Assembly (NCBI GenBank): GCA_964566925.1
Contig: CAZMIZ010000001.1
Span: 71,248 to 135,247 of the forward strand
Reading direction: 5' to 3'
Source: an uncultured Gammaproteobacteria bacterium
GTDB taxonomy: Bacteria; Patescibacteriota; Microgenomatia; PFEM01; DATLAM01
Length of the DNA: 64,000 bases
This document shows positions 1 to 64,000 of the stretch, piece after piece. The notes under the pieces were generated by a model. That model was not told the origin of the DNA and ran no database searches. It worked only from the letters and a program-made list of their open reading frames with translations. How positions within the stretch are numbered: position 1 is the first letter of the stretch; the number at the start of each line of letters is the position of its first letter. The translations under genes were made by a program, and so were the position numbers.

Positions 1-339
1 AACTTTAATTCTATCTCCAGGTTTAAAAACATCGCCTGCTTTGACCAGATCACCAACTTTTAATTGGGTCTCTTGGTCAAGCCGAACCTCTCTCAAAAAA
101 CGGGGAGCCATTTTTAGCTTGGCTCCCTTGATGTGTCCTTTAAGCGGTTTTCCAATCTTAGTAAGTTTCTTCTCGCCCCACCCAAGTTGAATTGCATCAT
201 AGCCGTCCTTGTCGAGAGTTTTAACCTGGACTACCGGACAAGGCCCGGCCACAACTCGGGTCACAGGAATATCCTTCCCGTCCTGGGTGTACTTTCGGGA
301 AATCCCTAATTTAGTACCAAGAATCACTTTTACCATCTT
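1..339 (-). CDS. rplC: Ribosomal protein L3, 5' portion; the gene continues past the left window edge
   Basis: Reverse translation from 339 gives MVKVILGTKLGISRKYTQDGKDIPVTRVVAGPCPVVQVKT…, an L3 N-terminus. It sits downstream of rpsJ in S10-operon order. Confidence 0.8.
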
Positions 340-435
340 TGCCACGAAAAAAAGTGCCGGAGGCACTCTTAGCTTCCTTAACCGCTAAGCTAAAATTATT
401 TCAATTAGGTGTTAGCCTCACCTCCATTGCCTATT

Positions 436-464
436 ATTATAGAAAAAATCAGCTAAAAATGCAA
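436..464 (-). promoter_or_regulatory. Sigma70-like promoter reading toward rplC: -35 TTGCAT, 17-nt spacer, -10 TATAAT
   Basis: Minus-strand read: TTGCAT (comp. 459-464), ttttagctgattttttc, TATAAT (comp. 436-441), about 95 nt upstream of the rplC ATG. The -35 lies inside the 18-bp repeat. Confidence 0.5.
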
Positions 465-468
465 ATTT
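451..468. repeat. Left copy of perfect 18-bp direct repeat agctaaaaatgcaaattt (island boundary)
   Basis: Identical 18-mer at 4658-4675. The two copies bracket the block of non-ribosomal genes between rplC and rpsJ. Confidence 0.75.
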
Positions 469-492
469 AGGAGAAATTGTGGATAACTAAAC

Positions 493-978
493 TTATGTTT
501 TGCTTCCTGCGTCGCTAACTCCCCATAAAGATTTTAATTCGTTGGCAAAAGGGGCAGATTCCTTAATCCTTCCACCTTCCCCTGGCTCTATCTGCTCAAG
601 GATCCAGTTGCGGGCATCCCTGACTGCTACTCCAGCCTGATCCAAACCTCTAGCTGAAAAGCCCCAATCAGTGGCTAAAAATGAAGCCAGGTCTCCTCCA
701 ACTCTCTTTTGTAAAGGAGAAAGAATTTTAGTCTCATATTCTTCTTTGGCCTTCTCTTCTATATCAAGCCCCTCACTTTTCTCTCCCCATTCCCTCTCAG
801 CTGTGGTTATCAACCAAGAAGTGGCTTGTTTAGGAGACCAGTAAGCTTCTGATAGTCTCCCTTTTTCCTTGAGACCATTAACAATTAACCGAACTAAAGC
901 CAAATTTATGTATGCCTTAATTGCTTTCTGCTCTTTCCCGGCTGTTTCGGCTAGTTCTTTTAAATTTCCCTCAGTCAT
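493..978 (-). CDS. Hypothetical soluble protein (161 aa), no recognised family
   Basis: Long ORF on the rplC strand inside the island. No TM segment and no motif I recognise. Confidence 0.45.
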   Translation of the reverse strand: MTEGNLKELAETAGKEQKAIKAYINLALVRLIVNGLKEKGRLSEAYWSPKQATSWLITTAEREWGEKSEGLDIEEKAKEEYETKILSPLQKRVGGDLASFLATDWGFSARGLDQAGVAVRDARNWILEQIEPGEGGRIKESAPFANELKSLWGVSDAGSKT

Positions 979-1178
979 TTTTATATCTGACTAAAATAAA
1001 TTATTAAGTTCTCTACTTTTAATTTTAATCAGGATTCTTCCTATAGTCAAATTCCTAAAAAGAATAGTCAACTCCCAACATGGTTGCTTGACAGATAACC
1101 TCTCAAGAGCTTACTCTAATAGAGAGGTGGTCTGCCCTAAGTGCCAAAAACCCAATTGAGGAGATTTAATAGACAAAA

Positions 1179-1694
1179 GTGATAAACAAGACTGAAGTTA
1201 TTTATGAAATTATAAATTTCGGCCAGGTTCCTGTGGGCCAAGTATTAAGAGAGGACTTCTTCACCCTTCTCATCGCCACTTCCCTCCTTCTTATCGGGAA
1301 TCTCGTTGGATCAGGGAAAAAAGGCATCAAAAAGTTCTTCTCTTCAAAAAAGTGGGCTCTATTTAATTTCCTCTTTTGTCTCAGCTGCATAATTATTTTA
1401 TTCGTGTCTATGGGCTATTTTAGTTATTTGAGAGATATTATTGAGGGTTATCCTACTAAGGAGGTGGAGGGTTGGGTGACTGGAAAAACAATTACAGTTT
1501 GTGGTTCTGTCAATTGCGGCGGAGACTGGGTCACAGTTAATGGTCAAAAAATTCGTATTAAAGATAAAGAGTTATTTGAAAAGATCAATTGTGGTGATAG
1601 GCTTTATGTAAAATATACTAAATACTTTAAAGCCCCAGTAAAAATTATTCGCCTTGGAAAATCTAATAATGAAATAGAAGGGGCTTGTCAATGA
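1179..1694 (+). CDS. Hypothetical membrane protein: two TM helices plus a Cys-containing C-terminal soluble domain
   Basis: The ORF is the first of seven tightly packed plus-strand genes. Hydrophobic stretches LLIATSLLLIGNLVG and FNFLFCLSCIIILFVSMGYF, with CGSVNCGGDW…CGD at the C-terminus. Confidence 0.45.
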   Translation: MINKTEVIYEIINFGQVPVGQVLREDFFTLLIATSLLLIGNLVGSGKKGIKKFFSSKKWALFNFLFCLSCIIILFVSMGYFSYLRDIIEGYPTKEVEGWVTGKTITVCGSVNCGGDWVTVNGQKIRIKDKELFEKINCGDRLYVKYTKYFKAPVKIIRLGKSNNEIEGACQ

Positions 1695-1695
1695 A

Positions 1696-2151
1696 ATGTC
1701 CAAGCTTAATTTAAAATCTCTTCTTCAGAAAAAGGGGGTGTGGGCAGGAATTATTCTTTTGTCTTTCATTTTGTTTGGGGGCGGAATTATTACTACTTTG
1801 CTGTTTCTCGTCGCCATCCTCTTTCTTTCTCCTTTCGTCAGGAAAATGTTTTTCAACCCCCTTAACCTATTAATCCTACCTTATGGAATTCTCCTAATAA
1901 GATCTCTTTACAGACAAAATTCAGTCTTGGTTTTTATGAATATTAGAAATGCTGTCTTTTCGATATCGATAGTTTTTCTATTAATAGAAGGAATAATTTT
2001 ATTGCTGATGAAAAGTAAAATAAAAGAAAACCATCTGTCTCACTCTGGGGTAATTTTTCTTGGTAGACTGATCTTTTTAACAATACTGGTAATTGTTTTC
2101 ACCAATTATTCTTGGGCAATGACAATTCTCTTGGCAAACCTTTGCAAATAA
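1696..2151 (+). CDS. Hypothetical polytopic membrane protein (151 aa)
   Basis: Starts 2 nt after the previous stop; about four hydrophobic helices. Confidence 0.45.
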   Translation: MSKLNLKSLLQKKGVWAGIILLSFILFGGGIITTLLFLVAILFLSPFVRKMFFNPLNLLILPYGILLIRSLYRQNSVLVFMNIRNAVFSISIVFLLIEGIILLLMKSKIKENHLSHSGVIFLGRLIFLTILVIVFTNYSWAMTILLANLCK

Positions 2152-2231
2152 TACGATAGAGTTTATACTTTGAGATAAAATAACCAAGGTCGGTGTGATA
2201 AAATTGTGGGAATAGTGGTAATCAGAAAAAA

Positions 2232-2663
2232 ATGAAGAACAAAACAAAAAAGGAAAGAATCCGGGCAATCATCCTCTTCTCCCTCATTATTATAATTCCC
2301 TCAATCGTTACAAAAAACATCATCGGATATCCCCATTCAACTTTTGAATGCCCAGAGGGATGGATTTGTGATCCTGTTTTAATAAGTCCTTCGGTCTACG
2401 CTCTTGCTTCTGCCCCTGCCTTGCTCAAACTTCAGGTTTTTTTCTCGTTCTTGGCAGGTTTTCTCCTCCTGAAACTTATAACAGAAGCTAAATTAAAAGA
2501 CGTGATTGGCACAATCATCCTGGGTGTTGTCTTCACTTTTATCACTGATCTTGTTGACTATCTTTTATACCTTACCGTCGCCCTTATAATTTGTATTCCC
2601 TTTGGCTTTATGGGAGGGTACCTCGGGAGGAAGATGAGAGGGGGTGAAAGCACAGTAAAATGA
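2232..2663 (+). CDS. Hypothetical membrane protein (143 aa)
   Basis: ORF with an N-terminal TM and two further hydrophobic helices; the Cys pair CPEGWIC sits in the first loop. Confidence 0.45.
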   Translation: MKNKTKKERIRAIILFSLIIIIPSIVTKNIIGYPHSTFECPEGWICDPVLISPSVYALASAPALLKLQVFFSFLAGFLLLKLITEAKLKDVIGTIILGVVFTFITDLVDYLLYLTVALIICIPFGFMGGYLGRKMRGGESTVK

Positions 2664-2866
2664 AATTTTTCAAAAAATTAGATACGGTTCGACGCCTCTA
2701 TCTATTCATCCTTATCGCGGGAATAATCGTAGGATTAGACGGATTTTTGCAGTTTTCTGGAGTTGGTTCTCTAGGAATTTTGAGGCTTTTGGCTAATCTG
2801 GCTTGGCCAATCATGTTAATTTTGGGATTTTTTGCTTTAGTTTTACAGAAAAGAAAGAAAGCCTAA
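2660..2866 (+). CDS. Small hypothetical membrane protein (68 aa)
   Basis: 4-nt start/stop overlap with the upstream gene; two predicted TM helices. Confidence 0.35.
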   Translation: MKFFKKLDTVRRLYLFILIAGIIVGLDGFLQFSGVGSLGILRLLANLAWPIMLILGFFALVLQKRKKA

Positions 2867-2893
2867 CGTGCTCAAGGAAGTTTAAAGACAATA

Positions 2894-3172
2894 TTGCAGG
2901 AAGATGATTTTGTTAAGGAAATGACAAATTTAAGAGATTATTTCCTTTTCTGGTTAATAGCTGTTTTCTTTCTTTTAGCGCCATTTATCTTGGCTTCCGC
3001 AATTCTTTGGATGAGAAGCAAGGTCTTCAAGAAAACCAATCCCAGCCAACAACAGATAATTAAACTGGGACTAACTATTCTCCTTGTCTATATTTTATAT
3101 GCTCTTTGGAAAGTTTTTGGAGGTTTTAAATTTTTGGATGGATTAAGATCAACCCCACCACATTGGCCTTAA
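2894..3172 (+). CDS. Small hypothetical membrane protein (92 aa)
   Basis: ORF with two hydrophobic helices. Confidence 0.35.
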   Translation: MQEDDFVKEMTNLRDYFLFWLIAVFFLLAPFILASAILWMRSKVFKKTNPSQQQIIKLGLTILLVYILYALWKVFGGFKFLDGLRSTPPHWP

Positions 3173-3244
3173 AAAGGCTTATAAAATAACCTTTTTAATC
3201 TGAGGGGGAACACGAAGAGAAAAATTATTATATAATAAAAGTCA

Positions 3245-3910
3245 ATGAAAATAGTCGATTATTTCCGCCAGGGATTCAAGCTCGCTAATCGTAACTTGAT
3301 CATTCTTATAATCAGCGTGTTTGGCCTGATACCCAGTCTTTTTAATTCCCTCTTAGAAAGATTTAGTCTTGGTGGAAATCCAATATTAATGTTGCTTGAA
3401 ATAATCATTTATGGGTTGTTAATAATTTTCACCATTGGCTATCTAGGAGTGCCCATCGCCTTTTTAAGAGACTCCCTCGTCAATGGGAAGTTTGAATGGG
3501 CAAATCTTCAAGCTTATTTTAGACGTTTCTCTTGGCCAATTTTTACTCTTTTAATCGCAGCCGCTCTTCTCTATTTAATTCTTAGTCTGCCTTTCCTTGC
3601 TCTAAATCTTCTCCCGCTCGGCAATTCCCTGTTAGCACCAATAATGATGTTTATGCCGATAATTATCGTTCTAGAGGAGGTAGGTCTAAAAGAAGCGCTT
3701 GGCAAGTTTCTAAAATTCATCAGTTTTTCCAAAAAAGATTTTCTTTTTTTCTATTTAATCCAGGCTGGATATTTCCTTTTGTTTTGGATCATCCAGCCAA
3801 GGTTTCCAGAAACTATTATTTTCCTTAGGATTATCAGCTTCTATATTGGCTTTATCTTTTTAGCAACCGGAATAGTTTTTTACAACGATTATTTAAAAGA
3901 GGGGGTATAA
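3245..3910 (+). CDS. Hypothetical polytopic membrane protein (221 aa, ~6 TM)
   Basis: Continuous ORF that is highly hydrophobic throughout. Confidence 0.45.
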   Translation: MKIVDYFRQGFKLANRNLIILIISVFGLIPSLFNSLLERFSLGGNPILMLLEIIIYGLLIIFTIGYLGVPIAFLRDSLVNGKFEWANLQAYFRRFSWPIFTLLIAAALLYLILSLPFLALNLLPLGNSLLAPIMMFMPIIIVLEEVGLKEALGKFLKFISFSKKDFLFFYLIQAGYFLLFWIIQPRFPETIIFLRIISFYIGFIFLATGIVFYNDYLKEGV

Positions 3911-3942
3911 TTAACCTGCTCAAGAAAATTTGGAAGATTAAA

Positions 3943-4593
3943 ATGATAAGTACGCCAAATCTCGACACTCAAAAGGTTGATCAAGAAAACGAAAAGAAGC
4001 CCAAAAAATGGGCCACTCTTGTCTTGTTAATAGCCCTAACTATTTCTTTGGGGATAAACGGTCTTTTTGCCTATCAAAACAGCCAGCTCCAAAAAGAAAA
4101 CAAAATATCAAGTTTAAATGTAGCGGAACTTGAGCAAAAAGTTAATGAATTGAAAGAAAAAAATGGCTTGTTAGGAATAGATATCGCCCGACCCTACAAT
4201 CCTATAAATAACCGCTTCTTCGGTTCTAGCCAAGAGCCGAAAACGACGGGCGATTACAACATCTGGGTAGGAGAAATAGAGATAGGAGATTTCTGTGCGG
4301 TAAAAATTTATGTAAAAAATAAAGGGGATGGAATATTAACAATCAATGCGAATGATTTTTATATGATTGCTGATGGCAATCAGGTAGAACAGGCTTCTAA
4401 CGCCACTGCACCTCGGTTTCCCAATGAAAAAGTTGAACTTTACCCAGGATATGAGATGCAAGGATACCTCACTTTCAAAATAGAGGCTTCACCAGAAATA
4501 CTTGAATTAAAATTCCAACCTGACGATTTAAACTTAGAATCAGTCATTCTCGAGGTATATGACTCGAGTAAAATCCCTGAGGCTGGAGAATAG
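3943..4593 (+). CDS. Membrane-anchored protein with a DUF4352-like extracytoplasmic beta-domain
   Basis: An N-terminal TM and a coiled-coil stretch are followed by …VKIYVKNKGDGILTINANDFYMIADGNQVEQ…, which resembles the DUF4352 pattern (recalled from memory). A short hairpin gtctct…agagac follows the stop (4597-4618). Confidence 0.45.
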   Translation: MISTPNLDTQKVDQENEKKPKKWATLVLLIALTISLGINGLFAYQNSQLQKENKISSLNVAELEQKVNELKEKNGLLGIDIARPYNPINNRFFGSSQEPKTTGDYNIWVGEIEIGDFCAVKIYVKNKGDGILTINANDFYMIADGNQVEQASNATAPRFPNEKVELYPGYEMQGYLTFKIEASPEILELKFQPDDLNLESVILEVYDSSKIPEAGE

Positions 4594-4657
4594 TCGTCTC
4601 TGAAGTATCCGAGAGACTTCTAGGTCAAATAATTTAGCCCTCCAAATAACTTCTAGG

Positions 4658-4675
4658 AGCTAAAAATGCAAATTT
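4658..4675. repeat. Right copy of the 18-bp direct repeat agctaaaaatgcaaattt
   Basis: Exact match to 451-468. Confidence 0.75.
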
Positions 4676-4719
4676 TTGATTCTTTGAAGGGTATCGCCTT
4701 AATATAGCCAAAAAGAGGT

Positions 4720-4750
4720 TTACATCTTAATCTCAATGTCCACACCGGCC
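4720..4750 (-). pseudogene. Relic of the rpsJ 3' end (encodes …AGVDIEIKM-stop), duplicated ~90 bp downstream of the intact rpsJ stop
   Basis: Minus strand ggccggtgtggacattgagattaagatgtaa versus genuine rpsJ end gccggcgttgacattgaaattaaaatgtag, about 27/32 identical with the same peptide. It overlaps the track ORF 4653..4859, which is therefore not a real gene. Confidence 0.55.
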
Positions 4751-4836
4751 CCAGTATAGTCTTCCCACTCGCCTTTTCAGTATTATCCATACACGGCTCG
4801 TGGCGCGACCTTACGGGGCAATCGGCGTTGATGATT

Positions 4837-5145
4837 CTACATTTTAATTTCAATGTCAACGCCGGCTGGAAGCTCGAGGTGCATCAGAGAGTCAATCGTC
4901 TTCTCAGTTGGCTCTAAGATATCAATTAAACGCTTATGGGTTAAAATTTGAAAGTGCTCTCGGGCGTTTTTATCTACATGAGGAGAAGTGGTGACGGCAA
5001 TCAACTTTCTTCTGGTAGGTAAGGGCACGGGACCAACTACTTTAGCTCCAGTTACTAAAGCTGTTTCTAAAATCTTTTCGCAACTCTCATCAATAATCCG
5101 ATGATCGTATGATTTTAAACGTACTCTTATTCTACCCTTCGGCAT
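4837..5145 (-). CDS. rpsJ: Ribosomal protein S10
   Basis: [21 protein letters not shown]…; 102 aa; immediately downstream of tuf. Confidence 0.9.
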
Positions 5146-5147
5146 CT

Positions 5148-6338
5148 TTATGCCTTAATTTTAGAGATCGCTCCCGCGCCGACGGTATGGCCCCCTTCTC
5201 GAATAGCAAAACGCAATCCCTCTTCGAGAGCCACCGGTTGAATAAGCTTGACGGCCATCTTGGCATTATCGCCAGGCATAACCATCTCCACTCCCTTAGG
5301 CAGAGTGACCTCGCCGGTTACGTCCGTGGTTTGGATATAAAACTGGGGTTTATATCCAGAGAAAAAGGGAGTGTGGCGCCCGCCTTCTTCCTTAGTCAAA
5401 ATATAAACCTCGGCCTCAAACTCCGTGTGAGCGGTGACCGAACCAGGCTTAGCTAAAACCTGGCCTCTCTCCACGTCGGTCTTTTCAACTCCGCGAAGGA
5501 GAACGCCAATATTATCACCGGCTTGACCCTCATCTAGGGTTTTGCGGAACATCTCCACCCCGGTAACGACTGTTTTTTTAGACTCCTTAAGGCCGACAAT
5601 CTCCACCGTGTCGTTAACTTTGACTTTACCCCGGGTAATCCGGCCGGTAACCACCGTCCCTCGGCCCTTGATTGAGAAAACATCCTCAACCGGCATCAGG
5701 AAAGGTTTATCAATATCCCTCTTAGGTGTGGGAACATATTCATCCACTTTATCCATTAGCTCTAAAATCGCCTTTTCCGCTTCCTTATCGCCCTCCAAAG
5801 CTTTGAGAGCGGAGCCGCGGATAACCGGGATTTTATCCCCTGGGAACTTATATTTGGTCAAAAGCTCCCTGATTTCCACCTCAACCAGGTCAATTAATTC
5901 CTTATCGGCAACCGCGTCAACTTTGTTGATAAAGACGACAATCGCCGGGACGTTCACCTGACGGGCTAAAAGAATGTGCTCGCGGGTTTGCGGCATTGGC
6001 CCGTCATCCGCTGCCACTACTAAGATTGCCCCATCCATTTGGGCCGCCCCGGTAATCATGTTTTTGATATAGTCCTTATGACCCGGACAGTCAATGTGGG
6101 CATAGTGGCGCTTCTTTGTTTCGTATTCAATATGAGTAATCGCAATCGTTAGCCCGCGCTCTTTTTCTTCTGGAGCGTTGTCGATCTCTTCGAATTTATA
6201 AAACTTCTCGCTGGTACCAGCGTCGGTAAGCACTTTGGTGATGGCGCTACTCAGCGTTGTTTTACCGTGATCAACATGGCCAATGGTGCCAATGTTAACG
6301 TGAGGTTTAGTTCTTTTAAAAACTTTTTTGTCTGCCAT
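5148..6338 (-). CDS. tuf: Elongation factor Tu
   Basis: [15 protein letters not shown] and NKVD motifs; 396 aa. Confidence 0.95.
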
Positions 6339-6397
6339 AATGTCCTCCTTTTGGCTGGCTTAAACTCTACCTATTTTAATCGAAAGTTGTCAAGATT

Positions 6398-8500
6398 TCA
6401 AGCCCTAGTCTTTTTGCCGGTCCGGCTAGCAATTTTTTCAGCAATATTGACCGGCACTTCTTCATAATGAGAGGGCTCCATATAAAAACTAGCTCGCCCC
6501 TGACTAATACTCCGGAGAGTGGTCGCATAACCAGGAATTTCGGCTAAAGGAACTAGGGCGGTAATTACCCTGACTTTACCCCGCATCTCGCTTCCTAAAA
6601 TTTGGGATCTTTTGGAAGAAAGGTCACCAATAATGTCCCCCATAAACTCTTCCGGGGTCGTCACCTCAATCTTCATAATTGGCTCCAAAAGCGTGGGGGT
6701 CGCCTTCTTAACCGCCTCTTGAAGGGCGGCACTCCCAGCAATTTTAAAAGCAATATCTGAAGAATCTACTTCGTGGAAAGTCCCATCATAAACCGCTACT
6801 TTCATGTCCACTAAAGGATAGCCGGCCAAAACTCCGTTCTCCATTGCTTCCTTGACTCCTTTTTCAATGGCCGGAATATATTCAGAGGGAATCGCCCCTC
6901 CTCTAATTTCAGAGACAAATTCAAAACCTTCTCCTCTAGGTTTGGGCTCAACCCTCAAGAAACAGTGGCCATACTGACCCCGGCCGCCAGACTGACGGAT
7001 ATATTTTCCCTCAGCCGTGGTCGTCCCTTTAATCGTCTCTTTATAAGCTACTTGAGGCTGGCCAGTGCTGGCCTGAACATTGAACTCCCGCTTCATCCGA
7101 TCAGCTAAAATCTCTAAATGAAGCTCGCCCATACCGGAGATAATTGTTTGACCGGTTTCCGGATTGGATTTGATTTTAAAGGTCGGGTCCTCTTCAGAAA
7201 GTTTATGAAGAGCCGCTCCTAATTTTTCTTGATCGGCTCGAGTCTTGGGTTCAATCGCTAAGGAAATCACCGGGTCGGGAAAGGTAATTGATTCAAGAAT
7301 GATAGGGCGATCTTTGTCGCAAAGGGTATCACCAGTAGTCGTTCCTTTTAAGCCAACAACGGCGACAATCTCGCCGGCAACCGCCTCTTTAATTTCTTCT
7401 CTTTTATCAGCATGCATCAGGAGTAATCGACCAGCTCTTTCCGGCTTTTTTCGGGTGGCATTATAGAGAGTCTCGCCTGATTTAAGAACACCTGAGTAAA
7501 CCCGGATATAAGTTAGTCGGCCCACATGAGGATCGGTTTGGATTTTAAACGCTAGAGAGGCAAAGGGTTCTTTAGGATCAGTCTTTCGCTCTTCCTCTTG
7601 GCCAGTTTTCGGATTAACACCCTTGATTGGTGGCAAATCAAGCGGATGGGGTAAATAGTCTACAACCGCATCAAGAATTAGATCGACAATGGCTGTCCGG
7701 TTGTCACCTGCCAAAATCGGGAAAAATTTACCAGTAATCGTCCCTGCCCGAATAGCTCTTTTGATTTCCTCCTCGGACAGCTCACCGTCGCCAAGATATT
7801 TCTCTAAGGTTTGATCATCAAATTCGGCCACTTTTTCAATCAACTCTTCTCGATATTTTTTGACATCTTTTTCCATCTCTTTAGGAATTGGCGCTTCTTT
7901 GAGTTTTTTTCCTTCCTTATCGCTGTAAACATAGGCTTTACGCGTAACTAAATCCACGGTTCCTTTCAGATCGTATTCATTCCCGATTGGAAGTTGGATA
8001 GGAACAGCGTTTGGGCTCAGGCGTTCCTGAACCGATTTAAGACTACCAAAAAAGTCACCGCCAATAAGGTTCAGCTTATTAAAACTACAAATTCGAGGCA
8101 CATGGTAACGATCGGCTTGATGCCAAACCGTTTCTGATTGAGCCTCAACACCAGTCCTGCCATCAAAAACCATCACCGCACCATCAAGAACGCGCAATGA
8201 TCGCTCGACTTCCGCCGTGAAATCAATATGACCTGGTGTGTCAATGATATTAATCCGATGCTTCTTCCAAAAAGCAGTAATGGCTGCCGAAACAATCGTA
8301 ATCCCCCGCTCTCTTTCCTGCTCCATCCAGTCAGTTACCGTTGTTCCCTCATCCACGGTGCCGATTTTGTAGGTTTTTCCGGTTTCAAAAAGCATCCGCT
8401 CGGTGGTGGTTGTTTTCCCGGCATCAATATGGGCAATAATGCCGATGTTGCGGACTTTCTCAATCGGAACTTCTCGTTCAGTTTTAGTTTTTTCTGCCAT
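6398..8500 (-). CDS. fusA: Elongation factor G
   Basis: [12 protein letters not shown] and DTPGHIDF motifs; 700 aa. Confidence 0.95.
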
Positions 8501-8600
8501 ATTTTTATTCTACCAATTTTAGACAAAACAAAAAACCGCCTCTGTCAAGAAGCAGCTTGCTTCAGGAACAATTTTACCAAAACCTCCTCGACAATTCAAA

Positions 8601-9080
8601 CTACCACCTAAAGTGGGCAAAAGCTTTGTTCGCTTCGGCCATCCGCTGAGTATCTTCTTTTTTCTTGATCGCTCCGCCTGTGTTCTGGGAGGCATCCAAA
8701 AGTTCCGCCGCCAGTTTTTCTGCAAAGGTGCGGTATTCCTTGTTTGACCTGGCTTTGGCGGCAAAGATCAACCAGCGAATTGCTAAAGATTCCCGACGAT
8801 CCCCTTTAACTGGCATAGGGACTTGATAAGAGGCCCCTCCAACCCGCCGAGGCCGAACTTCCATGCCTGGCTTAATATTCTCCACTGCCTGACGAAAGAC
8901 TTCTAGGGGCTCTTTGTTTGTCTTCTCTTTAATCAGCTCAAAAGATTGATAAACCTGTTTTTGGGCAACCTTTTTCTTGCCTCGCTGCATCACCCGATTA
9001 ATCAAGCGGGCAACCAACTGATCTTGATAAACTGGATCAGGTAATAAAATTCTTTTTTTAACTCTGCCTGCTCTGGGCAT
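8601..9080 (-). CDS. rpsG: Ribosomal protein S7
   Basis: S7-like N-terminus [31 protein letters not shown]…, adjacent to rpsL. Confidence 0.9.
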
Positions 9081-9590
9081 TTATTTTTTCTCCTCAGATT
9101 CTTTCTTGGGCTCTTTTTCGGCTTCTGTTTCTGTTTTTGTCTCTTTTCCCTCAGTTACCACTCCAGCTGCTGGAGCAGCGACGCCGCCCTTCTTGGTCCC
9201 ATATTTAGAGCGGGAACTCTTTCTCCCGCCCACACCAGTAGTATCGTAGCGTCCCCGAACAATCGTATATTTAATTCCTGGTAAATCCTTAACTCTTCCC
9301 CCGCGAACAAGAACAATTGCGTGTTCCGCTAATTCGTGGCCTTCGCCGGGAATATAAGCGGTTACTTCCTGCTTGTTTGAAAGCCTTACCCTGGCTACTT
9401 TTCGCAGGGCTGAATTAGGCTTTTTAGGAGGAATTGTTTTAACTACCGTGACCACACCCCGTTTTAAGGGATTAATCGTTTTCATCATCCGTCGCGTCCG
9501 ACTATTAAAACTCCGGCGTAACGCCGCCACCTTAACTCTTTTTTTCGGCCTCTTTCGGCCTTTTCTGACTAATTGAGAAATCCTTGGCAT
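9081..9590 (-). CDS. rpsL: Ribosomal protein S12 with a ~40-aa Lys/Glu/Thr-rich C-terminal extension
   Basis: S12 core …[10 protein letters not shown]…[12 protein letters not shown]…, then tail [35 protein letters not shown]. Confidence 0.9.
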
Positions 9591-9656
9591 ATCCGTTTGA
9601 TTTTATCAAAATTAAGCCTATTCCACAAGAAACAAAGTTCTCGCGAAGCGAGGTTT

Positions 9657-12600
9657 TTACTCTTCAATCCTGGCTCTTTCTGGGGAAACAGGAATTAAGC
9701 GACCAATAATAACGTTTTCTTTTAAGCCTAGCAACCGGTCTTCTTTCCCTGCCGTCGCCGCATCAGTTAGAATATTAGTTGTCTCTTGGAATGAAGCAGC
9801 CGAAAGCCATGATTCAGTATAAAGAGAGGCTCTGGTAATCCCTAAAATCACAATCTGAGCGCTGGCTGGCTCTCCCCCCTCAGCTAAAACCCGCGCATTT
9901 TCATCCTCAAAATGGATTTTATCAACCAACTCTCCGGGCAACAAAGAGGTGTCTCCTGTTGTCTCAATCTTCACTTTATCGCTCATCTTTCGAACAATTA
10001 CCTCAAAATGCTTATCGTTTATCGGAATTCCCTGAGACTCGTAAACCCGCTGGATTTCTTCAATTAAATATTCTTGGGCGGCCCGAAGACCTCTGATTTC
10101 CAGAACCTCTTTAATGTCCAGAGCCCCTGAAGCTAGTTGAGCCCCAGCCTCAATCAACTGACCTTCTTTGATCCGAAGGGTGCTGACCGCAGGGATAAGG
10201 TATTCTCTCTCTTCAGCTGGCTTAATACCCACACTCCTAAGGCGAATTTTATAGCCTTCGTCTGTCTCGACTACCTTCGCTTTTCCGGCAATTTCGGCTA
10301 AAGGAGAAAGGACTTTAGGCGTTCGCGCTTCAAAAAGTTCTTCTACTCGAGGTAGTCCTTGGGTCACATCAGAAACAACGATGCCGCCAAAATGCCTGAC
10401 TCGCATTGTTAATTGAGTTCCTGGCTCGCCAATGGATTGGGCGGCAATAATCCCTACTGGTGTCCCGACTTCAACCATTCCTTTAGTCGAAAAGTCCCAA
10501 CCATAACAGGTAGCGCACATGCCATAATGGGCCTCACAAGTCAAAGGAGAACGAATGACCACCCGATCCACCCCTTTCTTTTCCAAGAGGCCAATATTTT
10601 CCCCAGTAATCATTTCACCCTTCTTTAAGAGAACCTTTTTCGTCTTTTTATCAATCACCTCTTTGGCGAGAATTCTGCCTAAAATCCGGTTTAAGAATGA
10701 CTTCTTTCTTTGGCCGGACCGACTAATTTCCACTCCCTCTTTTGTTTGGCAATCTTCTTGGCGAACAATAACGTCATGGGCAACATCAACCAAACGACGA
10801 GTGAGATAACCGGCATCAGCAGTTTTAATGGCTGAATCGGTCAAACCTTTTCTTGAACCTCTAGTACTGGTCACATACTCAAAGATAGAAAGTCCTTCGC
10901 GGAAATTTGATTTTGTCGGCAGCTCTACGATTTTCCCTAAAGGATCAACCACTAAGCCACGCATTGCCGCCAATTGTTTCACCTGATCTCGGGAAGCCCT
11001 GGTCCCTCCGGAATCAATGATCACCCGAACACTATTCTCTGGCGAGAAATTCTCCCAGGTGAGATCGGCGATTTCTTCGGTGGTTTCCATCCAAATGTCT
11101 TGAGTCAGCCGTCGACGTTCCTGATCGGTAATCAAACCCCGAATAAAATTTTTCTCTACTTGGGCCACCTTTTCATTAGCGGTTTCAATAATTTTCCCTT
11201 TTTCTGGAATCACCTCATTATCCCATAAACCCACCGAGACTCCGGAGGAGGTGGCCGCCCAAAAACCCAAATCTTTAAGATCGTCTATTAGTTTTACTAT
11301 CTCCTCTTTTTCACAAACCTGGAGAGCGCGGGTAATCAAAGCCTTGATTGTCCCCTGACGGACACCATCATTTACAAAGCGTAGTGATTGAGGCAATATC
11401 TCGTTAAAAAGAAGTCGCCCAACGGTCGTCTCCACTATTTTTTCCTCGAGACGAACTTTGATCCTCTGACGAAGCTTTATTTTTTTCTCTTGGAAGGCTA
11501 AGATTGCCTCATGTTGATGGGTAAAAATCGTCGGGTGTGGTTTCAGCCGAGAATCAGTTGAGGTTAAATAGTAACATCCCAAAGCCATCTCTTTGTTGGG
11601 GATAGTAATTGGAGAACCGTCTGCTGGCTTCAGAAGGTTGTTTTCGGGAGTCATTAATTCTTTTGACTCTTCACGAGCTTTTTTCCCGAGGGGGATATGA
11701 ACAGCCATTTGATCGCCGTCAAAATCAGCGTTGTAACCGGCACAAACACATGGATGAATCCTGATTGCGTTACCTTCAATTAAGATGGGATAAAAGGCTT
11801 GAATCCCCAGTTTATGAAGGGTGGGCGCTCGATTGAGTAAAACTGGATGCTCTCGGGTAATTTTTTCTAAGATATCGAAAACCTCAGGGGGGCGATGTTC
11901 AAGAGCGTACTTGGCGCTTTTAACGTTAGGGGCAATCCCTGAAAGGATTAATTCCCGAAGAACAAAGGGCTTAAACATCTCTAAGGCCATCTCTTTAGGT
12001 AACCCACATTGATTAAGTTTTAGTTCAGGACCGACAATGATCACTGACCGGCCAGAGTAATCAACTCTCTTTCCCAACAGATTTTGTCTAAATCGGCCCT
12101 GCTTCCCTCTTAACATGTCTGATAAAGAGCGTAAAGGTTGGGTGCGACGACGAAAGCGCTTCGTTGGCCGGCGAGAAATATCAATTAGACTATCAACCGC
12201 TTCTTGAAGCATTCTTTTTTCATTCCGCAAAATAATCTCAGGGGCACCAAGCTCTACCAAGTGCTTAAGTCGATTATTACGATTAATCACTCGCCGATAA
12301 AGGTCGTTCAGATCGCTCGTAGCAAACCTTCCTCCTGAAAGTTGAACCATCGGGCGTAAATCTGGGGGAATAACCGGGAGAATTCGCAAAATCATCCAAG
12401 AGGGGTTAACTTCTGATTTTTTCAGTTCCTCAACTAGACGAAGACGTTTGGTGACCTTGATCCGCTTTGCCCCTCGCGCCTGACGAGCTTCCTTCCTCAA
12501 GTCAGTAATTAAATCCTGAAGTTTGATCTTTTTAATAACTTCCAGGAGTCCATCTGCCCCCATCCTTACCTTGAAGAAATTAGTCACCTTATACTCGCCC

Positions 12601-13355
12601 AGTTTAAGATATTCATCTTCAGTGAGTAAGCTCAGCTCTCGGAGGCTTCTAACCTTTTCGCCAAGATTCCGGTAAATTTCCTCTATTTGCTCTTGTTCAA
12701 GAAGATGCTCATCTCGGAGAGCTTGAATTTTTTGTTTAATTTTCAATTTCGTTTCGGCGACAACCAAGCTTTGCCGCTCTTTATTTTTGATCTTTTTCGC
12801 CACGGCCTTTTCTTCCTTCGCTCCTTCTTTTTTAATTTTTCTGATCTCCTTGTCAAAATCTTGGCGAAGTTTTTTCTTCTTTTTTGCCAATTCGTCTTCC
12901 AATAGGGCTAAGGCTTTCTTTTTTTTCTTTAGATCAATTTCGCTAATCAAATATTGAGCAAAATAAGTCACCGCCTCCAAGTCTCGGGAAGACATATTTA
13001 AAAGAAGCGAAAGTTTAGAAGGAGCACCTTTAAAAAACCAAATATGGACTACAGGAGAAGCGAGATTAATATGCCCCATTCGGTCGCGCCTCACCCGCGA
13101 TTGGGTTACCTCCACACCACATTTATCACAAACAATTCCTCGATAACGCACCCGTTTATATTTTCCACAATAACACTCCCAATCTTTAGTGGGACCGAAA
13201 ATTCTTTCACAAAAGAGGCCATCTTTTTCTGACTTTAAAGTTCGATAATTAATTGTTTCTGGCTTAGTCACTTCTCCATGAGACCAAGATTTGATCTCTT
13301 GCGGTGAAGCAAGTTTTATTTTGAGACCAGCAAAATCAACTACTTCTCTTTTCAT
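9657..13355 (-). CDS. rpoC: RNA polymerase beta' subunit
   Basis: Zinc-binding CYCGKYKRV…CDKCGV and NADFDGD motifs. Contains a lineage-specific Lys/Glu-rich insertion (~residues 140-240). Confidence 0.95.
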   Translation of the reverse strand: MKREVVDFAGLKIKLASPQEIKSWSHGEVTKPETINYRTLKSEKDGLFCERIFGPTKDWECYCGKYKRVRYRGIVCDKCGVEVTQSRVRRDRMGHINLASPVVHIWFFKGAPSKLSLLLNMSSRDLEAVTYFAQYLISEIDLKKKKKALALLEDELAKKKKKLRQDFDKEIRKIKKEGAKEEKAVAKKIKNKERQSLVVAETKLKIKQKIQALRDEHLLEQEQIEEIYRNLGEKVRSLRELSLLTEDEYLKLGEYKVTNFFKVRMGADGLLEVIKKIKLQDLITDLRKEARQARGAKRIKVTKRLRLVEELKKSEVNPSWMILRILPVIPPDLRPMVQLSGGRFATSDLNDLYRRVINRNNRLKHLVELGAPEIILRNEKRMLQEAVDSLIDISRRPTKRFRRRTQPLRSLSDMLRGKQGRFRQNLLGKRVDYSGRSVIIVGPELKLNQCGLPKEMALEMFKPFVLRELILSGIAPNVKSAKYALEHRPPEVFDILEKITREHPVLLNRAPTLHKLGIQAFYPILIEGNAIRIHPCVCAGYNADFDGDQMAVHIPLGKKAREESKELMTPENNLLKPADGSPITIPNKEMALGCYYLTSTDSRLKPHPTIFTHQHEAILAFQEKKIKLRQRIKVRLEEKIVETTVGRLLFNEILPQSLRFVNDGVRQGTIKALITRALQVCEKEEIVKLIDDLKDLGFWAATSSGVSVGLWDNEVIPEKGKIIETANEKVAQVEKNFIRGLITDQERRRLTQDIWMETTEEIADLTWENFSPENSVRVIIDSGGTRASRDQVKQLAAMRGLVVDPLGKIVELPTKSNFREGLSIFEYVTSTRGSRKGLTDSAIKTADAGYLTRRLVDVAHDVIVRQEDCQTKEGVEISRSGQRKKSFLNRILGRILAKEVIDKKTKKVLLKKGEMITGENIGLLEKKGVDRVVIRSPLTCEAHYGMCATCYGWDFSTKGMVEVGTPVGIIAAQSIGEPGTQLTMRVRHFGGIVVSDVTQGLPRVEELFEARTPKVLSPLAEIAGKAKVVETDEGYKIRLRSVGIKPAEEREYLIPAVSTLRIKEGQLIEAGAQLASGALDIKEVLEIRGLRAAQEYLIEEIQRVYESQGIPINDKHFEVIVRKMSDKVKIETTGDTSLLPGELVDKIHFEDENARVLAEGGEPASAQIVILGITRASLYTESWLSAASFQETTNILTDAATAGKEDRLLGLKENVIIGRLIPVSPERARIEE

Positions 13356-16300
13356 TTTTTAACCTCCGTCGTCCCCCCTCCGGCGACTACTTCTGCGCCA
13401 GCGGCTTGGGAAAGCTCCTTAGCCTCTTTCTCTACTTTTTCTTCTCCTTCTTCTATTTCTGCTTTCTTTTCACTAACAACGTCGGTAGGAATCACATTTA
13501 AGCCTAGGCTGTTCAATTCTTTAACTAAAACTTTAAACGATTCGGGAACCGTCGCCTCAGGAATATCTGTCCCTTTAACGATAGCTTCAAAAGTTTTGGC
13601 TCGACCGACAACATCATCAGATTTAATGGTCAACATCTCTTGGAGAGTCCGCGCCGCCCGATGGCCTTCTAAGGCCCAAACTTCCATCTCACCTAAGCGC
13701 TGGCCTCCCATTTGGGCTTTTCCTCCTAAAGGTTGCTGGGTCACCAAAGAATATGGCCCGGTTGAGCGCGCGTGAGTCTTATCTTCCACCATATGAATCA
13801 ATTTCAAAATATAAGCAATCCCAACGGCACTTTTTTCCTCAAATTTGTCTCCACTTCGACCGTCAAAGAGCCTCACTTTTCCATCCACGGGTAAACCAGC
13901 TTTTTTGAGTTCTTGACTAATCCTTCTCTCAGAAAGCTTTTCGAAAACAGGGATAGCGACTTTATGGCCGAGTTTCTGCATGGCCCAGCCAAGATGGGCT
14001 TCGAGAAGCTGGCCTAGATTCATCCGTGCCAAAACCGAAAGGGGAGAAATAATAATATCGACTGGTGTCCCATCTGGAAGATAGGGCATGTCAGCCACCG
14101 GGACAATCTCAGAAATAACTCCTTTATTCCCATGACGACCGGCTAATTTGTCTCCAACCGACACTTTTCTGATCTGAGCAACAGAAACCTTGATTTTTTT
14201 GATCGTTCCTGGCTCAAGCTCATCTTTCTCATCTCGATCAAGAATGGAAACATCCACTACCGTTCCTTTTTCCCCGTGGGGCATCCGCAACGAGGTATCC
14301 CGAACCTCCCTTGCCTTTTCTCCAAAGATGGCTCTTAAGAGCCTTTCTTCAGCTGTTAATTCTGTTTCTCCTTTAGGGGCAATCTTGCCAACCAAAATGT
14401 CATTTGGTCCCACTTCGCTCCCGACAACCACAATTCCGTCTTCGGCCAAATTGGCTAAGTCGGTTTCGCTTACGTTGGGAATGTCTCGGGTCAACTCTTC
14501 AGGACCCAATTTCGTTTCGACTAGTGGAGTCTCATATTCTTCAATATGAATCGAGGTTAAGATGTCTTCTTTCACTAGTCGATCGGAAATAATAACCGCA
14601 TCTTCATAGCCTAATCCGTCTAAAGAACAATAAGCAATAATTAGATTTTGGCCTAAACCCAATTCCCCTTTTTCACAAGAAGGTCCATCGATAATTAAAT
14701 CGCCTTTTTTTACTTGATCGCCGATTTCCACTAAGGGTCGCTGAGAATAACAGGTGCTTTGGGCCGAACGGGAAAATTTGACCACTTTGTAAATCTCTTG
14801 ATTCCCTCCAATTCTGATATCCTCGGTGTTTTGCAAAGCCTTTTCCTGCCCAACTTCTTTCATTGATTTTGGATTTAGCTTAACCACTACTTTCTCGGCA
14901 TCAACCCAAATCACTTTCCCTGAATGGCGTGCCCGAACCACTCGCTTCATCGCCTCAGCCACCACCCTCTCCATCCCTGTACCCACAACAGGAGATTGGG
15001 GCTTAACAACCGGAATCGCTTGACACTGCATATGAGTACCCATGAGAGCCCGGTTAGCTTCGTCATGGGCTAAAAAGGGAATTAAAGAGGCAGAAGTACC
15101 AACTACCTGGCGAGGGGTAAGATCAATTAATTCTACCTTCTCTACTGGCGCTTCCAAAAACTCTCCCTGGAAACGAACTGGCACCCAAGCATCGGTAATA
15201 AAACTCCTCCCATCAACATTAACGCCTGCATGAGTAACATAACGTTCCTGTTCTTCATCGGCAGGTAAATAAACAATCTCATCGCTCACCTTCATTCGTA
15301 TTTTTCCGTTTTTCCCTTTTTGTTTTTTTACTTTCCTATAAGGAGTTTCTAAAAAACCATATTCGTTCACCCGAGCATAAAGAGCCATATAAGTCACCAA
15401 ACCGATATTGGGCCCTTCAGGAGAACGAACAGGGCAGATCCGCCCGTATTGAGAGGCGTTTATGTCTCTAATAGAAAAGGAGGCGCGCTCACGGCTGATC
15501 CCGCCTGGCCCCATCACTGAAACCCGGCGCAAATTATCAATCTCAGAAAGAGGATTGGTCTGATCTAAAATGGTCGATAACTGATTGCTCCGAAAAAAAC
15601 TGTTAATTGAAGCAATGATCGGTCGGGCATTGACTAATTGGGTCGGTGTCGCTTTTTCTTCGGTACTCACTAAGCTCATTTTCTCCCGAATCGATCGTTC
15701 GAGACGGAGCAGTCCGATTCGCAAAGCCGTCTCGGCAACTAGTTCGCCAACTCGCCGAATTCGGCGGTTAGCTAAATGGTCAATATCATCAACCCTCCCC
15801 TGCCCACCTTGAAGATTAATAAGATATTTGATCGTTGCCAAGACATCTTCTTTGGTTAAAACCCAACTTTTGGACTCATTAGGAATTTTAAGCCCTAACC
15901 TTTTATTGATCTTAAACCGGCCGGTTTTCCCTAAATTATAGCGGCGATGATGGAAAAACATATTCGCCAAAAGCTCTTGAGCATTCTCTAAAACGGCTGG
16001 TTCTCCAGGGCGCATTTTCTGGTAAATTTCGACCACTGCCTCTTCGGACGTCTTAGTAGGATCTTTTTCCAGGGTAGCCAATAAGAATTTATTTTTTCCT
16101 TTTGCTGCTTTCTCTGCAAAAGCAGTAAAAATATCTTCATCTTGAGAATAACCAAAGGCACGCAGAAGAACGGTGAAAGGAAATTTTCGCCGCCGGTCAA
16201 TTCTGACACTAATAACATCATTTCTATTCACGAAAAATTCAAGCCAAGATCCTCGTAAGGGGCGGATCTCGGCACTATAAAGCATCCTTCCGGAAACCCG

Positions 16301-16741
16301 ATCAATTCCGCCTGAGAAAAAAACGCCCGGAGACCGGACGATTTGGTTAACCACAGCTCGCTGAACACCATTAATAATAAAAAGACCCTTCTCGGTCATC
16401 CGAGGCATATCGCCCAAAAAAACCTCTTTCTTGGTTTCTCGACCAGTTTTTTTGTTCAATAATTTCGCTTGGACTCGAAGAGGGAAATCATAGGAAACTC
16501 CCTTTCGAATCGCCTCTGAGGGATTGTATTTTGATTCTCCAAAGGAATGATTACCAAAAGAGAGTTCCCAATTTTTACCAGTAAAATCTTCTATAGGGGA
16601 GATTTCGGCCAATCCTTCAGCGATTCCTTGTTTTAGAAACCAATCATAAGATTCTCGCTGAACGGCGAGGAGGTCAAATAACGGCAGGCTTTTATGGGTG
16701 GCGCCCCAATAGAGGCGACCAGATCTAGTTCGAGAGGCCAT
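13352..16741 (-). CDS. rpoB: RNA polymerase beta subunit
   Basis: Beta-subunit motifs throughout. The track start at 16786 is a TTG; the ATG at 16741 (MASRTRSG…) is more plausible. Four-nt overlap (ATGA) with rpoC. Confidence 0.9.
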   Translation of the reverse strand: MASRTRSGRLYWGATHKSLPLFDLLAVQRESYDWFLKQGIAEGLAEISPIEDFTGKNWELSFGNHSFGESKYNPSEAIRKGVSYDFPLRVQAKLLNKKTGRETKKEVFLGDMPRMTEKGLFIINGVQRAVVNQIVRSPGVFFSGGIDRVSGRMLYSAEIRPLRGSWLEFFVNRNDVISVRIDRRRKFPFTVLLRAFGYSQDEDIFTAFAEKAAKGKNKFLLATLEKDPTKTSEEAVVEIYQKMRPGEPAVLENAQELLANMFFHHRRYNLGKTGRFKINKRLGLKIPNESKSWVLTKEDVLATIKYLINLQGGQGRVDDIDHLANRRIRRVGELVAETALRIGLLRLERSIREKMSLVSTEEKATPTQLVNARPIIASINSFFRSNQLSTILDQTNPLSEIDNLRRVSVMGPGGISRERASFSIRDINASQYGRICPVRSPEGPNIGLVTYMALYARVNEYGFLETPYRKVKKQKGKNGKIRMKVSDEIVYLPADEEQERYVTHAGVNVDGRSFITDAWVPVRFQGEFLEAPVEKVELIDLTPRQVVGTSASLIPFLAHDEANRALMGTHMQCQAIPVVKPQSPVVGTGMERVVAEAMKRVVRARHSGKVIWVDAEKVVVKLNPKSMKEVGQEKALQNTEDIRIGGNQEIYKVVKFSRSAQSTCYSQRPLVEIGDQVKKGDLIIDGPSCEKGELGLGQNLIIAYCSLDGLGYEDAVIISDRLVKEDILTSIHIEEYETPLVETKLGPEELTRDIPNVSETDLANLAEDGIVVVGSEVGPNDILVGKIAPKGETELTAEERLLRAIFGEKAREVRDTSLRMPHGEKGTVVDVSILDRDEKDELEPGTIKKIKVSVAQIRKVSVGDKLAGRHGNKGVISEIVPVADMPYLPDGTPVDIIISPLSVLARMNLGQLLEAHLGWAMQKLGHKVAIPVFEKLSERRISQELKKAGLPVDGKVRLFDGRSGDKFEEKSAVGIAYILKLIHMVEDKTHARSTGPYSLVTQQPLGGKAQMGGQRLGEMEVWALEGHRAARTLQEMLTIKSDDVVGRAKTFEAIVKGTDIPEATVPESFKVLVKELNSLGLNVIPTDVVSEKKAEIEEGEEKVEKEAKELSQAAGAEVVAGGGTTEVKK

Positions 16742-16875
16742 CAGGTAACCAGATAAAAAAATATGTCCAATTTTTGGACGACACAAAAACCAGACCTACT
16801 GGTCTTTATGAAAGCTTTATTTAATTGAATTGAATTATAGCTAATCTTGCCAAACCTGTCAAGCTTTGAAACACT

Positions 16876-17895
16876 TTATTTTAGATATTGATTGACGTTC
16901 TGATTATGTTCTGCGGCAGTTTGGGCATAATGGACAATCCCTGAGGAGTCAGATAAATAGAACCAGTACTCGCTTTCTCGAAAATCAATCACAGCCTTAA
17001 TCGAGGCTAGGCCCGGATTACAAATTGGGTTTGGAGGTAAACCCTTATGTTCGTAAGTATTAAAAGGCGACTCAATTCTAAGATTCTCTCTGGTTAAATT
17101 TTTTGGCCACCAGTCAAAATCCATTAACTGATCAAGGCTTAAATTGGTTGCCTTTTGATCGGCTAACGCATATTGAATCGTCGCATCAGTTTGAAGAGGC
17201 CAATCGTTCCGCCACCTTTTGATCAAAATTCCAGCTACCAAAGGCCTGTCTTGATCGCTCTTCACTTCTCTTTCTACAATTGAGGCCAGAATCAGAACCT
17301 GCTTCTTGGTTAAGCTTTTATTATTGGCCTGTTTCTCCAGCTCAGAAGAGAATTTTTTTTCAAAATTGCGGCTAAAAATTCCAATTACCGCCGAAGGGCT
17401 CGCTTCAACTGGAATCAGATAGGTATCAGGAAAAAGAGATCCTTCAAAATCGGCCGTTCGCTCTAAAAATTCTTGATAACTAAATTCTTCGAGATTGCTG
17501 GCCAGTCGGCGGCTAAATTCTTCTCGCCGCCAACCCTCAGGAAAGGTCAACCAAATATCAAGCGTCCCATGAGTAAGGACATAAACCACCTCTTCGGTAG
17601 TTAGAGAAGGCCTTAAGCGAAAATCGCCTGCCTGGATACTTCCAGCTAAACCTCTACTTAAAACTAAAATTCTGAAAGCAAGCGAGCTTCTAATCAAGCC
17701 TTCTTCCCTTAACCGACTGGCCACCAAGGTTAAACTTTCACCTTTTTCAACGACAAGAACTTTAGGAGGGGCCGGCTGGAGACTGCTCACTGGCTGGGTT
17801 GCCCATTGCCACCAAAAAAGGACCAGCCCTAAAAAAAATAACGCTGTTGTCAGCGCTAAAACAGGAAAAAGGAACTTTTTCTTCCTCATCAACAT
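16876..17895 (-). CDS. mltG: Endolytic murein transglycosylase, MltG/YceG family
   Basis: N-terminal TM and YceG-like core; lies in the conserved alaS–ruvX–mltG neighbourhood. Confidence 0.7.
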   Translation of the reverse strand: MLMRKKKFLFPVLALTTALFFLGLVLFWWQWATQPVSSLQPAPPKVLVVEKGESLTLVASRLREEGLIRSSLAFRILVLSRGLAGSIQAGDFRLRPSLTTEEVVYVLTHGTLDIWLTFPEGWRREEFSRRLASNLEEFSYQEFLERTADFEGSLFPDTYLIPVEASPSAVIGIFSRNFEKKFSSELEKQANNKSLTKKQVLILASIVEREVKSDQDRPLVAGILIKRWRNDWPLQTDATIQYALADQKATNLSLDQLMDFDWWPKNLTRENLRIESPFNTYEHKGLPPNPICNPGLASIKAVIDFRESEYWFYLSDSSGIVHYAQTAAEHNQNVNQYLK

Positions 17896-17907
17896 TTCTT
17901 TGCGCCT

Positions 17908-18108
17908 TTAAACCTCTTCGAACAGAGCCCGACGGTATTTTTTGGTTTTAGGATTGTAGATGAAAATCCGGCCACACTTACAGATCACTTTCTCGGTTCC
18001 ATCTTTACGTTTTTCCTTTTTGCCCTTCTGAAGGGGCATGCCACATCCCACACACTGCCCCCGAGAAAGGAGCCAAGCCTGAACCGGAGCAATAATATTT
18101 TTAAACAT
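17908..18108 (-). CDS. Small zinc-ribbon protein (66 aa)
   Basis: CVGC…CKCG four-Cys arrangement; overlaps the ruvX stop by 8 nt. Confidence 0.4.
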   Translation of the reverse strand: MFKNIIAPVQAWLLSRGQCVGCGMPLQKGKKEKRKDGTEKVICKCGRIFIYNPKTKKYRRALFEEV

Positions 18109-18490
18109 CTGTCTTTAAACGCTCCAAAAATCCTTGCAAAATAATGGCCGCTGCGAAAGCGTCTTCTTTTTCTTGACGAAACTTTTTCTTCTTTCCAGCT
18201 TCTATCATTTTAGCAACTGCCTCTTTACTGGTCAAGCTTTCATCTTGAAATTCAACGGGGAGACCAGTTGATTTCTCCACTTTATGGGCGAATCCCCTAA
18301 TTCTTTCTGCTATTTTGCCTTCAGAAAAACCGAGCACAATTCTTTCTATCTGGTTCGTTTGACAGAGATTATTAATCTTCCCAATTAAGTGAAGGTCATT
18401 CTTAATTACTCCCAGCGGTTGAGGTAAACCGTCTTCGGCTAGAGCCAAGCCTATTTTTTTCAACCCAAAATCTATTCCTAAAAGCCTCAT
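18101..18490 (-). CDS. ruvX: Putative Holliday-junction resolvase / pre-16S nuclease, YqgF/RuvX family
   Basis: MRLLGIDFGLKKIGLALAED… N-terminus typical of YqgF; 129 aa. Confidence 0.75.
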   Translation of the reverse strand: MRLLGIDFGLKKIGLALAEDGLPQPLGVIKNDLHLIGKINNLCQTNQIERIVLGFSEGKIAERIRGFAHKVEKSTGLPVEFQDESLTSKEAVAKMIEAGKKKKFRQEKEDAFAAAIILQGFLERLKTDV

Positions 18491-18520
18491 TAGCTTTATT
18501 TTAGCACACCATTATGGGGG

Positions 18521-19255
18521 TCAAATTTCTACCAACTTCGCTCGGACGATAAGACGTTTTAAGTAAGTTCCCGGAGGAACACAAGTAATAAGACTTAAAT
18601 ATTCGGCGTCGTAGTGCTGTTCTAAAGCCGAAATGTCTTCTGGTCCTACCTCAACCATTTGGATAACTCGATAGCGATAAGAGATTCCATCAAAGTCAAT
18701 AAAAATCTCGTCTCCGCCTTCAAGGGTCGGCAGGGTCGAAAAGATAGTTTTGTAATTTTTGGGGCTAAAAAACTGGGGTAAAACTGAATGGCCAAAAATA
18801 ACGACATTGCCATAATCCCCAGGAAGAGCTGTTCCTGGATAATGAACCAGGCTTTGTTTTAAATCTTCGCCGCCAATTTCAACCACGGCGTCAATAATCT
18901 TCAGTTCAGGAATAGAAAGAGTGTAATGAGTAATTTTGCTGGGCCTGGTGGCTGGTTTTTCGGCTGAAGGAAACCAATTGTCAGGTTTTGTGTAGTCTAC
19001 CTCGGGAATTTTTTCTCCTAAAATCTGTGTTTTCGACTCAGTCGTGGTTCGCTCAGACACAGGCTTAATGAGCTCTTGCTTAAACCTAAAGCTGGTTATC
19101 AATTCATAGGAAATAATTGGTAGAGCAGCATTGGCGAGCAGGAAAAATCCAGCCAAGATCAAGAAAAAAGGGAAGATTTTCCCCGCCCTGATTAAAAGAA
19201 GTTTTTCTCTTGTTTCAACAGGGTTAACAGCTTTAACGTAACGATAAAGTGCCAT
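18521..19255 (-). CDS. Sortase-family transpeptidase
   Basis: N-terminal TM, His motif VVIFGHS and catalytic Cys motif LSLITCVPPGT (TLxTC). Confidence 0.6.
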   Translation of the reverse strand: MALYRYVKAVNPVETREKLLLIRAGKIFPFFLILAGFFLLANAALPIISYELITSFRFKQELIKPVSERTTTESKTQILGEKIPEVDYTKPDNWFPSAEKPATRPSKITHYTLSIPELKIIDAVVEIGGEDLKQSLVHYPGTALPGDYGNVVIFGHSVLPQFFSPKNYKTIFSTLPTLEGGDEIFIDFDGISYRYRVIQMVEVGPEDISALEQHYDAEYLSLITCVPPGTYLKRLIVRAKLVEI

Positions 19256-19259
19256 TGGA

Positions 19260-21521
19260 TTATTTAAGCTTTGTTCCTATTTGAATATTTCTGGCGAGCC
19301 GGGGAAAGGTTTCCAGTCGACGAGGAAAGTGGGGGGTAATCTTCGCTTCAAAACCAACCACGTTAGGAAGATTATCTAAATAGAGTTCACCCAGTTCAGG
19401 ATATTTGCCTGCCAAATTTTTCTTAATTTCCTCTAGGTCGAGCTTGGGGAGAAGATTTGCTTTAAGGAGGGATGTAAATCGGGCACTACCGTCTTCTTCG
19501 ACATCAATCAGTTCAAAACTAATTTCGCTCTCTTCTCTTTTAAATTCAAAACCGGAAGGAACTGTTTCCCGGATTTGGTCTTCAATTAAGTTTTTAAAAT
19601 CCTCTTCTTTATAAGCAAGAGCGGAAATCTTCGAGCTTAAAGAAAGGGTCAGTTGGTCCGCTTCTTTATCTACTTCTTGAGAATAACTTTTTTTAACCAC
19701 CAAAACTTCAAGAGATTCTTCTAAAAGTTTCGTGTCCGGTAATAGTTTTTGGCTAAGCTCACCAGCCGCTTTTTGTTTTAATTCCTCGGTTAAAGCTGAA
19801 AGGAGATTTTCCTGGTCCTCTTCAGAAACCACCGCTACTTCACGGCTCGTTCCGCCGGTAAAGGCGCTTTCATTCTTAGCAATGTAGTCAGCCGTGGAAA
19901 AATCGGCAATTGAAAATTCTGAATCGGCGGCCAAATTCCCCTCAGTGCCGATTTCAACAGCTGTCACGGCCACCGTCGCTTTCCCTGGGATTTTAGTGTA
20001 ATCTGGCCCGGCACTCTCAGAAGCAACAGTGACATCATCATTAAAACTGAAATCTAAATCTCCTGGTCCACTAATCATCGTTCCGGCCGTGAATTTTTTA
20101 GAACCTTCAGTCCGATTAAAAATGGTCACTTCTCCTTTAGAGGGGTCGCCAATCAATTTAGTTCCGGTAGTATCAATTGTTTTTTCTCCATCAATCTCGG
20201 CCTCAACTAAATCAGCTGGTAGGGCAAGGTTCGCTGGTTCAGCCGTGGAAAGTTCGGGATCAAGTTTGATTTCGAATTCTTTTTCTAAAACCTTGGGCTC
20301 AACAAAAAGGACTACCTCCGCCCGAGGAAGATACCAATAAGCGGCGATAACCACCCCGCCAACGACAAAAAGTAAACCAAGAATTAAGCCGATTACTAGC
20401 GGCGTCCTTTCTTTAAACCGAGAGAGAGAAAGAAGAGTCGCTAATTTAGAAAAATTAATCTTAGGAAAAGCTAATTTCGAGAAATCTATCTTCGGCATTC
20501 TTAAGGCAAATAAACGCTTCCCCGGAAAAGAAGGAGGGGCGCCCTCTTCTTCAGGCGGTGGTGCTACTCCTGGTTTTTCTTCAGCGGGGGGAATCTCGAC
20601 TGTCGGTTCTGGTTTAGTTTCGGGCAATTCTTCCTCAACCACATCCTTCCCTCTAACGAATCCAAAATCGGCCTTTTCTTTTTTCCCCGGTTCTTCTTCC
20701 GAAGAAGGGGTTTCTTTTTCCTCTTCCTTCTCATTTTTGGGCTCTGGTTCAAGAACTTTGATCCCTGCCGCTTTAGCCACTTCTCTTCCTCCTGAAAGAG
20801 CCACTGCCTGAATATCAAAATCGGCTGGCAAAATTTCGATTTTAGGTAGATGAACAAAAAAGGAAGGCCAGGAATAAGCAAGAAGCTGCTCCTTGGCTTT
20901 GTTTAAATCTTCTCCGGCGTTATAAAGGAAGATCCTGGCTGGAAAAGAATCTTCTTCCCTTAGGCGCGATAAGCCTTCGGCAACATCTGCTCCTAAATCT
21001 TGGCTTCTTTTAACCAAAGTCGTGGCCCCAATTTTTCCTAGATTAACTAAGCTAATTCGAGCCTCCTTTTTCTCTAGGCCTAAGAGAATGGCGGTGGGAG
21101 GAATCCCCTCGTTAATTTTTAGTTGATGGGTAATCGCCTCAGTGATAACCACAAAGCCAACCGGCTTTAAATCTAGTTTCTGAGAAACCTTTTTTAAGAC
21201 TCCCAGTTTATCAGGGGCAATTCTTTCTTCTTCGACCCAGCTTTCAGGTAAGCCAAAGATAACCTTATTAGGCTCCTTTGTTTCCCCTTCTGGAGGAGAA
21301 AAGTTTTCGCTGGCACTGGAGAGAGTGGCATCAATCGCCTTCAGAAGATCTACCTCTTCTTCCCATAACTCAGCGGCACCAGTGGCGACGACTTTCGTTT
21401 TCTCTTTTTCTACTGTCCAAATCGCCCCCCTCACTTTTTCGGAAGAAATCACTAAAGCAAAGAAGTATTCTTCTTTCTCTTCTTTTTTGCCGATTTTAGA
21501 AATGATATCTTTGACTTCCAT
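19260..21521 (-). CDS. Large bitopic protein: cytoplasmic FtsA/PilM-like actin-fold N-domain(?), Pro/Glu-rich linker, one TM, ~350-aa extracytoplasmic domain
   Basis: YFFALVISSEKVRGAIW… and …ARISLVNLGKIGATTLV resemble actin-like ATPase phosphate loops. TM is TPLVIGLILGLLFVVGGVVIAAYWYL. No LPxxG signal at the C-terminus. Confidence 0.4.
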   Translation of the reverse strand: MEVKDIISKIGKKEEKEEYFFALVISSEKVRGAIWTVEKEKTKVVATGAAELWEEEVDLLKAIDATLSSASENFSPPEGETKEPNKVIFGLPESWVEEERIAPDKLGVLKKVSQKLDLKPVGFVVITEAITHQLKINEGIPPTAILLGLEKKEARISLVNLGKIGATTLVKRSQDLGADVAEGLSRLREEDSFPARIFLYNAGEDLNKAKEQLLAYSWPSFFVHLPKIEILPADFDIQAVALSGGREVAKAAGIKVLEPEPKNEKEEEKETPSSEEEPGKKEKADFGFVRGKDVVEEELPETKPEPTVEIPPAEEKPGVAPPPEEEGAPPSFPGKRLFALRMPKIDFSKLAFPKINFSKLATLLSLSRFKERTPLVIGLILGLLFVVGGVVIAAYWYLPRAEVVLFVEPKVLEKEFEIKLDPELSTAEPANLALPADLVEAEIDGEKTIDTTGTKLIGDPSKGEVTIFNRTEGSKKFTAGTMISGPGDLDFSFNDDVTVASESAGPDYTKIPGKATVAVTAVEIGTEGNLAADSEFSIADFSTADYIAKNESAFTGGTSREVAVVSEEDQENLLSALTEELKQKAAGELSQKLLPDTKLLEESLEVLVVKKSYSQEVDKEADQLTLSLSSKISALAYKEEDFKNLIEDQIRETVPSGFEFKREESEISFELIDVEEDGSARFTSLLKANLLPKLDLEEIKKNLAGKYPELGELYLDNLPNVVGFEAKITPHFPRRLETFPRLARNIQIGTKLK

Positions 21522-21523
21522 TG

Positions 21524-23305
21524 TTAGGCAGGCTGAAGGTAAAGCCGGCGCCTGCCGGCCCCTACAGATTCTTCTCTAGTTATTTTAACACGACTAATTT
21601 GGCCAGTAAAAGCGACATGTGGCCCACCACAGACTTCTTTAGAATAATCTCCAATTAAATAAACCTTTACTTTTTCACCGTACTTCTCATCAAAAAAAGC
21701 GAGAGCCCCTTCTTTCTTGGCTTCCTCAAGGGTCATCATTTTCATTTTAACAGGGAGGTTTGCTCTTATCTGTTGATTAATAATCTTTTCAATCTTTCTT
21801 ATTTGTGCTTCAGTCAACTTCTCTGGGTGAGTAAAATCAAACCGTAATCGTTCCGGGGTAATGTTGCTCCCTACCTGCTTGATGTGATCTCCTAAAACAT
21901 CTCGCAAGGCTTGGTGTAAAAGATGAGTAGCGGTGTGTAGCTTAGTTACTTCCTCAGAATGATCCGCCAACCCCCCAACAAATTTCTTTTCCGCTCCTTT
22001 TCTGGAAATCTCTTGATGTTTTTTAAATTCTTTTTCAAAAACTTCTTTTGCAATTTTTTGGCCTCTTTCTTGAGCAATTTCCTCGGTCATCTCTAAAGGA
22101 AATCCATAAGTTTCATAAAGATAAAAAGCAATTTTCCCAGTAATGGTTGGGTACTTCTCAATTTCCTTAAGACCTCTTCCAATGGTCCATCTAATCTTAC
22201 GAATTTCTAAGCTAACCTCCCTCATAATCTCATCAGAATTAATTCCCTGAAAGTAGTCTGGGTAAATACTAATGATAATCTCAACTAACGACTTAAAATC
22301 TTTGCTGTCAAAACTCTTATCGATTGAATATGCCTTGAAGGCAGACCTCCGTAGTAATCTTCTCAAGATATATCCTTGGTCTTTATTGGATGGTTTTACA
22401 TCATCTGAAATTAGAAAGACTGACGCCTTAAGATGATCAGCAATAACCCGAAAGGATCGTAAATCCTTCCAATCAGAGCCGCGATCGTTCTTTAAACAGG
22501 AAAAATTTGAGGCTGGATGTTTTCTTCCAAAAATATCTTTTATCTTTTTTATAATGGAGGCAAACAATTCCGTCTGATAAACATCCTTTTTCCCTTGAAG
22601 AACGGTCATTATTCGCTCCACTCCCATGCCGGTATCAATGTTGCGTTGTTTTAACTTCTCAAGCTTGCCATTCTTTAATTTATTAAACTGCATAAAGACA
22701 TTATTCCAGACCTCAAAATATTTTCCACAACCACATCCGGGGCGGCATTGAGGCCCACACTTTTTCTTACCGGTGTCGTAAAACATCTCCGTGTCTGGGC
22801 CGCAAGGGCCGGTTTCACCAACCGCCCACCAGTTATCCTCTTTGCCTAAAAAATAAATTCTTTCTTTAGGCAAACCTAAAGACTGCCAAATTTTGGCGGT
22901 TTCCTCGTCACGAGGAGTAGCCTTGTCGCCAGCGAAACAGGTAGTGGCAATCCGTTTAGAGTCAAGGTTAAGTTCTTGGGTTAAAAATTCCCAAGACCAA
23001 GAAACCGCCTCCTTTTTCCAATAATCCCCTAGAGACCAATTGCCCAACATCTCAAAAAAGGTGAGGTGAGTAAGATCGCCGACCTCTTCAATATCTTGGG
23101 TGCGCAGACAACGCTGAAGAGAAACCAGTCTTCTTCCTAAGGGATGGGGCTCGCCTAGAAGATAGGGTACCAAGGGATGCATCCCAGAATTAATAAAAAG
23201 AGCCGTTGGGTCATTTTCGGGAATCAAAGAAACATTAGGGAGTTTTTTGTGGCCCCTTTTTTCAAAAAAATCAAGATATTTTTTCTTTAACTGTTTAGCG
23301 ATCAT
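21524..23305 (-). CDS. alaS: Alanyl-tRNA synthetase, short form (catalytic + editing domains, no C-Ala domain)
   Basis: Class-II AlaRS core (…FTNSGM…GDYWK…) and editing HxxxH…CGGxH motifs; 593 aa. Confidence 0.85.
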   Translation of the reverse strand: MIAKQLKKKYLDFFEKRGHKKLPNVSLIPENDPTALFINSGMHPLVPYLLGEPHPLGRRLVSLQRCLRTQDIEEVGDLTHLTFFEMLGNWSLGDYWKKEAVSWSWEFLTQELNLDSKRIATTCFAGDKATPRDEETAKIWQSLGLPKERIYFLGKEDNWWAVGETGPCGPDTEMFYDTGKKKCGPQCRPGCGCGKYFEVWNNVFMQFNKLKNGKLEKLKQRNIDTGMGVERIMTVLQGKKDVYQTELFASIIKKIKDIFGRKHPASNFSCLKNDRGSDWKDLRSFRVIADHLKASVFLISDDVKPSNKDQGYILRRLLRRSAFKAYSIDKSFDSKDFKSLVEIIISIYPDYFQGINSDEIMREVSLEIRKIRWTIGRGLKEIEKYPTITGKIAFYLYETYGFPLEMTEEIAQERGQKIAKEVFEKEFKKHQEISRKGAEKKFVGGLADHSEEVTKLHTATHLLHQALRDVLGDHIKQVGSNITPERLRFDFTHPEKLTEAQIRKIEKIINQQIRANLPVKMKMMTLEEAKKEGALAFFDEKYGEKVKVYLIGDYSKEVCGGPHVAFTGQISRVKITREESVGAGRRRLYLQPA

Positions 23306-23348
23306 TAAAAATCATGATACCTGAAAGTTGGCTTTGAGGCAAGAAAGA

Positions 23349-23702
23349 CTAAGATAATTTTTTGCCGGAGCGGGTGAAAAAACGGCCAGTTGCTTTCCGG
23401 CCGCGTTCACGAAGTTCATCAATGTGGGCTAGTTTCTCTCGAGTTTCTTTGCCAAGCTCGCCACTTTTGGCTGTTTCTTCGAGTTTAACTTTCACTTTCT
23501 GAGCTTTTTGCGAAAACTCCTTTCCTTTTTCTTCAACTTCAGCCACCAGTTCGCCTAAGTTCTCGAGAGTCGCTCTTCCTTTTCTTTTTAGCTTTTTTTT
23601 GGTTTTCTCATCGCTGGCCAAAAAGAAAGCTAAGCCTGCTCCAATTAGGGCTCCAAAAACTAAACCGTTCAAAAAATTATTACCGTGATCGCGTTTTTCC
23701 AT
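23349..23702 (-). CDS. YtxH-like small membrane protein
   Basis: N-terminal TM followed by a charged coiled-coil. Confidence 0.35.
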   Translation of the reverse strand: MEKRDHGNNFLNGLVFGALIGAGLAFFLASDEKTKKKLKRKGRATLENLGELVAEVEEKGKEFSQKAQKVKVKLEETAKSGELGKETREKLAHIDELRERGRKATGRFFTRSGKKLS

Positions 23703-23710
23703 GAAGATCT

Positions 23711-24013
23711 TTATTCTTCTCCAGTGATTTTGGCCGACTTTTTTCTTTTCCGGCTGACCAGCCAGCCAAGAAGGCCGGTAATACCCGAAACCCCCGTAAT
23801 TCCGTCGGAAAGAGAAGCGATTGGCCTAGCAATCGACTCGGAAATGGTGCCCGCATCATCCAACATTTTATTCATTTTTTCAACCGTTCTTTTAAATTCT
23901 CGGAGAATAAAAAAAACCTGAACTCCAATAATAGTTAACAAGATAGTCAAGGTGGTAACGACAACGATAAGAAGAACCTGAGTAGTATCAATCATAATCT
24001 TAGTATCTAACAC
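23711..24013 (-). CDS. DUF948-like small membrane protein
   Basis: TM followed by an amphipathic helix. Confidence 0.35.
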   Translation of the reverse strand: MLDTKIMIDTTQVLLIVVVTTLTILLTIIGVQVFFILREFKRTVEKMNKMLDDAGTISESIARPIASLSDGITGVSGITGLLGWLVSRKRKKSAKITGEE

Positions 24014-24046
24014 CCTTCAAAAAGAAGTCAACCCTAACTTTCTAGT

Positions 24047-24685
24047 TCATTCTATGGCATAAACAGTCCGGCTAATTTCACTCTTCTTCCCTTGCTTATT
24101 GGTCGCTTCGACTACAATCGCGTTCCTGCCACTACTTAACTTCAGTTGATAGCGAAACTCTCCTTCTTCAGAAAGATTAACAATCTGACCGTTAACGGTC
24201 ACGACGGCATCGGCGCTGGTCTTACCCACCACCTCAATCGTTTCGCCAATCACTTTTTCTTCAGGTAAGGGAGCGATTAAAGTAATTCGGGGCGGATTAA
24301 TTAGAGAAAAATACTGATAAAGGAGGTAGCCAAAAAAAAGAACGAAAAAACCCGCCGCTAAAAGAATAATCGTCAGTCTGGGTGACCAAGAAAGGAAGGG
24401 TTTGTCCAGCGGCTTCAAGGCTATTTGGGGAATGACGCGCCCTCGCTTATCTTGGGTAAAATCGCGGCGGAAAATGGCTAACAATGAGGTTGAAGAAAGA
24501 CCTAAAAATTCAGCATAATTTTTAATGAAGCCACGGGCAGAAGTAAGAGAGGGTAATTTTTCATATTCGTCCTCTTCTAGGGCCCGAAGGTTATCAAGAC
24601 GAATCTTGGTGGCTTTCTCTATTTCGGCAAGACTCACCCCTTTTTCTTGACGATTTTTTTTCAAAATCTGGCCAACGGTTTTCAT
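24047..24685 (-). CDS. rodZ: RodZ-like cytoskeletal protein (XRE HTH, TM, C-terminal beta-domain)
   Basis: GVSLAEIEKATKIRLDNLRALE HTH, central TM and C-terminal domain. Confidence 0.5.
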   Translation of the reverse strand: MKTVGQILKKNRQEKGVSLAEIEKATKIRLDNLRALEEDEYEKLPSLTSARGFIKNYAEFLGLSSTSLLAIFRRDFTQDKRGRVIPQIALKPLDKPFLSWSPRLTIILLAAGFFVLFFGYLLYQYFSLINPPRITLIAPLPEEKVIGETIEVVGKTSADAVVTVNGQIVNLSEEGEFRYQLKLSSGRNAIVVEATNKQGKKSEISRTVYAIE

Positions 24686-24695
24686 TAATGAAGCT

Positions 24696-26765
24696 TCAGC
24701 TAGTAGATTGAGAGGCTAAAAATTCTTCGGCATTTTTAACTAAGACTTCCCGTGGCTTTGAAGCATCAGCGGGTCCGACAATTCCGGAGCGCTCGAGCTG
24801 GTCAAGAATCCGAGCCGCCCGGGCATAACCGATTTTCAGGCGCCGTTGCAGAAGAGAGGCTGAAGCTCGATCGTATTGACAAACGGTTCTCACCGCATCA
24901 GCGAAAAACTCATCTCTTTCCGCCTCTTTCCCTGGTTTGACCATCATGCTGGGCATCTGAGTTACTTCTTCGGTATAAACCGGAGGGACACCGCTTTTTT
25001 TGAGAAAACCTATCAATTTTTGGATTTCCGGTTCGGAAACATAGGCGCCTTGAATCCGAGTCGGCTTAGCTTGATCGGGGGGAATATAGAGCATGTCGCC
25101 TCTCCCTAAGAGTTTTTCTGCCCCAGCCGTATCGAGAATGACCCTAGAATCAACTTGAGAAGAAACAGCAAAGGCAATCCGGCAAGGAACATTGGCTTTG
25201 ATCAAACCGGTGATGACATCAACTGAGGGGCGTTGGGTGGAAATCACTAAATGAATTCCAGTCGCTCGGGCCATCTGAGCAATCCGACAGATCGTGTCCT
25301 CAACTTCGGCCGGGGCAAAGAGAATAATATCGGCCAACTCATCAACAATAATAACGATGAAAGGAAGAGCAGCAAAGCCAGAAAGTTCATTATAAGACTC
25401 AATGTTCCTCACCCCTGTTTCGGCAAAAAGCTTGTAACGCCGGTCCATTTCGCTAATGGCCCACTTCAAAGCAGAAACAACTTTGTCTGGTTCAACAATC
25501 ACTGGGGTCAAAAGGTGGGGAATACCATTGTATTGAGTTAATTCCACTCTTTTGGGATCAACAAGAATAAATTTCACTTCAGAAGGCGAGGCTCGGAAAA
25601 GAATCGAGGCAATAAAAGAATTCAGACAAACCGTTTTCCCTGAACCTGTAGTCCCGGCGATTAAAACGTGCGGCATCCGACTTAAATCGGCTACCACCGG
25701 CTGGCCAGAGACATTCAATCCTAAAGAAACAGTTAATTTTGACTTAGCTTTTTTCATTGTTTCGCCAGTCAGAATCTTCTTTAAAGTTACAAATTCAAGG
25801 GAGCGATTAGGAATTTCAATCCCTACTAAAGAACGACCTGGAATTGGGGCTTCAATTCGAATTTGACCTGTCGGCGCGGCCAAAGCCAAAGCCAAGTCGC
25901 TTCCTAAGGCAGTAATTTTACTCAACTTTGTTCCTAGGGCAATCTCTAAAGCATACTGGGTGACGGCTGGCCCAAGATTGACCTCGGCTACCCGAGCCGC
26001 AATACCAAAAGATTCCAAAGTCTTCTCAATTACGGCCGCATTAGCCTTAATATCGCCCCGATCAGCTTTTCCAGAGACGGCGTCGGCTAAAACCGAAAGA
26101 GGGGGATATTCCCAAATTTGATCTTCAACCGGAACGCTGGTAACCAGTTGAGTTCCTAATTCAAGAGAGGGTTTTTCTTTCGACTCCTTCTTTTTTTCTT
26201 CTTTCGCCTCTTCTATTCCCCGAACGGTCATCGGCGCTTTTTTGATCGTTGCCGGCCGGGAAACACCCTTTCTGATGAGCGAAACACCATTTTGAAGAGA
26301 AGAAAACACTTTCCCGACAAAAAGAAGAACTTCTTCTAGTGAAGTGTTAAAAGTAATCACGAAACCAATAAAACTAATTCCTAGAAGAACTAAAAAGGCG
26401 CCAAAGCCGGTAATGAGAACCGTCAAGTTTTGCCAAATTTCCAACCCAATTAATCCTGACCGAGTTAAACTAATAGCGGCCACAAGGAGAATGCTTGCGC
26501 CCACAAAAACATTGGGGCGGGTAATTTGCCAGCGTAAACGAGAAAGCATTAAGCCGGCCACAATAAATAAAAAAGGTAAAAAAAGAACTCCCCAGCCAAA
26601 AAGTTGAGAAAGAAAAGTGAAAAGTTGAGAAAGGAGTGGCCCTTGACGAGAAAAAGAAAGAATAATCACCACCCCAATGGCGATCAGCAAAACGCTTGAA
26701 AGAGTATAAAAGGTTGCCTTCTTAAGTTTTAATTGAAATGGTTTCTTCCTTCTTCCGCGGGCCAT
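24696..26765 (-). CDS. ftsK: DNA translocase FtsK/SpoIIIE
   Basis: N-terminal TMs, Walker A GTTGSGKT, Walker B IVIIVDELAD, and a C-terminal winged-helix gamma domain. Confidence 0.9.
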   Translation of the reverse strand: MARGRRKKPFQLKLKKATFYTLSSVLLIAIGVVIILSFSRQGPLLSQLFTFLSQLFGWGVLFLPFLFIVAGLMLSRLRWQITRPNVFVGASILLVAAISLTRSGLIGLEIWQNLTVLITGFGAFLVLLGISFIGFVITFNTSLEEVLLFVGKVFSSLQNGVSLIRKGVSRPATIKKAPMTVRGIEEAKEEKKKESKEKPSLELGTQLVTSVPVEDQIWEYPPLSVLADAVSGKADRGDIKANAAVIEKTLESFGIAARVAEVNLGPAVTQYALEIALGTKLSKITALGSDLALALAAPTGQIRIEAPIPGRSLVGIEIPNRSLEFVTLKKILTGETMKKAKSKLTVSLGLNVSGQPVVADLSRMPHVLIAGTTGSGKTVCLNSFIASILFRASPSEVKFILVDPKRVELTQYNGIPHLLTPVIVEPDKVVSALKWAISEMDRRYKLFAETGVRNIESYNELSGFAALPFIVIIVDELADIILFAPAEVEDTICRIAQMARATGIHLVISTQRPSVDVITGLIKANVPCRIAFAVSSQVDSRVILDTAGAEKLLGRGDMLYIPPDQAKPTRIQGAYVSEPEIQKLIGFLKKSGVPPVYTEEVTQMPSMMVKPGKEAERDEFFADAVRTVCQYDRASASLLQRRLKIGYARAARILDQLERSGIVGPADASKPREVLVKNAEEFLASQSTS

Positions 26766-26859
26766 AGATAGTTAAATTACGCATCATCCCGGCTTCTATC
26801 GGGATCTCCGATAACCATTTCGATTATAACATGAGTAAAGCCTAGAAGAAAATGAGCTC

Positions 26860-27498
26860 TTACTCGATCAAGCTTAACTGTTTTCCTTTTTTCTCTAATC
26901 CAACTGGCTCTTCTTTTCCAACTGCCAAATCTCCTTTTAAAAGAAGCGAAATTTTCTGAAAGTCTTCTTTCAATTGATGCATAATTTCGCCTCTTCTCAA
27001 AGCTGCCGCTGGATGATACATTGGCAAAACAATGAGCTTTTTCCCCTGCCAATCAACAAAGCGGGCTTGGCCGTGAATTTGGCTAATTTTCTCATCTGGT
27101 AAAAATTTAGCCATTGAAAAGCGGCCAAGAGTAACAATTATTTTAGGATTAATAACTCTGATTTGTTCATCTAAGAACGGTCGGCAAGCTTCTATTTCTT
27201 CAGGTAGAGGATCACGATTGCCTGGAGGGCGGTGTTTAATCACATTGCCGATAAAAACCTGACTTCTTTTAAGCTTAATTGAGGCTAACAGTTTGTCTAA
27301 AAGCTTGCCGGCGGCACCCACAAAAGGTAATCCTTGTTGATCTTCGTGATAGCCTGGCCCTTCGCCAATAAACATCACTTCCGCTTCAGAATTACCAGCG
27401 CCAGGGACCGCCCTGTTGGCCCCTCTATAAAGTACACAGCGGGTGCATTTTCCCACCCGCGCCGTAATCTTTTTAAGTCTTTCTTCTTTACTTTCCAT
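26860..27498 (-). CDS. Uracil-DNA glycosylase, family 4
   Basis: CxxC…GEGPG…FVGAAG…HPAAAL motifs. Confidence 0.8.
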   Translation of the reverse strand: MESKEERLKKITARVGKCTRCVLYRGANRAVPGAGNSEAEVMFIGEGPGYHEDQQGLPFVGAAGKLLDKLLASIKLKRSQVFIGNVIKHRPPGNRDPLPEEIEACRPFLDEQIRVINPKIIVTLGRFSMAKFLPDEKISQIHGQARFVDWQGKKLIVLPMYHPAAALRRGEIMHQLKEDFQKISLLLKGDLAVGKEEPVGLEKKGKQLSLIE

Positions 27499-27504
27499 TA
27501 AAAG

Positions 27505-28629
27505 TCACCAGGTTGGCAGGAATTCTTTCATGTTCTCAACAGTTATATGAGAAGTTCTCTCTTTCCCTTCCACAATGAGCTTAGCCACTTTACGGCAAAT
27601 GCCATTAATTGTTCTTTGCAGGGTTCGGACGCCAGCATCATAACCGAGAGGTCTAACGATTTTGGGCCAAACATTATCATCAATCTTAATCGCCTCTTTG
27701 TCTAGCCCCGACTCTTTCATCATTCGGGGTAAAACATAATCCCGGCCAATGGCAATTTTCTCCTCGTCGGTGTAAGAAGGCATCTGCATCGGCTCCAGTC
27801 GATCTAAAACAGCGGTGGCAATTGAGGTTGTATTGTTGGCAGTAGCAATAAAAAGAACTTCGGAAAGATCAAAAGGAAAGTCAATAAAATGATCCCGAAA
27901 AGCCATATTTTGTTCGGGATCTAAAAGTTCCACCAGAACCCCCATAATACTGGCCCGGCCCTCGTCGGTGACTCGGTCAAGCTCATCAAGTAAAATCACT
28001 GGGTTTTTAGTTCCACAGCGCCTTAAAGCCTTCATTACCAACCCTACTTCTGCGTCCGGGTGAATCCGGGATTGACCCCGGAGATCAAGGGGATCACCCA
28101 TCCCGCCGAAAGGAATTCGGGCAAATTTTCTTCCCATCGCCTCGGCGATTGAATAAGCAATTGTTGTTTTACCGGTCCCCACTAAACCAACAAAGCAAAG
28201 AATTGGGGCTCTCATAAATTTCAGAATTCCCTCTCTCTTCTCCGACTTATTGTCCGCCGAAGTGTCAGTGAAGGCGGAATCTTTAGTGGAAGAAGCCCCT
28301 TCTCTTTTCAGTTTAAGAACAGCTAAATACTCCAAAACCCGCTCTTTAATTTCCGCCAAGCCATAATGGTTTTGGTCAAGGATTTCCCGAACGTGGTTAA
28401 GGTCAAGAATATCTTCGCTTCGCTTGTTCCAGGGAAGATTAGTCGCCCAATCAATGTAGGTAGCAACCCGCTCATATTCCAAAGAATACTCCCCAGAACG
28501 AGCCATTCGCCCTAAGCGCCGAAGCATTGTTAGACTTTTTTCTCTTAATTCTGGCGGCAAGGAAGCGGCGTCAACTTTCTTTTCGAGTTCGGCTACCTCA
28601 TGAAAGGAATCGGCAGTTTTCTCAGCCAT
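27505..28629 (-). CDS. Lon-type AAA+ ATPase module without Lon N-domain or S16 peptidase domain
   Basis: Aligns by eye to E. coli Lon ~res 280-580: YIDW..N.PW…ILD.DHYGL…KERILEYLAV; Walker A GLVGTGKTT; Walker B ILLDELD; …LLDRLE…. It stops exactly where the protease domain should start. Confidence 0.65.
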   Translation of the reverse strand: MAEKTADSFHEVAELEKKVDAASLPPELREKSLTMLRRLGRMARSGEYSLEYERVATYIDWATNLPWNKRSEDILDLNHVREILDQNHYGLAEIKERVLEYLAVLKLKREGASSTKDSAFTDTSADNKSEKREGILKFMRAPILCFVGLVGTGKTTIAYSIAEAMGRKFARIPFGGMGDPLDLRGQSRIHPDAEVGLVMKALRRCGTKNPVILLDELDRVTDEGRASIMGVLVELLDPEQNMAFRDHFIDFPFDLSEVLFIATANNTTSIATAVLDRLEPMQMPSYTDEEKIAIGRDYVLPRMMKESGLDKEAIKIDDNVWPKIVRPLGYDAGVRTLQRTINGICRKVAKLIVEGKERTSHITVENMKEFLPTW

Positions 28630-28672
28630 TCTAAGAAAAGGTTAACACAAAGCTTAAGGGCAAACAAGTTGT

Positions 28673-30841
28673 TCAGCGGGAAAAGCGCCGGCGGGAAAGA
28701 GGGTGATGACGAGAATTCCTTACCGGTTTCCGCTGGCGTGGTTTGGGGGCTCGTTTGGCATCTTCACCAAAAAGCATGGAAAGATTAATCCGACCCATAT
28801 CATCAATTTCTCTTACTCTAACCTTAACCTTTTGACCTATCTTGACAACATCGTTGGGATCAGAAACATACTGGGTTGACATTTGAGAAACATGAACTAG
28901 CCCTTCTTTTCCTGGGGCAATCTCGACAAAAGCGCCAAAAGGTTGAATTCGCTTAACTGTTCCTTCAAAAACTTCGCCAGCTTCTACTTCTTTGATTAAA
29001 CCTTCAATCCAGGCAACCGCCTGATCAACTGATTGTTTACCAGCACCAGAAATATTAACCGTCCCGTCATCTTCGACATCAACCGCCGCTCCAGTCTTGC
29101 TAATAATTTCTCTAATAATTCTACCTCCCGGGCCAATCACTTCCCCAATTTTTTCCACCGGGACATGCAAGATTGAAACTTTAGGAGCAAACTTTGATAG
29201 TTGGGCTCGGGAAGCTGGTAAAACTTTAAGCATCTCTTCTAAAATGTAAACCCGCCCCTCTCGAGCTTGAGCCATCGCTTTTTTAATTATCTCAAGAGTT
29301 AGATGGTGAGTTTTAACATCCAGCTGAAGAGCCGTGACTCCTTCTTTAGTTCCAGCGACTTTAAAATCCATATCACCATTAAAATCTTCCATCCCTAAAA
29401 TATCAGAGAGAATAACCGCTTTTCCTTTTTCCGAAATTAAACCCATCGCAATCCCGGCCACCGGTGCTTTAATGGGAACCCCCGCATCCATTAGAGAAAG
29501 AGTAGAGCCACAGACGGCGGCCATTGAAGTTGAACCATTGGAAGACATTATTTCTGACACCAAACGGATAGTATAGGGAAACTTTTCTTCGGAAGGAATC
29601 ATCGGCGCTAGGGCTTTTTCTGCCAGAGCGCCATGGCCAATTTCTCGACGACTTGGCCAGCCCAAACGTCCGGTTTCACCGACTGAAAAGGGAGGCATAT
29701 AGTAATGGTGAATATAGCGCTTGGTCTCCTCACCGGTCATCCCTTCAATTAACTGCTCTAATGAAGGCGACCCAAGCGTGGTGACAGTTAAAGCCTGAGT
29801 TTGTCCTCGGGCAAACATCGCCGAACCGTGGGTGCGCGGTAAGATGCCAACTTCAATCTCTAAGGGTCTTATTTGGTCTGGCCGACGACCATCGGGCCTC
29901 TTACCACTCTTTAAAGTTGAGGCCCGAATTTTCTTTTTCATCAGTTCATCAACAATTTTGGCAATAGTTATTCTTTTCTCTTCATCATATTTCTCAACTA
30001 AGGCCGCCCTCAATTCTTCAAGGGTTTTGCCCGAATCTTTTTTAGTGGCCATCTGAACAATTAAGCTGTCCAGGTCTTTACCAATCTCTTTTTCTATTCT
30101 TTTAACCAACGAGGCCTTCACTTTTTCTTCTCTAAGGACCTGTTTTTTCTGACCAACAGTTTTTTGTAATAGTTTAATTAATTGAACTATTTTGGCCGCT
30201 TCTTTTTGGGCGAATTCCAGTCCTTTGAGAATAGTCTCCTCGGGAATCCCTTTAGCCTCTCCATCAATCATCGCCATCGTTTCTTGGGTGGCAGCAATCA
30301 CTAAATCCATTTCAGAATACTCCAGATCCTGATAGGTAGGATTAGCAATAAAGGTTTCCTCTCCGTTCTGAGGAACATAACCTACCCGGACGGCTCCAAC
30401 CGGTCCCTCCCAAGGGATGCTAGAAATAGCCAAAGCGGCGCTGGCAGCACAAATCGCAGGAATATCTGGATCGTTTTCGCTATCAACCGAAAGCACAGTG
30501 ATGATCACCTGAACTTCGTTCCGATATGCCTTTGGGAAAAATGGTCGAATAGAACGATCAATTAGCCGAGCCGTTCGAGTCGCTTCGTCTGAGGGACGAC
30601 CTTCTCTTTTAACCCAGCGTGAACCCTTGATTCTTCCACCGGCATAAAGACGTTCTATATACTCCACATAGAGAGGGAAATAATCTAAATCCTCTCGGGG
30701 AGAAGACGAAACAACCGTCGCTAAAACCATGGTGTCACCATAGCGGGCAATTACCGAAGCGTCTGCTTGACCACCAAAGCGACCGACTTCGAGAAAAATC
30801 TCTTTACCCCCAATTTCTGTTTTTTTGGAAACAATTTTCAT
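28673..30841 (-). CDS. pnp: Polynucleotide phosphorylase
   Basis: Two RNase-PH domains, KH and S1 domains, and a basic C-terminal tail; 722 aa. Confidence 0.95.
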   Translation of the reverse strand: MKIVSKKTEIGGKEIFLEVGRFGGQADASVIARYGDTMVLATVVSSSPREDLDYFPLYVEYIERLYAGGRIKGSRWVKREGRPSDEATRTARLIDRSIRPFFPKAYRNEVQVIITVLSVDSENDPDIPAICAASAALAISSIPWEGPVGAVRVGYVPQNGEETFIANPTYQDLEYSEMDLVIAATQETMAMIDGEAKGIPEETILKGLEFAQKEAAKIVQLIKLLQKTVGQKKQVLREEKVKASLVKRIEKEIGKDLDSLIVQMATKKDSGKTLEELRAALVEKYDEEKRITIAKIVDELMKKKIRASTLKSGKRPDGRRPDQIRPLEIEVGILPRTHGSAMFARGQTQALTVTTLGSPSLEQLIEGMTGEETKRYIHHYYMPPFSVGETGRLGWPSRREIGHGALAEKALAPMIPSEEKFPYTIRLVSEIMSSNGSTSMAAVCGSTLSLMDAGVPIKAPVAGIAMGLISEKGKAVILSDILGMEDFNGDMDFKVAGTKEGVTALQLDVKTHHLTLEIIKKAMAQAREGRVYILEEMLKVLPASRAQLSKFAPKVSILHVPVEKIGEVIGPGGRIIREIISKTGAAVDVEDDGTVNISGAGKQSVDQAVAWIEGLIKEVEAGEVFEGTVKRIQPFGAFVEIAPGKEGLVHVSQMSTQYVSDPNDVVKIGQKVKVRVREIDDMGRINLSMLFGEDAKRAPKPRQRKPVRNSRHHPLSRRRFSR

Positions 30842-30874
30842 AGTTTAGTTAATTAAATTAATACTCCTATCTGT

Positions 30875-31144
30875 TTATTTAGAGAGATTCAATTTTTTAA
30901 TAATGGCTTTATAACGTTCCTCTTCCTTTTTTATTAAATAATTAAGTAGCCGGCGCCGCTTAGAAACCATAGAAAGAAGACCGCGTCGACTATGAATATC
31001 CTTTTTATGCTCTTTAAGATGTTTTGTCAACTTTTTAATTTTGGCTGTCAAAAGAGCAATCTGCACCTCGGGAGAACCGGTATCTTCTTTGGTGGTAGCA
31101 AACTTGGAAATTGTCTTCTTTTTTTCGTCAGTTGTTAAAGCCAT
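30875..31144 (-). CDS. rpsO: Ribosomal protein S15
   Basis: [15 protein letters not shown]…[15 protein letters not shown]; 89 aa. Confidence 0.9.
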
Positions 31145-31189
31145 TTAGAAATATTTTAGCAAACGAGGATTTTTTTAACAAGAGGCTGA

Positions 31190-32086
31190 TTATACCCTGG
31201 TGGAACCTTTAAAAATTTTTGGTTCAAACCAATCTGCAGCGGGCTTTTCTTCTTTTTCCTCTTTTAAGGGAGCTTTTTTCGCCGAAACGCCAGAAGGCAT
31301 TGGCGAAAGGGTGGAGCCGGAGGACGTCGCTTTTTTAGGTCGAGGTTCAGGGGACACCCTCCTTCTGCGGGCACCGGCCCGGAGGCAAAAAGCAGTCAGT
31401 TCAAAAGTAGAAGCAGATGTTTTAGGCGAAGTAAACCCCTGCGTCATCTTCTCAATCCCTAGAAAAAGATTGGTGGCAATATCCTGATCAATGGGCATCC
31501 TGAGAGCAGAGATAAGACCAGCGACTAACTCCGAACAGGAAGAAACGGTCGGGACAGTCAGATTGATTTTCCCAAATTGGGTATTTTTCGGATCAACATC
31601 GAGGTTAACCACTGAACTCTGTTGATAAAGTTGTTTCTCCTGGGAATAAAGATTGCCTAAGTCCTCCAATTTTTGAGCCCCGACCACAAAAATAAGATCG
31701 GCGCCGCCAGAACTAGAATAGTTAACCTTATCAGTCGATAAAGGCGGAAAACCGGCTTTAGGTTGAATGAGAAGATTAAACTTATTATTTTCAATGTTAT
31801 AACTAACTTTTTCAATTGAATCCTCAATATAATCAAAGGAGATGACTAGATTTTTCCCTCCCAGTTTTTGGCCAATCTTATCTACCCCTACAAGAGAGGA
31901 AAGCTCAACTGTCATTTCGTCGGGACAAACAATTGTTACTGTTTTGCCTGTTTTTTTTAAAGAAAGGAAAAGGGCTAGGGCAGCTGCAATTTTGTCCAGA
32001 CTTGGCATCTTTGGGGCGATAATAAAAGCAGTTTGGGAATTAGTAAGAGCTTGTTGAACAGGACCAAAGTTGAGTTGATGGTTCAT
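31190..32086 (-). CDS. NrnA-like DHH/DHHA1-fold protein with degenerate catalytic motifs
   Basis: Aligns to B. subtilis NrnA, but the DHH motif reads DVD (…VNLDVDPKNTQFG vs KIDHHPNEDPYG) and the N-terminal DxD is absent. A basic low-complexity tail follows. Same position as nrnA near infB/rbfA in other bacteria. Confidence 0.4.
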   Translation of the reverse strand: MNHQLNFGPVQQALTNSQTAFIIAPKMPSLDKIAAALALFLSLKKTGKTVTIVCPDEMTVELSSLVGVDKIGQKLGGKNLVISFDYIEDSIEKVSYNIENNKFNLLIQPKAGFPPLSTDKVNYSSSGGADLIFVVGAQKLEDLGNLYSQEKQLYQQSSVVNLDVDPKNTQFGKINLTVPTVSSCSELVAGLISALRMPIDQDIATNLFLGIEKMTQGFTSPKTSASTFELTAFCLRAGARRRRVSPEPRPKKATSSGSTLSPMPSGVSAKKAPLKEEKEEKPAADWFEPKIFKGSTRV

Positions 32087-33552
32087 GATGTTTCTTTCAG
32101 TTTACGGAAAGATATTAGCATATCCCCTAGTTTGAAGTCAAGGGATGGACTTAAGACAACCCCAAACTCGTCTCCCTTTTTAGCTTTATCGATATCCTTC
32201 CTGCCTTGCTTCATTGATTTAATCCGGCAATCGCTGATCAGCTCTTCACCCCTCTTAAGGTGGAGCTTATCAGCTTTGGCAATTCTTCCTTCTTTGGCTT
32301 CACAACCAGCAATCCGCTCCTTCTCAATTTTAAATTCCGCCACCACTTCGGCTTGACCAAGAATCTCTTCATCAATCGTCGGCTCAAGCATTTTTAAAAC
32401 CCGTTTTTCTATTTCCTCTAAAAGCTCATAGATAACATTATAGGTTATAATCTTCACCTTATCTACCTGGGCCAGTTTTTTAATTGATGCGGGAATTTTA
32501 ACATTAAAACCTAAAAGTAAACTGTTGGTAGTTGAAGCCAAAAGGACATCTGATTCATTGACATCGCCCACTCCTGAATGAATCACTTCGACTTCTTTGG
32601 GGAGACTAGCCAAAATCGCTTCTAAGGTGCCGACTACATCGGCTTTAAAAATTACCTTTAATTTTTTCTTTTCCTCTTCTTCAGAGGTTATCTTTTTGAT
32701 TAGTTTTGGCTCTTCGGCTTTTTCCCCGACTATTTTAGCTTTTTTTACTTTACTTCCTACTCGGGGAAGGTCTTTGAAACCTAAAACTTCAACTGGCTTG
32801 CTCGGTCCTGCTTTTTTAACGGCTTTCCTATTTTCATCCAACATCGCCTTTACTTTTGCCCCAACTTTATCAGCCATAATCTCGTCCCTTAATCTCAAAG
32901 TGCCATCTTTAACTAAGAGAGTGGCCACCGGTCCTTGAGATCGGTCAAGTTTTGACTCAATAACCACCGCCTTAAGGGAAGCCTGTGGATCAGCGCGAAG
33001 ATCGGCCATCTCGGCAAGGAGAAGGACCATCTCCAGAAGTTCATCAATCCCCTGACCGCTTTTGGCAGAGACCGGTACAACGACAATATCACCACCATAA
33101 TCTTCAATCTGAATATCATTTTTAAACAACTCTTCCTTAACTTTTTCCACGGCTATATTAGGAAGATCAATCTTGTTAATGGCCACCAGGTAAGGAATTT
33201 TGGCAGTTTTAATATGTTTAAGGCTTTCCAGGGTTTGGGGTTTTATTCCTTCGTCAGCCGCCACCACTAAAACGACAAAATCGGTTACTTCGGCTCCCCG
33301 GGCTCTCATCTCAACGAAGGCGGCATGACCGGGGGTATCAATAAAAGTAATTGTTTTTCCCTGATGAACTACTTGATAAGCACCAATGTGTTGGGTAATA
33401 CCGCCAGCTTCCTTTGTCGCTAGATCGGTTTTTCTGATTTTGTCAAGAAGACTGGTTTTACCATGATCAACGTGACCGAGAATGGCCACTACTGGAGGGC
33501 AAGATTGAAGTTTTTCTTTGTTGACGGTCCTTTTTGGTTTCTTCTTGGCCAT
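32083..33552 (-). CDS. infB: Translation initiation factor IF-2 (short form)
   Basis: G-domain [17 protein letters not shown] and NKID motifs; 489 aa. The start may be internal, given the ~86-nt overlap with ylxR. Confidence 0.9.
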   Translation of the reverse strand: MAKKKPKRTVNKEKLQSCPPVVAILGHVDHGKTSLLDKIRKTDLATKEAGGITQHIGAYQVVHQGKTITFIDTPGHAAFVEMRARGAEVTDFVVLVVAADEGIKPQTLESLKHIKTAKIPYLVAINKIDLPNIAVEKVKEELFKNDIQIEDYGGDIVVVPVSAKSGQGIDELLEMVLLLAEMADLRADPQASLKAVVIESKLDRSQGPVATLLVKDGTLRLRDEIMADKVGAKVKAMLDENRKAVKKAGPSKPVEVLGFKDLPRVGSKVKKAKIVGEKAEEPKLIKKITSEEEEKKKLKVIFKADVVGTLEAILASLPKEVEVIHSGVGDVNESDVLLASTTNSLLLGFNVKIPASIKKLAQVDKVKIITYNVIYELLEEIEKRVLKMLEPTIDEEILGQAEVVAEFKIEKERIAGCEAKEGRIAKADKLHLKRGEELISDCRIKSMKQGRKDIDKAKKGDEFGVVLSPSLDFKLGDMLISFRKLKETS

Positions 33553-33802
33553 ATTTAAGCAATAAACTTTTAATTTTCAGATTCTTTCTAAAGGTTCGTT
33601 CAAGAACTTTCTTTTCCATCGCTTTCCTAAAACAGGCTTTTTTAAAACCCCTCTTAGTTCTGCACAAGTAGGCACCACGACCTGGAATCTTCCCTGAAAG
33701 ATCGGCGATCACCTGATCGCCATCAATCGTCAGCCGAATAAGTTTTTCTTTTGGTTGTTTAGTTAAACAGCCAACACAGGTGCGCTGTGGGATCTTTTTC
33801 AC
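33467..33802 (-). CDS. ylxR: YlxR/DUF448 nucleic-acid-binding protein
   Basis: R(T)C.GC…GRGAYLC motif; canonical nusA–ylxR–infB order. Confidence 0.6.
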   Translation of the reverse strand: MKKIPQRTCVGCLTKQPKEKLIRLTIDGDQVIADLSGKIPGRGAYLCRTKRGFKKACFRKAMEKKVLERTFRKNLKIKSLLLKYGQEETKKDRQQRKTSILPSSSGHSRSR

Positions 33803-34971
33803 TTAAGAATTTTTGCGATTTCCTTGAGCGCCTTTGGGCCCAAACCTTTAATTTTAGCTAACTCCCTTTCTGGCTTCTTTTTTAACTCTTCAAGGGTTTC
33901 TATTCCTGCTTCTTCTAGAATATTAGCTATTCTTTTGGAAAGGCCGGCTTTGACAAGTTTAGACTCCTCTTTGGCCGTTTTTTTAGTCGCCTTCTTAGCC
34001 GTTTTTTTAGCGCCCTTAATGTCGATTTTATAACCAGTTAACTTAGCTGCCAAGCGGACGTTCTGACCTTCTCTACCGATTGCTAAGGAGAGTTGATCGT
34101 CAGGCATGGCGACGACAGCGGATTTTTTCTTCTCATTAACTTCAACTTTAATTCCTTCAGCAGGAGAAAGGGCGGCGGTAATAAATTTAACCGGATCCTC
34201 GCTATAAGCAATAACGTCAATTTTCTCGCCGTTCAACTCATTGATCACCGCTTGAACTCGAACCCCTTTTTGACCAACACAAGACCCGACTGGGTCAACT
34301 CCTACTTGATCGGAGAAAACGGCTACTTTTGTTCGGCTTCCTGCCTCTCGAGCAATCGCTCTAATCTTAACGGCGCCGCTAGAAACCTCTGGTACTTCCC
34401 GACGGAAAAGTCCTTCGACTAAACCTGAATGGGCGCGAGAAACAACAATCTCTTGACCCCTGGTTGATTCGCTAATTCCTTCAATATAAAAAGTGAGACG
34501 CTGATTAAGCTGATATTTTTCTCCTCTAGCTTGTTCTTGAGGGGGCATTAACCCCTCAGTTTTACCAATATCCATAATGATATTAGGACCATCGAAGCGC
34601 AAAACCATACCGTTAATGAGGGTGCCCACTTTTTCTGAATATTCAGCGATCACCGCCGATTTTTCGGCTTCTCGAATCTTCTGTAAAATTACCTGCTTGG
34701 CAGTTTGGGCAGCAATCCGACCAAAGCCAGGAGGAGTCATTTCCTTTTTTTCTTTCTTTTTACCTTCCGGCCAAAGATAGATCTTGGCTCCGCCGGTGTT
34801 CGAATCAAGCTCAACTTCGTACTCAAAATCCTCCTTAAAGCCATAATCCTTTCGATAGGCCGCCAAAATAGCGGCCTTAATCGTTTCTAAGACCACCTCA
34901 GGCTCCACACCTCGTTCAAGACAAACTTGATTGAGGGCAGAGGCAAATTCTGTTCTTGCTTTGATATTCAT
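33799..34971 (-). CDS. nusA: Transcription termination/antitermination factor NusA
   Basis: N-terminal domain, S1 and two KH domains; 390 aa, without C-terminal AR repeats. Confidence 0.9.
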   Translation of the reverse strand: MNIKARTEFASALNQVCLERGVEPEVVLETIKAAILAAYRKDYGFKEDFEYEVELDSNTGGAKIYLWPEGKKKEKKEMTPPGFGRIAAQTAKQVILQKIREAEKSAVIAEYSEKVGTLINGMVLRFDGPNIIMDIGKTEGLMPPQEQARGEKYQLNQRLTFYIEGISESTRGQEIVVSRAHSGLVEGLFRREVPEVSSGAVKIRAIAREAGSRTKVAVFSDQVGVDPVGSCVGQKGVRVQAVINELNGEKIDVIAYSEDPVKFITAALSPAEGIKVEVNEKKKSAVVAMPDDQLSLAIGREGQNVRLAAKLTGYKIDIKGAKKTAKKATKKTAKEESKLVKAGLSKRIANILEEAGIETLEELKKKPERELAKIKGLGPKALKEIAKILK

Positions 34972-34984
34972 CTTACCCCTTAGT

Positions 34985-35008
34985 AAAAAAGGTGGGAAAC
35001 CCCACCTC
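34985..35008 (-). terminator. Rho-independent terminator downstream of dnaJ
   Basis: Minus-strand AGGTGGG-gttt-CCCACCT followed by TTTTTT; about 60 nt after the dnaJ stop. Confidence 0.55.
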
Positions 35009-35067
35009 TAAACCTGCTTACCTGGTAAAAATTTTATCAAGAAAATAGAAGGAAGTCAAATGAAGTT

Positions 35068-35961
35068 TTACTTCTCAAACTTCTTGAGTGCTTCTCTCTG
35101 TTCGCGGGTCAGTTTTTCCGGAATTTTAACCTGAAGGCGAACGTATTGGTTGCCGCGGCCAAAACCGCGAAGGTTTCTGATCCCTCTTCCCCGGAGGCGA
35201 ACCATAGTTCCCGGTTGAGTCCCCGACCTTACCCTTAATTTAACTTTACCATCAATTGTCGGCACTTCGGTTGTTCCGCCTAAAATGGCCATTGACAAAG
35301 GAATCTTATGATTAACAAAAACGTCAGGACCATCTCGCTGAAAAGTTTTATCAGGCTGGACATCAATGGTGACATCAAAATCGGCAAATCTAATTCTTGA
35401 ACCATCATCCACTCCAGCCGGAACTTTGATTGTTTTCTTTCTGCCATTAAGGTTAACAGCTTTTTCACAACCTTTAGCAGCCTCCATAAAAGAAAGGCTT
35501 AAGCCATAGCGGGGCTTAGCTTCTTGCCGACCAAAAGGCGAACCACCGCCAAAAAATTGCTCAAAAATCTCAAAAGGATCAGAAAAACCACCAAAATCGA
35601 ATCCCCCTCTTGGGCTCCCCCTATAGGTGGTGTAAGTATAAGTGAAAGGGCCTTGGCGATAAGTTCGGGTTTGGCCACCACCGAAAGGGCTGCCCCGAAA
35701 ACCGCCTGGCCCAGGACCAGCCCCGCCATAACGAGGATCGAAAGCAGCGTGGCCGAATTGATCATAGGTCTGCTTTTTTTTGGGGTCGGACAAAACCTCG
35801 TAAGCCTCATTTATTTCTTTGAATTTCTCGCTCGCATCTGAAGACTTATTCCGATCCGGATGATGCTCTAAGGCCAGCTTACGGTAGGCCTTTTTTATTT
35901 CTTCTTTGGAAGCCTTTTTGGAAACACCAAGGATGTCATAATAATCACGTTTGGTTGGCAT
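35068..35961 (-). CDS. dnaJ: DnaJ-family co-chaperone, type II (J-domain + G/F region + CTD, no zinc finger)
   Basis: [13 protein letters not shown]…HPD J-domain and a Gly/Phe-rich linker, with no CxxCxGxG repeats. Confidence 0.8.
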
Positions 35962-36016
35962 ACCACCACTATTTCGAGTTTACGAGAAACAAGGTTCTGC
36001 ACGCAAGTGCAGGTTC

Positions 36017-37954
36017 TTATTCTACCACTTCTCCTTCTTCGGCTTCCTCTTTACCTGCCGAAGCTTTAGATTTCTTCCCTTTCTTTTTCTTGCCCTCCGA
36101 AGCCTTGGCGGAGGAGGGTTCACCGCTAGGTGGAGTTTGTTGGCCTTGCTGTTGAGCCTGGTACATGGCCGCCCCCACCTTTTGGAGTTCTTCAGAAAGC
36201 TTCTTGGAAGCTTCGTCGAATTGGTCTTTGGTAGTGTCTTCTTTGCCCAGAAGCTCTTTAACTTTCTTAATTTCTTCCTCAACCTTTTCTTTATCCTCTT
36301 TTTTAACTTTATCACCAGCCTCTTTTAAGGTCTTTTCAGCGGTAAAAACCAAACCATCAGCCTGGTTTCTGGCTTCAATTGCCTCCTTTTTCTTTTGATC
36401 TTCATCAGCGTGTTTTTCGGCTTCTGCTTGCGCCTGCTTAATCTCGTCATCTGTAAGACCAACGGCGCCCTTAATCACAATTGACTGGGATTTATTGGTC
36501 GCCTTATCAACGGCCTTAACGTTCAAGATCCCGTTGGCGTCAATATCAAAAGTAACCTCAATTTGGGGTACACCTCTCGGTGCCGGCGGAATTCCGGCTA
36601 AAATGAATTTACCCAAGGATTTATTATCCGCAGCCATTGGCCTTTCCCCTTGGAGAACATTGATTTCTACCTGGGTCTGATTGTCAGCCGCAGTAGAGAA
36701 AATCTGAGATTTAGAGGTCGGTACGGTCGTATTACGGTCGATCAAGGGCGTCCGGACGGCTCCTAAGGTTTCAATGCCTAAGGTTAAAGGGGTAACGTCC
36801 AATAAAAGGACATCTTTAACCTCGCCACCCAAAACTCCACCTTGAATCGCCGCCCCAACGGCCACTACCTCATCAGGGTTAACCGATTTGTTTGGCTCTT
36901 TACCAAAGAACTTCTTAACGGTTTCATAAACTTTGGGCATCCGGGTCATGCCACCTACAAGAATAATCTCATTGATATCTTTGGTCTCAATCTTGGCGTC
37001 TTTGAAACAAGCCTTAACCGGACCCATCGTTTTTTCAATCAGATCATCAACCAGCTGTTCTAATTTTGACCGGGTTAGCTTCATCGTTAGATGTAAAGGT
37101 TGACCTTCTTTGCCCTGGGTAATGAAGGGTTGATTAATTTCTGTTTCTTGAGATGAAGAGAGTTCAATCTTCGCTTTTTCAGCGGCGTCTCGAACCCGTT
37201 GTAAGGCCTGCTTGTCTTCTCTTAAATCAATGCCGTTTTCTTTTTTAAACTCATCGGCGATCCAATCAAGAATTCGCTGATCAAAATCATCACCACCAAG
37301 ATGGGTGTCGCCGTTAGTGGCTTTAACTTCAAAAACGCCGTCACCAATTTCTAAAATGGAGATATCGAAAGTGCCGCCTCCTAAGTCATAAATAGCAATT
37401 GTCTCACCGCCTTTTTTCTCTAAACCGTAAGCCAAAGAAGCAGCGGTTGGTTCATTAATGATTCGTTCCACTTTCAAGCCGGCAATCTCCCCGGCCTGTT
37501 TAGTTGCCTGACGTTGGGAGTCATCAAAATAGGCTGGCACCGTAATTACCGCCCGCTCAACTTTTTCACCTAAATAGGCCTCAGCATCAGCTTTACACTT
37601 TCTTAAAACCTTCGCCGAAATCTCTTGGGGGGTAAATTCTTTACCACCAACTTCAACGACGGCCATCCCGTCCTTGCCGCTCTTAACCTTGTAGGGAACC
37701 ATCTTCTGAGTCTTTTTAACCTCACTATCGGTGAAACGCCGACCCATTAACCGTTTAATGGAATAAATGGTGTTATCCGGATTTAAAATCATCTGACGTT
37801 TGGCGACTTCGCCCACGAGATTCTTCACTGGCTCGACCACCGAAGGAATCGTGTTTCTCCCTTCAGCCGAGGGAATCACTTTTGGCTTACCAGCTTCCAT
37901 CACCGCCACGCAAGAGTTGGTGGTCCCTAAATCAATCCCAATAATCTTACTCAT
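36017..37954 (-). CDS. dnaK: Chaperone DnaK (Hsp70)
   Basis: [14 protein letters not shown] and DLGGGTFD motifs; 645 aa. Confidence 0.95.
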
Positions 37955-38396
37955 GCTTTTTGCCTCCTTTGCCTACCCGAACTTTAGCCGGGCGCAAAAC
38001 TTTATCAGCTAATTTGTAACCTTTTTGACAAACTTCAACTACCACATTTTCCGGTCCTTGACAAATTTCAATACAATCCATTGTTTCTGGGTTAAACTGC
38101 TCATTTAAAGCCTTAATTTCCTCAACTTCTTCAGTTTTCAAAACCTGGCGAAGTTGATTAACGGCCATCGTCAAACCCTTGTCTTTTAAATGCTCTTCTG
38201 CCCGCTCCAAATCATCTAAAACCGCCAAGAGTTTATCAATTAATGAAGCGTTGGCGAACTTGACTAAATCCGCCTTGCCTCTTTCAATTCTTTTTTCAAG
38301 GTTCCTATAATCAGCGGCTGCCCGTTTCCATTTATTTTCTAAATCAACTAACTTCTCTTCCAATCTAGACTTAGTTAACTTCTTATCCTTGGCCAT
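37947..38396 (-). CDS. grpE: Nucleotide exchange factor GrpE
   Basis: Coiled-coil N-terminus and GrpE core; overlaps the dnaK start. Confidence 0.85.
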
Positions 38397-38397
38397 T

Positions 38398-39129
38398 TTA
38401 GAAACCCTTGGCTAATTCTTCAATCAGATTGCCGAAATACCTGACCGTCGGAATAACCCGAGGATAATAAAGCCGTGAAGGACCAATTACGCCAACAGAA
38501 CCGCTTCTTTTCGGCCCGGCTTCAAAATCAGTGAAAACCATCCCACAGGGTTCTAAAAATTCGTAACCCAAATCTTCACCTAAAAGGAGATGGGTTGGTT
38601 CTTCACCAAACGATTTTCCAAAAAGATTGAGAAGGCTTTGAGCTTCATCAAGAATTGAGAGAACAGTCCTGGTAACATCAATGTCATAAAACTCAGGGGC
38701 TTCAAGGATATTGGCATAACCAGCATGATAGACATCACCTGCTTTGGTGGCGGCCACCGCCAGAGCCCGGGTCTGGGCCGCCAAAGCCCGAGTTGCTTCC
38801 TGCATCAATCTGTCAAAGTCGTGCCGGGAATCCCAAACCTTTTCTTTGGCTGCCACTTCTTCAGCTACCGAAAGCTTTTCCTCTTTCATTAATTGGGAAA
38901 CGTAAAATTTAAAGGCTTTAGGGGTGGGGGTTCGGCCAGCTGACGTGTGGAACTGTTTCAGATATTCTTCCTTAGTTAATTGAGCCATCTCGTTCCGGAT
39001 CGTAGCCGGAGAAACCCCAAGTTCATACTTTTTCTCTAATGTCTCTGAGCCCACCGGCTCAGCGGTCTTCATGTATTCTTCAATCAGCGCCTTAAGAATT
39101 TTAGTTTGTCGATCAGTTAAATCAGGCAT
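38398..39129 (-). CDS. hrcA: Heat-inducible repressor HrcA (short form)
   Basis: wHTH …LIEEYMKTAEPVGSETL…. The track start at 39171 is a TTG inside the CIRCE element; the ATG at 39129 is preferred. Confidence 0.75.
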   Translation of the reverse strand: MPDLTDRQTKILKALIEEYMKTAEPVGSETLEKKYELGVSPATIRNEMAQLTKEEYLKQFHTSAGRTPTPKAFKFYVSQLMKEEKLSVAEEVAAKEKVWDSRHDFDRLMQEATRALAAQTRALAVAATKAGDVYHAGYANILEAPEFYDIDVTRTVLSILDEAQSLLNLFGKSFGEEPTHLLLGEDLGYEFLEPCGMVFTDFEAGPKRSGSVGVIGPSRLYYPRVIPTVRYFGNLIEELAKGF

Positions 39130-39151
39130 TTTCAAACCGCGTCCAACGCGG

Positions 39152-39178
39152 TTAGCACTCTTATAACACAACTGCTAA
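39152..39178. promoter_or_regulatory. CIRCE-like HrcA operator: TTAGCACTC-N9-AACTGCTAA
   Basis: Nine of nine left-arm and seven of nine right-arm matches to TTAGCACTC-N9-GAGTGCTAA, 23 nt upstream of the hrcA ATG. Confidence 0.6.
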
Positions 39179-39188
39179 TATTTGTCAA
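39160..39188 (-). promoter_or_regulatory. Sigma70-like promoter for hrcA operon: -35 TTGACA, 17-nt spacer, -10 TATAAG, overlapping CIRCE
   Basis: Minus-strand read: TTGACA (comp. 39183-39188), aatattagcagttgtgt, TATAAG (comp. 39160-39165). Confidence 0.45.
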
Positions 39189-40942
39189 GAGGGGGTTTGA
39201 CAATGAAATTTGAAATACGTAAGATAAATCCAGTGAGAGAAAAAATACTAGCTCTCCTTAGTTTAATCGCTCTTCTGATTGTTTTACCTTTAGCCATTTT
39301 TTTGACTCAACGGCAACAAACTTATCAAAGTCAAGCTTTAATCATTGATCAAGCCCCATATGGAATGAATACCAGCCTCTTTTGGAGCAGCCTCTTTCCA
39401 GAAAATAAATGGGAAACAGCTATTGAGAAAATGGCTCAAGCCGGAGTAAAATTTAATCGAACGACTATTATCTGGTCATTAATTCAGCCGAATGAAGGAG
39501 AATGGAATTGGGAGAAACATGATCGGCTCATTGACCTCCTCACTAGCAAAGGCATTTCTCCTTTAGGTTATTTTTATTTTACTCCCAGCTGGGCTTGGAA
39601 ATACCCTGATTGTGACCAAGCCCGTTGGAGGGGTCGAATTTGTGCTCCTCGATCTGATGCTTGGAGAAATTTCGTCAAAAAAACAGTTGAGCGCTATGGT
39701 TGTGGGCCTGGCGGTAAATGCCAAATCAAATACTGGGAAATTTGGAACGAGCCCAATAACAACAAAACTAACAGCGAAGATTGTAGTGGCGGCGGTATCA
39801 GTCTTTGTGGCACCCTGGACGACTACTTCAGAATGCTTCGCGTAGCTTATAAAGCCATCAAAACAGCCGATCCTAACGCCACGGTGGTCATGGGAGGTCT
39901 GGGGCAATTAAGCACATTAGAAAATAAATTTTTAGATCAGCTTCTAGCAAAAAAATACCAGAATAAACCTTGTGGTGATTTTTTTGATGTCTTTAATATT
40001 CACCATTATTATCAGCCTGGGAACCCCCAATCTGTTTTGAATGGACTGGAAAGAGTTCAACAATTAAAACAAAAATATGGCCTTACTGGTAAACCAGTTT
40101 GGGTCACCGAGTTAAATAGAGCAAGAAATAACTGCACTCCTTTGGCTGAGGCCGCTCAAGATCAAAAAAAAGCGATCACTCTTCTTCTTGAAAATGGAGC
40201 TGCTAAGGTTTTCTGGTTCAAACTTGAAAGCACAGCCGAAGAAGAATGCGGTTATCCAGGGATTCTTCAAAGTAATAGTTATACTAAACTTCAACCACTC
40301 TACCGGGCTTATCAGGCCATTGCTGGAGTTACCCCTATACCGACGTTAATGCCGCCAGGGAGTCTAACCGCCACGCCAACCGCTACACCTTCACCAACAC
40401 CTTCACCAACGCCAACATCAACACCCACGCCCTTACCGACCACCACACCGACAACGACGCCGACTCAAACCCCAAGCACAGCCAATTTAAATTTTCAGAT
40501 AAGGTTGCAGGGAATTGGTCAACAGAGACTAGATAAAACCGTAAAAATTACTCTGAAAAAAGATGACACCCTGGTTGATGTTTATGAAAACGTGGGCATC
40601 AGTTCGGACCAGGATGGTATCTATAGTGGTCGATTAATGAATATTCAGCCAGATACCTATGATATCTACATTAAAGGCTGGGTTCACTTGCAGAAAAAGT
40701 TCGAAAATATTACCCTGGTAGAAGGAGAAAACAGTCAAGACTTTTCCGACGTTATTCTTTTAGCCGGAGATATTGACAACATAGGGAATAACCGGGTCGA
40801 TGCCGTGGATATAGCGATTGTTATTGATCATTATTTTCCAGACACACCCGTAGATAGCCCGGCTGATCTAAATCTTGATGGTAAAGTCAATGCGATTGAT
40901 ATCGGCCTCATGATTGAAAACTATCTTAAACAGGGAGGTTAA
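39182..40942 (+). CDS. Secreted GH5-like (clan GH-A) glycoside hydrolase with Thr/Pro linker and C-terminal type-I dockerin
   Basis: Catalytic acid/base in EIWNEPN and nucleophile in VWVTELN; linker TPTATPSPTPSPTPTSTPTP…; dockerin repeats GDIDNIGNNRVDAVDIAIVI and DLNLDGKVNAIDIGLMIENYL. The track start is a TTG; the ATG at 39203 (MKFEIRK…) with an upstream SD is more plausible. Confidence 0.7.
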   Translation: MSRGGLTMKFEIRKINPVREKILALLSLIALLIVLPLAIFLTQRQQTYQSQALIIDQAPYGMNTSLFWSSLFPENKWETAIEKMAQAGVKFNRTTIIWSLIQPNEGEWNWEKHDRLIDLLTSKGISPLGYFYFTPSWAWKYPDCDQARWRGRICAPRSDAWRNFVKKTVERYGCGPGGKCQIKYWEIWNEPNNNKTNSEDCSGGGISLCGTLDDYFRMLRVAYKAIKTADPNATVVMGGLGQLSTLENKFLDQLLAKKYQNKPCGDFFDVFNIHHYYQPGNPQSVLNGLERVQQLKQKYGLTGKPVWVTELNRARNNCTPLAEAAQDQKKAITLLLENGAAKVFWFKLESTAEEECGYPGILQSNSYTKLQPLYRAYQAIAGVTPIPTLMPPGSLTATPTATPSPTPSPTPTSTPTPLPTTTPTTTPTQTPSTANLNFQIRLQGIGQQRLDKTVKITLKKDDTLVDVYENVGISSDQDGIYSGRLMNIQPDTYDIYIKGWVHLQKKFENITLVEGENSQDFSDVILLAGDIDNIGNNRVDAVDIAIVIDHYFPDTPVDSPADLNLDGKVNAIDIGLMIENYLKQGG

Positions 40943-41511
40943 TGAAAGAAAAAATAAAAATAGCTATTCTCATCTTTCTAGGTTTAATCCTGGCGCTCGG
41001 CTGTATCGCCTGGAGTTTGAAGGGCGAGTGGAAATTAATAAACCAAAACAGGATCGCTGAAATAATTCCCTCGGCTAAAAAAGAAATTCTCCCAGTCGTC
41101 TCCCTCGCCATCGACCCCCAGGAAAAGACCCTCTATCAGGGTGGTGATTTCACGGCTGACATCATGCTTGAAAGTGAAGAGGAACTCTTGGCAGTTGACC
41201 TTTTCCTTTCTTACGATCCCCAAATCCTTAGTCTAGAAAAAATAACACCAGGTAAGTTTTTCCCATCGCCTCAAGAATTTTCCAAAGAAATAAAAGAAGA
41301 GGAAGGGAAAATTTTCTACGCCCTTGGTTCTCTTTCGCCCACTAGTGGTAAAGGGATTCTTGTTTCTTTAACTTTTCAAGGCAAAATGAGCGGCGACCAA
41401 GGAACCGTTGGGCTAACCGAAGAAACTTTAGTCTCAACCAAAGGAGGGGAAGAAGTAAATATCGAGTTGTCGAGAGAGGGCCGATACTCTATACTAGAAC
41501 TAGTGAAATGA
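40942..41511 (+). CDS. N-terminally TM-anchored cohesin-domain protein
   Basis: …GGDFTADIMLESEEELLAVDLFLSYDPQILSLEKITPGKFF… matches the cohesin core (compare CipA …CDFVFRYDPNVLEIIGIDPGDII…). Confidence 0.6.
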   Translation: MKEKIKIAILIFLGLILALGCIAWSLKGEWKLINQNRIAEIIPSAKKEILPVVSLAIDPQEKTLYQGGDFTADIMLESEEELLAVDLFLSYDPQILSLEKITPGKFFPSPQEFSKEIKEEEGKIFYALGSLSPTSGKGILVSLTFQGKMSGDQGTVGLTEETLVSTKGGEEVNIELSREGRYSILELVK

Positions 41512-42317
41512 AGAAAAAAATCTTAGCGGTTGTTATCCTCCTGGTGATGCTGGCCTCTATTCCAGTCGCGGTTTATTTGGTTAAAAAACGACAAGAGATT
41601 CAACTAAGAGCCGCTCCAGCCACTGTTCTTTCTTTAATTCCTGCCGCTGAAGCCTATGACACTGGTGAAACTTTCACCGTTAACGTCTCTATTGATACCG
41701 GAGAAAATCTAGTGGTCAGCGCCGATATAGTTCTAAGCTACGACCCAACCATTTTAGAGGCCCAAAGTGTCGTCTTAGGAAGCTTCCTTCCCAATGCTAA
41801 CGAAATTAATAACATTGTCAATAACGATACCGGGAAAATTACCTACAGCTTCTATACAATGCAAGAAAATGCCCAACAAGGGGAAGGAATCATTGCCTCA
41901 ATCTCTTTTAAGGGTATCGCGGCCGGAACCAGTTCGGTGATTTTCGACGAAACTCAAAGCGCGATTGGCGGCATTAACGAAAGCCAAAACGTCCTGGCCG
42001 ATACCGTCCTTGGCTCTTATCTAATTGCTGAGGCTCAAGCAACGGCCACTGTGACCCCCACTCCCACTATTGAGGGAGATGAAAATGGTGTTGGTGGTGG
42101 AGAAGAGCCTACTGCGACCGCAACTCCAACTCCGACTGAAGAAGATGAAGAAGAGCCAACCGCTACGCCCACCCCAACGACGACTGAAGAAGAAACACCC
42201 ACGCCGACCACTGCTGAAGAACTTCCAGAAGCCGGCATTCCCACCCCCACCTTTTTCCTTTTGATCGGAGGCGGAATCCTACTGATCTTAAGTTTTTTTC
42301 GCCTTCTGTTATACTAG
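41508..42317 (+). CDS. Cohesin-domain protein with Thr/Pro/Glu linker and C-terminal LPEAG sortase-type sorting signal
   Basis: Paralogous cohesin core …VVSADIVLSYDPTILEAQSVVLGSFLP…. C-terminus AEELPEAG (42222-42236), a hydrophobic segment and R-containing tail. Confidence 0.6.
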   Translation: MKKKILAVVILLVMLASIPVAVYLVKKRQEIQLRAAPATVLSLIPAAEAYDTGETFTVNVSIDTGENLVVSADIVLSYDPTILEAQSVVLGSFLPNANEINNIVNNDTGKITYSFYTMQENAQQGEGIIASISFKGIAAGTSSVIFDETQSAIGGINESQNVLADTVLGSYLIAEAQATATVTPTPTIEGDENGVGGGEEPTATATPTPTEEDEEEPTATPTPTTTEEETPTPTTAEELPEAGIPTPTFFLLIGGGILLILSFFRLLLY

Positions 42318-42326
42318 TCTCGGAAA

Positions 42327-43733
42327 ATGAAATCTCGTTTAAACCGAAGACAGTTTGTCTCCTTGATTGGTTTAATTTTTCTTCTCTCACTTCTACCCAA
42401 AACCTTAAACCTCGTCCAAACAGTTCAATATTATTTAAGCGAGGCAACTGGGGTTAAAGCCAACATTGTGGTTGACACCAAGGCAGTTTTAGGACCCATG
42501 GAAAAGCCTTGGCAAGCCTTGGCCCAGGGCGGCGAAGAAAAAGAAGAAATGCTCGAACCGGTGATCAATGAGATTCGTCATCTCTATCCCCGCTACCTTC
42601 GGATTGACCATCTTTACGATTTTTATGATGTTGTTGGCAGGACTGATGGGATGCTTGTTTATAATTGGGTAAGGCTGGACAAGATCGTCGACGACATTCT
42701 TGCGACTGGCGCCGCTCCTTTTTTTTCTCTTTCTTATATGCCCGCTGTAATTTCTTCAAATGACAGCGTCAGCTCACCAATCAGCTGGGAAGAGTGGTCT
42801 CAAGTAGTCGAAGCGACGGTTGAACATTTCTCTGGACGAAAAGAAAAAAACCTCTCCGATGTTTATTATGAAGTCTGGAATGAGCCGGATCTTTTTGGTC
42901 AATGGAAAATTGGTCAAGAACCAAACTATTGTTCTCTCTATCAATACGCTCTCTTGGGAGCTTCTCGGGCAGAAAATGTCAATTCATTCAAAATCGGAGG
43001 GCCAGCCATTACCTCCCTGGACACAGACTGGCTTAATCAATTTCTAGATTGTATTGAGAAGAACAATCTCCGGCTTGATTTTATTTCTTGGCACCGTTAT
43101 ACCCGCCAGTTAGAGGTTTTTGAAAAAGACCTGAAAAGGCTTAACCGTTGGCTCTGGCAACACCCCCGATTTCTTAATTCAGAAAAAATTATCACCGAGT
43201 GGGGGTCCGATCCGGGAAATCATGACAACCACGACTCTTTCTTCGATGCCGTCCATACAATTGCTGTTATCCGCCAGCTTCTAGGTCAAGTTAATCTTGC
43301 CTTCAGCTTTGAAGTTAAAGATGGGCTTGATCCCGAAGGAAGAGAATATTGGGGCAGATGGGGGCTGCTAACCCATGAATCTTTTGGAAAACATAAAAAA
43401 CCCCGCTATTATGCCCTAGAATACCTAAATAAACTGGGAAAGGAGAGACTTTCTCTCTCAGGTGAAGGCACTTGGGTCAGGGGATTGGCCACCAAAGAAG
43501 GAGAGACAATCATTCTTCTTTTAGTTAATTATGACCCTTATTCTCGCCACTACGAAGAGGTTCCTCTTACTCTGGCCAACCTTGAACAAGCCACTTATTC
43601 TTATCAGGAGACCTTTCTTTTGGGAATTAATAAAACTAGTAAAGAAAAAGTTACTGCCCCCGGCCTAATAAAAAAAATTACCCTGCCGCCCAACAGTGCT
43701 GTCTTGATTCAATTAATTAAAGAGCCATTTTAG
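42327..43733 (+). CDS. Membrane-anchored clan GH-A glycoside hydrolase (GH39-like)
   Basis: YYEVWNEPDL acid/base, IITEWGSDPG nucleophile, FISWHRY; N-terminal signal anchor. Confidence 0.55.
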   Translation: MKSRLNRRQFVSLIGLIFLLSLLPKTLNLVQTVQYYLSEATGVKANIVVDTKAVLGPMEKPWQALAQGGEEKEEMLEPVINEIRHLYPRYLRIDHLYDFYDVVGRTDGMLVYNWVRLDKIVDDILATGAAPFFSLSYMPAVISSNDSVSSPISWEEWSQVVEATVEHFSGRKEKNLSDVYYEVWNEPDLFGQWKIGQEPNYCSLYQYALLGASRAENVNSFKIGGPAITSLDTDWLNQFLDCIEKNNLRLDFISWHRYTRQLEVFEKDLKRLNRWLWQHPRFLNSEKIITEWGSDPGNHDNHDSFFDAVHTIAVIRQLLGQVNLAFSFEVKDGLDPEGREYWGRWGLLTHESFGKHKKPRYYALEYLNKLGKERLSLSGEGTWVRGLATKEGETIILLLVNYDPYSRHYEEVPLTLANLEQATYSYQETFLLGINKTSKEKVTAPGLIKKITLPPNSAVLIQLIKEPF

Positions 43734-45424
43734 GCAGCTTCCTCCAGGGGCGGCTCCGAAAGAGGTGGGGTTTTAGTTTCTCTAAGCCTCCATAAAAGTT
43801 TGACTAAAACTTTCAGCTCCTTAACCCTCAGAAGAAAAGTAAAAGTAAGGTAAAAAACTCCCCCTATCAAGGCCACCAAAAAAGTCAGATAGATTAAATT
43901 TAGAGTGTAGCGCGTATCCAAAACAAAACGATCGAAGCTGGTTGGTAAAACTAGCCCAAATCTGCCTAAAAAGGAAAGTTTTTTATCCCAAGCAGCGCGG
44001 TCAAGAATTTTTAAGAAGAAAAACATCGCCCCGCCGGAAACAAGAGAAGAAAAAAGAATTTTACTAAAAGGTAAAATTAGCTCCTTTTTCCCAAAGCCTC
44101 CAACTCGCCGATCAAGAAAGAAAAGGAGGGTTATTGCTTGAAGAACTGAACTTAAAGAAAAGGCAAGGGCTAAGCCCCAAATAGGCCAATGAAAAACCAA
44201 AACAAAGATGAAACCCAAAAAAATATTTAGGAAAATCGAAGCAATGGAAATCCTAACCGGTGTGACGGCGTCATGAAGGGCATAAAAAGCTCGATTAAGA
44301 AGATAAATTGTTGCTTGAGAAAATATTCCTAAAGAAAAAGCGGATAAAGCGTAACCTGTTTGGACAGTTGAAGTCCAGGTGAACCGAGCCGCCCCAAAAG
44401 TCAGCCGGACAATCGGAATTCGTAAAACAGCTAAAAGGACGGCACACGGAACCACTAAAAAAAGGATTTCGTTAAAAGAGGAGAGGAAAGTTTTTTTAAA
44501 TCGAATCAATTTTTTCTCTACCGCCTGATAAGAAAGCGTCGGCAGGGCAGCTTTAGCAATACTAATCCCAAATAGTCCCACTGGCAAAAGTTGAAGAGAA
44601 TCAGCAAAAGTAAAATAAGTATAAGCAGCCGTGGAAATCAATGAGGCTAAGAAAAGCTCAACACTTTTCCCTAGTTGAAGAAAAGAAAGTTCAATTACCC
44701 TCGGGAGAGCTAAGCGGCCAATCTCTTTTACTCCGGGATGAGAGAAATCTAAAACCTTTCGGAACCGAAAACCAAGATGGGAAGCCAAAGGAAGTTGGAT
44801 TAAAAAATGAAGAAAGGCGCCAATCAGGGCTCCAAGGGTAGGAGCGTAAATACCAAAAGAGTTTGAGAAAAAAACTGTCCCTAAAATGATCCCGAGATTA
44901 TAGAGTAAAGGCGCCAGGGCGGGCACAAGAAACCGCTGAAGCGATTCTAAGACTCCGGTTAAAAAATAACTTAAAACAAAAAACCCTTGGGCAAGGAGGA
45001 GAATTCTAGTCAAGGAAACAATTTGTTCCACCTGATCTGGAGTAAAACCGGCAGCGATCAATTGGTAAACCGGTTGAGCAAAAACGAAAACTAGAACGGC
45101 TAAAAGAGCAAAGATTAAGATGGCCAAATTAAGAGCAGCAGCAGCCACATACCAAGCCTCTTTCTTTTTCTTTTGAGAAAGATAACCAGTAAAAGTGGGA
45201 ATAAAAGCTGAAGAAAGAGCGCCAAAAACTAGAACCTCAAAGATGACTTCAGGAAGACGGAAAGCAGCAAAATAAATAGAGAGAGTCTCCACCGAGAAAA
45301 AGTGAGCCAGAACTCGATTGCGAACTAAACCTAAAACTCTCGAAGCAGCGATCATTACCATAATTACCGTCGCTGCTGAGAGAATTGTCGTTTGACGTCG
45401 GGTGAAAAAATTGGAACCAACCAT
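43730..45424 (-). CDS. murJ: Lipid II flippase MurJ/MviN
   Basis: A 14-TM MOP-family protein with a MurJ-like N-terminus (…SRVLGLVRNRVLAHFF…LSSAFIPTF). Confidence 0.75.
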   Translation of the reverse strand: MVGSNFFTRRQTTILSAATVIMVMIAASRVLGLVRNRVLAHFFSVETLSIYFAAFRLPEVIFEVLVFGALSSAFIPTFTGYLSQKKKKEAWYVAAAALNLAILIFALLAVLVFVFAQPVYQLIAAGFTPDQVEQIVSLTRILLLAQGFFVLSYFLTGVLESLQRFLVPALAPLLYNLGIILGTVFFSNSFGIYAPTLGALIGAFLHFLIQLPLASHLGFRFRKVLDFSHPGVKEIGRLALPRVIELSFLQLGKSVELFLASLISTAAYTYFTFADSLQLLPVGLFGISIAKAALPTLSYQAVEKKLIRFKKTFLSSFNEILFLVVPCAVLLAVLRIPIVRLTFGAARFTWTSTVQTGYALSAFSLGIFSQATIYLLNRAFYALHDAVTPVRISIASIFLNIFLGFIFVLVFHWPIWGLALAFSLSSVLQAITLLFFLDRRVGGFGKKELILPFSKILFSSLVSGGAMFFFLKILDRAAWDKKLSFLGRFGLVLPTSFDRFVLDTRYTLNLIYLTFLVALIGGVFYLTFTFLLRVKELKVLVKLLWRLRETKTPPLSEPPLEEAA

Positions 45425-45487
45425 TTTGGTAGTTTACAAGGAGGCTAAATGTGATTCCGGCTCCTTCGGAACTTTCGATAATCGCCC

Positions 45488-45516
45488 TTTACAGGTCGAT
45501 TATACTCTGCTAAAAT
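45488..45516 (+). promoter_or_regulatory. Sigma70-like promoter for rpsT: TTTACA-17-TAAAAT, -10 only ~10 nt from the ATG (near-leaderless)
   Basis: TTTACA 45488-45493, TAAAAT 45511-45516, ATG 45527. Confidence 0.4.
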
Positions 45517-45526
45517 TCTCTCCGCA

Positions 45527-45808
45527 ATGCCTATAACTCTTTCCGCTAAAAAAGCACTTCGCCGCGATCGGCGGAGGGCGATTGTTAATCGGCGCCTTCG
45601 CGACCAATTAAAAAAGGTGCTTAAGCGGGCACGGAAAAATCCTACTGAAAAACTCCTTAATCAAGCAAACAGTCTTCTCGACCAAGCCGCTAGAAAACGG
45701 ATAATCCATCCTAACAAAGCGGCCCGACTGAAATCAAGGTTATCAAATCCTACCCCAAAAAACAAAACAAAAACGACGACAAAAAAGTTAAAGAAAAAAA
45801 CCTCTTAG
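45527..45808 (+). CDS. rpsT: Ribosomal protein S20 with a basic C-terminal extension
   Basis: S20-like N-terminus MPITLSAKKALRRDRRRAIVNRRLR…, plus tail NPTPKNKTKTTTKKLKKKTS. Confidence 0.8.
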   Translation: MPITLSAKKALRRDRRRAIVNRRLRDQLKKVLKRARKNPTEKLLNQANSLLDQAARKRIIHPNKAARLKSRLSNPTPKNKTKTTTKKLKKKTS

Positions 45809-45815
45809 CCCTTCT

Positions 45816-45845
45816 TTGACAAAGCTTTCCTAAACAAGCTATACT
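45816..45845 (+). promoter_or_regulatory. Sigma70-like promoter for pilN: TTGACA-18-TATACT
   Basis: TTGACA 45816-45821, TATACT 45840-45845, ATG 45855; no obvious SD. Confidence 0.35.
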
Positions 45846-45854
45846 GAGTTTAAG

Positions 45855-46409
45855 ATGACTGCCCAAAGGCGGGAGATTGAACTAATCCCTAAAGAAAATT
45901 GGGAGAAAAAACCCATCGGCCGACTCCTTAAGTGGGCTTTAACTATTGGTCGCTATATCGTGATTATTACCGAATTAATTGTTATTTTGGCCTTTCTTTC
46001 TCGTTTTAAACTAGACCGAGATCTAACCAGTCTCTACGAAGAAATTGAACAAAAGCAAGCCATCGTTGATTCTGCCAGCGATCTAGAAAACGACTTCCGT
46101 TTTCTCCAAAAAAGATTAACAACTATCCAGAATTTGGAGAAAAAACAGCTCGAGGCAGCCCAAGTGATGGAAGAAGTAACCTCCCTTACTCCACTGGACG
46201 TCTCGTTCAGTGATTTTTCTTCAACCGCCGAAGGTGTAAATTTCACCGCCACCGCCCTCTCGGAAGCTGGTCTAGCCACCTTCTTGAGTAATCTAAAAAA
46301 TTCTGGTCATTTTGAAGATCTAAATCTAACTCAGGTCTCTTTAAATACCGAGGAGAAGCTGGGTATTCAATTCAGTCTAAGTGCAAAACTATTAAAACCT
46401 ATTCCTTAA
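45855..46409 (+). CDS. pilN: Type IV pilus assembly protein PilN-like
   Basis: An N-terminal IELIP motif (cf. the INLLP PilM-binding motif), a single TM and a periplasmic coiled-coil/ferredoxin-like region. Confidence 0.55.
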   Translation: MTAQRREIELIPKENWEKKPIGRLLKWALTIGRYIVIITELIVILAFLSRFKLDRDLTSLYEEIEQKQAIVDSASDLENDFRFLQKRLTTIQNLEKKQLEAAQVMEEVTSLTPLDVSFSDFSSTAEGVNFTATALSEAGLATFLSNLKNSGHFEDLNLTQVSLNTEEKLGIQFSLSAKLLKPIP

Positions 46410-46412
46410 ACA

Positions 46413-47069
46413 ATGGCTATTAGTCTTGGAAAAGGATACTCTCGCCACCGACATTATCTCGTCAACCTGGGCACGCTTTATAAGAAAAAACAGGTCCGAA
46501 CTTATACTGGATTAATTTTGTCTCTTTTATCCATTGCTTTCTTTGCCCTCTTTGCTATTCGGCCTACCCTAATTACTATCGCTTCGCTGATAAAAGAAAT
46601 CGATAACAAGCAAATGATTGCCGAAAAATTAGAAGAAAAAATTAATGCTCTCTCCCGCGCCCGAAGTGAATACATTGATCTCTCTTCTAGTCTTCCCTTA
46701 ATAGAAGAGGCCCTTCCCCAAGAGGCCAACCTTTCCCTTTTTATTCGCCAGCTGGAAACACTGGCTGTTCAGAACGGAGTTATTCTTCGATCAATCCAAT
46801 TTGGCGAAATTAGTCTCCGCGGAGAAAAAGTATCAAAATCTCTTCCGGTCACGACTAAAGAGATAGAATCGCTCCAAGTTCCTTTTAACCTTTCTGTTTC
46901 TGGAAGTTATAAAAATCTCAAAAACTTTCTCCAATCTTTAGAGGAATTACGCCGATTAACTGTTGTTTCTTCTTTCGTTTTTAAAATGGAAAAAGAGAAG
47001 GAAGGTCGATTTTTAGTCTTAAGCATTACCGGAGGAACCTTTTATCTCAACCAAAATAAAACTCAGTAA
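46413..47069 (+). CDS. pilO: Type IV pilus assembly protein PilO-like
   Basis: Bitopic with a coiled-coil, immediately after pilN. Confidence 0.5.
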   Translation: MAISLGKGYSRHRHYLVNLGTLYKKKQVRTYTGLILSLLSIAFFALFAIRPTLITIASLIKEIDNKQMIAEKLEEKINALSRARSEYIDLSSSLPLIEEALPQEANLSLFIRQLETLAVQNGVILRSIQFGEISLRGEKVSKSLPVTTKEIESLQVPFNLSVSGSYKNLKNFLQSLEELRRLTVVSSFVFKMEKEKEGRFLVLSITGGTFYLNQNKTQ

Positions 47070-47075
47070 TTAACA

Positions 47076-47387
47076 ATGAAAAAAAGATATTGGAACCGAG
47101 ACCTTTTGATCTTATCAATTTTAACCGTTATTACTGTCTTTAGCTGGGTTACTTTCGAGGTCTATCGAGCCCTTACTCAAATCGAAATCCCCGCTGTTCT
47201 CAAACAACAAATTGAACCACTTAACCCTACTGTTCAAACAGAAATCATCCAAGGTTTAAAGTTAAGAAAATCTTTTTCTACCGACGAGTTGGTTTCTCCC
47301 TCTAACTTACCCGGGCCCAGCCTCGAAGAAGAAACCACGGCAGCCACAGAAAGCAGTGAGGGAGAGGAAGTTTCGGTTATTGATTAA
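47076..47387 (+). CDS. Small bitopic protein with acidic C-terminus
   Basis: N-terminal TM; overlaps the next gene by 32 nt. Confidence 0.35.
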   Translation: MKKRYWNRDLLILSILTVITVFSWVTFEVYRALTQIEIPAVLKQQIEPLNPTVQTEIIQGLKLRKSFSTDELVSPSNLPGPSLEEETTAATESSEGEEVSVID

Positions 47388-48780
47388 AACCTTTATTATT
47401 AATAAAGGAGGTTCTTTGTTAAAAATAAGACGATTCCCCACGATTATCGGGCTCTTAATTCTTTTAGCTGGCTTAGGCGGGGGCCTCTTTTTGGTCCAAA
47501 AAGCTCAAACATTTTTTCTAAGAGCCGAACCTGGAAGTGCTCCTAACCAAATAAGAATTACTAACATTACTGATCAAAGTTTTACTGTTTCTTGGACGAC
47601 CGATAAAAAGGTGGCTGGCCTGATTCAGTTTGGAGAAACATCTAGATTGGGTTCCGTTCTCGCTGACGATCGCGATCAGCAAGCCGGAGAGATCAGCTTG
47701 TTCTTCACCCACTACGTCACGATCAAAAATCTCAAGGCAGAGACTGATTATTATTTCAAAATTCGCTCCGGCTCAAAAATTTATGATCAAAACGGCCAGC
47801 CTTATCAAACCACCACTGCTCCTACAATCAGTTTCTCTTCGCCCCCAAACGATCCTGCCTATGGAAAGGTAATTGACCAGAGCGGGCAATCAGCCCAAGG
47901 AGCAATCGTTTATCTTTCCCTCGCCAACACGACCCCCCAATCAGCCCTAGTCCAAGAATCAGGTAATTGGGTCATCTCTCTTAATTCGGCTCGATCAGTT
48001 GACCTCAGTTCTTACGCAACCTATGACAAGGCGGCTTCAATAGAAGAAATCCTTGTTCAAGCCGAACAGGGCCTAACAGCCACAGCGGTCACCACCACTA
48101 AAAACGATAGTCCTGTCCCCACCATCACTCTGGGACAGAATTATAATTTTAGGCAAACCAGTGAAGAGTTAGAAATAACCGATCAAGAGAAAAAGGTTAC
48201 CCAAGAAGCGACCCAAGAAGCAAGCCCAACCCCCACTCCAACTTCAGGTTTTTCAGTGGAGTCACCAGAAGCTACCACGTCCCAAGAGTTAGCCATTATT
48301 AATCCGGATGAAGAGGAAGATGTTAATACCCAAAAACCGGCTATTCTAGGAACGGGACCAGCGGGAATTACGCTGGAAATCACTATTGAGTCTACCTCCA
48401 CCTATACCGGAACGGTGACTATTGATGATCAAGGAAATTGGGAGTGGAGTCCGCCTGTTGATCTAGAACCAGGCGAACATACCGTAACCGCTACCTTCAC
48501 CGATGAAGAAGGTAAGAAACATACCGTCAGTCACACTTTTGTTGTCTTGGCAGCTGGCAAAGATGAAGCTCCAGCTATAGAAGCAACCCCTTCGGCTGAA
48601 GCCAGCCCGTCACCAACCCTCACCCCCACTCCAATTCCCGCCACTAGAACCGCCATTCCTTCTACAGAAGGAGGTGTTCCCGATTCTGGATACTTGACAC
48701 CCACTTTCTTAGTCTTCATAATGGGTTTAGGACTTATTTTGATCGGTTTTGTTATAAAGAAGTTCGCTGCCCATGGATGA
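47356..48780 (+). CDS. Surface protein with N-terminal TM, Fn3-like domain, Ig-like region and C-terminal TM/KK anchor
   Basis: Fn3 signature IRITNITDQSFTVSWTT…YYFKIRS; C-terminus …TEGGVPDSGYLTPTFLVFIMGLGLILIGFVIKKF. Confidence 0.45.
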   Translation: MRERKFRLLIKTFIINKGGSLLKIRRFPTIIGLLILLAGLGGGLFLVQKAQTFFLRAEPGSAPNQIRITNITDQSFTVSWTTDKKVAGLIQFGETSRLGSVLADDRDQQAGEISLFFTHYVTIKNLKAETDYYFKIRSGSKIYDQNGQPYQTTTAPTISFSSPPNDPAYGKVIDQSGQSAQGAIVYLSLANTTPQSALVQESGNWVISLNSARSVDLSSYATYDKAASIEEILVQAEQGLTATAVTTTKNDSPVPTITLGQNYNFRQTSEELEITDQEKKVTQEATQEASPTPTPTSGFSVESPEATTSQELAIINPDEEEDVNTQKPAILGTGPAGITLEITIESTSTYTGTVTIDDQGNWEWSPPVDLEPGEHTVTATFTDEEGKKHTVSHTFVVLAAGKDEAPAIEATPSAEASPSPTLTPTPIPATRTAIPSTEGGVPDSGYLTPTFLVFIMGLGLILIGFVIKKFAAHG

Positions 48781-50413
48781 TCTAAAGTCAACGCCAACCG
48801 ATCTCCCACAAGGAGACCCTTCCAGTCAGACTACTAATAAACCTTTAGGTGAAGGGGCGAGTGTCCCACCCCCTCCACCACCGCCACCGGTTAAACAAAC
48901 ACCACCATCACCTCCTCCTGCTAAATCATCTCTACCAATTCCGCCGAAAAAAGAGAAAGTTGATATTCCTTATCCTCCCCCACCCTCCAAGAGCGGTTCA
49001 AAGAAAAAACTAATGATGGGTCTTTTAACTCTCTTCATCATCATTTTCGGCGGCATCTCTATTATCACCGCTTGGAAATTGAGACAAACGGAAACGGTCA
49101 CTCCAGAAGAGGCTGAGGCGTGGGTAGGTGACCATTGCACAACTGATTGCGAATTTACGGTTGGCCCCGGAAAGTATGGATTTGAGGCGGCAGGAATGGG
49201 CACCAATGCAATCGCTGGCCCAAATGTGACTAAGACGGTTTCCGTTTCCATCCCCAACGGGACGACTCTCCATAGTGCCTATATTTTTTGGTCAGGCGAA
49301 GCTTATCCTCCTAATAATAACGACAGCGAGGTGATTATTAATGGTGTTTCTGTCAACGCCGGAAAGGCTTTCCATTGGTTTAACACCCGGTCTCCAAAAG
49401 ATTGGAAACGATATCATCAGTATGCTAATTTAGCCGAGATCCCCGAAGAAGCAATTAAGCAGACCTCCGGAAATATTACCTTTAAAGTTAAAGGTTTCGA
49501 CCCCTTACAAATGAACTTTGAGGATGAAACTATGAAGGTGCATAATCACGGTTTCGGGATTGTGGTTGTTTATACTGGACCAGAAGTCAGTAACAATAAA
49601 ATTGTTCTTCGTCTTTGGGGGGAATGGCTCTATCTTGCCTGCCCTCCTTTTGACACCCGAGACGAATGTGAAGGGCCTCGTTCAAAGATAATGGACATAG
49701 ATCTGTCGGGCTTAGACTCAACTCAACCTAATCAAAATAAGTTTGCCTTTTTCTTTGGCGAAGGGGAGAGATATCGAGGGCAATGTATCGACGAAGAAAT
49801 AAGGAAGCGCCCCAGCCATCTTTATTATAAAACCACCGGTGATTGGCAAAAGCTGAACGCCAACACGGGTATCAATACTCAACCTTGGCCAGCCTGTCCC
49901 TTACCGGAAAATGAACAACCAGGTGGCTGGTGGACTACTAGAATCACTGGAGTAAATTTAGACCCAATTACCCTGGCTGGAAACAAAATAAGATTTAATG
50001 CTGATTCCGCTTATCTTGCCAATGAAAATCCGACTGATGGTGAATCTTATACTTTTGTTGGTCTGGCGGCTCAATATCCAGTGGCCGGAGAAACACCTAC
50101 TCCCACCCCAGGGCCTCTAACCTGCCTTAGTCTTGAAGGAGAACCGGAATCCTTATCACCTGGCGATGAAATTACCCTAACCTGCACCGGCAGCAGTGAT
50201 CCGGCCCTACCGATTGATCATTTCGAATTTAGGGTCAGCAGTGATTCGGGGACGCCGGTGGAACTACCCTCAGTCTCGGCAACTAAAACTAATGGTGAAT
50301 GGGAAGGCACAACTACTTACGAAATTCCCGACTTTGCTTGTTATGATTTTGAATGTCGGGCTTGTAGAAGCAGTGATTCCTCAGAGTGCACTGAATGGGG
50401 TCAAGCCCAATAG
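48773..50413 (+). CDS. Pro-rich cytoplasmic tail, single TM, large Trp/Cys-rich extracellular domain
   Basis: PPPPPPPPVKQTPPSPPPAK…, TM LLTLFIIIFGGISIITAW, then a ~440-aa domain with paired Cys. Confidence 0.45.
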   Translation: MDDLKSTPTDLPQGDPSSQTTNKPLGEGASVPPPPPPPPVKQTPPSPPPAKSSLPIPPKKEKVDIPYPPPPSKSGSKKKLMMGLLTLFIIIFGGISIITAWKLRQTETVTPEEAEAWVGDHCTTDCEFTVGPGKYGFEAAGMGTNAIAGPNVTKTVSVSIPNGTTLHSAYIFWSGEAYPPNNNDSEVIINGVSVNAGKAFHWFNTRSPKDWKRYHQYANLAEIPEEAIKQTSGNITFKVKGFDPLQMNFEDETMKVHNHGFGIVVVYTGPEVSNNKIVLRLWGEWLYLACPPFDTRDECEGPRSKIMDIDLSGLDSTQPNQNKFAFFFGEGERYRGQCIDEEIRKRPSHLYYKTTGDWQKLNANTGINTQPWPACPLPENEQPGGWWTTRITGVNLDPITLAGNKIRFNADSAYLANENPTDGESYTFVGLAAQYPVAGETPTPTPGPLTCLSLEGEPESLSPGDEITLTCTGSSDPALPIDHFEFRVSSDSGTPVELPSVSATKTNGEWEGTTTYEIPDFACYDFECRACRSSDSSECTEWGQAQ

Positions 50414-50416
50414 TTT

Positions 50417-51034
50417 ATGGAAAATTTAAAGAAAAATTGGCTTTTAATTCTAACTGGGGCAACCACCGTTGTTTTGGGAATGATTGCGGTGGTCACCGCC
50501 ATTAAGCTTTATCAAATCGGAAAAGAACCAGTGGCCCCCACTGCCCCAGCCCCAGCCCCAGCTCAAGAAATAACCCCGACTCCTGAGTTGCCTTGTACCT
50601 ATAGTTTTTGTCTTGCTAGCCCAACCCCCACCGAAACCCCAACCGAAACACCAACCGAGACGCCAACGGAGACGCCAACTTCAACCCCTATTCCTGAATG
50701 TTGGGACACCTGTGAAAATGATGATGACTGTCCTGATGAATTGAGCTGTGAAGAGGTGGAAACAGATGTTTTCCGCTGCGCTAATCCTGATTGTCCTGAA
50801 GAAGAAGACTGTGAATGTCCAACCGAAACACCAACCGAGACGCCGACGGAAACCCCGACAGGAACAGTGACCGAAACCCCAACCGAGACGCCGACAGGAA
50901 CAATAGTGTCGACCGCGACACCCACTTATGTTGCTGAAGCTGAACTGCCTGAAGCGGGTATCAGCTGGCCCACTATCGGTGGCCTACTTGGAGGCGTTCT
51001 CATTCTCGTCATTTCTATTCTCCTTGCCTTCTAA
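50417..51034 (+). CDS. TETPTE-repeat, Cys-rich surface protein with C-terminal LPEAG sorting signal
   Basis: N-terminal TM; (TETP)n repeats flank CWDTCENDDDCPDELSCEE…CPEEEDCEC; C-terminal AELPEAG (50945-50959) with a hydrophobic tail. Confidence 0.55.
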   Translation: MENLKKNWLLILTGATTVVLGMIAVVTAIKLYQIGKEPVAPTAPAPAPAQEITPTPELPCTYSFCLASPTPTETPTETPTETPTETPTSTPIPECWDTCENDDDCPDELSCEEVETDVFRCANPDCPEEEDCECPTETPTETPTETPTGTVTETPTETPTGTIVSTATPTYVAEAELPEAGISWPTIGGLLGGVLILVISILLAF

Positions 51035-51063
51035 AATTAACTCTAAGATGCTAAAATTCAGCC

Positions 51064-52311
51064 ATGAGGGTGGCTATTGTTGGTGGCGGCTTTACTGGTT
51101 TAACGATCGCCTATCGACTTTCACAAAAAAGTCATCAGGTGGTTATCTTTGAAAAGGAAAGTCAAGTTGGCGGTCTAGCTAGCGGGTTTAAAAAGAGGGG
51201 CTGGGAATGGTCACTTGAGAAGTTTTTCCATCACCTTTTTACTTCGGATCAAGCAACCAAAGATTTAATTCAAGATTTAGGGCTTAACAAAAAGCTTTTC
51301 TATCTCCGGCCTAAAACTTCAATTTTCAAAAACGACAAAATTTTTCAGTTCGACTCACCCCTTTCTCTCTTAACTTCTCCTGATCTTTCAGTTTTAGAAA
51401 GAATGAGGGCTGGTTTAGCTCTGGCCTATCTCAAAACAACCCCCTTCTGGCAACCCCTAGAAAAAACGACTGCTTCTGCTTGGCTAACCAGAAACATGGG
51501 CAAAAACGCTTATCAGACCCTTTGGCAACCCCTGCTCCAAGGAAAATTCGGCGAGCTGGCTAACCAAATCCCTGCTTCCTGGTTTTGGGCGAGAATCAAG
51601 AAAAGAAGCACCAAGCTCGGCTATCTTCAGGGCGGCTTTCAGATTTTAATAGATAAACTAGCTGAAAGGGTGGAAAAAAACGGCGGGAAAATCTTCCTCA
51701 ATCATGAAGTTAAAAACCTTGAAGAGCTTAACAATTTTGACCAGATCATTATCACTGTCCCCGAAGAAACATTTTTAAAAATCACTTCTAATTTACCTAA
51801 AGATTATCAAAGCCAGCTGAAAAACTTTAAAATGTTAGGGGCGCTTAACCTGGTCTTAGTTCTAAAGGAAAGGTTTCTAACCGACAAGACCTACTGGCTG
51901 AATATCAACGAAGCGGAATTCCCTTTTGTGGCCGTAGTCGAACACACTAACTTCATTGACCCGAAATATTATGATGGTCAGAGAATCCTTTATGTTGGCG
52001 GCTATTATCCTCAAAATCACCGCTATCTTAACGCGAAAAAGGAACAAATTTTTAAGGAGTGGTTGCCTTATCTCCAAAAAATCAATCCTAAATTTAGCCA
52101 CCGCTCGACTCTCGCTTCTTATCTTTCAGTTAGTTTATTCGCTCAACCGGTTATCCCGATTAACTACTCAAAAACCATTCCTCAATTCAAAACACCTCTC
52201 CCCAATGTTTATCTAGCCAACATGCAAATGGTCTACCCTTGGGATCGGGGAGTCAATTATGCAATCGAGCTCGGAAAGAGGGCAGCTAATGAAATTCTCA
52301 AAGAAATTTAA
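51064..52311 (+). CDS. FAD-dependent enzyme resembling UDP-galactopyranose mutase (Glf); alternatively another member of the amine-oxidase/PPO superfamily
   Basis: VAIVGGGFTGL Rossmann fold; FFHHLFTSD (cf. Glf AHIFHTND); YQTLWQPLLQGKFGELANQIPASWFWARIK (cf. Glf YQALIKGYTEKQWG..ELPAFIIKRIP); YLQGGFQILIDKL (cf. YQGIPVGGYTKLIEKM). Confidence 0.45.
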   Translation: MRVAIVGGGFTGLTIAYRLSQKSHQVVIFEKESQVGGLASGFKKRGWEWSLEKFFHHLFTSDQATKDLIQDLGLNKKLFYLRPKTSIFKNDKIFQFDSPLSLLTSPDLSVLERMRAGLALAYLKTTPFWQPLEKTTASAWLTRNMGKNAYQTLWQPLLQGKFGELANQIPASWFWARIKKRSTKLGYLQGGFQILIDKLAERVEKNGGKIFLNHEVKNLEELNNFDQIIITVPEETFLKITSNLPKDYQSQLKNFKMLGALNLVLVLKERFLTDKTYWLNINEAEFPFVAVVEHTNFIDPKYYDGQRILYVGGYYPQNHRYLNAKKEQIFKEWLPYLQKINPKFSHRSTLASYLSVSLFAQPVIPINYSKTIPQFKTPLPNVYLANMQMVYPWDRGVNYAIELGKRAANEILKEI

Positions 52312-53962
52312 AAAAGGGTTAGCTTTTTTTAAAAAAAATTGGCCCGAGATAGTTCTCATTCTTATCTTCTTTCTTTTCTCTTGGTGGTTAATGTGGCACA
52401 CCTTTAATTATAAAGAGGGAACTATTTACGTTGCCTCAAAAGCTTGGAGCGACTTCGCCGCCAACATTCCTTTAATCCGCTCTTTTTCCTGGGGAAATAA
52501 TTTCCCCCCCGAATACCCTCTTTTCCCAGGCGAGCCAATCCGCTATCACTTTCTTTTCTATCTCTTGGTTGGTTTTCTAGAAAAAGTCCATCTTCCTCTT
52601 AGTTGGGCCTTAAACTTGCCTAGCTTCGTCGGGCTTGGGAGTCTCCTAGCGATGATTTATTTTTTCTCTAAATTTCTTTTTAAAAAACGAGGCGTGGCCT
52701 GCCTATCGGTCTTCTTCTTCCTTTTTAATGGCTCGCTTTCTTTCTTAGAATTCTTTCGTCAGCAACCTCTCTCTCTAGTCACGCCGTTGGAAATAATAGC
52801 CAATAAACAGTTTCCTTCTTTTGGGCCTTACGATGGTAAAATAGTCAGTGCCTTCTGGAACCTTAATATCTTTACTAATCAACGCCATCTAGCCGGTGCC
52901 TATACTCTTACTCTTTTTGTTGTCTATCTTCTGGTTCGCTCAGCCAAAACTAAAAAACGGCTGTCTTCTTGGCAAATTTTGATTTCAGGAATCATCTTTG
53001 GGCTACTTCCCTTTTACCACAAAGCTGTCTTCTTAATGTTGGGGGTAATCATGGTTTGGCTTTCGCTATGCCTTCCTAAATTGCGACCGTCAATCTTTTT
53101 CAGTTTAATGATTGGTGGTATTTTAGCCCTCCCTCAGGTCCTTTATCAGTTAAAGGGTACTCAGTCATTTTTCGTAATCAACCCCGGCTATTTAGTTGAT
53201 CGGCCTTTAACTATTCCTAAATTTCTTACTTATTGGTTTTTCAATCTTGGTTTAGGGATGTTTTTGATCCCGCTTGGTTTTCTTTTTTCAAAAAAAATTG
53301 CCAAAAAAATCCTAGCCGGCTTTTTTCTCCTGTTTCTAATTGGTAATTTATTCCAATTCTCTCCGGAGATGGCGGCTAACCATAAATTTTTCAACCTCTT
53401 TTTGATTGTCGGCAATATGTTCTCTGCTTGGGCGATCTATCATCTTTGGCGAAAAAATATCTTAGGAAAATCCCTGGTACCCATCCTGGTTTTCTTGCTT
53501 ATCTTTTCTGGAATGATTGACTTTTTCCCGATTAAAAACGATTCTCTGATGACCGTGGCTGATGCTCCAAAAAACCCGGATATCTTTTGGATTAAAGAAA
53601 ACACTCCGCCTGATGCTATTTTTTTAAACTCCTCTTATATCTATCATCCAGCCAGTTTGGCTGGCCGAAAAATTTTTCTTGGCTGGCCTTATTTTGCTTG
53701 GTCAGCTGGCTATGATACCTATCAACGGGATAAGCTAATAAAAGAGCTCTTCCAAGGGAAAAGCCAACTGGCCATCTGTTCTCAGCTCTTAGAAAATAAA
53801 ATCGACTACCTCGCTCTGGGGGCGAAAGGGAAAACTGATCTTCCCGTTAATTTTTCCTTTTTTGAAAAAAACTTTATTCCGGTCTATCAAAACCAAGAAA
53901 CCGAGTTAAGGATTTTCTCGGTTAACCAAAGTTGTTATCATTTTTCAAAGCAAGATGAATAA
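52259..53962 (+). CDS. Large polytopic membrane protein, putative GT-C-fold glycosyltransferase
   Basis: 567 aa with more than 10 TMs and a long first extracytoplasmic loop; overlaps the upstream gene. Confidence 0.35.
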   Translation: MQSSSERGQLMKFSKKFKKGLAFFKKNWPEIVLILIFFLFSWWLMWHTFNYKEGTIYVASKAWSDFAANIPLIRSFSWGNNFPPEYPLFPGEPIRYHFLFYLLVGFLEKVHLPLSWALNLPSFVGLGSLLAMIYFFSKFLFKKRGVACLSVFFFLFNGSLSFLEFFRQQPLSLVTPLEIIANKQFPSFGPYDGKIVSAFWNLNIFTNQRHLAGAYTLTLFVVYLLVRSAKTKKRLSSWQILISGIIFGLLPFYHKAVFLMLGVIMVWLSLCLPKLRPSIFFSLMIGGILALPQVLYQLKGTQSFFVINPGYLVDRPLTIPKFLTYWFFNLGLGMFLIPLGFLFSKKIAKKILAGFFLLFLIGNLFQFSPEMAANHKFFNLFLIVGNMFSAWAIYHLWRKNILGKSLVPILVFLLIFSGMIDFFPIKNDSLMTVADAPKNPDIFWIKENTPPDAIFLNSSYIYHPASLAGRKIFLGWPYFAWSAGYDTYQRDKLIKELFQGKSQLAICSQLLENKIDYLALGAKGKTDLPVNFSFFEKNFIPVYQNQETELRIFSVNQSCYHFSKQDE

Positions 53963-55361
53963 ACTCCTTTTCTTTTCTCTTTCGTTCTTCTCGGTTTTAT
54001 TCCTACCTTTCAGAGGAGCGCTTCCTTATTTGGATGGCAACATTGACTTTGTCCAGGTAAACGATTTTTACGCCGGTGGTCTCAGCCAATATTTTCAGAA
54101 CTGGAACACGGTTCATCCCCCTCTCAAACTTATCTTAACCACTGTTTTTTTTCAGTTAACCGGATTAAATCCGTCTAGCTACATTCTGGTCGGCTTTCTT
54201 TTTGGTTTTCTTGGAATCATCGCTCTTTTCGCCTTATCCCGAACCCTTTTTAACTCCCAGGTAGCCGGGCTAAGCGCTTTTTTTCTGGCGACCTCACCTT
54301 TGTTTCTGTCCACCGGAATTTTTAGTTTGCGAGACTATCTTTTAACTGTCCTGATTCTGATTTCTTTGGCTTTTTATTCCCAGAGTAAATTTCTTGGCTG
54401 CGCTTTGACTCTTTCTTTGGCTATCTTAACTAAGGAAACCGGCTTAATTTTAGCAGGGATTATCCTGGCGATCGAAGCTCTTTACTTTATTAAAGCGTTG
54501 ACTAGAACCAAGCGGTTCAATCAAGGTTTTCACCTTTTTCTTTTTTTCATTCCTTTTTTTACTATTTCGGCCTGGCAGTTTTTCTTAAAAGCCAACCAAA
54601 AGACTTCTTGGAGCGAATGGCTTTTTACTGAAACCAGCAGCCAGGGAACCTATCAAACGATCCTTAATAACTTGATTACCTTCCGTTTTTTAAATCAGTA
54701 CGCTTACCAACATTGGCGGCAATTGTTCTTTCTAAATTTTAATTGGGTTTACTGGCTGATCACTTTAGGGGGAATTTTTCTCTTTCTCTTAAATAAAAAT
54801 CGCCGTCAGAGGATCGGAAAAAACCTGATTAAAGGAACCAAAAAAGCCAAAACCCTGCTCGTTATCAGTTTGTTTTTCTTTGGTTATCTTTTGACGGTCT
54901 TGAGTCTCCAAACCTTTACCATTCCCCGATATGCTTTACCTTTAATCCCTTTTCTTTTAATGACCACCGCATTGATGATCAGCCGGCTAATGATTAAGGG
55001 GCCAGTCTTTAAATGTGGTCTTTCCATTTTCCTTAGTCTAATGGTTTTTTTCAGCTTGTTTACTTCGCTTGATCCAGTATCTGTCAGTCTCTGGGGAAAA
55101 ACAGAAATTTTAGGAGAAAAACTTTACGCCCTGAACCATCATTTGGCTGGCAATGACGGTATCACCTATAATGTTCAGTACCTTTTCTTGGTTAAAAAGC
55201 GAACTAGAGAAATTTTAGCAGCTAACGAGCAGGCAAGACCAGTGGTTTCCAAAGAATGCCGTTGGCTTTTCCCAGACCCAAGAAACGATCAAAAAATGAT
55301 AATAATTTTACAACTGAAAAACTTGAACCAAACTAATCTTTGCCTATCAGAAAATGAATAG
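53955..55361 (+). CDS. Polytopic membrane protein, putative GT-C (PMT/ArnT-like) glycosyltransferase
   Basis: 468 aa, ~11 TMs; 8-nt overlaps on both sides. Confidence 0.35.
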   Translation: MNKLLFFSLSFFSVLFLPFRGALPYLDGNIDFVQVNDFYAGGLSQYFQNWNTVHPPLKLILTTVFFQLTGLNPSSYILVGFLFGFLGIIALFALSRTLFNSQVAGLSAFFLATSPLFLSTGIFSLRDYLLTVLILISLAFYSQSKFLGCALTLSLAILTKETGLILAGIILAIEALYFIKALTRTKRFNQGFHLFLFFIPFFTISAWQFFLKANQKTSWSEWLFTETSSQGTYQTILNNLITFRFLNQYAYQHWRQLFFLNFNWVYWLITLGGIFLFLLNKNRRQRIGKNLIKGTKKAKTLLVISLFFFGYLLTVLSLQTFTIPRYALPLIPFLLMTTALMISRLMIKGPVFKCGLSIFLSLMVFFSLFTSLDPVSVSLWGKTEILGEKLYALNHHLAGNDGITYNVQYLFLVKKRTREILAANEQARPVVSKECRWLFPDPRNDQKMIIILQLKNLNQTNLCLSENE

Positions 55362-57378
55362 CGATTTAATGATTGTTTTCTTTTGGTGGTTTTTACTTTT
55401 TATCCTGGGAATGGCTTTCCTTCCCTTAACTTTCCTTATCTTTCAAAAATTTTTAGATAAAGGCTATGCTTTTAGTAAGATCATTGGCCTTCTTTTTATC
55501 TCTTATTTTGTCTGGCTTTTGGGAAGCCTTAAAATCTTCCCCTTTTTCTCAGCCACTGCTTGGTTAATGGTGATTCTCTCCGTCATCGGCAACCTTTTTT
55601 TGCTTCAAAAAAACCGTCGTCTGTTCAGAAAGTTTTTCAGAGAAAGTGCGAAGATCTTCTTTTTTGAAGAAATTCTCTTTCTTTCTGCCTTAACTTTCTG
55701 GGCCTATATTCGCAGTTTCCAACCTAGCATTCAGGGGTTGGAAAAATTCATGGATTTTGGCTTTGTCAATTCTCTTCTCCGGACTCGCTTTTTCCCTCCC
55801 GCCGATATGTGGTTGGCTGGTGAAACCATTAACTATTACTATTTTGGTCATTTAATAAGTGCCGTTCTCACTAAATTATCAGGACTCAACCCCGCTCTTA
55901 CCTATAATCTAATGATCGCCACCCTATTTGCTTTTACCTTCACGGCTGGATTTTCCCTGGGGAGTGCCTTCGCTAGTCAGCTGAAGTTAAAGAAAAAGCG
56001 TCTTTTTCTGAGCGGAATAATGACTGCCCTTCTCCTCTCTTTAGGCGGCAACTTACACCCACTATATTATTGGTTTACTCATCAGGGTTTCGGTGGTTAT
56101 TGGTATCCTGACGCCACTAGATTTATTGTGGAAAAATTTGGGGCCATCGACAATACCATTCATGAATTCCCTTTGTACAGCTTCGTCGTTGCCGATCTGC
56201 ACGGGCATTTGATTAATCTACCCAATGTTCTCTTGATGCTGGCTTTAGCTTTTGTCATCAGTCAAAATCTGGACACCAAGAAAAAAATGATTGAGTTAAA
56301 ACGGGCAATTTTTCTTCTCGCCTTCTGTTTGGCAATCGCTTTCATGACTAATGCCTGGGACTATCCTATTTATCTTTTAGTCGCTGGGGGCGTCATTTTA
56401 CTCTTTAATTGGTTAAAGTGGCCCTGGAGAAAAGCTCTCATTAGGACAACGACCATTGGTTCTTTTTTGGTAGCTGGCAGCATTCTTTTTACCCTCCCTT
56501 TTCACCTTCATTTTAAAAGTATTGCCCAAGGGGTTGGTTTGGTTGATTTCCATTCTCCTCCCTGGATGCTTTTGGTTCTTTGGGGATTCCCTTTAACTAT
56601 CAGCCTAACTTTTTTGGTTTTCCTTTATTGGCAAAAAAGAAAACACCAATCAACTGATTATTTTATCCTCGTTCTTCTGGTTGTTTCCTGGTTTTTAATT
56701 CTCATTCCGGAGTTTGTTTATGTCAAAGATATCTACATTCATTCCCATCAACGAGCTAACACCGTGTTTAAGCTTACCTACCAAGCCTTCGTCATGTTCT
56801 CCTTGGCCGGGGGCTATGTCTTCATTAGAGCTCTCACCAGTCTTCGGCTTAAACTGAGGAGGTTCTTCTTCTTAATCATCTATTCATTCCTTTTGATTCC
56901 CATCTTTATTTATCCCTATTTTGCCATCCGCTCTTACTATAATCTTAAAAACTATCAAGGTCTTTACGGTCTCTCTTATCTTAAAACCAAATATTCCCAT
57001 GATTATCAGGCAATTCTTTGGTTAAATCAAAACGTTAAGGGCCAACCAGTTTTGGTGGAGGCTGTTGGCGAGAGCTACACTGACTTTGCTCGAGTTTCTG
57101 CTAATACTGGTTTGCCTGCGGTTTTGGGCTGGCGGGTTCATGAATGGCTCTGGCGCAGTTCCTTTGATGAACCGGGAAAAAGGACTGAAGAAATCCGCCA
57201 AATCTACGAGTCAGAAAGTTTAGAAGAAACCAAAAATCTCTTAGAAAAATATCAAGTCGAATATCTTTTTCTGGGAAGTTTAGAGAGAGAACAATACCCC
57301 CATCTTATAGAAGAAAAATTTGTCTGGCTGGGTAAGATGGTCTTTTCTTCAGGACCAACAAAAATCTACCAATTCTAG
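55354..57378 (+). CDS. Large polytopic membrane protein (674 aa), GT-C / DUF2298-like
   Basis: More than 12 TMs; loop motif EKFMDFGFVNSLLRTRFFPPADMWLAGETINYYYFGH; C-terminal soluble domain. Confidence 0.35.
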   Translation: MNSDLMIVFFWWFLLFILGMAFLPLTFLIFQKFLDKGYAFSKIIGLLFISYFVWLLGSLKIFPFFSATAWLMVILSVIGNLFLLQKNRRLFRKFFRESAKIFFFEEILFLSALTFWAYIRSFQPSIQGLEKFMDFGFVNSLLRTRFFPPADMWLAGETINYYYFGHLISAVLTKLSGLNPALTYNLMIATLFAFTFTAGFSLGSAFASQLKLKKKRLFLSGIMTALLLSLGGNLHPLYYWFTHQGFGGYWYPDATRFIVEKFGAIDNTIHEFPLYSFVVADLHGHLINLPNVLLMLALAFVISQNLDTKKKMIELKRAIFLLAFCLAIAFMTNAWDYPIYLLVAGGVILLFNWLKWPWRKALIRTTTIGSFLVAGSILFTLPFHLHFKSIAQGVGLVDFHSPPWMLLVLWGFPLTISLTFLVFLYWQKRKHQSTDYFILVLLVVSWFLILIPEFVYVKDIYIHSHQRANTVFKLTYQAFVMFSLAGGYVFIRALTSLRLKLRRFFFLIIYSFLLIPIFIYPYFAIRSYYNLKNYQGLYGLSYLKTKYSHDYQAILWLNQNVKGQPVLVEAVGESYTDFARVSANTGLPAVLGWRVHEWLWRSSFDEPGKRTEEIRQIYESESLEETKNLLEKYQVEYLFLGSLEREQYPHLIEEKFVWLGKMVFSSGPTKIYQF

Positions 57379-58460
57379 AGATCGCCTTTAATCAAGCCTG
57401 CCACAAAATCATGAACTTCTTCCCAGTTTCCACTCCGAGGCACTAAAACCCACTGACCGTCGTATTGATAAACCGGAGGATTAATTAAATAACCTTCTTC
57501 CTCCTCGGTGCCGCCATCTAAAACCTCTGTTCGTAAATTGTCTTGATTGAAACCTAAAATCAATTTAATAAAGCTGCCATATTCTGACTGGCTGATGTCC
57601 GTGTCAAAGCTATCACCAAAAACGTTCACCAGCTCAGCAATCCTTTTGGGGTTTAAGAGGGTTTGACTGGATAAAATTTTGTCTTTTAGAGCCAAAAGGA
57701 GTCTTTGCTGGCGTCGGGAGCGAGCAAAATCGGTTCCCTCATCACCCTCGGCGTTACGGCTCCGAACATACTTTAAGGCTCTTTCTCCATCCATCAATTG
57801 CTTGCCGGCGTCAAAATGAAGATATTCATAGCGGAGCTCTTCTGGTTCAGCCTCTTCCATTCCTGGAATAGGGTATTTATAGTCATCGAAAGTTCTTTCC
57901 ACTTCGATCTCAACCCCACCCAAAAGATCAATTGCCTTTTTAAAACCCTCAAAATTAATGAGAATCGCATAATGAACCGGCTGGTCCAGAATTTCAGAAA
58001 CCGCTCCTTTAGCTAAAACTAAACCGCCTCCTGACCGCTTTTCTTCGCCATAATGATAGGCAGTATTAATTTTGGCTCTCATGGAAGGAATCCAAATATC
58101 ACGGGGAAGCGAAAGCATTAAAGTATCACCTGTCGCCAGGTCAGTAGAAATAAAAATGATCGTGTCGGTTAAGTCAATTCCTTCATGACCAGCGCCCCCT
58201 GCTCCCAATAAAAGAATGTTTGTCCGGCCATCTGCTGAAGCTAAATCATGAGGGCTTTGGGTAAAAAGTGAAATGACAGCCGCTGGACCTTTAACCAAGG
58301 CGCCAAGAAAACGAAAAGCTGGCCGGGCCAATTGATAAAGGCCCATCGCTAAAATCAAGATGACCAAAATGGCTAAAAATCCTCTTATCAGAGGCAGATG
58401 TTTAGCCAACCGGCGCTTTATCTTAGAAAAAAACAAAGATGTTCGAGAATGGCGAACCAT
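57375..58460 (-). CDS. LytR-CpsA-Psr (LCP) family glycopolymer–peptidoglycan ligase
   Basis: N-terminal TM and LCP core …NILLLGAGG…DLTDTIIFIS…; convergent with the GT cluster. Confidence 0.75.
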   Translation of the reverse strand: MVRHSRTSLFFSKIKRRLAKHLPLIRGFLAILVILILAMGLYQLARPAFRFLGALVKGPAAVISLFTQSPHDLASADGRTNILLLGAGGAGHEGIDLTDTIIFISTDLATGDTLMLSLPRDIWIPSMRAKINTAYHYGEEKRSGGGLVLAKGAVSEILDQPVHYAILINFEGFKKAIDLLGGVEIEVERTFDDYKYPIPGMEEAEPEELRYEYLHFDAGKQLMDGERALKYVRSRNAEGDEGTDFARSRRQQRLLLALKDKILSSQTLLNPKRIAELVNVFGDSFDTDISQSEYGSFIKLILGFNQDNLRTEVLDGGTEEEEGYLINPPVYQYDGQWVLVPRSGNWEEVHDFVAGLIKGDL

Positions 58461-58466
58461 GATAGA

Positions 58467-60287
58467 ATGAACCTTGTGCTTGGTATTCTAACTCATCTTA
58501 ACCCTCCCCAGCAAGAAGCGGTGACTCACAAAGAAGGCCCGCTTCTGATTCTAGCTGGGGCTGGTTCAGGTAAAACCCGGGCCTTATCCTACCGGGTAGC
58601 CTATCTTATCAAAAAGGAAAAAATTAATCCAGAAAATATCCTTCTGGTAACTTTCACTAATAAGGCTGCTAACGAAATGAAAGAAAGAGTTAAAAACCTC
58701 GCTGGCCTTGTCCCTCCTTTAACCGGGACCTTTCATTCTTTTTGTGCCAAAATCTTAAGACGAGAGGGAAAACATGTCGGGATCCCCCCGGGTTATTTAA
58801 TTTATGATGAGGCTGATCAGCTAGACACGATTAAGTTGGCTTTTGAGAAGCTGGATATTTCGCCTAAGTATTTTAAACCGGCCTCGGTTCTAACGACCAT
58901 TTCTCAAGCTAAAAACGAGCTTATTTCTTCGACTGAATACCCTCAGTATGCCCAGGGTCATTTTCAAAAAACGGTTGCCAGAGTTTATCTTACTTATCAA
59001 CAGTTTCTCAAGCAATATGAGGCTTTGGATTTTGACGATTTACTCTTCGAAACAGTCAGGCTTTTTCAAAAGGAAGGCCAAGTTTTGGGAAAATACCAAA
59101 ATCGATTCAGATATATTTTGGTTGATGAATATCAGGATACTAACCGAGCCCAATATGTCTTAACCAAACTTTTAGCCAAAAGGTGGCGCAATCTTTGTGT
59201 TGTTGGGGATGCCTCTCAAGCCATTTACGGATGGCGGGGGGCTGATTACCGCAACCTTCTCAATCTTAAAAATGATTTTCGGGATCTAAAAATTGTGAAT
59301 TTAGAGCAAAATTATCGTTCAACTCAGACAATCTTGGATGGAGCCCGGGCCGTCATCTCCCAAAACACCACTCATCCTATCTTAGAGCTTTGGACCAAGA
59401 AAAAAGGCGGCGAAAAAATTGGTCTCTATGAAGCTAAAAGCGAGCTCGACGAAGCCGCTTTCGTCGTTAAAATCATCACGGGGCAAAAATTAACTAAGGG
59501 GACTAAATATTCCGACTTCGCTATTCTTTATCGGACTAACGCCCAATCGCGGGTTTTAGAAGAAGCCTTCTTACACGCCGGCATTCCTTATATTCTCGTC
59601 GGCGGGGTTCGCTTTTATGAAAGAAAGGAAATCAAGGATTGTCTCGCCTATCTTAGGCTTTTAGCTAATCCTAAAGATCAAGTCTCTTATAAGAGAATCG
59701 AAAAACTAGGGAAGGGGCGACTCAAGAAATTCTTAGATTTTGCTAAAAAATTCAATCCTAAAAAGTCTTCGACCATCAAAACCTTAGATAAAGTTCTTAA
59801 GGCCGCTGATTACCTTGATCTTTACGACCCTGAGAACGAAAAGGATTTAGCCCGACTGGAAAATATCAAGGAATTACGGTCGGTGGCCACGGAACTCGCT
59901 GATTTGACCCAGTTTTTAGAAAATGTGGCTTTAGTGGAACAAGAATATTTACCAGAACATCCGGCTAATCTGGCAGTTGGCGGGAAAAAGAAGAAAGAGG
60001 CAGTCACCCTGATGACCGCCCACGGAGCCAAAGGTTTGGAATTTCCCATCATTTTTATGGTGGGTATGGAGGAAGGTTTATTCCCCCACTCAAAGAGTAT
60101 GATGGAAAAGGATGAGCTAGAAGAAGAACGAAGGCTTTGTTATGTCGGGATGACTCGAGCTAAAGATAAACTCTATCTGACCTATGCTCGGCGCCGACTC
60201 TATTTTGGCCAGCGGACTAGTAACCCCATCTCGCGCTTTATTGCTGATATTCCTGAGCGCCTTCTTGAGGCCCACTCTGTAGCTTGA
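58467..60287 (+). CDS. pcrA: UvrD/PcrA-family SF1 DNA helicase (short form)
   Basis: MNLVLGILTHLNPPQQEAV…AGAGSGKT, DEYQDTN, and a VGD..QAIYGWRGA motif. Start moved from the track's 58398 to the ATG at 58467 to avoid overlapping the LCP start (58460). Confidence 0.8.
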   Translation: MNLVLGILTHLNPPQQEAVTHKEGPLLILAGAGSGKTRALSYRVAYLIKKEKINPENILLVTFTNKAANEMKERVKNLAGLVPPLTGTFHSFCAKILRREGKHVGIPPGYLIYDEADQLDTIKLAFEKLDISPKYFKPASVLTTISQAKNELISSTEYPQYAQGHFQKTVARVYLTYQQFLKQYEALDFDDLLFETVRLFQKEGQVLGKYQNRFRYILVDEYQDTNRAQYVLTKLLAKRWRNLCVVGDASQAIYGWRGADYRNLLNLKNDFRDLKIVNLEQNYRSTQTILDGARAVISQNTTHPILELWTKKKGGEKIGLYEAKSELDEAAFVVKIITGQKLTKGTKYSDFAILYRTNAQSRVLEEAFLHAGIPYILVGGVRFYERKEIKDCLAYLRLLANPKDQVSYKRIEKLGKGRLKKFLDFAKKFNPKKSSTIKTLDKVLKAADYLDLYDPENEKDLARLENIKELRSVATELADLTQFLENVALVEQEYLPEHPANLAVGGKKKKEAVTLMTAHGAKGLEFPIIFMVGMEEGLFPHSKSMMEKDELEEERRLCYVGMTRAKDKLYLTYARRRLYFGQRTSNPISRFIADIPERLLEAHSVA

Positions 60288-60885
60288 AACTCTCAACCAT
60301 CTTGTCGTAGCCAGGATGATTGAAATGTTCTCCTGAAGGCGTGGCTACCCTGATCAAATCATCTCTGGTCATTACCAGTTCATAAACCTTATCTTTTTGA
60401 CCGAAAAAGATATAGAGAAGGGGGTTGTTTTTGGCTGTTTCTTTTTGGACGAAGCGAATGGCGGGGATTTCATTGATTGTAAAATTTTCCTCCTGAGGCA
60501 CCTCTTTTAAAATCAGGTCTTCGTGGCGAAACCAGGTCAGCCAGTTTCGGACTGACGTTTGGGATTTATTCTCCCAAATCAAAACCTCAAATTGACCCTC
60601 TTGATCGAAAAATTTAGCTTGGTGCCAGATTGAACCATCGGGCACCCTTTTTAAATTAGCCGCTTCTTGGATATCCCATTCTTCAATCTCCCAATCAGCG
60701 GGATACGAAAGCTGGTAGCCATATTTTTGATTAAAAAACTCCTTCCAACCAGGCTGGGGAGTCAAGGTTGGAGAAATTAACGGTCTAGCCACTAAAAAAA
60801 TTAAAGCCAGGCCTAAAAGAATGCCGATAGGAATAATTTTCTTTTTCACTTCGAGATCGTTCCTAAGAGGGTGATACCCTGACAC
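60238..60885 (-). CDS. Hypothetical membrane-anchored secreted protein (215 aa)
   Basis: ORF with an N-terminal signal anchor. Confidence 0.35.
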   Translation of the reverse strand: MSGYHPLRNDLEVKKKIIPIGILLGLALIFLVARPLISPTLTPQPGWKEFFNQKYGYQLSYPADWEIEEWDIQEAANLKRVPDGSIWHQAKFFDQEGQFEVLIWENKSQTSVRNWLTWFRHEDLILKEVPQEENFTINEIPAIRFVQKETAKNNPLLYIFFGQKDKVYELVMTRDDLIRVATPSGEHFNHPGYDKMVESFKLQSGPQEGAQEYQQ

Positions 60886-61397
60886 TCGCCACTACAACAA
60901 AAAGCTTGAGTGTAAAAAGAACATGGCGGACAAAAAGTCTGACGACAATCTCTTGGTTTTAAGTGGCGGTAGTCTCGTTTTGATTCATAAATTATCAACC
61001 TGGGATCACTGGCCACTACCTCTTTTAAATAGCCTTTAGGACAATCACAGCATTGATCGATCCTGATCGCCAAAAGACAATCACTCTTCGCCTGACAAAA
61101 CGGAAGCGGTTTAAGGTTTAAACTGAAAGGGATTTGAGGCCAAAAAACCAAAAGAAGGGCACCAACAACAGAAATGAAAGCTAAAATCATTTCTACTAAT
61201 AAAAGCGCTTTAATGAGGGGAGTGTGGGGAGCTTTAAGGCTAAAATCAATCGGCAGAAGACGACTATCAAAAGGCAACCAGCTAATGGGTTTCTCTCTCA
61301 TCCTCTTTATGATACCATAAAAAGAGAAATGCTCGTCAGGGAAGTCCAAGAGAAAGAAAAAAAGCGGTTCAATCAGGTGGCGACCCACCCCCTTCAA
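60846..61397 (-). CDS. Hypothetical Cys-rich (9 Cys) membrane-anchored protein; the real start is probably internal (~61190)
   Basis: …CQAKSDC…QCCDCPKG…DCRQTFCPPCSFYTQAFCCSGECQ. The 5' part of the ORF overlaps fem on the other strand. Confidence 0.3.
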   Translation of the reverse strand: MKGVGRHLIEPLFFFLLDFPDEHFSFYGIIKRMREKPISWLPFDSRLLPIDFSLKAPHTPLIKALLLVEMILAFISVVGALLLVFWPQIPFSLNLKPLPFCQAKSDCLLAIRIDQCCDCPKGYLKEVVASDPRLIIYESKRDYRHLKPRDCRQTFCPPCSFYTQAFCCSGECQGITLLGTISK

Positions 61398-62360
61398 TCT
61401 TGGGAGTGGGGCGAATTTCGGGAAAAAACCGGTAAAAAAGTCATTCGGCTAGGCCTCTTTGACGAAACAAAATTAAAAGCAGGCTATCAATTAACCGTCC
61501 ATCCCCTGCCTAAAACTGGCTACAATTTGCTTTATTTCCCTAAAGGCCCTATCCCTAACAAAATCATGCTCGAAACTCTAACTAAAGTGGGCCAGCAAGA
61601 ACAGGCCGTTCTCGTGAAGATGGAGCCCAATGTTGGTCGACCTCTAAGCCAAAGTCCTAGTGCCTTTAAAGAAATCCGAAACTTTCTCCTTGAAAATAGT
61701 TGTCGTCCAGGCCAACCCCTCTTTACCCCTTATACTTTTCGGCTTGATTTAACTAAAAAAGAAGAGGATCTTTTGGCGGCCATGAAGTCTAAAACTCGCT
61801 ACAATCTCCGCCTCTCCCAAAAACACGGGGTAGAAGTGATAGAAGATAATTCTCGAGAAGCCTTTGAAATTTATTTGAAGTTAATGATGGAAACTACCCA
61901 AAGACAAAAATTCTTTGCCCACACTCTAGATTACCACCGAAAAATGTGGGCGACACTTAACCCGGCCGGTATCGCCCATCTTCTTTTGGCTAAATGTAAG
62001 AATAAGGTCCTGGTAGCCTGGATTTTATTTACCTTCAACAAGGTCCTTTATTATCCTTACGGGGCTTCAACCAGAGAGCTTCGGGAAACGATGCCCTCCT
62101 ACGCAATGATGTGGCAAGCAATTAAGTTCGGCCAAAAAATGGGTTGCGAAACCTTTGATCTTTGGGGAACGCCTGGGCCGGACCCGAACCCTAAAGACCC
62201 CTGGTTTGGTTTTCACCGCTTCAAGCTCGGATTTGGGGCCCAGCTGATTGAATTCTTGGGCACTTGGGATCTCGTTATTAACCCCTACTTCTATCCTCTC
62301 TATAATCTGGCTAACAATCTTCGCTGGAAATTCTTGCGCCTGAAGTCTCGATTAATCTAA
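61329..62360 (+). CDS. FemAB/FemX-family peptidoglycan interpeptide-bridge aminoacyltransferase
   Basis: …HPLQSWEWGEFREKTG… N-terminus and a FemAB fold. The track start at 61224 is a GTG; ATG at 61329 is preferred. Confidence 0.6.
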   Translation: MLVREVQEKEKKRFNQVATHPLQSWEWGEFREKTGKKVIRLGLFDETKLKAGYQLTVHPLPKTGYNLLYFPKGPIPNKIMLETLTKVGQQEQAVLVKMEPNVGRPLSQSPSAFKEIRNFLLENSCRPGQPLFTPYTFRLDLTKKEEDLLAAMKSKTRYNLRLSQKHGVEVIEDNSREAFEIYLKLMMETTQRQKFFAHTLDYHRKMWATLNPAGIAHLLLAKCKNKVLVAWILFTFNKVLYYPYGASTRELRETMPSYAMMWQAIKFGQKMGCETFDLWGTPGPDPNPKDPWFGFHRFKLGFGAQLIEFLGTWDLVINPYFYPLYNLANNLRWKFLRLKSRLI

Positions 62361-62361
62361 A

Positions 62362-63183
62362 ATGGTTGATCTCAGACAGTCCCGGGAATACGCTCGCTAT
62401 CTGGCCCTCTTAGGCTGGATTGTCGAAAAGGCCGGCGGAAACTATTTCTATCTTCGCCGAATTCCCTTAACTCCTTTTTCAATTATTAAAGTCCAACGAC
62501 CCAGGAAAATCTCTTCTGAAAAAATTGATCAGCTGGCCAGAAAATATCGCGCTCTTACCGTTTATTTAGAACCAGACGTCAGCAAAACTAAAAATTGGAA
62601 ATTGGAAATTGAAAATTATAACTACCGCCTCGGGAAATCGCCTTTTCTCCCCACCAAAACTATCCAGCTTGATTTAACCCAATCAGAAGAAAAAATCTTG
62701 GCCCAAATGAAAAAAGATGCCAGATACAGCCTTAGGAAAGCAACAAAACTAGACATTAGAATACTAAGATTTAAGGAGATTGGGAAATTTTATCAAGCCT
62801 GGAAAAAATCGGTCAGCTGGCGAAGACATGTGCCCTCCTTAAAATCTCTTCAAGCTTTGAAAAGAGCCTTCGGCCAAAAAGCAATTTTCTTAACCACCGA
62901 TTTCCTGGCTGGCACAGTCGTCTTGATAGCTAATAAAAGCGCCTCCTATTTCTACGCCTTTACCTCAAAAAAGGGGCGGGAAAATTTTGCTCAATATCGG
63001 TTAGTTTGGGAAGCAATCAAGTTAGCTAAGAAACAAAGTTGTCAAATCTTTGATTTTGAGGGCATTTACGACAATCGCTTTCCCCAAAACTCATGGCAAG
63101 GCTTTTCTCATTTCAAAAAAAGTTTTGGAGGGAAAGAAATAAAGTACCCAGGGTGTTTAATAAAATACAGATTCCCTTTTTAA
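62362..63183 (+). CDS. Second FemAB-like transferase (short)
   Basis: Paralogous architecture to the upstream gene, starting 2 nt after its stop. Confidence 0.45.
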   Translation: MVDLRQSREYARYLALLGWIVEKAGGNYFYLRRIPLTPFSIIKVQRPRKISSEKIDQLARKYRALTVYLEPDVSKTKNWKLEIENYNYRLGKSPFLPTKTIQLDLTQSEEKILAQMKKDARYSLRKATKLDIRILRFKEIGKFYQAWKKSVSWRRHVPSLKSLQALKRAFGQKAIFLTTDFLAGTVVLIANKSASYFYAFTSKKGRENFAQYRLVWEAIKLAKKQSCQIFDFEGIYDNRFPQNSWQGFSHFKKSFGGKEIKYPGCLIKYRFPF

Positions 63184-64000
63184 CTCCAGGCTTCGCAAAG
63201 AAGACGGAAATCGCACCAATCGCACCAGATTCCGGGGGTGGGTTCAAACTTGCTTTTTTCAATCTCTTTAGCCTTCTCTGCCAGGTCTTTTTTAGCTTTT
63301 TTAAGTTGTTCTCCTGTTCTTTTGGTTGATTTTTTCTCGCCGGGATCCAAATAATAGAAAGTCAGAACCACCGCCTCTGGATTTTTATTATAAATGCCTG
63401 GGTCAGTCGCCGCTAAAGCATAAACAGTCATTTGCAAGGAATTATCCACTGTTTTCTGATCCATCACTCTGCCGGTTTTATAATCAATAATTTCTAGCTG
63501 GCCGTTTTTTTCATCAACCCGGTCAATTTTCCCGCCAATCCTAAGTTTAGGACTAACCCGGATGATAAAGGGTTGCTCTAAGTCACGAGGAACTACTTTA
63601 GCATCAAATTTTTTATAAAAATCTGAGAGCATTCTTTGGCCTTGTTTTTTCATCCGCTCCTCGTGGGCCTTGCTGGCATAACCTTCTGGTACCCAATTAA
63701 CCTTAAGCAGGCTTAAAAGATCTTTTTTGGTTAATTTTTTTCCCTTGGCACGTGGAGAAACTTTACGTGCTTCAATTAACTCTTGGTAAAAATCTCGCAA
63801 AGTTTTATGGATTGAAGTGCCAAAACTGGCGGCCGCTGAAGGCGGGACCGGAATCCGCTGGAGATAGCGAAAACGATAGCGACGAGGGCAAGTATCAAAG
63901 GTATCAATTTGAGAAAAAGATAGGTAATTAATTGGCTGGCGAATCGCCCCCTCTTGCTCTTTAATCGGCGCTTGCCAAGACAGAAGGGAAAGTTGGTCTT
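63180..64000 (-). CDS. PD-(D/E)XK RecB/Cas4-type nuclease with 4-Cys cluster; reading frame is open to the right window edge (partial)
   Basis: Frame continues upstream of the track TTG: …LSFSQIDTFDTCPRRYRFRYLQ…, IDYKTG, QMTVYALA, C-terminal CDWCDFRLLC. Confidence 0.55.
   Translation of the reverse strand, partial: DQLSLLSWQAPIKEQEGAIRQPINYLSFSQIDTFDTCPRRYRFRYLQRIPVPPSAAASFGTSIHKTLRDFYQELIEARKVSPRAKGKKLTKKDLLSLLKVNWVPEGYASKAHEERMKKQGQRMLSDFYKKFDAKVVPRDLEQPFIIRVSPKLRIGGKIDRVDEKNGQLEIIDYKTGRVMDQKTVDNSLQMTVYALAATDPGIYNKNPEAVVLTFYYLDPGEKKSTKRTGEQLKKAKKDLAEKAKEIEKSKFEPTPGIWCDWCDFRLLCEAWS

Follow-up and report, generated by a model that had tools for sequence, protein, structure and literature searches.

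Integration hotspots and genomic islets between conserved core genes are a general concept of comparative genomics, and Oliveira, Touchon and Rocha have reportedly worked on such hotspots. In these systems, a single slot holds unrelated accessory genes in different strains, close relatives are empty and some occupants carry mobility genes. The junction between the ribosomal protein genes rpsJ and rplC described here behaves in the same way, but it differs in three respects: it belongs to the str-S10 ribosomal cluster, which is contiguous almost universally; its insertion point spans no more than some tens of nucleotides, from the rpsJ stop codon to the −35 element of an internal promoter; and duplicated promoter or gene-end sequence borders several of the inserts. 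Two further processes offer points of comparison. Some integrative elements insert into tRNA, tmRNA or protein genes at the 3′ end and supply a substitute for that end from their attP, and homology-facilitated illegitimate recombination or Campbell-type integration occurs during natural transformation.

The window, a stretch of 64,000 nucleotides, has a gap of 4.5 kb on the minus strand between rpsJ and rplC. All eight open reading frames reported there in the earlier note were recovered exactly where it had placed them, forming a block of about 4.2 kb of strain-specific genes, mainly for small membrane proteins. Our results favor, with a probability of roughly 0.7, a model in which this block is a strain-specific composite islet in a recurrent slot that extends from the rpsJ stop codon to the −35 element of an internal rplC promoter.

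Table 1. Features of the rpsJ–rplC region in window coordinates
Feature	Position	Strand	Remark
rplC (ribosomal protein L3)	1-336	-	first 112 codons; start at 336, remainder outside the window
Conserved rplC leader	337-435	-	same leader in relatives, at empty sites or with other cargo
rplC promoter	436-464	-	−35 TTGCAT (459-464), 17-nt spacer, −10 TATAAT (436-441)
Direct repeat copy R1	451-468	.	rplC side; upstream part of the working rplC promoter, −35 included
Spacer after the i1 stop codon	469-492	-	aligns to the native rpsJ-to-promoter spacer of L086
i1, soluble helical orphan protein, 161 aa	493-978	-	co-oriented with the ribosomal genes
Promoter-like site before i1	1022-1050	-	TTGACT-17-TAAAAT; consensus match only
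Seven close-packed membrane-protein genes	1179-4593	+	convergent with rpsJ
Individual membrane genes (ORFs)	1179-1694, 1696-2151, 2232-2663, 2660-2866, 2894-3172, 3245-3910, 3943-4593	+
Direct repeat copy R2	4658-4675	.	rpsJ side; relic −35 segment, no convincing −10 after it
44-nt spacer, displaced rpsJ end to R2	4676-4719	-	final ~20 nt resemble the L087 spacer
Displaced rpsJ 3′ end (AGVDIEIKM*)	4720-4749	-	synonymous differences only from the working end
Conserved hairpin element, ~88 nt	4750-4836	-	core GCCGTGTATGGATAATACTGAAAAGGCG; between both rpsJ-end copies
rpsJ (S10)	4837-5145	-	start 2 nt after tuf
tuf	5148-6338	-	directly before rpsJ

The comparison with close relatives, which had been proposed as a first test, shows a real insertion relative to them. 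Relatives whose S10 is 92–99% identical to that of the window have rpsJ and rplC only 111–296 nt apart (S10 identity of 99% in L085/L086, 96% in L087-L090 and 92% in L091-L095), and further empty sites with the same range of distances are found in L096, L176, L177 and L180. The window's partial L3 is 93% identical to L3 of L085/L086. Each spacer in L085-L094 and L176 contains one copy of AAATTTGCATTTT, with two to three mismatches to the 18-mer of the window, followed by TATAAT and the conserved leader; the spacers of L096, L177 and L180 contain no close match to the 18-mer. In the window, the block is bounded by two exact copies of the 18-mer AGCTAAAAATGCAAATTT, a perfect direct repeat just as previously described, with no third copy in the window even at three mismatches and no match in shuffled sequences at two mismatches or fewer. 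The repeat is specific to the junction. The two copies are identical at positions that vary among relatives (AGCT, as opposed to GGCC, AGGC and GGTT), their identity ends abruptly on both sides, and they are true duplicates. The flanking sequence gives conflicting hints about the native spacer, since the R1-side spacer resembles that of the closest relative, L086 (CAATTTCTCCT vs CAATCTCTCCT), and the R2-side spacer that of L087.

The same empty sites could in principle have arisen in the opposite direction, if the block were ancestral to the sub-lineage and had been lost by recombination between the 18-bp repeats. Such deletion would recreate the exact empty-site sequence of the relatives, and both the host-like third-position GC content of the islet and the occurrence of an i1 homologue at this junction in a second lineage would fit. 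However, empty sites occur in all sampled branches, with S10 identities from 99% down to 64%, none of the islet proteins has a homologue encoded in about 90 related loci, the genes at other occupied junctions are unrelated, and duplication of an 18-bp promoter segment would still require an insertion-type event. We therefore consider an ancestral block distinctly unlikely.

The repeat is no anonymous sequence: the 18-mer region is the −35 portion of an rplC promoter that is conserved among relatives. This promoter is kept in L085-L087, L091, L096 and L176. In this uncultivated lineage, rpsJ is the final gene of the tuf unit, and rplC is a separate unit with a conserved promoter and terminator-containing leader of its own. 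The islet therefore lies between these two units, a position at which added DNA breaks no operon; the 18-bp duplication leaves the rplC promoter intact. The claim that the genes are nested inside an intact essential operon is therefore not borne out, given the coupling of rpsJ to tuf and the presence of a dedicated rplC promoter and leader at empty sites as well.

Nor is the adjacency of rpsJ and rplC inviolable in this lineage. Among 81 determinable non-redundant loci of relatives, about one-quarter carry unrelated cargo at this junction: the spacer is at most 25 nt in 17 loci and 26–300 nt in 44, whereas in about 19 it exceeds 300 nt or extends for at least 1 kb without rplC in sight. The cargo differs between loci and is mutually unrelated, including a large serine recombinase (L097), a Replic_Relax protein (L129), CARDB membrane proteins (L098) and an SNase (L115). 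The scars also vary. In L098 and L109 the cargo sits exactly between the rpsJ stop codon and the −35 element without any duplication, whereas 45 nt of the rpsJ end are duplicated around a 1-kb insert in L117, and duplicated junction sequence of 19 nt surrounds 338 nt in L119 and of about 115 nt surrounds 3.7 kb in L097. Taken together, these comparisons indicate that the junction is a lineage-wide insertion hotspot. A unit boundary that is also a frequent landing site for foreign DNA makes the present case instructive rather than extraordinary.

No terminal inverted repeats were found in the islet, and searches with Pfam, PHROGs, PADLOC and NCBIfam found neither an integrase nor a transposase, consistent with the earlier note; thus, we infer the mechanism from the scars alone. 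Foreign DNA may have entered by recombination within the 18-bp segment in the upstream half of the rplC promoter, which now stands duplicated at both ends of the islet. The rplC-side copy still completes TTGCAT-17-TATAAT, so that rplC expression would be preserved, and the rpsJ-side copy is a relic. Two mechanisms fit. In one, a recombinase that acted in trans or has since been lost would have recognized the 18-mer as an att-like core; in the other, a fragment, circular or linear, derived from this junction in a related genome would have entered by short-homology recombination. Recombination during transformation would account for repeats that consist of the most conserved local sequence, for the absence of a recombinase and for duplicated gene ends that resemble alleles of two related genomes. 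On the other hand, the identity of the two 18-mers at positions that vary among relatives is more in keeping with a duplicated target or an att core than with a donor–recipient pair.

A related possibility is that the block is a decayed classical integrative element, such as a prophage or an integrative conjugative or mobilizable element, whose tyrosine integrase has been deleted and whose attL/attR core is the 18-mer. This would explain a perfect, sharply bounded repeat around the whole block with one copy at the empty site, the mobility genes at the junctions of L097 and L129, and two ACTTCTAGG repeats that adjoin R2 and are like possible arm-type binding sites. We consider it less likely, as the islet yielded no remnant of an integrase and no gene of phage or plasmid type, neither DNA nor protein similarity to phage, plasmid and viral-contig collections was detected, the only recombinase seen at the junction is of the serine type, which leaves no long repeats, and i1 can be present at the junction when the other seven genes are missing.

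Parallels with elements that target gene 3′ ends are seen at the rpsJ side of the islet, where two features absent from the earlier note, the displaced rpsJ end and the hairpin element of 88 nt, together form a separate 117-nt insertion. Here, as in those elements, the insert comes directly after a working gene end and is itself followed by the displaced old end (4720-4749 vs 4837-4866), and the copies differ at synonymous positions only; the same holds for L117, L119 and L114. The 29-nt displaced end (4721-4749) is 86% identical to 4838-4866 and matches the real rpsJ end of L086 over 21 nt. Across the duplicated gene ends, 15 of 15 differences are synonymous (five in the window, seven in L114 and three in L117), indicating that both copies come from functional genes rather than one being a decaying copy. 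The hairpin element folds with −35.2 kcal/mol (z = −3.05), has compensatory changes in 7 of 21 pairs among the three copies compared, and has covariance-model matches in L114, L148, L143 and L139. In our reading, a separate event delivered this conserved element and, with it, a substitute 3′ end for rpsJ. In contrast to 3′-end-targeting elements, however, no integrase lies beside the inserts, which can be as short as 88 nt, and the repeats vary in position and in length from 18 to about 115 nt.

The block is thus composite, consisting of the membrane operon, i1 and the 117-nt insertion, and not the single unit proposed earlier: i1 stands alone at the junction in another relative, and the event at the rpsJ end is separate. 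A search of 1.8 billion representatives gave a single homologue of i1, P0023, with 76% identity; it is the sole gene between rpsJ and rplC in another sample. The protein has no transmembrane segment, and its helical structure model (mean pLDDT 61) gave no fold match. It is an independent resident of the slot, either older or separately mobile. The seven plus-strand genes form an operon with its own promoter region, transcribed toward rpsJ. Plus-strand reading frames cover 94% of 1179-4593, compared with 9 ± 7% in shuffles, and hydropathy found transmembrane-like segments in all seven. The last gene proved to be DUF4352-like, as the earlier note had it (2.2e-9; score of 38.1 bits, cut-off 25.9), its product (3943-4593) consisting of a transmembrane segment, a coiled coil and then the DUF4352 domain. 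No other recognizable family was found in the islet. Five of the seven membrane proteins are present in the collection, all as singletons at 90% identity, and no relative with the same seven-gene block was found. Judging from one Pfam domain and hydropathy, the operon most likely has variable cell-envelope or phage-interaction functions.

Mpr of Mycobacterium smegmatis is a DUF4352 phage-resistance protein with a transmembrane segment at residues 33–50, a linker and DUF4352 at 83–211 (PMC9262609, PMC12596739). The islet protein (216 aa) is similarly arranged, with a short charged N-terminus, a transmembrane segment at 24–42, a linker and a C-terminal DUF4352 at 115–194, but the likeness is one of layout only. 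No other architecture is as common among DUF4352 proteins, and for most proteins that share it no function is known. Phage exclusion would thus have Mpr as its single precedent, by analogy. The broader proposal, that all eight genes form one membrane system (toxin–immunity, holin or phage exclusion) co-regulated with ribosome synthesis, draws on the Mpr-like last gene, on the close packing of the seven genes, with overlaps or short spacers, and on a weak match to PHROG 806. We regard it as unlikely: the seven genes run opposite to the ribosomal genes from their own upstream region, neither PADLOC nor any toxin or immunity family gave a match, and i1 travels separately. The co-occurrence check likewise spoke against a coherent system, the cargo proteins being orphans without conserved co-occurrence; for the three proteins searched (i1, i7 and i8), no homologue lies beside another islet gene, and the single i8 homologue is in a different, non-ribosomal context.

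The proposed composition check gave a divided answer. Overall GC is indeed low in the islet (0.37 vs 0.433 ± 0.015), with the deficit at codon positions 1 and 2, but its GC3 is host-like, and foreign origin is therefore not evident from composition. A chimera of unrelated contigs joined through a short repeat is extremely improbable. In its favor, the sequence comes from a metagenome-assembled genome, and the taxonomic label of a related contig is clearly wrong. Nevertheless, a Logan contig assembled independently matches with 100% identity for 12.6 kb, covering rpsJ, R2 and half of the islet and thus the rpsJ-side junction, 18 bp is shorter than assembler k-mers, an i1 homologue is placed between the same two genes, rpsJ and rplC, in a different sample, and the expected native spacer, promoter and leader sequences continue beyond both flanks. 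The assembly is sound.

Finally, the rplC leader contains an invariant 5′ box, AATGGAGGTGA (418-427), variable hairpins, and a terminator-like hairpin, GTGCCTCCGGCAC (354-366), with a T7 run (347-353). The S10 operon leader of E. coli mediates attenuation by L4 (context in PMC3616713). Like that leader, the window leader is promoter-proximal and has an intrinsic-terminator-like hairpin just ahead of the gene that opens the L3-L4-L23-L2 block. However, it precedes rplC rather than rpsJ, has no Rfam match, and carries the invariant GGAGG box and a mini-ORF, neither of which is known from the E. coli leader.

Our comparisons identify the ~4.2-kb block at 451-4675 as a strain-variable islet of a known kind, lying in an integration hotspot between core genes. 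The earlier note's description of this islet proved accurate: ORF mapping places eight ORFs between rpsJ and rplC at the positions it gave, one on the ribosomal (minus) strand (i1, 493-978) and seven on the plus strand (1179-4593), and Pfam, PHROGs, PADLOC and NCBIfam searches with all eight proteins detected no integrase or transposase family, again as stated. In these four collections DUF4352 was the sole recognizable domain. On the plus strand, ORFs of 60 aa or more take up 94% of 1179-4593, compared with 11% on the opposite strand and 9 ± 7% in shuffles (maximum 32%); because this coverage lies far above that of the shuffles, the seven ORFs are very likely real genes. All seven products carry TM-like segments, and the i1 product has none. 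A skew in GC and codon usage, which the earlier note had proposed looking for, shows in total GC, which at 0.37 falls below every other part of the window (mean 0.433, sd 0.015); in GC3 the islet genes (0.32-0.43) overlap the host genes (0.36-0.53). The deficit is at codon positions 1 and 2, and the products are hydrophobic and lysine-rich. Since GC3 is host-like and the deficit stems from protein content, composition tells us little about the islet's origin.

Evidence for insertion comes from relatives with an empty junction. Clustering at 90% identity places the S10 protein of the window in a group of 32 sequences; we inspected the contigs of several members and scanned JGI metagenomes with S10 for further relatives. 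Adjacent rpsJ and rplC genes, separated by 111-296 nt, were found in L085/L086, L087-L090, L091-L096, L176, L177 and L180. The closest of these related loci, L085/L086 (S10 99%), differ from the window by one S10 residue, with 93% identity in L3 and 93-96% in tuf-rpsJ DNA. The spacers of L085-L094 and L176 hold a single region matching the 18-mer that flanks the islet, consisting of AAATTTGCATTTT followed by a few variable bases, with 2-3 mismatches; the spacers of L096, L177 and L180 contain no close match. Relatives with adjacent genes and one copy of the repeat are what the earlier note had suggested seeking, and their existence points to a genuine insertion with genuine flanking repeats. 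The spacer beside the rplC-side copy of the repeat resembles that of L086, the closest relative, and the spacer beside the rpsJ-side copy resembles that of L087, so that the two flanks point to different native spacers. In an independent Logan assembly, window positions 2507-15145, which span the rpsJ-side junction, recur with 100% identity; together with the shortness of the repeat, this makes an assembly chimera very unlikely. Genome contigs scanned with the N-terminus of L3 yielded no close relative (best 52% identity).

Coordinates of features in the window and in related loci, with cargo found at the rpsJ-rplC junction elsewhere
Feature	Locus	Position or size	Strand	Remarks
rpsG	window	8601-9080	-	ORF call
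fusA	window	6398-8500	-	ORF call
tuf	window	5148-6338	-	ORF call
rpsJ	window	4837-5145	-	starts 2 nt past tuf
rplC	window	start 336, continues beyond the left end of the window	-	
rplC leader and promoter	window	337-464	-	conserved in relatives
rplC promoter	window	-35 TTGCAT 459-464; 17-nt spacer; -10 TATAAT 436-441	-	near-consensus
Leader 5' box AATGGAGGTGA	window	418-427	-	invariant; ~8 nt past the -10
Leader terminator-like hairpin GTGCCTCCGGCAC	window	354-366	-	invariant
Run of seven T	window	347-353	-	rplC start codon (ATG) ~10 bases beyond
Displaced copy of rpsJ 3' end, 29 nt	window	4721-4749	-	117 nt downstream of the working end
Hairpin element, core GCCGTGTAYGRAYARTACTGAAAAGGCG	window	4750-4836 (conserved span 4745-4839)	-	-35.2 kcal/mol, z = -3.05
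Hairpin element	L114	2491-2581		after rpsG, with a displaced, synonymously recoded 31-nt gene end
Hairpin element	L148	10513-10607		rpsJ-rplC spacer
Hairpin element	L139	1281-1413		rpsJ-rplC spacer
Hairpin element	L143	3049-3143	opposite	inverted; fusA-tuf spacer
Cargo	L082 (S10 89%)	5.1 kb		zinc-ribbon, PNPOx, nucleoside phosphorylase and PEP-utilising enzyme genes
Cargo	L097 (S10 90%)	at least 5.7 kb		HD-domain, cupin-like and glyoxalase-like genes, large serine recombinase
Cargo	L129			Replic_Relax gene
Cargo	L098, L109, L102		opposite	single-pass membrane proteins; CARDB domain protein in L098
Cargo	L115			membrane-anchored SNase

The organization of the rplC upstream region helps to explain why the junction can be broken. 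A promoter and leader precede rplC (table), and both are kept in empty-site relatives as well as in those with other cargo. The AATGGAGGTGA box and the GTGCCTCCGGCAC hairpin with its T-run occur in at least 14 relatives, with variable hairpins between them; relatives with the leader include L082, L085-L087, L091, L096, L098, L099, L103, L109, L110, L120, L176 and L177. Support for its structure is confined to the terminator helix. In every relative the box starts a mini-ORF of 6-8 codons ('MEV..'), and its GGAGG is complementary to the CCUCC of the terminator; this combination suggests an antiterminator or ribosome-sensing switch. Like ribosomal-protein leader RNAs, the rplC leader is conserved, is structured at least in its terminator helix and immediately precedes a ribosomal-protein operon, but unlike the curated Rfam families it matches no covariance model: no match reached gathering score in the window, L082, L087 or L091, and at E ≤ 10 only chance-level matches appeared over 320-480. 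The presence of a dedicated promoter and leader implies that, in this lineage, rpsJ ends the tuf unit and rplC opens a separate one. Contrary to the earlier view of an islet nested inside an essential operon, the islet thus lies between two transcription units, just upstream of the rplC -35 element.

The same junction is occupied by unrelated DNA in many relatives. Among 87 non-redundant loci with S10 64-100% identical to that of the window, 81 were informative: rpsJ-rplC spacing was at most 25 nt, the classical arrangement, in 17, 26-300 nt in 44, and above 300 nt, or at least 1 kb without a visible rplC, in about 19, although these are rough proportions from a biased contig sample and one apparent long-spacing case (L165) was a detection failure. 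About a quarter of relatives carry inserts at this spot. Unrelated genes were found there in L082, L097, L098/L109, L114, L115, L117, L119, L129, L138 and L154, and none of this cargo includes homologues of the eight window proteins. The L097 recombinase has Recombinase and Zn_ribbon_recom domains. In L098 and L109 the cargo exactly fills the interval from the rpsJ stop codon to the -35, and no duplication is seen.

These features match those of genomic islets at hotspots, namely presence or absence among close relatives at one chromosomal position, flanking direct repeats (two copies in the window and a single copy at the empty sites of L085-L094 and L176) and cargo that differs across genomes. 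Unlike self-mobile integrative elements, the islet encodes no recombinase. The break in rpsJ-rplC adjacency is much less surprising, given the promoter and leader of rplC and the frequency of inserts. This adjacency ranks among the most conserved bacterial gene orders, yet it is freely breakable across a whole uncultivated lineage because an internal promoter and leader made rplC transcriptionally independent. The junction is thus a concrete case, visible in the sequence, of regulatory architecture determining which sites tolerate foreign DNA. A search of the literature found no prior description of insertions or a hotspot at rpsJ-rplC. The nearby rpsG-fusA junction is also occupied in some relatives, by an Acetyltransf_6 gene in L087 (4503-5615), a 325-aa ORF and an Exo_endo_phos gene in L180 (4311-6092) and a 115-aa ORF in L177 (6095-6442); in the window it is empty, with a 100-nt spacer.

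Analysis of the flanking repeat clarifies how the rplC promoter survived the insertion. The 18-mer AGCTAAAAATGCAAATTT is exact at 451-468, on the rplC side, and at 4658-4675, on the rpsJ side, in agreement with the earlier report of a perfect 18-bp direct repeat. No third copy with up to 3 mismatches exists on either strand of the 64-kb window, where the repeat is accordingly junction-specific rather than a common motif, and shuffled sequence gave 0 matches at up to 2 mismatches. On the ribosomal strand, GATTTTTTC-TATAAT comes after the rplC-side copy; the sequence after the rpsJ-side copy, CCTAGAAGTTATTTGG, offers no convincing -10, so this copy is a relic. The last four or five positions read AGCT in both window copies and GGCC, AGGC or GGTT in relatives, and the identity of the two copies breaks off abruptly on either side. 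Identity at positions that vary among relatives, combined with these sharp ends, indicates that both copies derive from the sequence of one molecule, as those of a target duplication or att core do, and are not two independently conserved promoters. Duplication of the 18-mer leaves the rplC promoter complete. Just inside the islet beside the rpsJ-side copy, ACTTCTAGG occurs twice, 34 nt apart (4615-4623 and 4649-4657); the pair could be recombinase-binding repeats or a chance match.

A separate event, of 117 nt, marks the rpsJ end of the islet. The displaced rpsJ end reads GACATTGAGATTAAGATGTAA, exactly as the real rpsJ end of L086 does, and differs from the working end (GAA ATT AAA ATG TAG) at five positions, all synonymous. 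Between the displaced and working ends lies a ~90-nt hairpin element, which we also found in four related loci (table). Compensatory changes affect 7 of its 21 predicted pairs, with only three copies compared. Twice the element directly follows the stop codon of a ribosomal gene, rpsJ in the window and rpsG in L114, and in both cases its 5' part can base-pair with the recoded gene end (window, CGGCGUUGA/UCAACGCCG; L114, CAAAGCUUUC/GAAAGCUUUG). Its occurrence in both orientations is the behavior of mobile DNA, not of a fixed cis-regulator. Its core motifs do not fit an integron attC site, and its matches to Rfam were at chance level. A putative third rpsJ-end remnant at 1011-1030 proved to be low-complexity sequence and not significant.

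The block is composite and not one unit, as the earlier note had treated it. A search of 5.8 billion clustered proteins turned up a single homologue of i1, and an HMMER profile search of 1.8 billion representatives recovered that one alone. It is 76% identical. The 3.5-kb contig that carries it comes from another sample, SRR26421370, and reads tuf, rpsJ, 80 nt, i1 homologue, 160 nt, rplC, rplD, with every gene on one strand; the seven membrane genes are missing. This arrangement makes i1 a separate resident of the rpsJ-rplC slot, and the separate 117-nt event is a further component of the block. A structure model of i1 is predicted helical at low confidence (mean pLDDT 61) and has no PDB fold match at E < 0.7 (Foldseek). 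A 9-bp repeat, AGAATAGTC (1061-1069 and 4587-4595), was considered as the boundary of the seven-gene block and rejected, with E = 0.18 and a poor fit to the spacing in the i1-only relative; derivation of the i1 3' end from the rpsJ end was likewise weak (14/30 matches).

Duplicated gene ends and promoters at other occupied junctions allow us to infer how DNA may have entered. In L117, a 1-kb single-gene insert is flanked by 45 nt of rpsJ end (277-316 and 1293-1334), and in L119 a 338-nt insert is flanked by 19 nt (10291-10309 and 10629-10647). In L097, 3.7 kb of cargo lies within ~115-nt direct repeats (1414-1530 and 5115-5230), each holding a terminator and promoter, with the serine recombinase gene (5832-7076, minus strand) past the repeats and cut by the contig end. 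The rplC -35 (TTGAGA or TTGAAA) of L117, L119 and L177 falls inside the last rpsJ codons, so a viable insertion there must duplicate the segment. A dead gene copy would gather changes at every codon position, yet all 15 differences between duplicated gene ends in the window, L114 and L117 are synonymous, so both copies must once have been working ends, one belonging to the recipient and one brought with the insert. New in these data are the precise slot and the promoter and gene-end duplications with synonymous-only differences, along with two elements that have no counterpart in Rfam, the conserved rplC leader and the ~90-nt hairpin; these two, as yet undescribed, may outlast the islet itself in interest.

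Two mechanisms could produce these structures. An element might carry an attachment site that mimics the target, with its recombinase acting in trans or since lost; alternatively, the corresponding junction of a related genome could release DNA, as a fragment or a circle, that then integrates via short conserved sequences. The second is favored as a general theme, since repeat length and position vary and recombinases are mostly absent, but for the perfect, sharply bounded 18-mer of the window an att core or a target duplication is no worse an explanation. A transposon with a target-site duplication was also considered. Insertion-sequence duplications are fixed in length, typically 2-14 bp, whereas the repeats at this junction measure 18 (window), 19, 29, 45 and about 115 nt; we reject this alternative, as the islet has no transposase, its ends are not paired by any inverted repeat that we could find and 18 bp is too long. 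A prophage or phage-derived module is also rejected. Its sole match is that of the DUF4352 protein to PHROG 806 (unknown function; 4.8e-6); blastn of the islet DNA against 50,697 phage records and plasmid collections found no match, and viral contigs scanned with the products of 3245-3910 and 3943-4593 held no relatives.

A broader joint reading, which we consider improbable though worth stating, is that rpsJ-rplC and neighboring junctions such as rpsG-fusA serve this lineage as dedicated, recombinase-free cassette-exchange sites. In this scenario two short conserved sequences, the rpsJ 3' end and the rplC promoter -35, would provide portable anchors of homology. Small cassettes, and likewise the ~90-nt hairpin that pairs with a recoded gene end, would move among equivalent junctions of related genomes, with DNA uptake as one possible route, and every transfer would restore a working gene end and promoter. 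If this were true, the DUF4352 cargo would mark a site of strain-level diversification of envelope or phage-defense functions within the ribosomal cluster.

The function of the membrane cargo can be approached mainly through its last gene. The seven-gene block runs towards rpsJ and is preceded by a perfect TTGACA (1089-1094) with a weak -10. Five of the seven membrane proteins were found in the collection, as singletons at the 90% level, and no homologues were detected for the 221-aa, six-TM protein (3245-3910). The last ORF (3943-4593) was described earlier as DUF4352-like, and its 216-aa product does match PF11611 over residues 115-194 (38.1 bits against a Pfam gathering cut-off of 25.9), following a short charged N-terminus, one TM-like segment (24-42) and a coiled-coil linker. 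Its one homologue, P0024, is 50% identical, has the same domain and adjoins another polytopic membrane protein in a non-ribosomal context. PDB sequence searches with two cargo proteins returned nothing. Mpr of Mycobacterium smegmatis is a membrane-bound nuclease that makes the host resistant to phage D29 in a non-abortive manner, and in vivo it depends on its DUF4352 domain (PMC9262609, PMC12596739). The islet protein shares with Mpr (PMC9262609) a layout of a single N-terminal TM and a C-terminal DUF4352, predicted extracytoplasmic, in ~215 aa, although DUF4352 proteins show this arrangement more often than any other, and the majority of those that do are uncharacterised. Based on this likeness, our best guess is that the membrane cargo has an envelope or phage-interaction role. 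The further proposal of a coherent membrane system, for toxin/immunity or phage exclusion, gained no support: PADLOC models gave 0 families for the eight proteins at E ≤ 0.1, so we reject a known anti-phage defense system, and family searches and homologue contexts revealed neither a toxin/immunity family match nor conserved co-occurrence. The junction offers a precisely delimited natural landing pad that could be mined for strain-variable envelope or phage-defense genes.

Some incidental observations bear on the identity of the lineage. L082 (JGI Ga0307380_10000013, 385 kb; protein P0006, HUW21328.1) encodes bacterial tuf, rpsJ, rplC and a full S10/spc operon, and is labelled 'Candidatus Bathyarchaeia archaeon' at NCBI; the archaeal label is probably a binning or labelling error. 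The S5 gene is directly followed by L15, without L30, in L091 (18094-19160), L177 (17558-18563) and L180 (18569-19624), and many related contigs bear sample names from a groundwater study (Hainich). The missing L30 and the groundwater samples are a hint compatible with the Candidate Phyla Radiation.

Follow-up and report, generated by a model that had tools for sequence, protein, structure and literature searches.

A probable cell-surface cohesin–dockerin docking cassette in a Microgenomatia bacterium

The window analysed here, a 64-kb stretch of DNA taken at its full length, comes from a small-genome member of the Microgenomatia (CPR/Patescibacteria) and holds a four-gene plus-strand operon at 39203-43733, in the order G1, CohA (G2), CohB (G3), G4 (Table 1). 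These are the four co-directional genes of the initial annotation, and every peptide motif that it quoted is present in the sequence. Its layout, in which a dockerin-bearing glycosidase, two single-cohesin proteins and a GH39 enzyme form one operon in a CPR host, is supported by Pfam and fold matches; our Pfam searches for cohesin, dockerin and GH39 gave matches above the curated cut-offs. The genes are translationally coupled: the G1 stop and CohA start share a TAATG overlap, CohA and CohB overlap in ATGA, and 9 nt separate CohB from G4. The overlapping start and stop codons of successive genes support coupled expression of the cassette.

The ORF lister begins G1 at TTG 39182 (39182-40942), while the annotated start is ATG 39203 (579 aa). 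The latter is likely correct because the exact 579-aa product exists in a public collection; a putative ribosome-binding site, GAGGGGG at 39190-39196, lies 7 nt upstream of this ATG. Between the ATG of hrcA on the minus strand (39129) and that of G1 there are 73 bp, and a CIRCE-like operator (TTAGCACTC-N9-AACTGCTAA, 39152-39178; chance expectation, zero matches) falls within them. The hrcA gene is divergent, as had been proposed, but its promoter would overlap the 5' end of G1 only if the TTG start is used.

Table 1. Features of the cassette and the sortase gene, in window coordinates.
Feature	Position	Strand	Basis
G1, secreted or membrane-tethered glycosidase with putative docking tag	39203..40942	+	ORF, Pfam, identical public 579-aa product, RBS
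G1 N-terminal leader	39203..39337	+	sequence: basic n-region, ~20-residue hydrophobic helix, QRQQTYQSQA
G1 catalytic domain, predicted clan GH-A (beta/alpha)8 retaining glycosidase	39338..40336	+	Pfam partial matches, PDB GH39 xylosidases
G1 Thr/Pro-rich linker, site of chimeric junction	40337..40480	+	DNA homology break, L013 vs L007
X module, ~95-aa seven-strand beta-sandwich predicted to pack rigidly on the dockerin	40481..40765	+	AF2, Foldseek, profile alignment
Dockerin, two predicted F-hand Ca2+ loops, helix after each	40766..40939	+	Pfam Dockerin_1, alignment, AF2, repeat symmetry
CohA (G2), TM helix aa 6-26, ~30-aa tether, single cohesin	40942..41511	+	Pfam, hhalign, PDB match, conservation
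CohB (G3), leader, single cohesin, Thr/Pro/Glu stalk, sorting signal	41508..42317	+	Pfam, AF2, Foldseek, profile
CohB cohesin domain, aa ~38-176	41619-42035	+	Pfam, AF2
CohB cell-wall sorting signal: LPEAG, hydrophobic stretch, Arg	42222..42314	+	sequence, orthologue motifs
G4, N-terminally membrane-anchored GH39 glycosidase	42327..43733	+	Pfam, PDB match, synteny
Sortase, IFGHS and SLITC motifs	18521..19255	-	Pfam Sortase 82.1 bits; TIGR01076 60.3 vs cut-off 39.35

The catalytic domain of G1 contains 10 Cys, an NEP motif for the acid/base and a TEL motif for the nucleophile. Its Pfam matches are partial and lie within clan GH-A (GH42 and GH5 at about 40 bits each, GH39 at 30 bits, and also Glyco_hydro_cc), and the solved structures closest to it are those of GH39 xylosidases (PDB, E 5e-9). 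The domain had been called GH5-like; clan GH-A membership stands, whereas GH5 is too specific, and we read the enzyme as GH-A/GH39-like. Its leader could be either a signal peptide or a signal anchor. CohB and G4 have similar leaders, and so does the consensus sequence derived from 95 proteins that carry the same C-terminal tag as G1. These long hydrophobic helices may be uncleaved anchors, and G1 could therefore be tethered at both ends.

Directly before the dockerin of G1 stands an X module, which the earlier reading had missed.

Taken by itself, the dockerin is a marginal Pfam match (Dockerin_1 on aa 535-579, 23.3 bits vs a cut-off of 22.9). Two extra residues are inserted in loop 1, GDIDNIGNNRVDAVD, which nevertheless has D/N at every ligand position, and loop 2, DLNLDGKVNAID, is canonical. 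The AF2 model of the whole tail is confident (pLDDT 97.1, pTM 0.90; helices 108-116 and 138-147). In a Foldseek search of the PDB its top 10 matches were all type-II X-dockerin dyads (Clostridium thermocellum CipA/CipB, Acetivibrio cellulolyticus ScaA), and none of the matches at E <= 1e-3 was a type-III entry. The best profile matches, 4u3s_B and 4wi0_B (E 6e-12), align over both the X module and the dockerin. What had been described as a canonical type-I dockerin is a dockerin with two Ca loops, but it is no bare type-I module, as the best fold and profile matches and the insertion in loop 1 show. Profile and model comparisons indicate that X module and dockerin form one rigid dyad (XDoc) in the tail, closest to the type-II dyads. 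The two dockerin repeats co-vary within proteins (identity 0.50 vs 0.19 at variable helix positions, a value that 0/2000 permutations reached). Across all six frames of the window the Ca-loop pattern occurs once, and local HMMs for cohesin and XDoc give two hits and one hit, respectively.

Both cohesin proteins were recovered as proposed, one with an N-terminal TM helix and the other with a C-terminal sortase-type signal. CohA scores 37.1 bits against the Pfam Cohesin cut-off of 24.1, and its nearest PDB cohesin is 4ums (E 1e-5); CohB scores 49.4 bits. The two are paralogues (hhalign 99.6%, E 6.5e-25; BLASTP E 2e-17). For CohB the cohesin fold was confirmed with an AF2 model (core pLDDT ~90), for which the top 50 Foldseek matches in the PDB are all cohesins, with type II leading; profile matches to PDB type-II cohesins reach E 1e-8. 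CohB is nearest to type II, since it matches best the type-II cohesins of the A. cellulolyticus scaffoldin whose deposited name is 'adaptor protein B'. Chain 4wi0_A is its fourth fold match. A partnership between XDoc and cohesin is favoured because the closest solved structures on the two sides come from protein families that crystallise together as a Coh–XDoc complex. CohA, which is kept in all related loci, is proposed to be a membrane-proximal socket.

The reading of LPEAG as a sortase signal, already part of the initial annotation, has been strengthened. The window encodes a sortase, which from its sequence is the enzyme expected to process the CohB LPEAG, and also a second ELPEAG+TM protein. 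One CohB orthologue has LPETG and others have LPDAG and LPESG; the signal itself is a weak match to NCBIfam EF0750_LPXTG-type.

The fourth gene was correctly recognised as a GH39-like membrane-anchored hydrolase: G4 matches Glyco_hydro_39 at 104.6 bits (cut-off 26, Pfam), has NEP and TEW catalytic motifs and matches GH39 beta-xylosidases in the PDB (E 1e-26). There is no dockerin in G4. It lies beside murJ in L004, L007, L011 and L012 and is absent from L001 and L009, so GH39 is not obligatory to the cassette.

Among Microgenomatia relatives, the order [payload–XDoc][CohA][CohB] beside murJ(-)–rpsT–pilN–pilO recurs in L001, L004, L007, L011 and L012; in L003 the contig stops within CohB and only the trio is visible. 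The window murJ satisfies the MurJ equivalog model (279.6 bits vs a cut-off of 235.55). In all 6 distinct loci that retain this part of the contig, the XDoc gene adjoins both cohesin genes and is translationally coupled to them. CohB is 87% identical to the window protein in L007 and 63–67% in L001, L003 and L004; L011 and L012 are more distant, and there only a local HMM picked up CohB. Between the window and L007, CohA (71%) diverges faster than CohB (87%) and XDoc (84%), and no operon gene is better conserved than G4, at 94.7%. L011 and L012 carry an extra cohesin–XDoc adaptor protein, which makes the cohesin–XDoc wiring ambiguous.

The docked payload, by contrast with this conserved frame, changes completely from one close relative to the next (GH-A barrel, beta-helix, fn3 module, cohesin), and the window itself records one such exchange. 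L013 has a homologue of the G1 enzyme, 64% identical, adjoining hrcA. DNA homology of the window to L013 stops at 40119, and homology to L007 starts at 40460. G1 is thus a chimera, an hrcA-side enzyme gene joined to a cassette-side XDoc within the Thr/Pro linker.

In a full HMMER search with XDoc, E <= 1e-3 was reached by 1088 cluster representatives and E <= 1e-10 by 225 of them. Profile similarity places at least 225 clusters in one family defined by the tag. Their payloads are of many kinds, including beta-helix, fn3-type, lectin, protease and cohesin modules; the dyad is at the extreme C-terminus in 142 of the best 151 matches. Cohesin and XDoc share one chain in 17/95 family members, so the wiring can be complex. 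L093 and L094 are loci that encode an XDoc-tagged protein but have no cohesin gene nearby, and docking in trans would therefore be normal for the family. The description 'minimal system' consequently holds for the window locus and fails for relatives, which add cohesin–XDoc adaptors and XDoc proteins at cohesin-free loci.

We think it probable that the cassette is a cell-surface cohesin–dockerin docking system. We infer XDoc binding to CohA and/or CohB, its Ca2+ dependence, sortase processing, surface location and substrate, and the scheme would run as follows. G1 would be exported through its N-terminal leader, and its C-terminal XDoc would bind Ca2+ and plug into a single-cohesin anchor. The favoured anchor is CohB, whose LPEAG the sortase would join to peptidoglycan while the Thr/Pro/Glu stalk spaces the cohesin off the wall; CohA could be an alternative or additional anchor, held at the membrane on its short tether. 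G4 would be a co-expressed GH39 companion with a membrane anchor of its own. The outcome would be one or two retaining glycosidases held outside a cell with very few spare genes. XDoc would act as a general address label attached to differing payloads in relatives, and recombination within the low-complexity linker would allow one payload to replace another, as occurred in G1. What is new here is the shared murJ–rpsT–pilNO site, the XDoc tag family, the G1 chimera and the window sortase with its second LPEAG protein.

Envelope maintenance offers an unlikely alternative, in which both glycosidases act on the cell's own surface polymers (secondary wall polymer, exopolysaccharide, S-layer glycan) and docking merely positions G1 for a housekeeping task. 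Membrane-anchored GH39-like enzymes serve some exopolysaccharide pathways. The position of the cassette, fixed beside murJ across divergent relatives, the wealth of envelope genes in the window (LytR_cpsA_psr, FemAB, PMT_2, DUF2298, YceG) and the strong conservation of G4 would all fit. However, wholesale replacement of the docked payload among close relatives is unexpected for a housekeeping wall enzyme, GH39 is absent from L001 and L009, and the murJ synteny is perhaps just inherited gene order.

Somewhat less probable still is that the cohesins and XDoc are not mutual partners. The cohesins would then be adhesins or bind XDoc from elsewhere, and the ligand of the G1 dockerin would be a cohesin on another cell, such as a host or a neighbour, or something other than a protein. 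The cohesin-free XDoc loci and the chains with both modules are compatible with this, as is the broad cross-species recognition among type-II cohesins reported in the literature, as quoted in PMC13487519. Against it, XDoc is strictly adjacent and translationally coupled to both cohesins in six loci and the nearest solved relatives of the two sides are a cognate pair, while extra clients docking in trans would fit the docking system that we favour and not contradict it. A genuine plant-biomass cellulosome with this locus as its core is very improbable: clan GH-A and GH39 hydrolases do accompany cohesin and dockerin modules, and JGI names the G4 orthologue 'beta-xylosidase', but Pfam finds no CBM, recognised cellulase family or multi-cohesin scaffoldin in the four proteins, the 64-kb window has one dockerin and two monovalent cohesins, and the payloads of the XDoc family, among them proteases, lectins and fn3 modules, do not make up a set of cellulases.

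Of the known systems, Ruminococcus flavefaciens ScaE, which is sortase-anchored and binds both XDoc dyads and single proteins (PMC5934362, PMC11557425), resembles CohB in being a monovalent cohesin with a C-terminal LPXTG-type sortase signal. In both cases the ligand is, or would be, a C-terminal X-module–dockerin dyad of a client (for ScaE: ScaB, CttA and single proteins), so that single proteins and not scaffoldins alone are tethered to the wall. The R. flavefaciens modules, however, are assigned to type III, with large inserts and five helices in the XDoc of CttA (PMC5934362), whereas the window dyad has a two-helix dockerin and matches type-II dyads. The cassette also differs in having no higher-order scaffoldins, a second, membrane-anchored cohesin and a CPR host.

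The best profile and fold matches on both sides are the type-II pairs A. cellulolyticus ScaA XDoc–ScaB cohesin (4wi0, 4u3s) and C. thermocellum CipA XDoc–SdbA/ScaC (2b59, 5g5d), at an identity of only about 13-20%. There, too, the X module directly adjoins the dockerin and packs against it, and attachment is to cell-surface anchoring proteins. In those pairs XDoc sits on a multi-enzyme scaffoldin and the anchors have SLH domains; in the window XDoc is directly on the enzyme or payload and the anchors are a TM helix or a sortase signal.

In Cellulosilyticum lentocellum, the adjacent genes for the single-cohesin protein ClcC and the single-dockerin GH5 protein ClcD encode a functional complex (PMC13487519). 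The window likewise has adjoining genes for a cohesin protein and a dockerin-bearing clan GH-A enzyme; for ClcC/ClcD the complex was shown by experiment. Unlike the window proteins, ClcC has a CBM3 and targets substrate rather than the cell; that pair is without X module or sortase/TM anchor, has one cohesin instead of two and belongs to a cellulolytic Firmicute.

Cohesin and dockerin modules outside cellulosomes (Peer et al. 2009, PMC3035643, cited in PMC13487519) provide a further parallel; examples are Clostridium perfringens glycosidase complexes and an Archaeoglobus fulgidus cohesin (2ozn/2jnk, 2jh2, 2xdh), which are among the matches of CohB and the G1 tail. Such modules also dock outside plant-fibre degradation, with glycosidases acting on other organisms' glycans as clients; they are not known to form a conserved operon of XDoc, TM-cohesin and sortase-cohesin, and payload swapping is not described for them. 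Within the CPR, the saccharibacterium Southlakia epibionticum has an essential dockerin-domain protein, SEML1_0315, proposed to target host glycans for adhesion or degradation (PMC10633639). That paper describes no cohesin partner or cassette; compared by description only, SEML1_0315 resembles G1 in being a CPR envelope protein with a dockerin.

The initial annotation had proposed a cohesin–dockerin module at 39182-43733, where the ORF listing places four open reading frames in one direction, and this proposal is confirmed by the Pfam matches, the ORF layout and the motif and HMM counts in the window. The Pfam Cohesin family (PF00963) matches the products of the second and third genes, CohA and CohB, at 37.1 and 49.4 bits (cut-off 24.1), which bears out both cohesin domains. 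The Dockerin_1 match on the product of the first gene, G1, is marginal, at 23.3 bits against a cut-off of 22.9. The dockerin Ca-loop pattern occurs once across the six frames of the 64-kb window, and with locally built HMMs the counts are exactly two for the cohesin and one for XDoc, the X-module–dockerin dyad at the G1 C-terminus. We regard it as virtually certain that the cohesin, dockerin and enzyme domains are real. An Rfam search of the window gave no match.

The ORF lister starts G1 at a TTG (39182); the publicly recorded 579-aa product begins at the ATG at 39203, ahead of which lies the ribosome-binding site GAGGGGG. The G1 stop and G2 start meet in TAATG, G2 and G3 overlap in ATGA, and only 9 nt separate G3 from G4, the fourth gene; the operon genes are translationally coupled. 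Convergent with G4 is murJ (MurJ equivalog model, 279.6 bits, cut-off 235.55).

Positions of the features discussed, in the window and at loci of relatives (L numbers)
Locus	Position	Strand	Feature	Basis
Window	39203-40942	+	G1, putative clan GH-A glycosidase with Thr/Pro linker, X module and dockerin	
Window	40337-40480		Low-complexity linker of G1	
Window	40942-41511	+	CohA (G2), TM-anchored cohesin	
Window	41508-42317	+	CohB (G3), cohesin with LPEAG signal	
Window	42327-43733	+	G4, membrane-anchored GH39	
Window	18521-19255	-	Sortase	Pfam 82 bits; TIGR01076 60.3 (cut-off 39.35); IFGHS and SLITC motifs
Window	18521-21521	-	Sortase gene neighbourhood	
Window	47356-48780	+	fn3, CarboxypepD_reg and Big_13 protein ending in VPDSG, TM and KKF	Sequence
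Window	50417-51034	+	Small protein rich in Cys and Thr/Glu, with C-terminal ELPEAG and TM	Sequence
Window	39203-39337; 41508-41620; 42327-42440; 47356-47530		Common leader	
Window	39152-39178		CIRCE-like HrcA operator	
Window	39188-39183 (TTGACA); 39165-39160 (TATAAG)	-	Promoter with 17-nt spacing	
Window	52259-58460; 61224-63183		Envelope-glycosylation/wall cluster	
Window	1-4600		Low-GC region	
L007	76-4863	-	RHS/YD-repeat gene	
L011	2007-3338		Cohesin and XDoc in one chain	
L012	10001-11326		Cohesin and XDoc in one chain	
L093	10001-13036		Distant XDoc-tagged lectin	
L094	1809-6546		Two tandem distant XDoc proteins	
L004	11039-11407		Extra CohB-like gene	
L004	1-159		Second XDoc-ending gene	

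What had been read as a canonical type-I dockerin is part of a larger unit. Between the Thr/Pro linker and the dockerin of G1 lies a β-sandwich of ~95 aa that was absent from the initial annotation. Given A4, an alignment of 26 XDoc family members, AlphaFold2 modelled G1 aa 434-586 as one rigid unit of seven strands followed by two helices (pLDDT 97.1, pTM 0.90). The ten best PDB fold matches of this tail (Foldseek) are all type-II XDoc chains of C. thermocellum CipA/CipB or A. cellulolyticus ScaA, aligned over ~165 columns with TM-scores of 0.59-0.66. In a profile search with A4, 4u3s_B and 4wi0_B were found at E 6e-12 and 2b59_B at 8e-9, in alignments spanning the X module through the dockerin; type-I dockerins rank lower (E 1e-7 to 1e-3) and are matched in the dockerin part only. 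The presence of a dockerin on G1 thus stands, but its assignment as a canonical type-I domain does not: an X module is fused to it, and by its closest sequence and fold matches the tail appears to be a type-II-like X-dockerin dyad. The Pfam family name, 'Dockerin type I', spans all dockerin types.

The dockerin consists of two duplicated F-hand segments, each with a 12-residue Ca2+ loop followed by a helix, and both helices are present in the model. Loop 2 (DLNLDGKVNAID) follows the canonical pattern, and loop 1 (DIDNIGNNRVDAVD) carries a 2-residue insertion common to L007, the relative closest to the window, and keeps D/N at positions 1, 3, 5, 9 and 12. Among 130 family members, repeats of one protein are far more alike at variable helix positions than repeats of different proteins (identity 0.50 versus 0.19), and the within-protein value was reached by 0 of 2000 permutations. 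Such internal repeat symmetry is seen in dockerins able to bind two ways round.

The AlphaFold2 model of CohB has 11 strand segments and a core pLDDT of ~90. All of its top 50 PDB fold matches are cohesins, type-II first (3ghp, E 6e-10; Foldseek), with TM-scores normalised to the target of up to 0.76, and with the CohB profile A. cellulolyticus type-II cohesins are matched at E 1e-8. CohA and CohB are paralogues (26% identity, E 2e-17), and the profile of CohA reaches a solved cohesin at E 1e-5. The expected nine-strand jelly-roll fold is therefore upheld for CohB by its model and for CohA through an hhalign match to CohB (99.6% across 138 columns). Coh–XDoc complexes have been crystallised (4wi0, 4u3s) from the protein pairs to which the nearest solved relatives of XDoc and CohB belong, and this indirectly supports a partnership between XDoc and CohB.

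CohA is composed of a TM helix, a ~30-aa tether and the cohesin. A lipoprotein reading, with LALGC as a lipobox-like sequence, was rejected: L001 and L003 have F at position -1, and L011 and L012 lack the Cys. In CohB, a leader and the cohesin are followed by a Thr/Pro/Glu stalk of ~60 aa (pLDDT < 50) and a C-terminus of LPEAG, 20 hydrophobic residues and R. Its TIGR01167 score (13.8) falls below the cut-off of 15.9, marking the sorting motif as a variant, and orthologues carry LPEAG, LPDAG, LPESG or LPETG. With a sortase and a second ELPEAG protein encoded in the window, the C-terminal sortase signal described for CohB holds, and these genes together with the orthologue variants make LPEAG look like this organism's sorting motif. 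The sortase gene lies directly 3' of a gene for a 753-aa protein with a weak Baseplate_J match only, followed by RuvX and YceG. The ELPEAG protein and the VPDSG protein, both putative sortase-type substrates, are encoded within a pilN/pilO-linked cluster; the N-terminal fn3 module of the latter bears a by-eye likeness to what the XDoc proteins of L001, L003 and L007 carry as payload. Secreted proteins of the window share a leader of basic residues, a ~20-residue hydrophobic helix and (K/R)-x-Q...(R/Q/S)-A, also seen in the consensus of A3, an alignment of 95 XDoc proteins; this leader motif may serve as a signal or for cleavage and be specific to the lineage.

The description of G4 as GH39-like and membrane-anchored was accurate. 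Pfam GH39 scores 104.6 bits (cut-off 26), solved GH39 β-xylosidases are matched at E 1e-26, the motifs NEP and ITEWG supply both clan GH-A glutamates, and an N-terminal TM helix is present. For G1, 'GH5-like' is too specific. Its Pfam matches are all partial and within clan GH-A (GH42 40.2, GH5 40.0 and GH39 30.4 bits, plus Glyco_hydro_cc); the GH5 match covers only profile positions 124-266 of 272 and is equalled by GH42, and the closest solved structures are GH39 xylosidases, only at E 5e-9. The motifs NEP and VTEL are kept in the catalytic domain, and clan GH-A is the label that its sequence makes defensible. That G1 might be a paralogue of G4 was rejected, with only 22% identity across the first half.

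The window RpoB is 69-74% identical to proteins named Patescibacteria group, Candidatus Pacebacteria, Chisholmbacteria, Shapirobacteria and Microgenomates group, and one cassette relative (L011) comes from a Candidatus Gottesmanbacteria MAG; the window therefore derives from a Microgenomatia (CPR) bacterium. Neighbouring genes include housekeeping functions (dnaK/grpE/hrcA, nusA, infB, pnp, ftsK, alaS) and Gram-positive-type envelope functions (murJ, LytR_cpsA_psr, FemAB, YceG, sortase). An envelope-glycosylation/wall cluster encodes a 567-aa membrane protein, PMT_2, DUF2298 (357 bits), LytR_cpsA_psr and two FemAB-family proteins. The first 4600 nt have a GC content of 0.36-0.39, versus ~0.43-0.46 elsewhere, and hold six ORFs of 140-220 aa with one DUF4352 as their sole Pfam match; this region may be variable or acquired.

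A word-index protein search returned only ten CohB homologues. Their contigs share the same chromosomal site and gene order: a payload–XDoc gene, CohA, CohB and, variably, GH39, followed by murJ (-), rpsT, pilN and pilO. Five genes occupy the murJ site in L011 and L012, encoding a cohesin-like–XDoc protein, CohA, a cohesin–fn3–XDoc adaptor, a CohB orthologue that ends in QPVTG or QIVTG plus TM, and GH39. L004 has an additional CohB-like gene 3' of its pilus-linked genes, and 5' of its cassette lies a second gene ending in XDoc, so plug and socket numbers vary between genomes. A GTDB genome scan with the CohB alignment found one locus only, in a MAG that bears the label 'Bathyarchaeia' and has bacterial CPR genes. 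L003/L010 (GCA_035527435.1, DATLAM010000030.1) and P0204 represent a 'Candidatus Bathyarchaeia archaeon' MAG with bacterial hrcA-grpE-dnaK and the cassette, and its RpoB is bacterial, 73% identical to that of the window. Judged by these genes, the label or binning is wrong and the contigs are CPR.

GH39 shares 94.7% amino-acid identity between the window and L007, CohB 87%, XDoc 84% and CohA 71%, and between the payloads there is none. At the DNA level, homology to L007 (88% over 7.4 kb) begins at 40460, 21 nt 5' of the X module, and 5' of this point the window has no DNA match to L007. Another locus, L013, matches window 38417-40119 at 71%. It holds hrcA (-) and then a 539-aa enzyme, the catalytic domain of which is 64% identical to that of G1; the leader and Thr/Pro linker are of the same kind, the C-terminal β domain differs, and there are no cohesins. 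An unfused state is seen in L003, where hrcA, three genes and then an fn3-type XDoc protein follow one another. A GH-A–XDoc fusion as a common architecture was rejected, given that the G1 catalytic domain occurs in 0 of the best 150 XDoc representatives and that 0 of 80 loci encoding relatives of this domain have a cohesin or XDoc. All this is most simply explained if an enzyme gene next to hrcA became joined to the cassette XDoc inside the low-complexity linker.

The 73-bp gap between hrcA and G1 contains a CIRCE-like HrcA operator, TTAGCACTC-N9-AACTGCTAA, with 2 mismatches (chance expectation, none). It overlaps a minus-strand promoter graded good, and also a weak plus-strand TTAGCA-17-TAATAT 5' of G1, which makes heat-shock control of the cassette conceivable. 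The idea that hrcA and the cassette are functionally linked was rejected because their adjacency is not conserved: in L007 a gene for a 1595-aa RHS/YD-repeat (polymorphic toxin-type) protein lies directly 5' of the cassette, where the window has hrcA, and in L003 the three genes intervene.

The 153-aa XDoc tail gave no match in a word-index protein search. An exhaustive HMMER search covering 1.84 billion cluster representatives returned 1088 matches at E <= 1e-3, 225 at <= 1e-10 and 22 at <= 1e-30. Among the 151 best matches, the dyad lies <=12 residues from the C-terminus in 142, and X module and dockerin are both matched in 140. Pfam payloads among 95 proteins are varied, with cohesin (17), Glyco_hydro_cc and fn3-type (5 each), β-helix (3), NHL, Laminin_G_3, peptidases S8, C1 and S9, and others; many of the 95 have no Pfam payload match. 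Proteins with cohesin and XDoc in one chain, like those in L011 and L012, resemble adaptors and could form head-to-tail chains if each cohesin binds its own XDoc kind. More distant members are a 1011-aa Laminin_G_3 lectin (L093) and tandem proteins of 1101 and 479 aa (L094). The fetched flanks of both loci contain no cohesin gene, so docking in trans must be common, and XDoc appears to be a family-wide address label.

We consider it probable that these domains form a surface-docking system. G1 would be exported, and its XDoc would bind Ca2+ and dock to wall-linked CohB and/or membrane-bound CohA, with G4 as a directly anchored companion. More tentatively, Microgenomatia and related CPR bacteria might share a lineage-wide 'plug-and-display' arrangement: an XDoc tag on hundreds of secreted proteins, a membrane CohA and wall-linked CohB pair at a fixed site, fast swapping of surface enzymes and adhesins by recombination in Thr/Pro linkers that tunes host or substrate interaction, and mechanical coupling to a partner cell or polymer through a very strong type-II/III-like Coh–XDoc bond. 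That the role of the docking system is host-wall remodelling seems to us unlikely. A true cellulosome was rejected, as the 64-kb window shows a single dockerin and no multi-cohesin scaffoldin (both cohesin proteins are monovalent), and the four proteins have no CBM or cellulase-family match.

With their tiny genomes, CPR bacteria rely on other cells or external polymers; to our knowledge, little is known of how they equip their surface. We regard the cassette as real and, by sequence and models, as a well-supported candidate for cohesin–XDoc docking. It is kept across a CPR class while its payload demonstrably differs between near relatives, and it offers a testable set of parts: the tag XDoc, the sockets CohA and CohB, and a sortase with its LPEAG motif. 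If binding is borne out, it would explain dockerin-domain proteins in CPR genomes, and the XDoc tag could list the displayed CPR surface proteome from sequence alone. For the cellulosome field this would be one further non-cellulosomal cohesin–dockerin system and a moderate surprise, with a type-II-like X-dockerin placed directly on enzymes, with sortase anchoring, outside Firmicutes.

We found no description of a cohesin–dockerin cassette in CPR bacteria in the searchable literature, where the nearest report is of a dockerin-domain protein essential in a cultivated saccharibacterium (PMC10633639). Non-cellulosomal cohesins and dockerins occur widely (Peer et al. 2009, cited in PMC13487519), and a 'minimal cellulosome' of two genes, cohesin and dockerin-GH5, is on record from C. 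lentocellum, where it was characterised (PMC13487519). Among modules, the type-II Coh–XDoc pairs found in A. cellulolyticus and C. thermocellum are nearest by sequence and fold. In architecture the nearest system is R. flavefaciens ScaE, a sortase-anchored single cohesin that has XDoc dyads as ligands and tethers single proteins as well (PMC5934362, PMC11557425). As read from sequence, the lineage-specific features of the putative CPR system are its host, the XDoc carried directly on variable payloads, TM and sortase anchors side by side, and a demonstrable payload swap.

Follow-up and report, generated by a model that had tools for sequence, protein, structure and literature searches.

An extended LPXTG-like C-terminal tag with a variable fourth residue on surface proteins of a Microgenomates bacterium

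Tagged surface proteins and a sortase on one contig

The window, the whole 64 kb stretch of DNA analyzed here out of a contig of 297.7 kb, comes from an ultra-small Microgenomates/CPR bacterium and encodes a membrane-anchored sortase together with three surface proteins whose C-termini carry a conserved LPXTG-like anchoring tag, with Ala, Ala, and Ser at its fourth position (Table 1). The CPR/Patescibacteria represent a large share of bacterial diversity and live attached to other cells, but to our knowledge almost nothing is known of how they build and decorate their surfaces. Substrate statistics were drawn from the tails of protein homologues and from the Fn3 gene and its surroundings in 80 metagenome loci, while the surroundings of the sortase were sampled in 80 genome loci centered on that gene (1.29 Mb); in these 160 related loci the search covered homologues of the window genes.

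Table 1. Positions of the sortase, the tagged proteins with their tails, and neighboring genes in the window.
Feature	Coordinates	Strand	Description and evidence
MltG/YceG	16876-17895		Pfam
Membrane-anchored sortase, 244 aa	18521..19255	-	Pfam and NCBIfam matches, alignments, AF2, Foldseek
GH5-type glycoside hydrolase with C-terminal dockerin	39182..40942	+	Pfam Cellulase/GH42/GH39; Dockerin_1 23.3 bits vs cut-off 22.9
Cohesin-domain surface protein, 269 aa	41508..42317	+	N-terminal signal/anchor, cohesin domain, TP/E-rich linker, predicted sorting signal
Predicted sorting signal, cohesin protein	42222..42317	+	LPEAG-IPT-PT-FFLLIGG-GILLILS-FFRLLLY; single Arg, basic tail absent
MurJ lipid II flippase	43730..45424	-	Pfam MurJ 263.6 bits
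Fn3/Big_13 surface protein P0189, 454 aa as called	47416..48780	+	Pfam Big_13, Pur_ac_phosph_N, fn3
Predicted sorting signal, Fn3 protein	48676..48780	+	VPDSG-YLT-PT-FLVFIMG-LGLILIG-FVIKKFAAHG; basic tail (KKFAAHG) present
p205 surface protein, 205 aa	50417..51034	+	TETPTE repeats flank acidic Cys-rich module; tandem repeats
Predicted sorting signal, p205	50945..51034	+	LPEAG-ISW-PT-IGGLLGG-VLILVIS-ILLAF; no charged residues
LCP transferase	57375-58460		Profile match
Two tandem FemAB-family genes	61329..63183	+	Pfam FemAB 129.3 and 52.1 bits; weak NCBIfam FemX match; gene calls in L161

Translation of positions 42150-42330 ends in TAEELPEAGIPTPTFFLLIGGGILLILSFFRLLLY (cohesin protein) and that of positions 50900-51050 in AEAELPEAGISWPTIGGLLGGVLILVISILLAF (p205, the TETPTE-repeat protein), each directly before a stop codon, with the Leu codon of LPEAG starting at 42222 and 50945, respectively. 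The translations thus agree with an earlier note on this DNA, which had both proteins ending in LPEAG and a hydrophobic C-terminus. That note also gave AELPEAG as the shared string; the exact common string is ELPEAG, as the cohesin protein reads AEELPEAG and AELPEAG occurs in p205 only (AEAELPEAG). The Fn3 protein ends in VPDSGYLTPTFLVFIMGLGLILIGFVIKKFAAHG, and this third tag, VPDSG followed by a transmembrane segment, was absent from the earlier note. In all three tails a hydrophobic segment lies directly behind the motif at the extreme C-terminus and the arrangement is conserved in orthologues; the sortase-substrate architecture previously ascribed to the tails stands.

A chance origin of the tails was rejected: LPEAG was seen twice in the six-frame translation of the window, compared to an expectation of 0.04 based on the amino-acid frequencies and 0.035 occurrences per window after shuffling, and the extended pattern (motif, x3-xT, and a hydrophobic run) occurred three times compared to none in 200 shuffles. 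A profile built from homologue tails (tail HMM) retrieved exactly three ORFs from the window, those of the cohesin (29.1 bits), Fn3 (50.8 bits), and p205 (16.1 bits) proteins. Matches to the curated LPXTG-anchor models were weak and fell below the cut-offs, with TIGR01167 (LPXTG_anchor) matching only the cohesin tail (13.8 bits; cut-off, 15.9), PF00746 matching only the p205 tail (12.4 bits; cut-off, 20), and neither matching the VPDSG tail. None of the NCBIfam CTERM sorting-domain models (PEP-, VPDSG-, PGF-, or GlyGly-CTERM) gave a match, whether tails or full-length proteins were searched, up to an E of 10.

The tagged proteins occur in recurring gene contexts. The cohesin protein (Pfam Cohesin, 49.4 bits; 68 homologues) is encoded two genes downstream of the GH5-dockerin gene, in an order (gh5doc-coh1-coh2-gh39) that recurs in three further loci (L114, L123, and L134); the cluster's other cohesin is encoded at 40942-41511. 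The dockerin is presumed to be the ligand of the anchored cohesin. The Fn3 gene directly follows pilN-pilO-p103, a synteny present in 60-68 of 80 loci, and is followed downstream by the p205 gene, also in conserved order. No invariant Lys was found in the Fn3 family, and p205 lacks Lys beyond its N-terminal region, leaving the mature part with none. Elsewhere in the window, MurJ, with MltG/YceG and the LCP transferase, is evidence that the organism makes a peptidoglycan wall available for protein attachment, and the FemAB pair would presumably build the interpeptide branch of lipid II, the would-be nucleophile of the sortase.

An extended signal with a mixed fourth position

Comparison of tails from hundreds of homologues showed that the tag exceeds five residues, with a consensus of [LIVM]-P-x-[A/S/T/P/V]-G-x3-P-T-(6 hydrophobic)-G-(6 hydrophobic)-[G/S/A]. 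A basic tail is frequently missing, and upstream of the motif lies a TP-rich linker like the wall-spanning regions of sortase substrates. When tails were anchored only on G5 and T10, the other positions were recovered at high frequency (L1, 86%; P2, 88%; P9, 95%; G17, 98%; [SGA]24, 100%). By family, T10 was present in 88% of cohesin-family and 98% of Fn3-family tails and G17 in 80% and 99%, respectively, with further conservation along the Fn3-family helix (F11, 93%; I15, 85%; G24, 96%). The distance between the first motif residue and the end of the protein is 28-34 residues in cohesin-family tails and, for the most part, 33-36 in those of the Fn3 family. Lys and Arg were missing from the last eight residues of 32 of the 51 cohesin tails and of 37 of the 43 p205 tails, while 100 of 116 Fn3 tails had at least two among the last ten residues. 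Every candidate sortase-type tail in ~2.1 Mb of Microgenomates DNA was of the extended form, and no tails of another kind were seen. The 80 sortase-centered loci contained few substrates, represented only by a small (~160 aa) Ig-like family ending in LP[ATV][VA]G.

Position 4 differed in composition between families. Among cohesin-protein orthologues the motif reads LPEAG, LPDAG, LPESG, or LPETG in the same place (A, 37%; T, 33%; S, 31%), the Fn3 family is predominantly Ser (S, 61%; P, 25%; T, 5%; A, 4%; V, 4%; 112 distinct orthologue tails), and the p205 family is predominantly Ala (A, 74%; Thr, 7%; 43 distinct related tails from metagenome loci). Further, the residue at position 4 differed within the contig in 37 of the 42 contigs carrying at least two tails. 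As A, S, T, and P occur together at this position on single contigs, the sortase is not LPxAG-specific and an enzyme dedicated to LPxAG was rejected. Of the lineage-specific specificity suggested in the earlier note, the part that holds is that the signal is characteristic of the Microgenomates; the wording 'LPxAG rather than LPxTG' does not, position 4 being a mixture of A, T, S, P, and V. Position 4 admits A, S, T, P, and sometimes V, Ala being one of these states and no separate LPxAG specificity, and the trait itself is probably a relaxed tolerance of small residues at position 4 within a longer signal (P9, T10, G17, and [GSA]24).

Co-variation among substrates of the same contig was observed at position 2. 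Pro2 is absent from both tails of L147 (LDKTG and LAKSG) and of L159 (IAQTG and LEKSG), is missing in one of the two tails of L160, and was lost in none of the remaining 39 contigs; loss in concert within a contig is what would be expected from a shared recognizing enzyme. T10 was missing only where position 4 is Thr (6 of 16 tails vs 0 of 33), and T10, rather than position 4, was considered as a possible acyl donor. The six tails lacking T10 come from distant proteins, making it likely that this pattern is confounded by lineage.

LPxAG as such is not unprecedented, as it is found in two Staphylococcus aureus proteins and two Streptococcus uberis proteins (SUB0207 and SUB0241; PMC3436756, PMC2657157). 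Those Firmicutes sortase A substrates likewise have Ala for Thr at position 4 of an LPXTG-like signal followed by a hydrophobic segment, but they are rare exceptions beside an LPXTG majority and keep the basic tail, whereas in the Microgenomates Thr is the minority (5-33% by family), Pro and Val occur, the signal reaches P9-T10, G17, and [GSA]24, and many of the proteins have no basic tail. A second parallel is the actinobacterial class E sortase (LAXTG), likewise a lineage-wide housekeeping enzyme with a one-position departure from LPXTG and a gene apart from its substrates (PMC8225981). In class E it is position 2 that varies while Thr4 is kept, in contrast to the apparently relaxed position 4 of the Microgenomates, and the sortase in the window scores 45.6 bits against the class E model (cut-off, 160). 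There are nonetheless a few Microgenomates contigs on which both substrates have L[A/D/E]x[ST]G. A search of the openly accessible literature (subscription journals lying outside its scope), including that on the sorting signals of CPR sortases, returned nothing on the LPEAG motif.

A housekeeping sortase family of the Microgenomates

The sortase proposed in the earlier note on the basis of Cys and His motifs is genuine and intact, with matches to Pfam Sortase (PF04203, 82.1 bits; cut-off, 26.6) and TIGR01076 (60.3 bits; cut-off, 39.35) and a His156-Cys225-Arg234 triad. The surrounding motifs (FGH156S, LITC225, and R234) show no variation among 120 homologues, and their conservation is 98% across 124 more distant representatives. 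A conserved cytoplasmic N-terminus is followed by a transmembrane helix (G36, P46, and Y50; G36 92% and P46 93% conserved in distant relatives), a linker, and the catalytic domain, and the protein ends 10 residues past R234, just beyond the barrel, with no C-terminal anchor. The linker, upstream of the barrel, includes an invariant W94, F95 and P96 at 96-98%, and D87 at 94%, with a pLDDT of 84-87 in this part of the AF2 model (120-sequence run; overall pLDDT, 80.8), which was used in place of an earlier run with 22 close homologues (pLDDT, 59.9).

A Foldseek search against the PDB returned 138 matches at E ≤ 0.001, and the best 50 of the 138 were all sortases (top E about 1e-12). The top matches are class C sortases, including GBS SrtC1 and, as the closest folds, Corynebacterium diphtheriae SrtA (5k9a) and Actinomyces oris SrtC1 (2xwg; E about 1e-12, target TM-score 0.55-0.66, 22-31% identity). 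The class C model also scores highest among the NCBIfam class models, though the sortase falls under every curated class cut-off (bits/cut-off: class C, 60.7/160; SrtD, 50.1/140; class D, 45.8/165; class F, 20.4/166; class GN, 17.6/158; class E as given above), and the class A and class B models were not among its matches. The conserved aromatic residues W94-F95-P96, which precede the catalytic domain, may sit where class C enzymes carry their lid, whose DP[FWY] motif occludes the active site. Unlike class C enzymes, the sortase lacks a C-terminal membrane anchor and adjacent pilin genes, scores below the class cut-off, and is paired with candidate substrates that have no conserved Lys.

Within the Microgenomates the sortase has a large family, whose genes keep a fixed housekeeping synteny. 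Relatives were present in 515 GTDB species genomes, including Shapiro-, Gottesman-, Beckwith-, Blackburn-, and Woesebacteria, and the order alaS-p753-sortase-ruvX-mltG was kept in 79 of 80 loci; the conserved 753 aa neighbor had no match in NCBIfam or the PDB. A sortase family was previously described as near ubiquitous in the Microgenomates (Méheust et al. 2019; PMC6744442). In the window the sortase lies 22-32 kb from the tagged genes, and it never adjoins the substrates.

Probable function of the tails and its alternatives

The tails are probably cell-wall sorting signals used throughout the Microgenomates and processed by this housekeeping sortase, a reading to which we assign a probability of about 0.68. 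The same extended form is shared by three unrelated families, which counts towards a sorting signal; the wall machinery encoded in the window (MurJ, MltG, the LCP transferase, and the FemAB pair) supports wall attachment; and the known S. aureus and S. uberis substrates support Ala-bearing tails as sortase substrates. Each protein would be exported by Sec through its N-terminal hydrophobic signal and retained in the membrane through its C-terminal helix, starting at the conserved Pro9-Thr10. Just outside the membrane, the anchored sortase (Cys225, His156, and Arg234) would read [LIVM]1-Pro2-x-small4-Gly5 and cut before Gly5, forming a thioester with residue 4 (Ala or Ser here), and the protein would then be transferred onto the amino group of the FemAB-built lipid II branch and so into peptidoglycan. 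The cohesin protein would thereby become a fixed surface docking site for the neighboring dockerin-bearing glycoside hydrolase. A comparable arrangement is known from Ruminococcus flavefaciens, where ScaE, a small sortase-anchored cohesin scaffoldin, ties dockerin-bearing enzymes to the cell wall; the cluster described here differs in being minimal (two cohesins and one dockerin), in occurring in a reduced-genome CPR bacterium, and in carrying an LPEAG-type rather than an LPXTG signal, with a putative cohesin-dockerin pairing.

Several observations run against a sorting signal, and most of them would instead fit tails that are permanent, uncleaved C-terminal membrane anchors, in which [LIVM]PxxG-x3-PT would serve as a juxtamembrane hinge and helix cap and the T10/G17/G24 face would pack on membrane proteins, such as PilN/PilO for the Fn3 protein. 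Conservation of T10, G17, and G24, strongest in the Fn3 family, is unusually high for a discarded signal and fits a helix retained in the mature protein, and the Fn3 gene consistently follows pilN-pilO-p103. A quarter of Fn3-family tails have Pro at position 4, odd for an acyl donor, as this residue is Thr throughout sortase classes A-F and Pro is without precedent (PMC8225981 Table 1). The tails also fall under both curated LPXTG-anchor cut-offs. A separate point against a sorting signal is that most cohesin and p205 tails lack the basic tail deemed necessary for retention. Against permanent anchors, L/V/I-P at positions 1-2 and G5 lie outside the membrane and in register with the helix in three unrelated families, joint loss of Pro2 in same-contig substrates points to a common enzyme rather than to independent structural roles, C-terminal helices with no basic residue are poor permanent anchors, and a near-universal and highly conserved lineage sortase would be left with no candidate substrate. 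Permanent anchoring is considered unlikely.

It is also rather improbable that the tails are sorting signals read by another enzyme, either a second, dedicated sortase paralogue encoded at another genomic site or an unrecognized exosortase/archaeosortase/rhombosortase-like intramembrane protease that reads the helix. The T10/G17/G24 stripe does suggest recognition within the membrane, VPDSG resembles, as we take it from the name, a PEP-CTERM variant, the window covers 64 kb of the contig, and the sortase is never adjacent to its presumed substrates. However, the PEP-CTERM, GlyGly-CTERM, PGF-CTERM, and similar models were unmatched (E up to 10), exosortase and rhomboid Pfam families were not detected among the window proteins scanned, the weak similarities of the tails are solely to LPXTG-anchor models, and the conserved helix of the sortase itself could supply in-membrane recognition. 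Far less credible is a class C type pilus polymerase linking the tagged proteins to each other as pilin subunits instead of to the wall. This was raised by the pilus-specific class C sortases among the best structural matches, the class C model as the highest-scoring one, and the Ig-like domains in the Fn3 protein, but the sub-threshold class C score, missing C-terminal anchor, housekeeping synteny, and non-adjacent substrates all speak against it. With no invariant Lys in the Fn3 family and no Lys in mature p205, the pilin-motif nucleophile is missing, and pilus polymerization was rejected for want of both this nucleophile and a class C gene context.

Within the favored reading of wall sorting by the housekeeping enzyme, a more tentative proposal is that the Microgenomates sortases form a distinct, undescribed class using a two-part signal. 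An exposed [LIVM]Px[A/S/T/P]G would be combined with a Pro-Thr-capped helix whose T10/G17/G24 face might be recognized in the membrane by the helix of the enzyme (G36, P46, and an aromatic residue at 50). Such an enzyme, if real, would be naturally orthogonal to LPXTG sortases, and a sortase with a relaxed position 4 could likewise serve as an orthogonal ligation tool.

For the lineage, the anchoring tag provides a simple sequence rule with which the wall-attached surface proteome may be listed in hundreds of Microgenomates genomes, where current LPXTG models miss the tags as a result of scores below the cut-off. Among the members of this candidate wall proteome are glycoside-hydrolase clusters of the cohesin/dockerin kind and a conserved protein whose gene lies beside type IV pilus genes. 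If the sortase does accept Ala, Ser, or even Pro where all characterized classes need Thr, the known range of sortase specificity would be wider.

Three tagged surface proteins and their extended signal

An earlier note had placed LPEAG sorting signals on two surface proteins, a cohesin protein and a TETPTE-repeat protein (p205), at 42222 and 50945, and translation confirmed these coordinates as the first base of the Leu codon in each motif. The common motif stands, but what the two proteins have in common is precisely ELPEAG rather than the reported AELPEAG. In the cohesin protein, a hydrophobic segment at the N-terminus and a cohesin domain are followed by a linker rich in Thr, Pro, and Glu and by the C-terminal sequence ...TAEELPEAGIPTPTFFLLIGGGILLILSFFRLLLY, while p205 ends in ...AEAELPEAGISWPTIGGLLGGVLILVISILLAF. 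LPEAG occurs twice in the long ORFs of the window compared to 0.04 expected occurrences, both directly 5' of a C-terminal hydrophobic run. An extended tail pattern occurs three times in the window (0 in 200 shuffles), with the third occurrence, missing from that note, in an fn3/Big_13 protein (C-terminus by translation, ...EGGVPDSGYLTPTFLVFIMGLGLILIGFVIKKFAAHG). A profile built from homologue tails selected exactly these three ORFs, in which position 4, counted from the first motif residue, is A, S, and A.

Features of the window and of other loci (L001-L080, genome loci centred on the sortase; later L numbers, metagenome loci around the fn3 gene)
Feature	Location	Strand	Description
Sortase	18521-19255	-	Pfam 82.1 bits, TIGR01076 60.3 bits, each above cut-off
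Membrane protein	19260-21521	-	753 aa; directly upstream of the sortase in 79/80 genomes
Minimal cellulosome-like cluster	39182-43733		GH5-type hydrolase with dockerin, 189 aa cohesin, cohesin with putative sortase tag, GH39 hydrolase
Cohesin protein	41508-42317	+	269 aa; Pfam cohesin domain 49.4 bits
Conserved gene order	45527-51034		rpsT-pilN-pilO-103 aa ORF-fn3/Big_13 protein-(variable 546 aa protein)-p205-amine oxidase; adjoins divergent murJ
fn3/Big_13 protein	47416-48780	+	Third tagged ORF
p205	50417-51034	+	205 aa; TETPTE repeats around an acidic Cys-rich module
Three consecutive large multi-pass membrane proteins	52259-57378		567 aa, no family; 468 aa, PMT_2; 674 aa, DUF2298
LCP (LytR-CpsA-Psr) glycopolymer transferase	57375-58460
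Two tandem FemAB-family genes	61329-63183
Small Ig-like family	L054 14576-15055; L072 48-524; L074 451-954; L075 13368-13856; L078 6377-6901		~160 aa, secreted
Pro2 loss	L147 7465-9512		Both candidate substrates (LDKTG, LAKSG)
Pro2 loss	L159 9971-12126		Both candidate substrates (IAQTG, LEKSG)
Pro2 loss	L160 9073-11827		One of two (VPEGG/LEQAG)

The consensus tail is [LIVM]-P-x-[A/S/T/P/V]-G-x3-P-T-(6 hydrophobic)-G-(6 hydrophobic)-[G/S/A]-(about 5 hydrophobic). In the cohesin family, 49 distinct homologue tails begin L/I/M/V-P-x-position 4-G with A (37%), T (33%), or S (31%) at position 4, and close orthologues (51–87% identity) already vary between LPEAG, LPDAG, LPESG, and LPETG. The fn3 family (112 distinct orthologue tails) carries V (72%) or I (21%) at position 1 and S (61%), P (25%), T (5%), A (4%), or V (4%) at position 4. 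A further 43 distinct tails, mostly of the p205 family, were collected from 80 metagenome loci around the fn3 gene by anchoring on G5 and T10 alone, and possess L1 (86%), P2 (88%), A4 (74%), P9 (95%), G17 (98%), and [S/G/A]24 (100%). All three families share Thr10 (88–100%, partly due to tail selection in the third set), Gly17 (80–99%), and a small residue at position 24. A basic tail is regular in the fn3 family only, with no Lys/Arg in the last eight residues of 32 of 51 cohesin tails and 37 of 43 p205 tails. Scores against LPXTG-anchor models were below cut-off (TIGR01167, 13.8 vs 15.9; PF00746, 12.4 vs 20), no PEP-CTERM-type model matched, and no description of the extended signal was found in searchable literature or curated model libraries.

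In some other Microgenomates, the gene of the small Ig-like family lies within a few kb of the sortase gene. Its motifs (LPAVG, LPTVG, LPAAG, or LPVAG) precede PT, LT, or TT, then a transmembrane segment with a basic tail behind it, so that position 4 also accepts Val. Several more distant CPR-type proteins among the cohesin homologues (P0049, P0050, P0053, P0062, P0066, and P0067) have LP[PAK]TG tails that lack the Pro-Thr cap. Within the cohesin search set, Thr10 is missing from 6 of the 16 tails with Thr at position 4 and from 0 of the 33 others, which may reflect either a second signal flavour of other CPR lineages or compensation between two threonines.

The sortase and its genomic setting

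The sortase previously claimed in this window was borne out by both family models and by His156 (FGHS), Cys225 (LITC), and Arg234, which do not vary across 120 homologues and remain 98% conserved among 124 representatives at greater distance. The best PDB matches of an AlphaFold model from the 120 sequences (pLDDT 80.8) were pilus-type class C sortases (E ~1e-12; target TM-score, 0.55–0.66; identity, 22–31%), and scores against curated class models were all far below cut-off (class C, 60.7/160; D, 45.8/165; E, 45.6/160; F, 20.4/166). The enzyme lacks a C-terminal anchor and, unusually among sortases, conserves its cytoplasmic N-terminus (Y4, Y6, K8) and membrane helix. Helix residues G36, P46, and Y50 are invariant in close homologues (G36, 92% and P46, 93% in distant relatives), and a W94-F95-P96 segment upstream of the barrel is likewise conserved.

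The sortase gene never adjoins substrate genes, occurring in 79 of 80 species genomes within a housekeeping block (alaS - 753 aa membrane protein - sortase - ruvX - mltG). The 753 aa protein, with a cytoplasmic N-domain, an acidic/Pro-rich linker, one transmembrane helix, and an external domain weakly matching Baseplate_J, had no match in NCBIfam or PDB; it may work together with the sortase, or its position may simply reflect conserved synteny. The family comprises 2955 clusters at 90% identity (E ≤ 1e-5) or, more strictly, 113 clusters at 50% identity (E ≤ 1e-30), with relatives in 515 GTDB species genomes (matched via two strict peptide patterns). It was assigned to the Microgenomates because those record titles that are informative refer to Shapiro-, Gottesman-, Beckwith-, Blackburn-, and Woesebacteria, a distribution in agreement with a sortase family near ubiquitous in that group (Méheust et al. 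2019; PMC6744442). Many MAGs in L001-L080 with clear Microgenomates synteny and the sortase bear 'uncultured Gammaproteobacteria', 'Pseudomonadales', 'Clostridia', or 'Bathyarchaeia' in their record titles; these public records appear to be taxonomically mislabelled.

Position 4 and a proposed recognising enzyme

Characterised sortase classes A–F all have Thr at position 4 (PMC8225981 Table 1), and LPxAG is known as a minority variant only, from two S. aureus and two S. uberis proteins (PMC3436756, PMC2657157). Among contigs with at least two tails, 37 of 42 mix residues at this position (A+S on 27, A+P on 3, A+S+T on 2), read here, from the tail sequences, as one enzyme with relaxed specificity. 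Pro2 is lost on three contigs (L147, L159, and L160) and on none of the remaining 39, and this concerted change is the strongest indirect evidence for a common recognising enzyme. The chance that both fn3-type losses fall on contigs with a p205-type loss is 3/861 (~0.0035, for independent placement and ignoring phylogeny), and the three fn3 proteins have a mutual identity of only 49–56%. The Pro2 losses suggest a sub-lineage with enzyme specificity shifted toward the class-E-like L-A/D/E-x-[ST]-G.

A conserved helix face and the acceptance of Pro at position 4 would suit permanent membrane anchors that are never cleaved, but this is unlikely given an in-register extracellular motif common to three unrelated families, its changes in concert, and the missing basic residues, and it would leave the universal sortase of the lineage without substrates. 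Processing by another enzyme is improbable; of the 297.7 kb contig, 64 kb are visible, and neither such an enzyme nor a matching signal model was found. Gene context and the lack of a conserved Lys make pilus polymerisation highly improbable. In all likelihood, the three window tails are sortase signals, of a lineage-typical kind. The lineage-specific specificity originally proposed holds to that extent but not as LPxAG specificity, as position 4 mixes A, S, T, and P; what sets these tails apart is the greater length of the signal and the relaxation of its fourth position.

Surface-protein neighbourhood and the cell wall

Several unrelated surface-protein families have a common, strikingly conserved N-terminus (basic start, ~20 hydrophobic residues, [YF]LV-[KRQ]-x-[RQ]-Q-[EQ]-[ILV]-R-x-[KR]-A-APAT), drawn from 41508-41630, 47416-47540, and 39182-39350 of the window, where it reads VAVYLVKKRQEIQLRAAPAT, and from the N-termini of the cohesin homologues (P0001-P0068). 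It resembles signal peptides typical of CPR bacteria, with a c-region that is long and polar and may be cleaved between APA and T; by loose regex, 33 ORFs have both this motif and the C-terminal tag and 49 the N-terminal motif only. The genes of two tagged proteins, fn3/Big_13 and p205, thus come right after genes for type IV pilus assembly, an arrangement that hints at a tie between these surface proteins and the pilus apparatus. The multi-pass trio is just downstream of surface proteins with Thr-Pro-rich linkers, and its members are possible protein O-glycosylation enzymes acting on them. GC skew is negative in each 4 kb bin of the window (-0.05 to -0.17), its sign unaffected by gene orientation (mostly minus at 5–39 kb, mostly plus at 39–57 kb); strand composition disparity has been reported for a Microgenomates genome (PMC7143001).

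The enzyme and the tags are present on one contig, with wall machinery (MurJ, MltG, the LCP transferase, and two FemAB genes) inside the window. From the LCP transferase and FemAB pair together, the wall encoded by this reduced genome would be Gram-positive in style, its stem peptides branched and polymers attached to it. A substrate would be exported via Sec and retained by its Pro-Thr-capped C-terminal helix until Cys225 attacks the carbonyl of residue 4; the Gly5-helix fragment would then be released and the substrate passed to the FemAB-built branch of lipid II. The order gh5doc-coh1-coh2-gh39 recurs on three metagenome loci (L114, L123, and L134); in the window, the GH5-type hydrolase matches Dockerin_1 at 23.3 bits (cut-off, 22.9) and the 189 aa cohesin has an N-terminal anchor only. 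The tagged cohesin would likely serve to present a docking site to the GH5-dockerin enzyme, whose gene lies two genes upstream.
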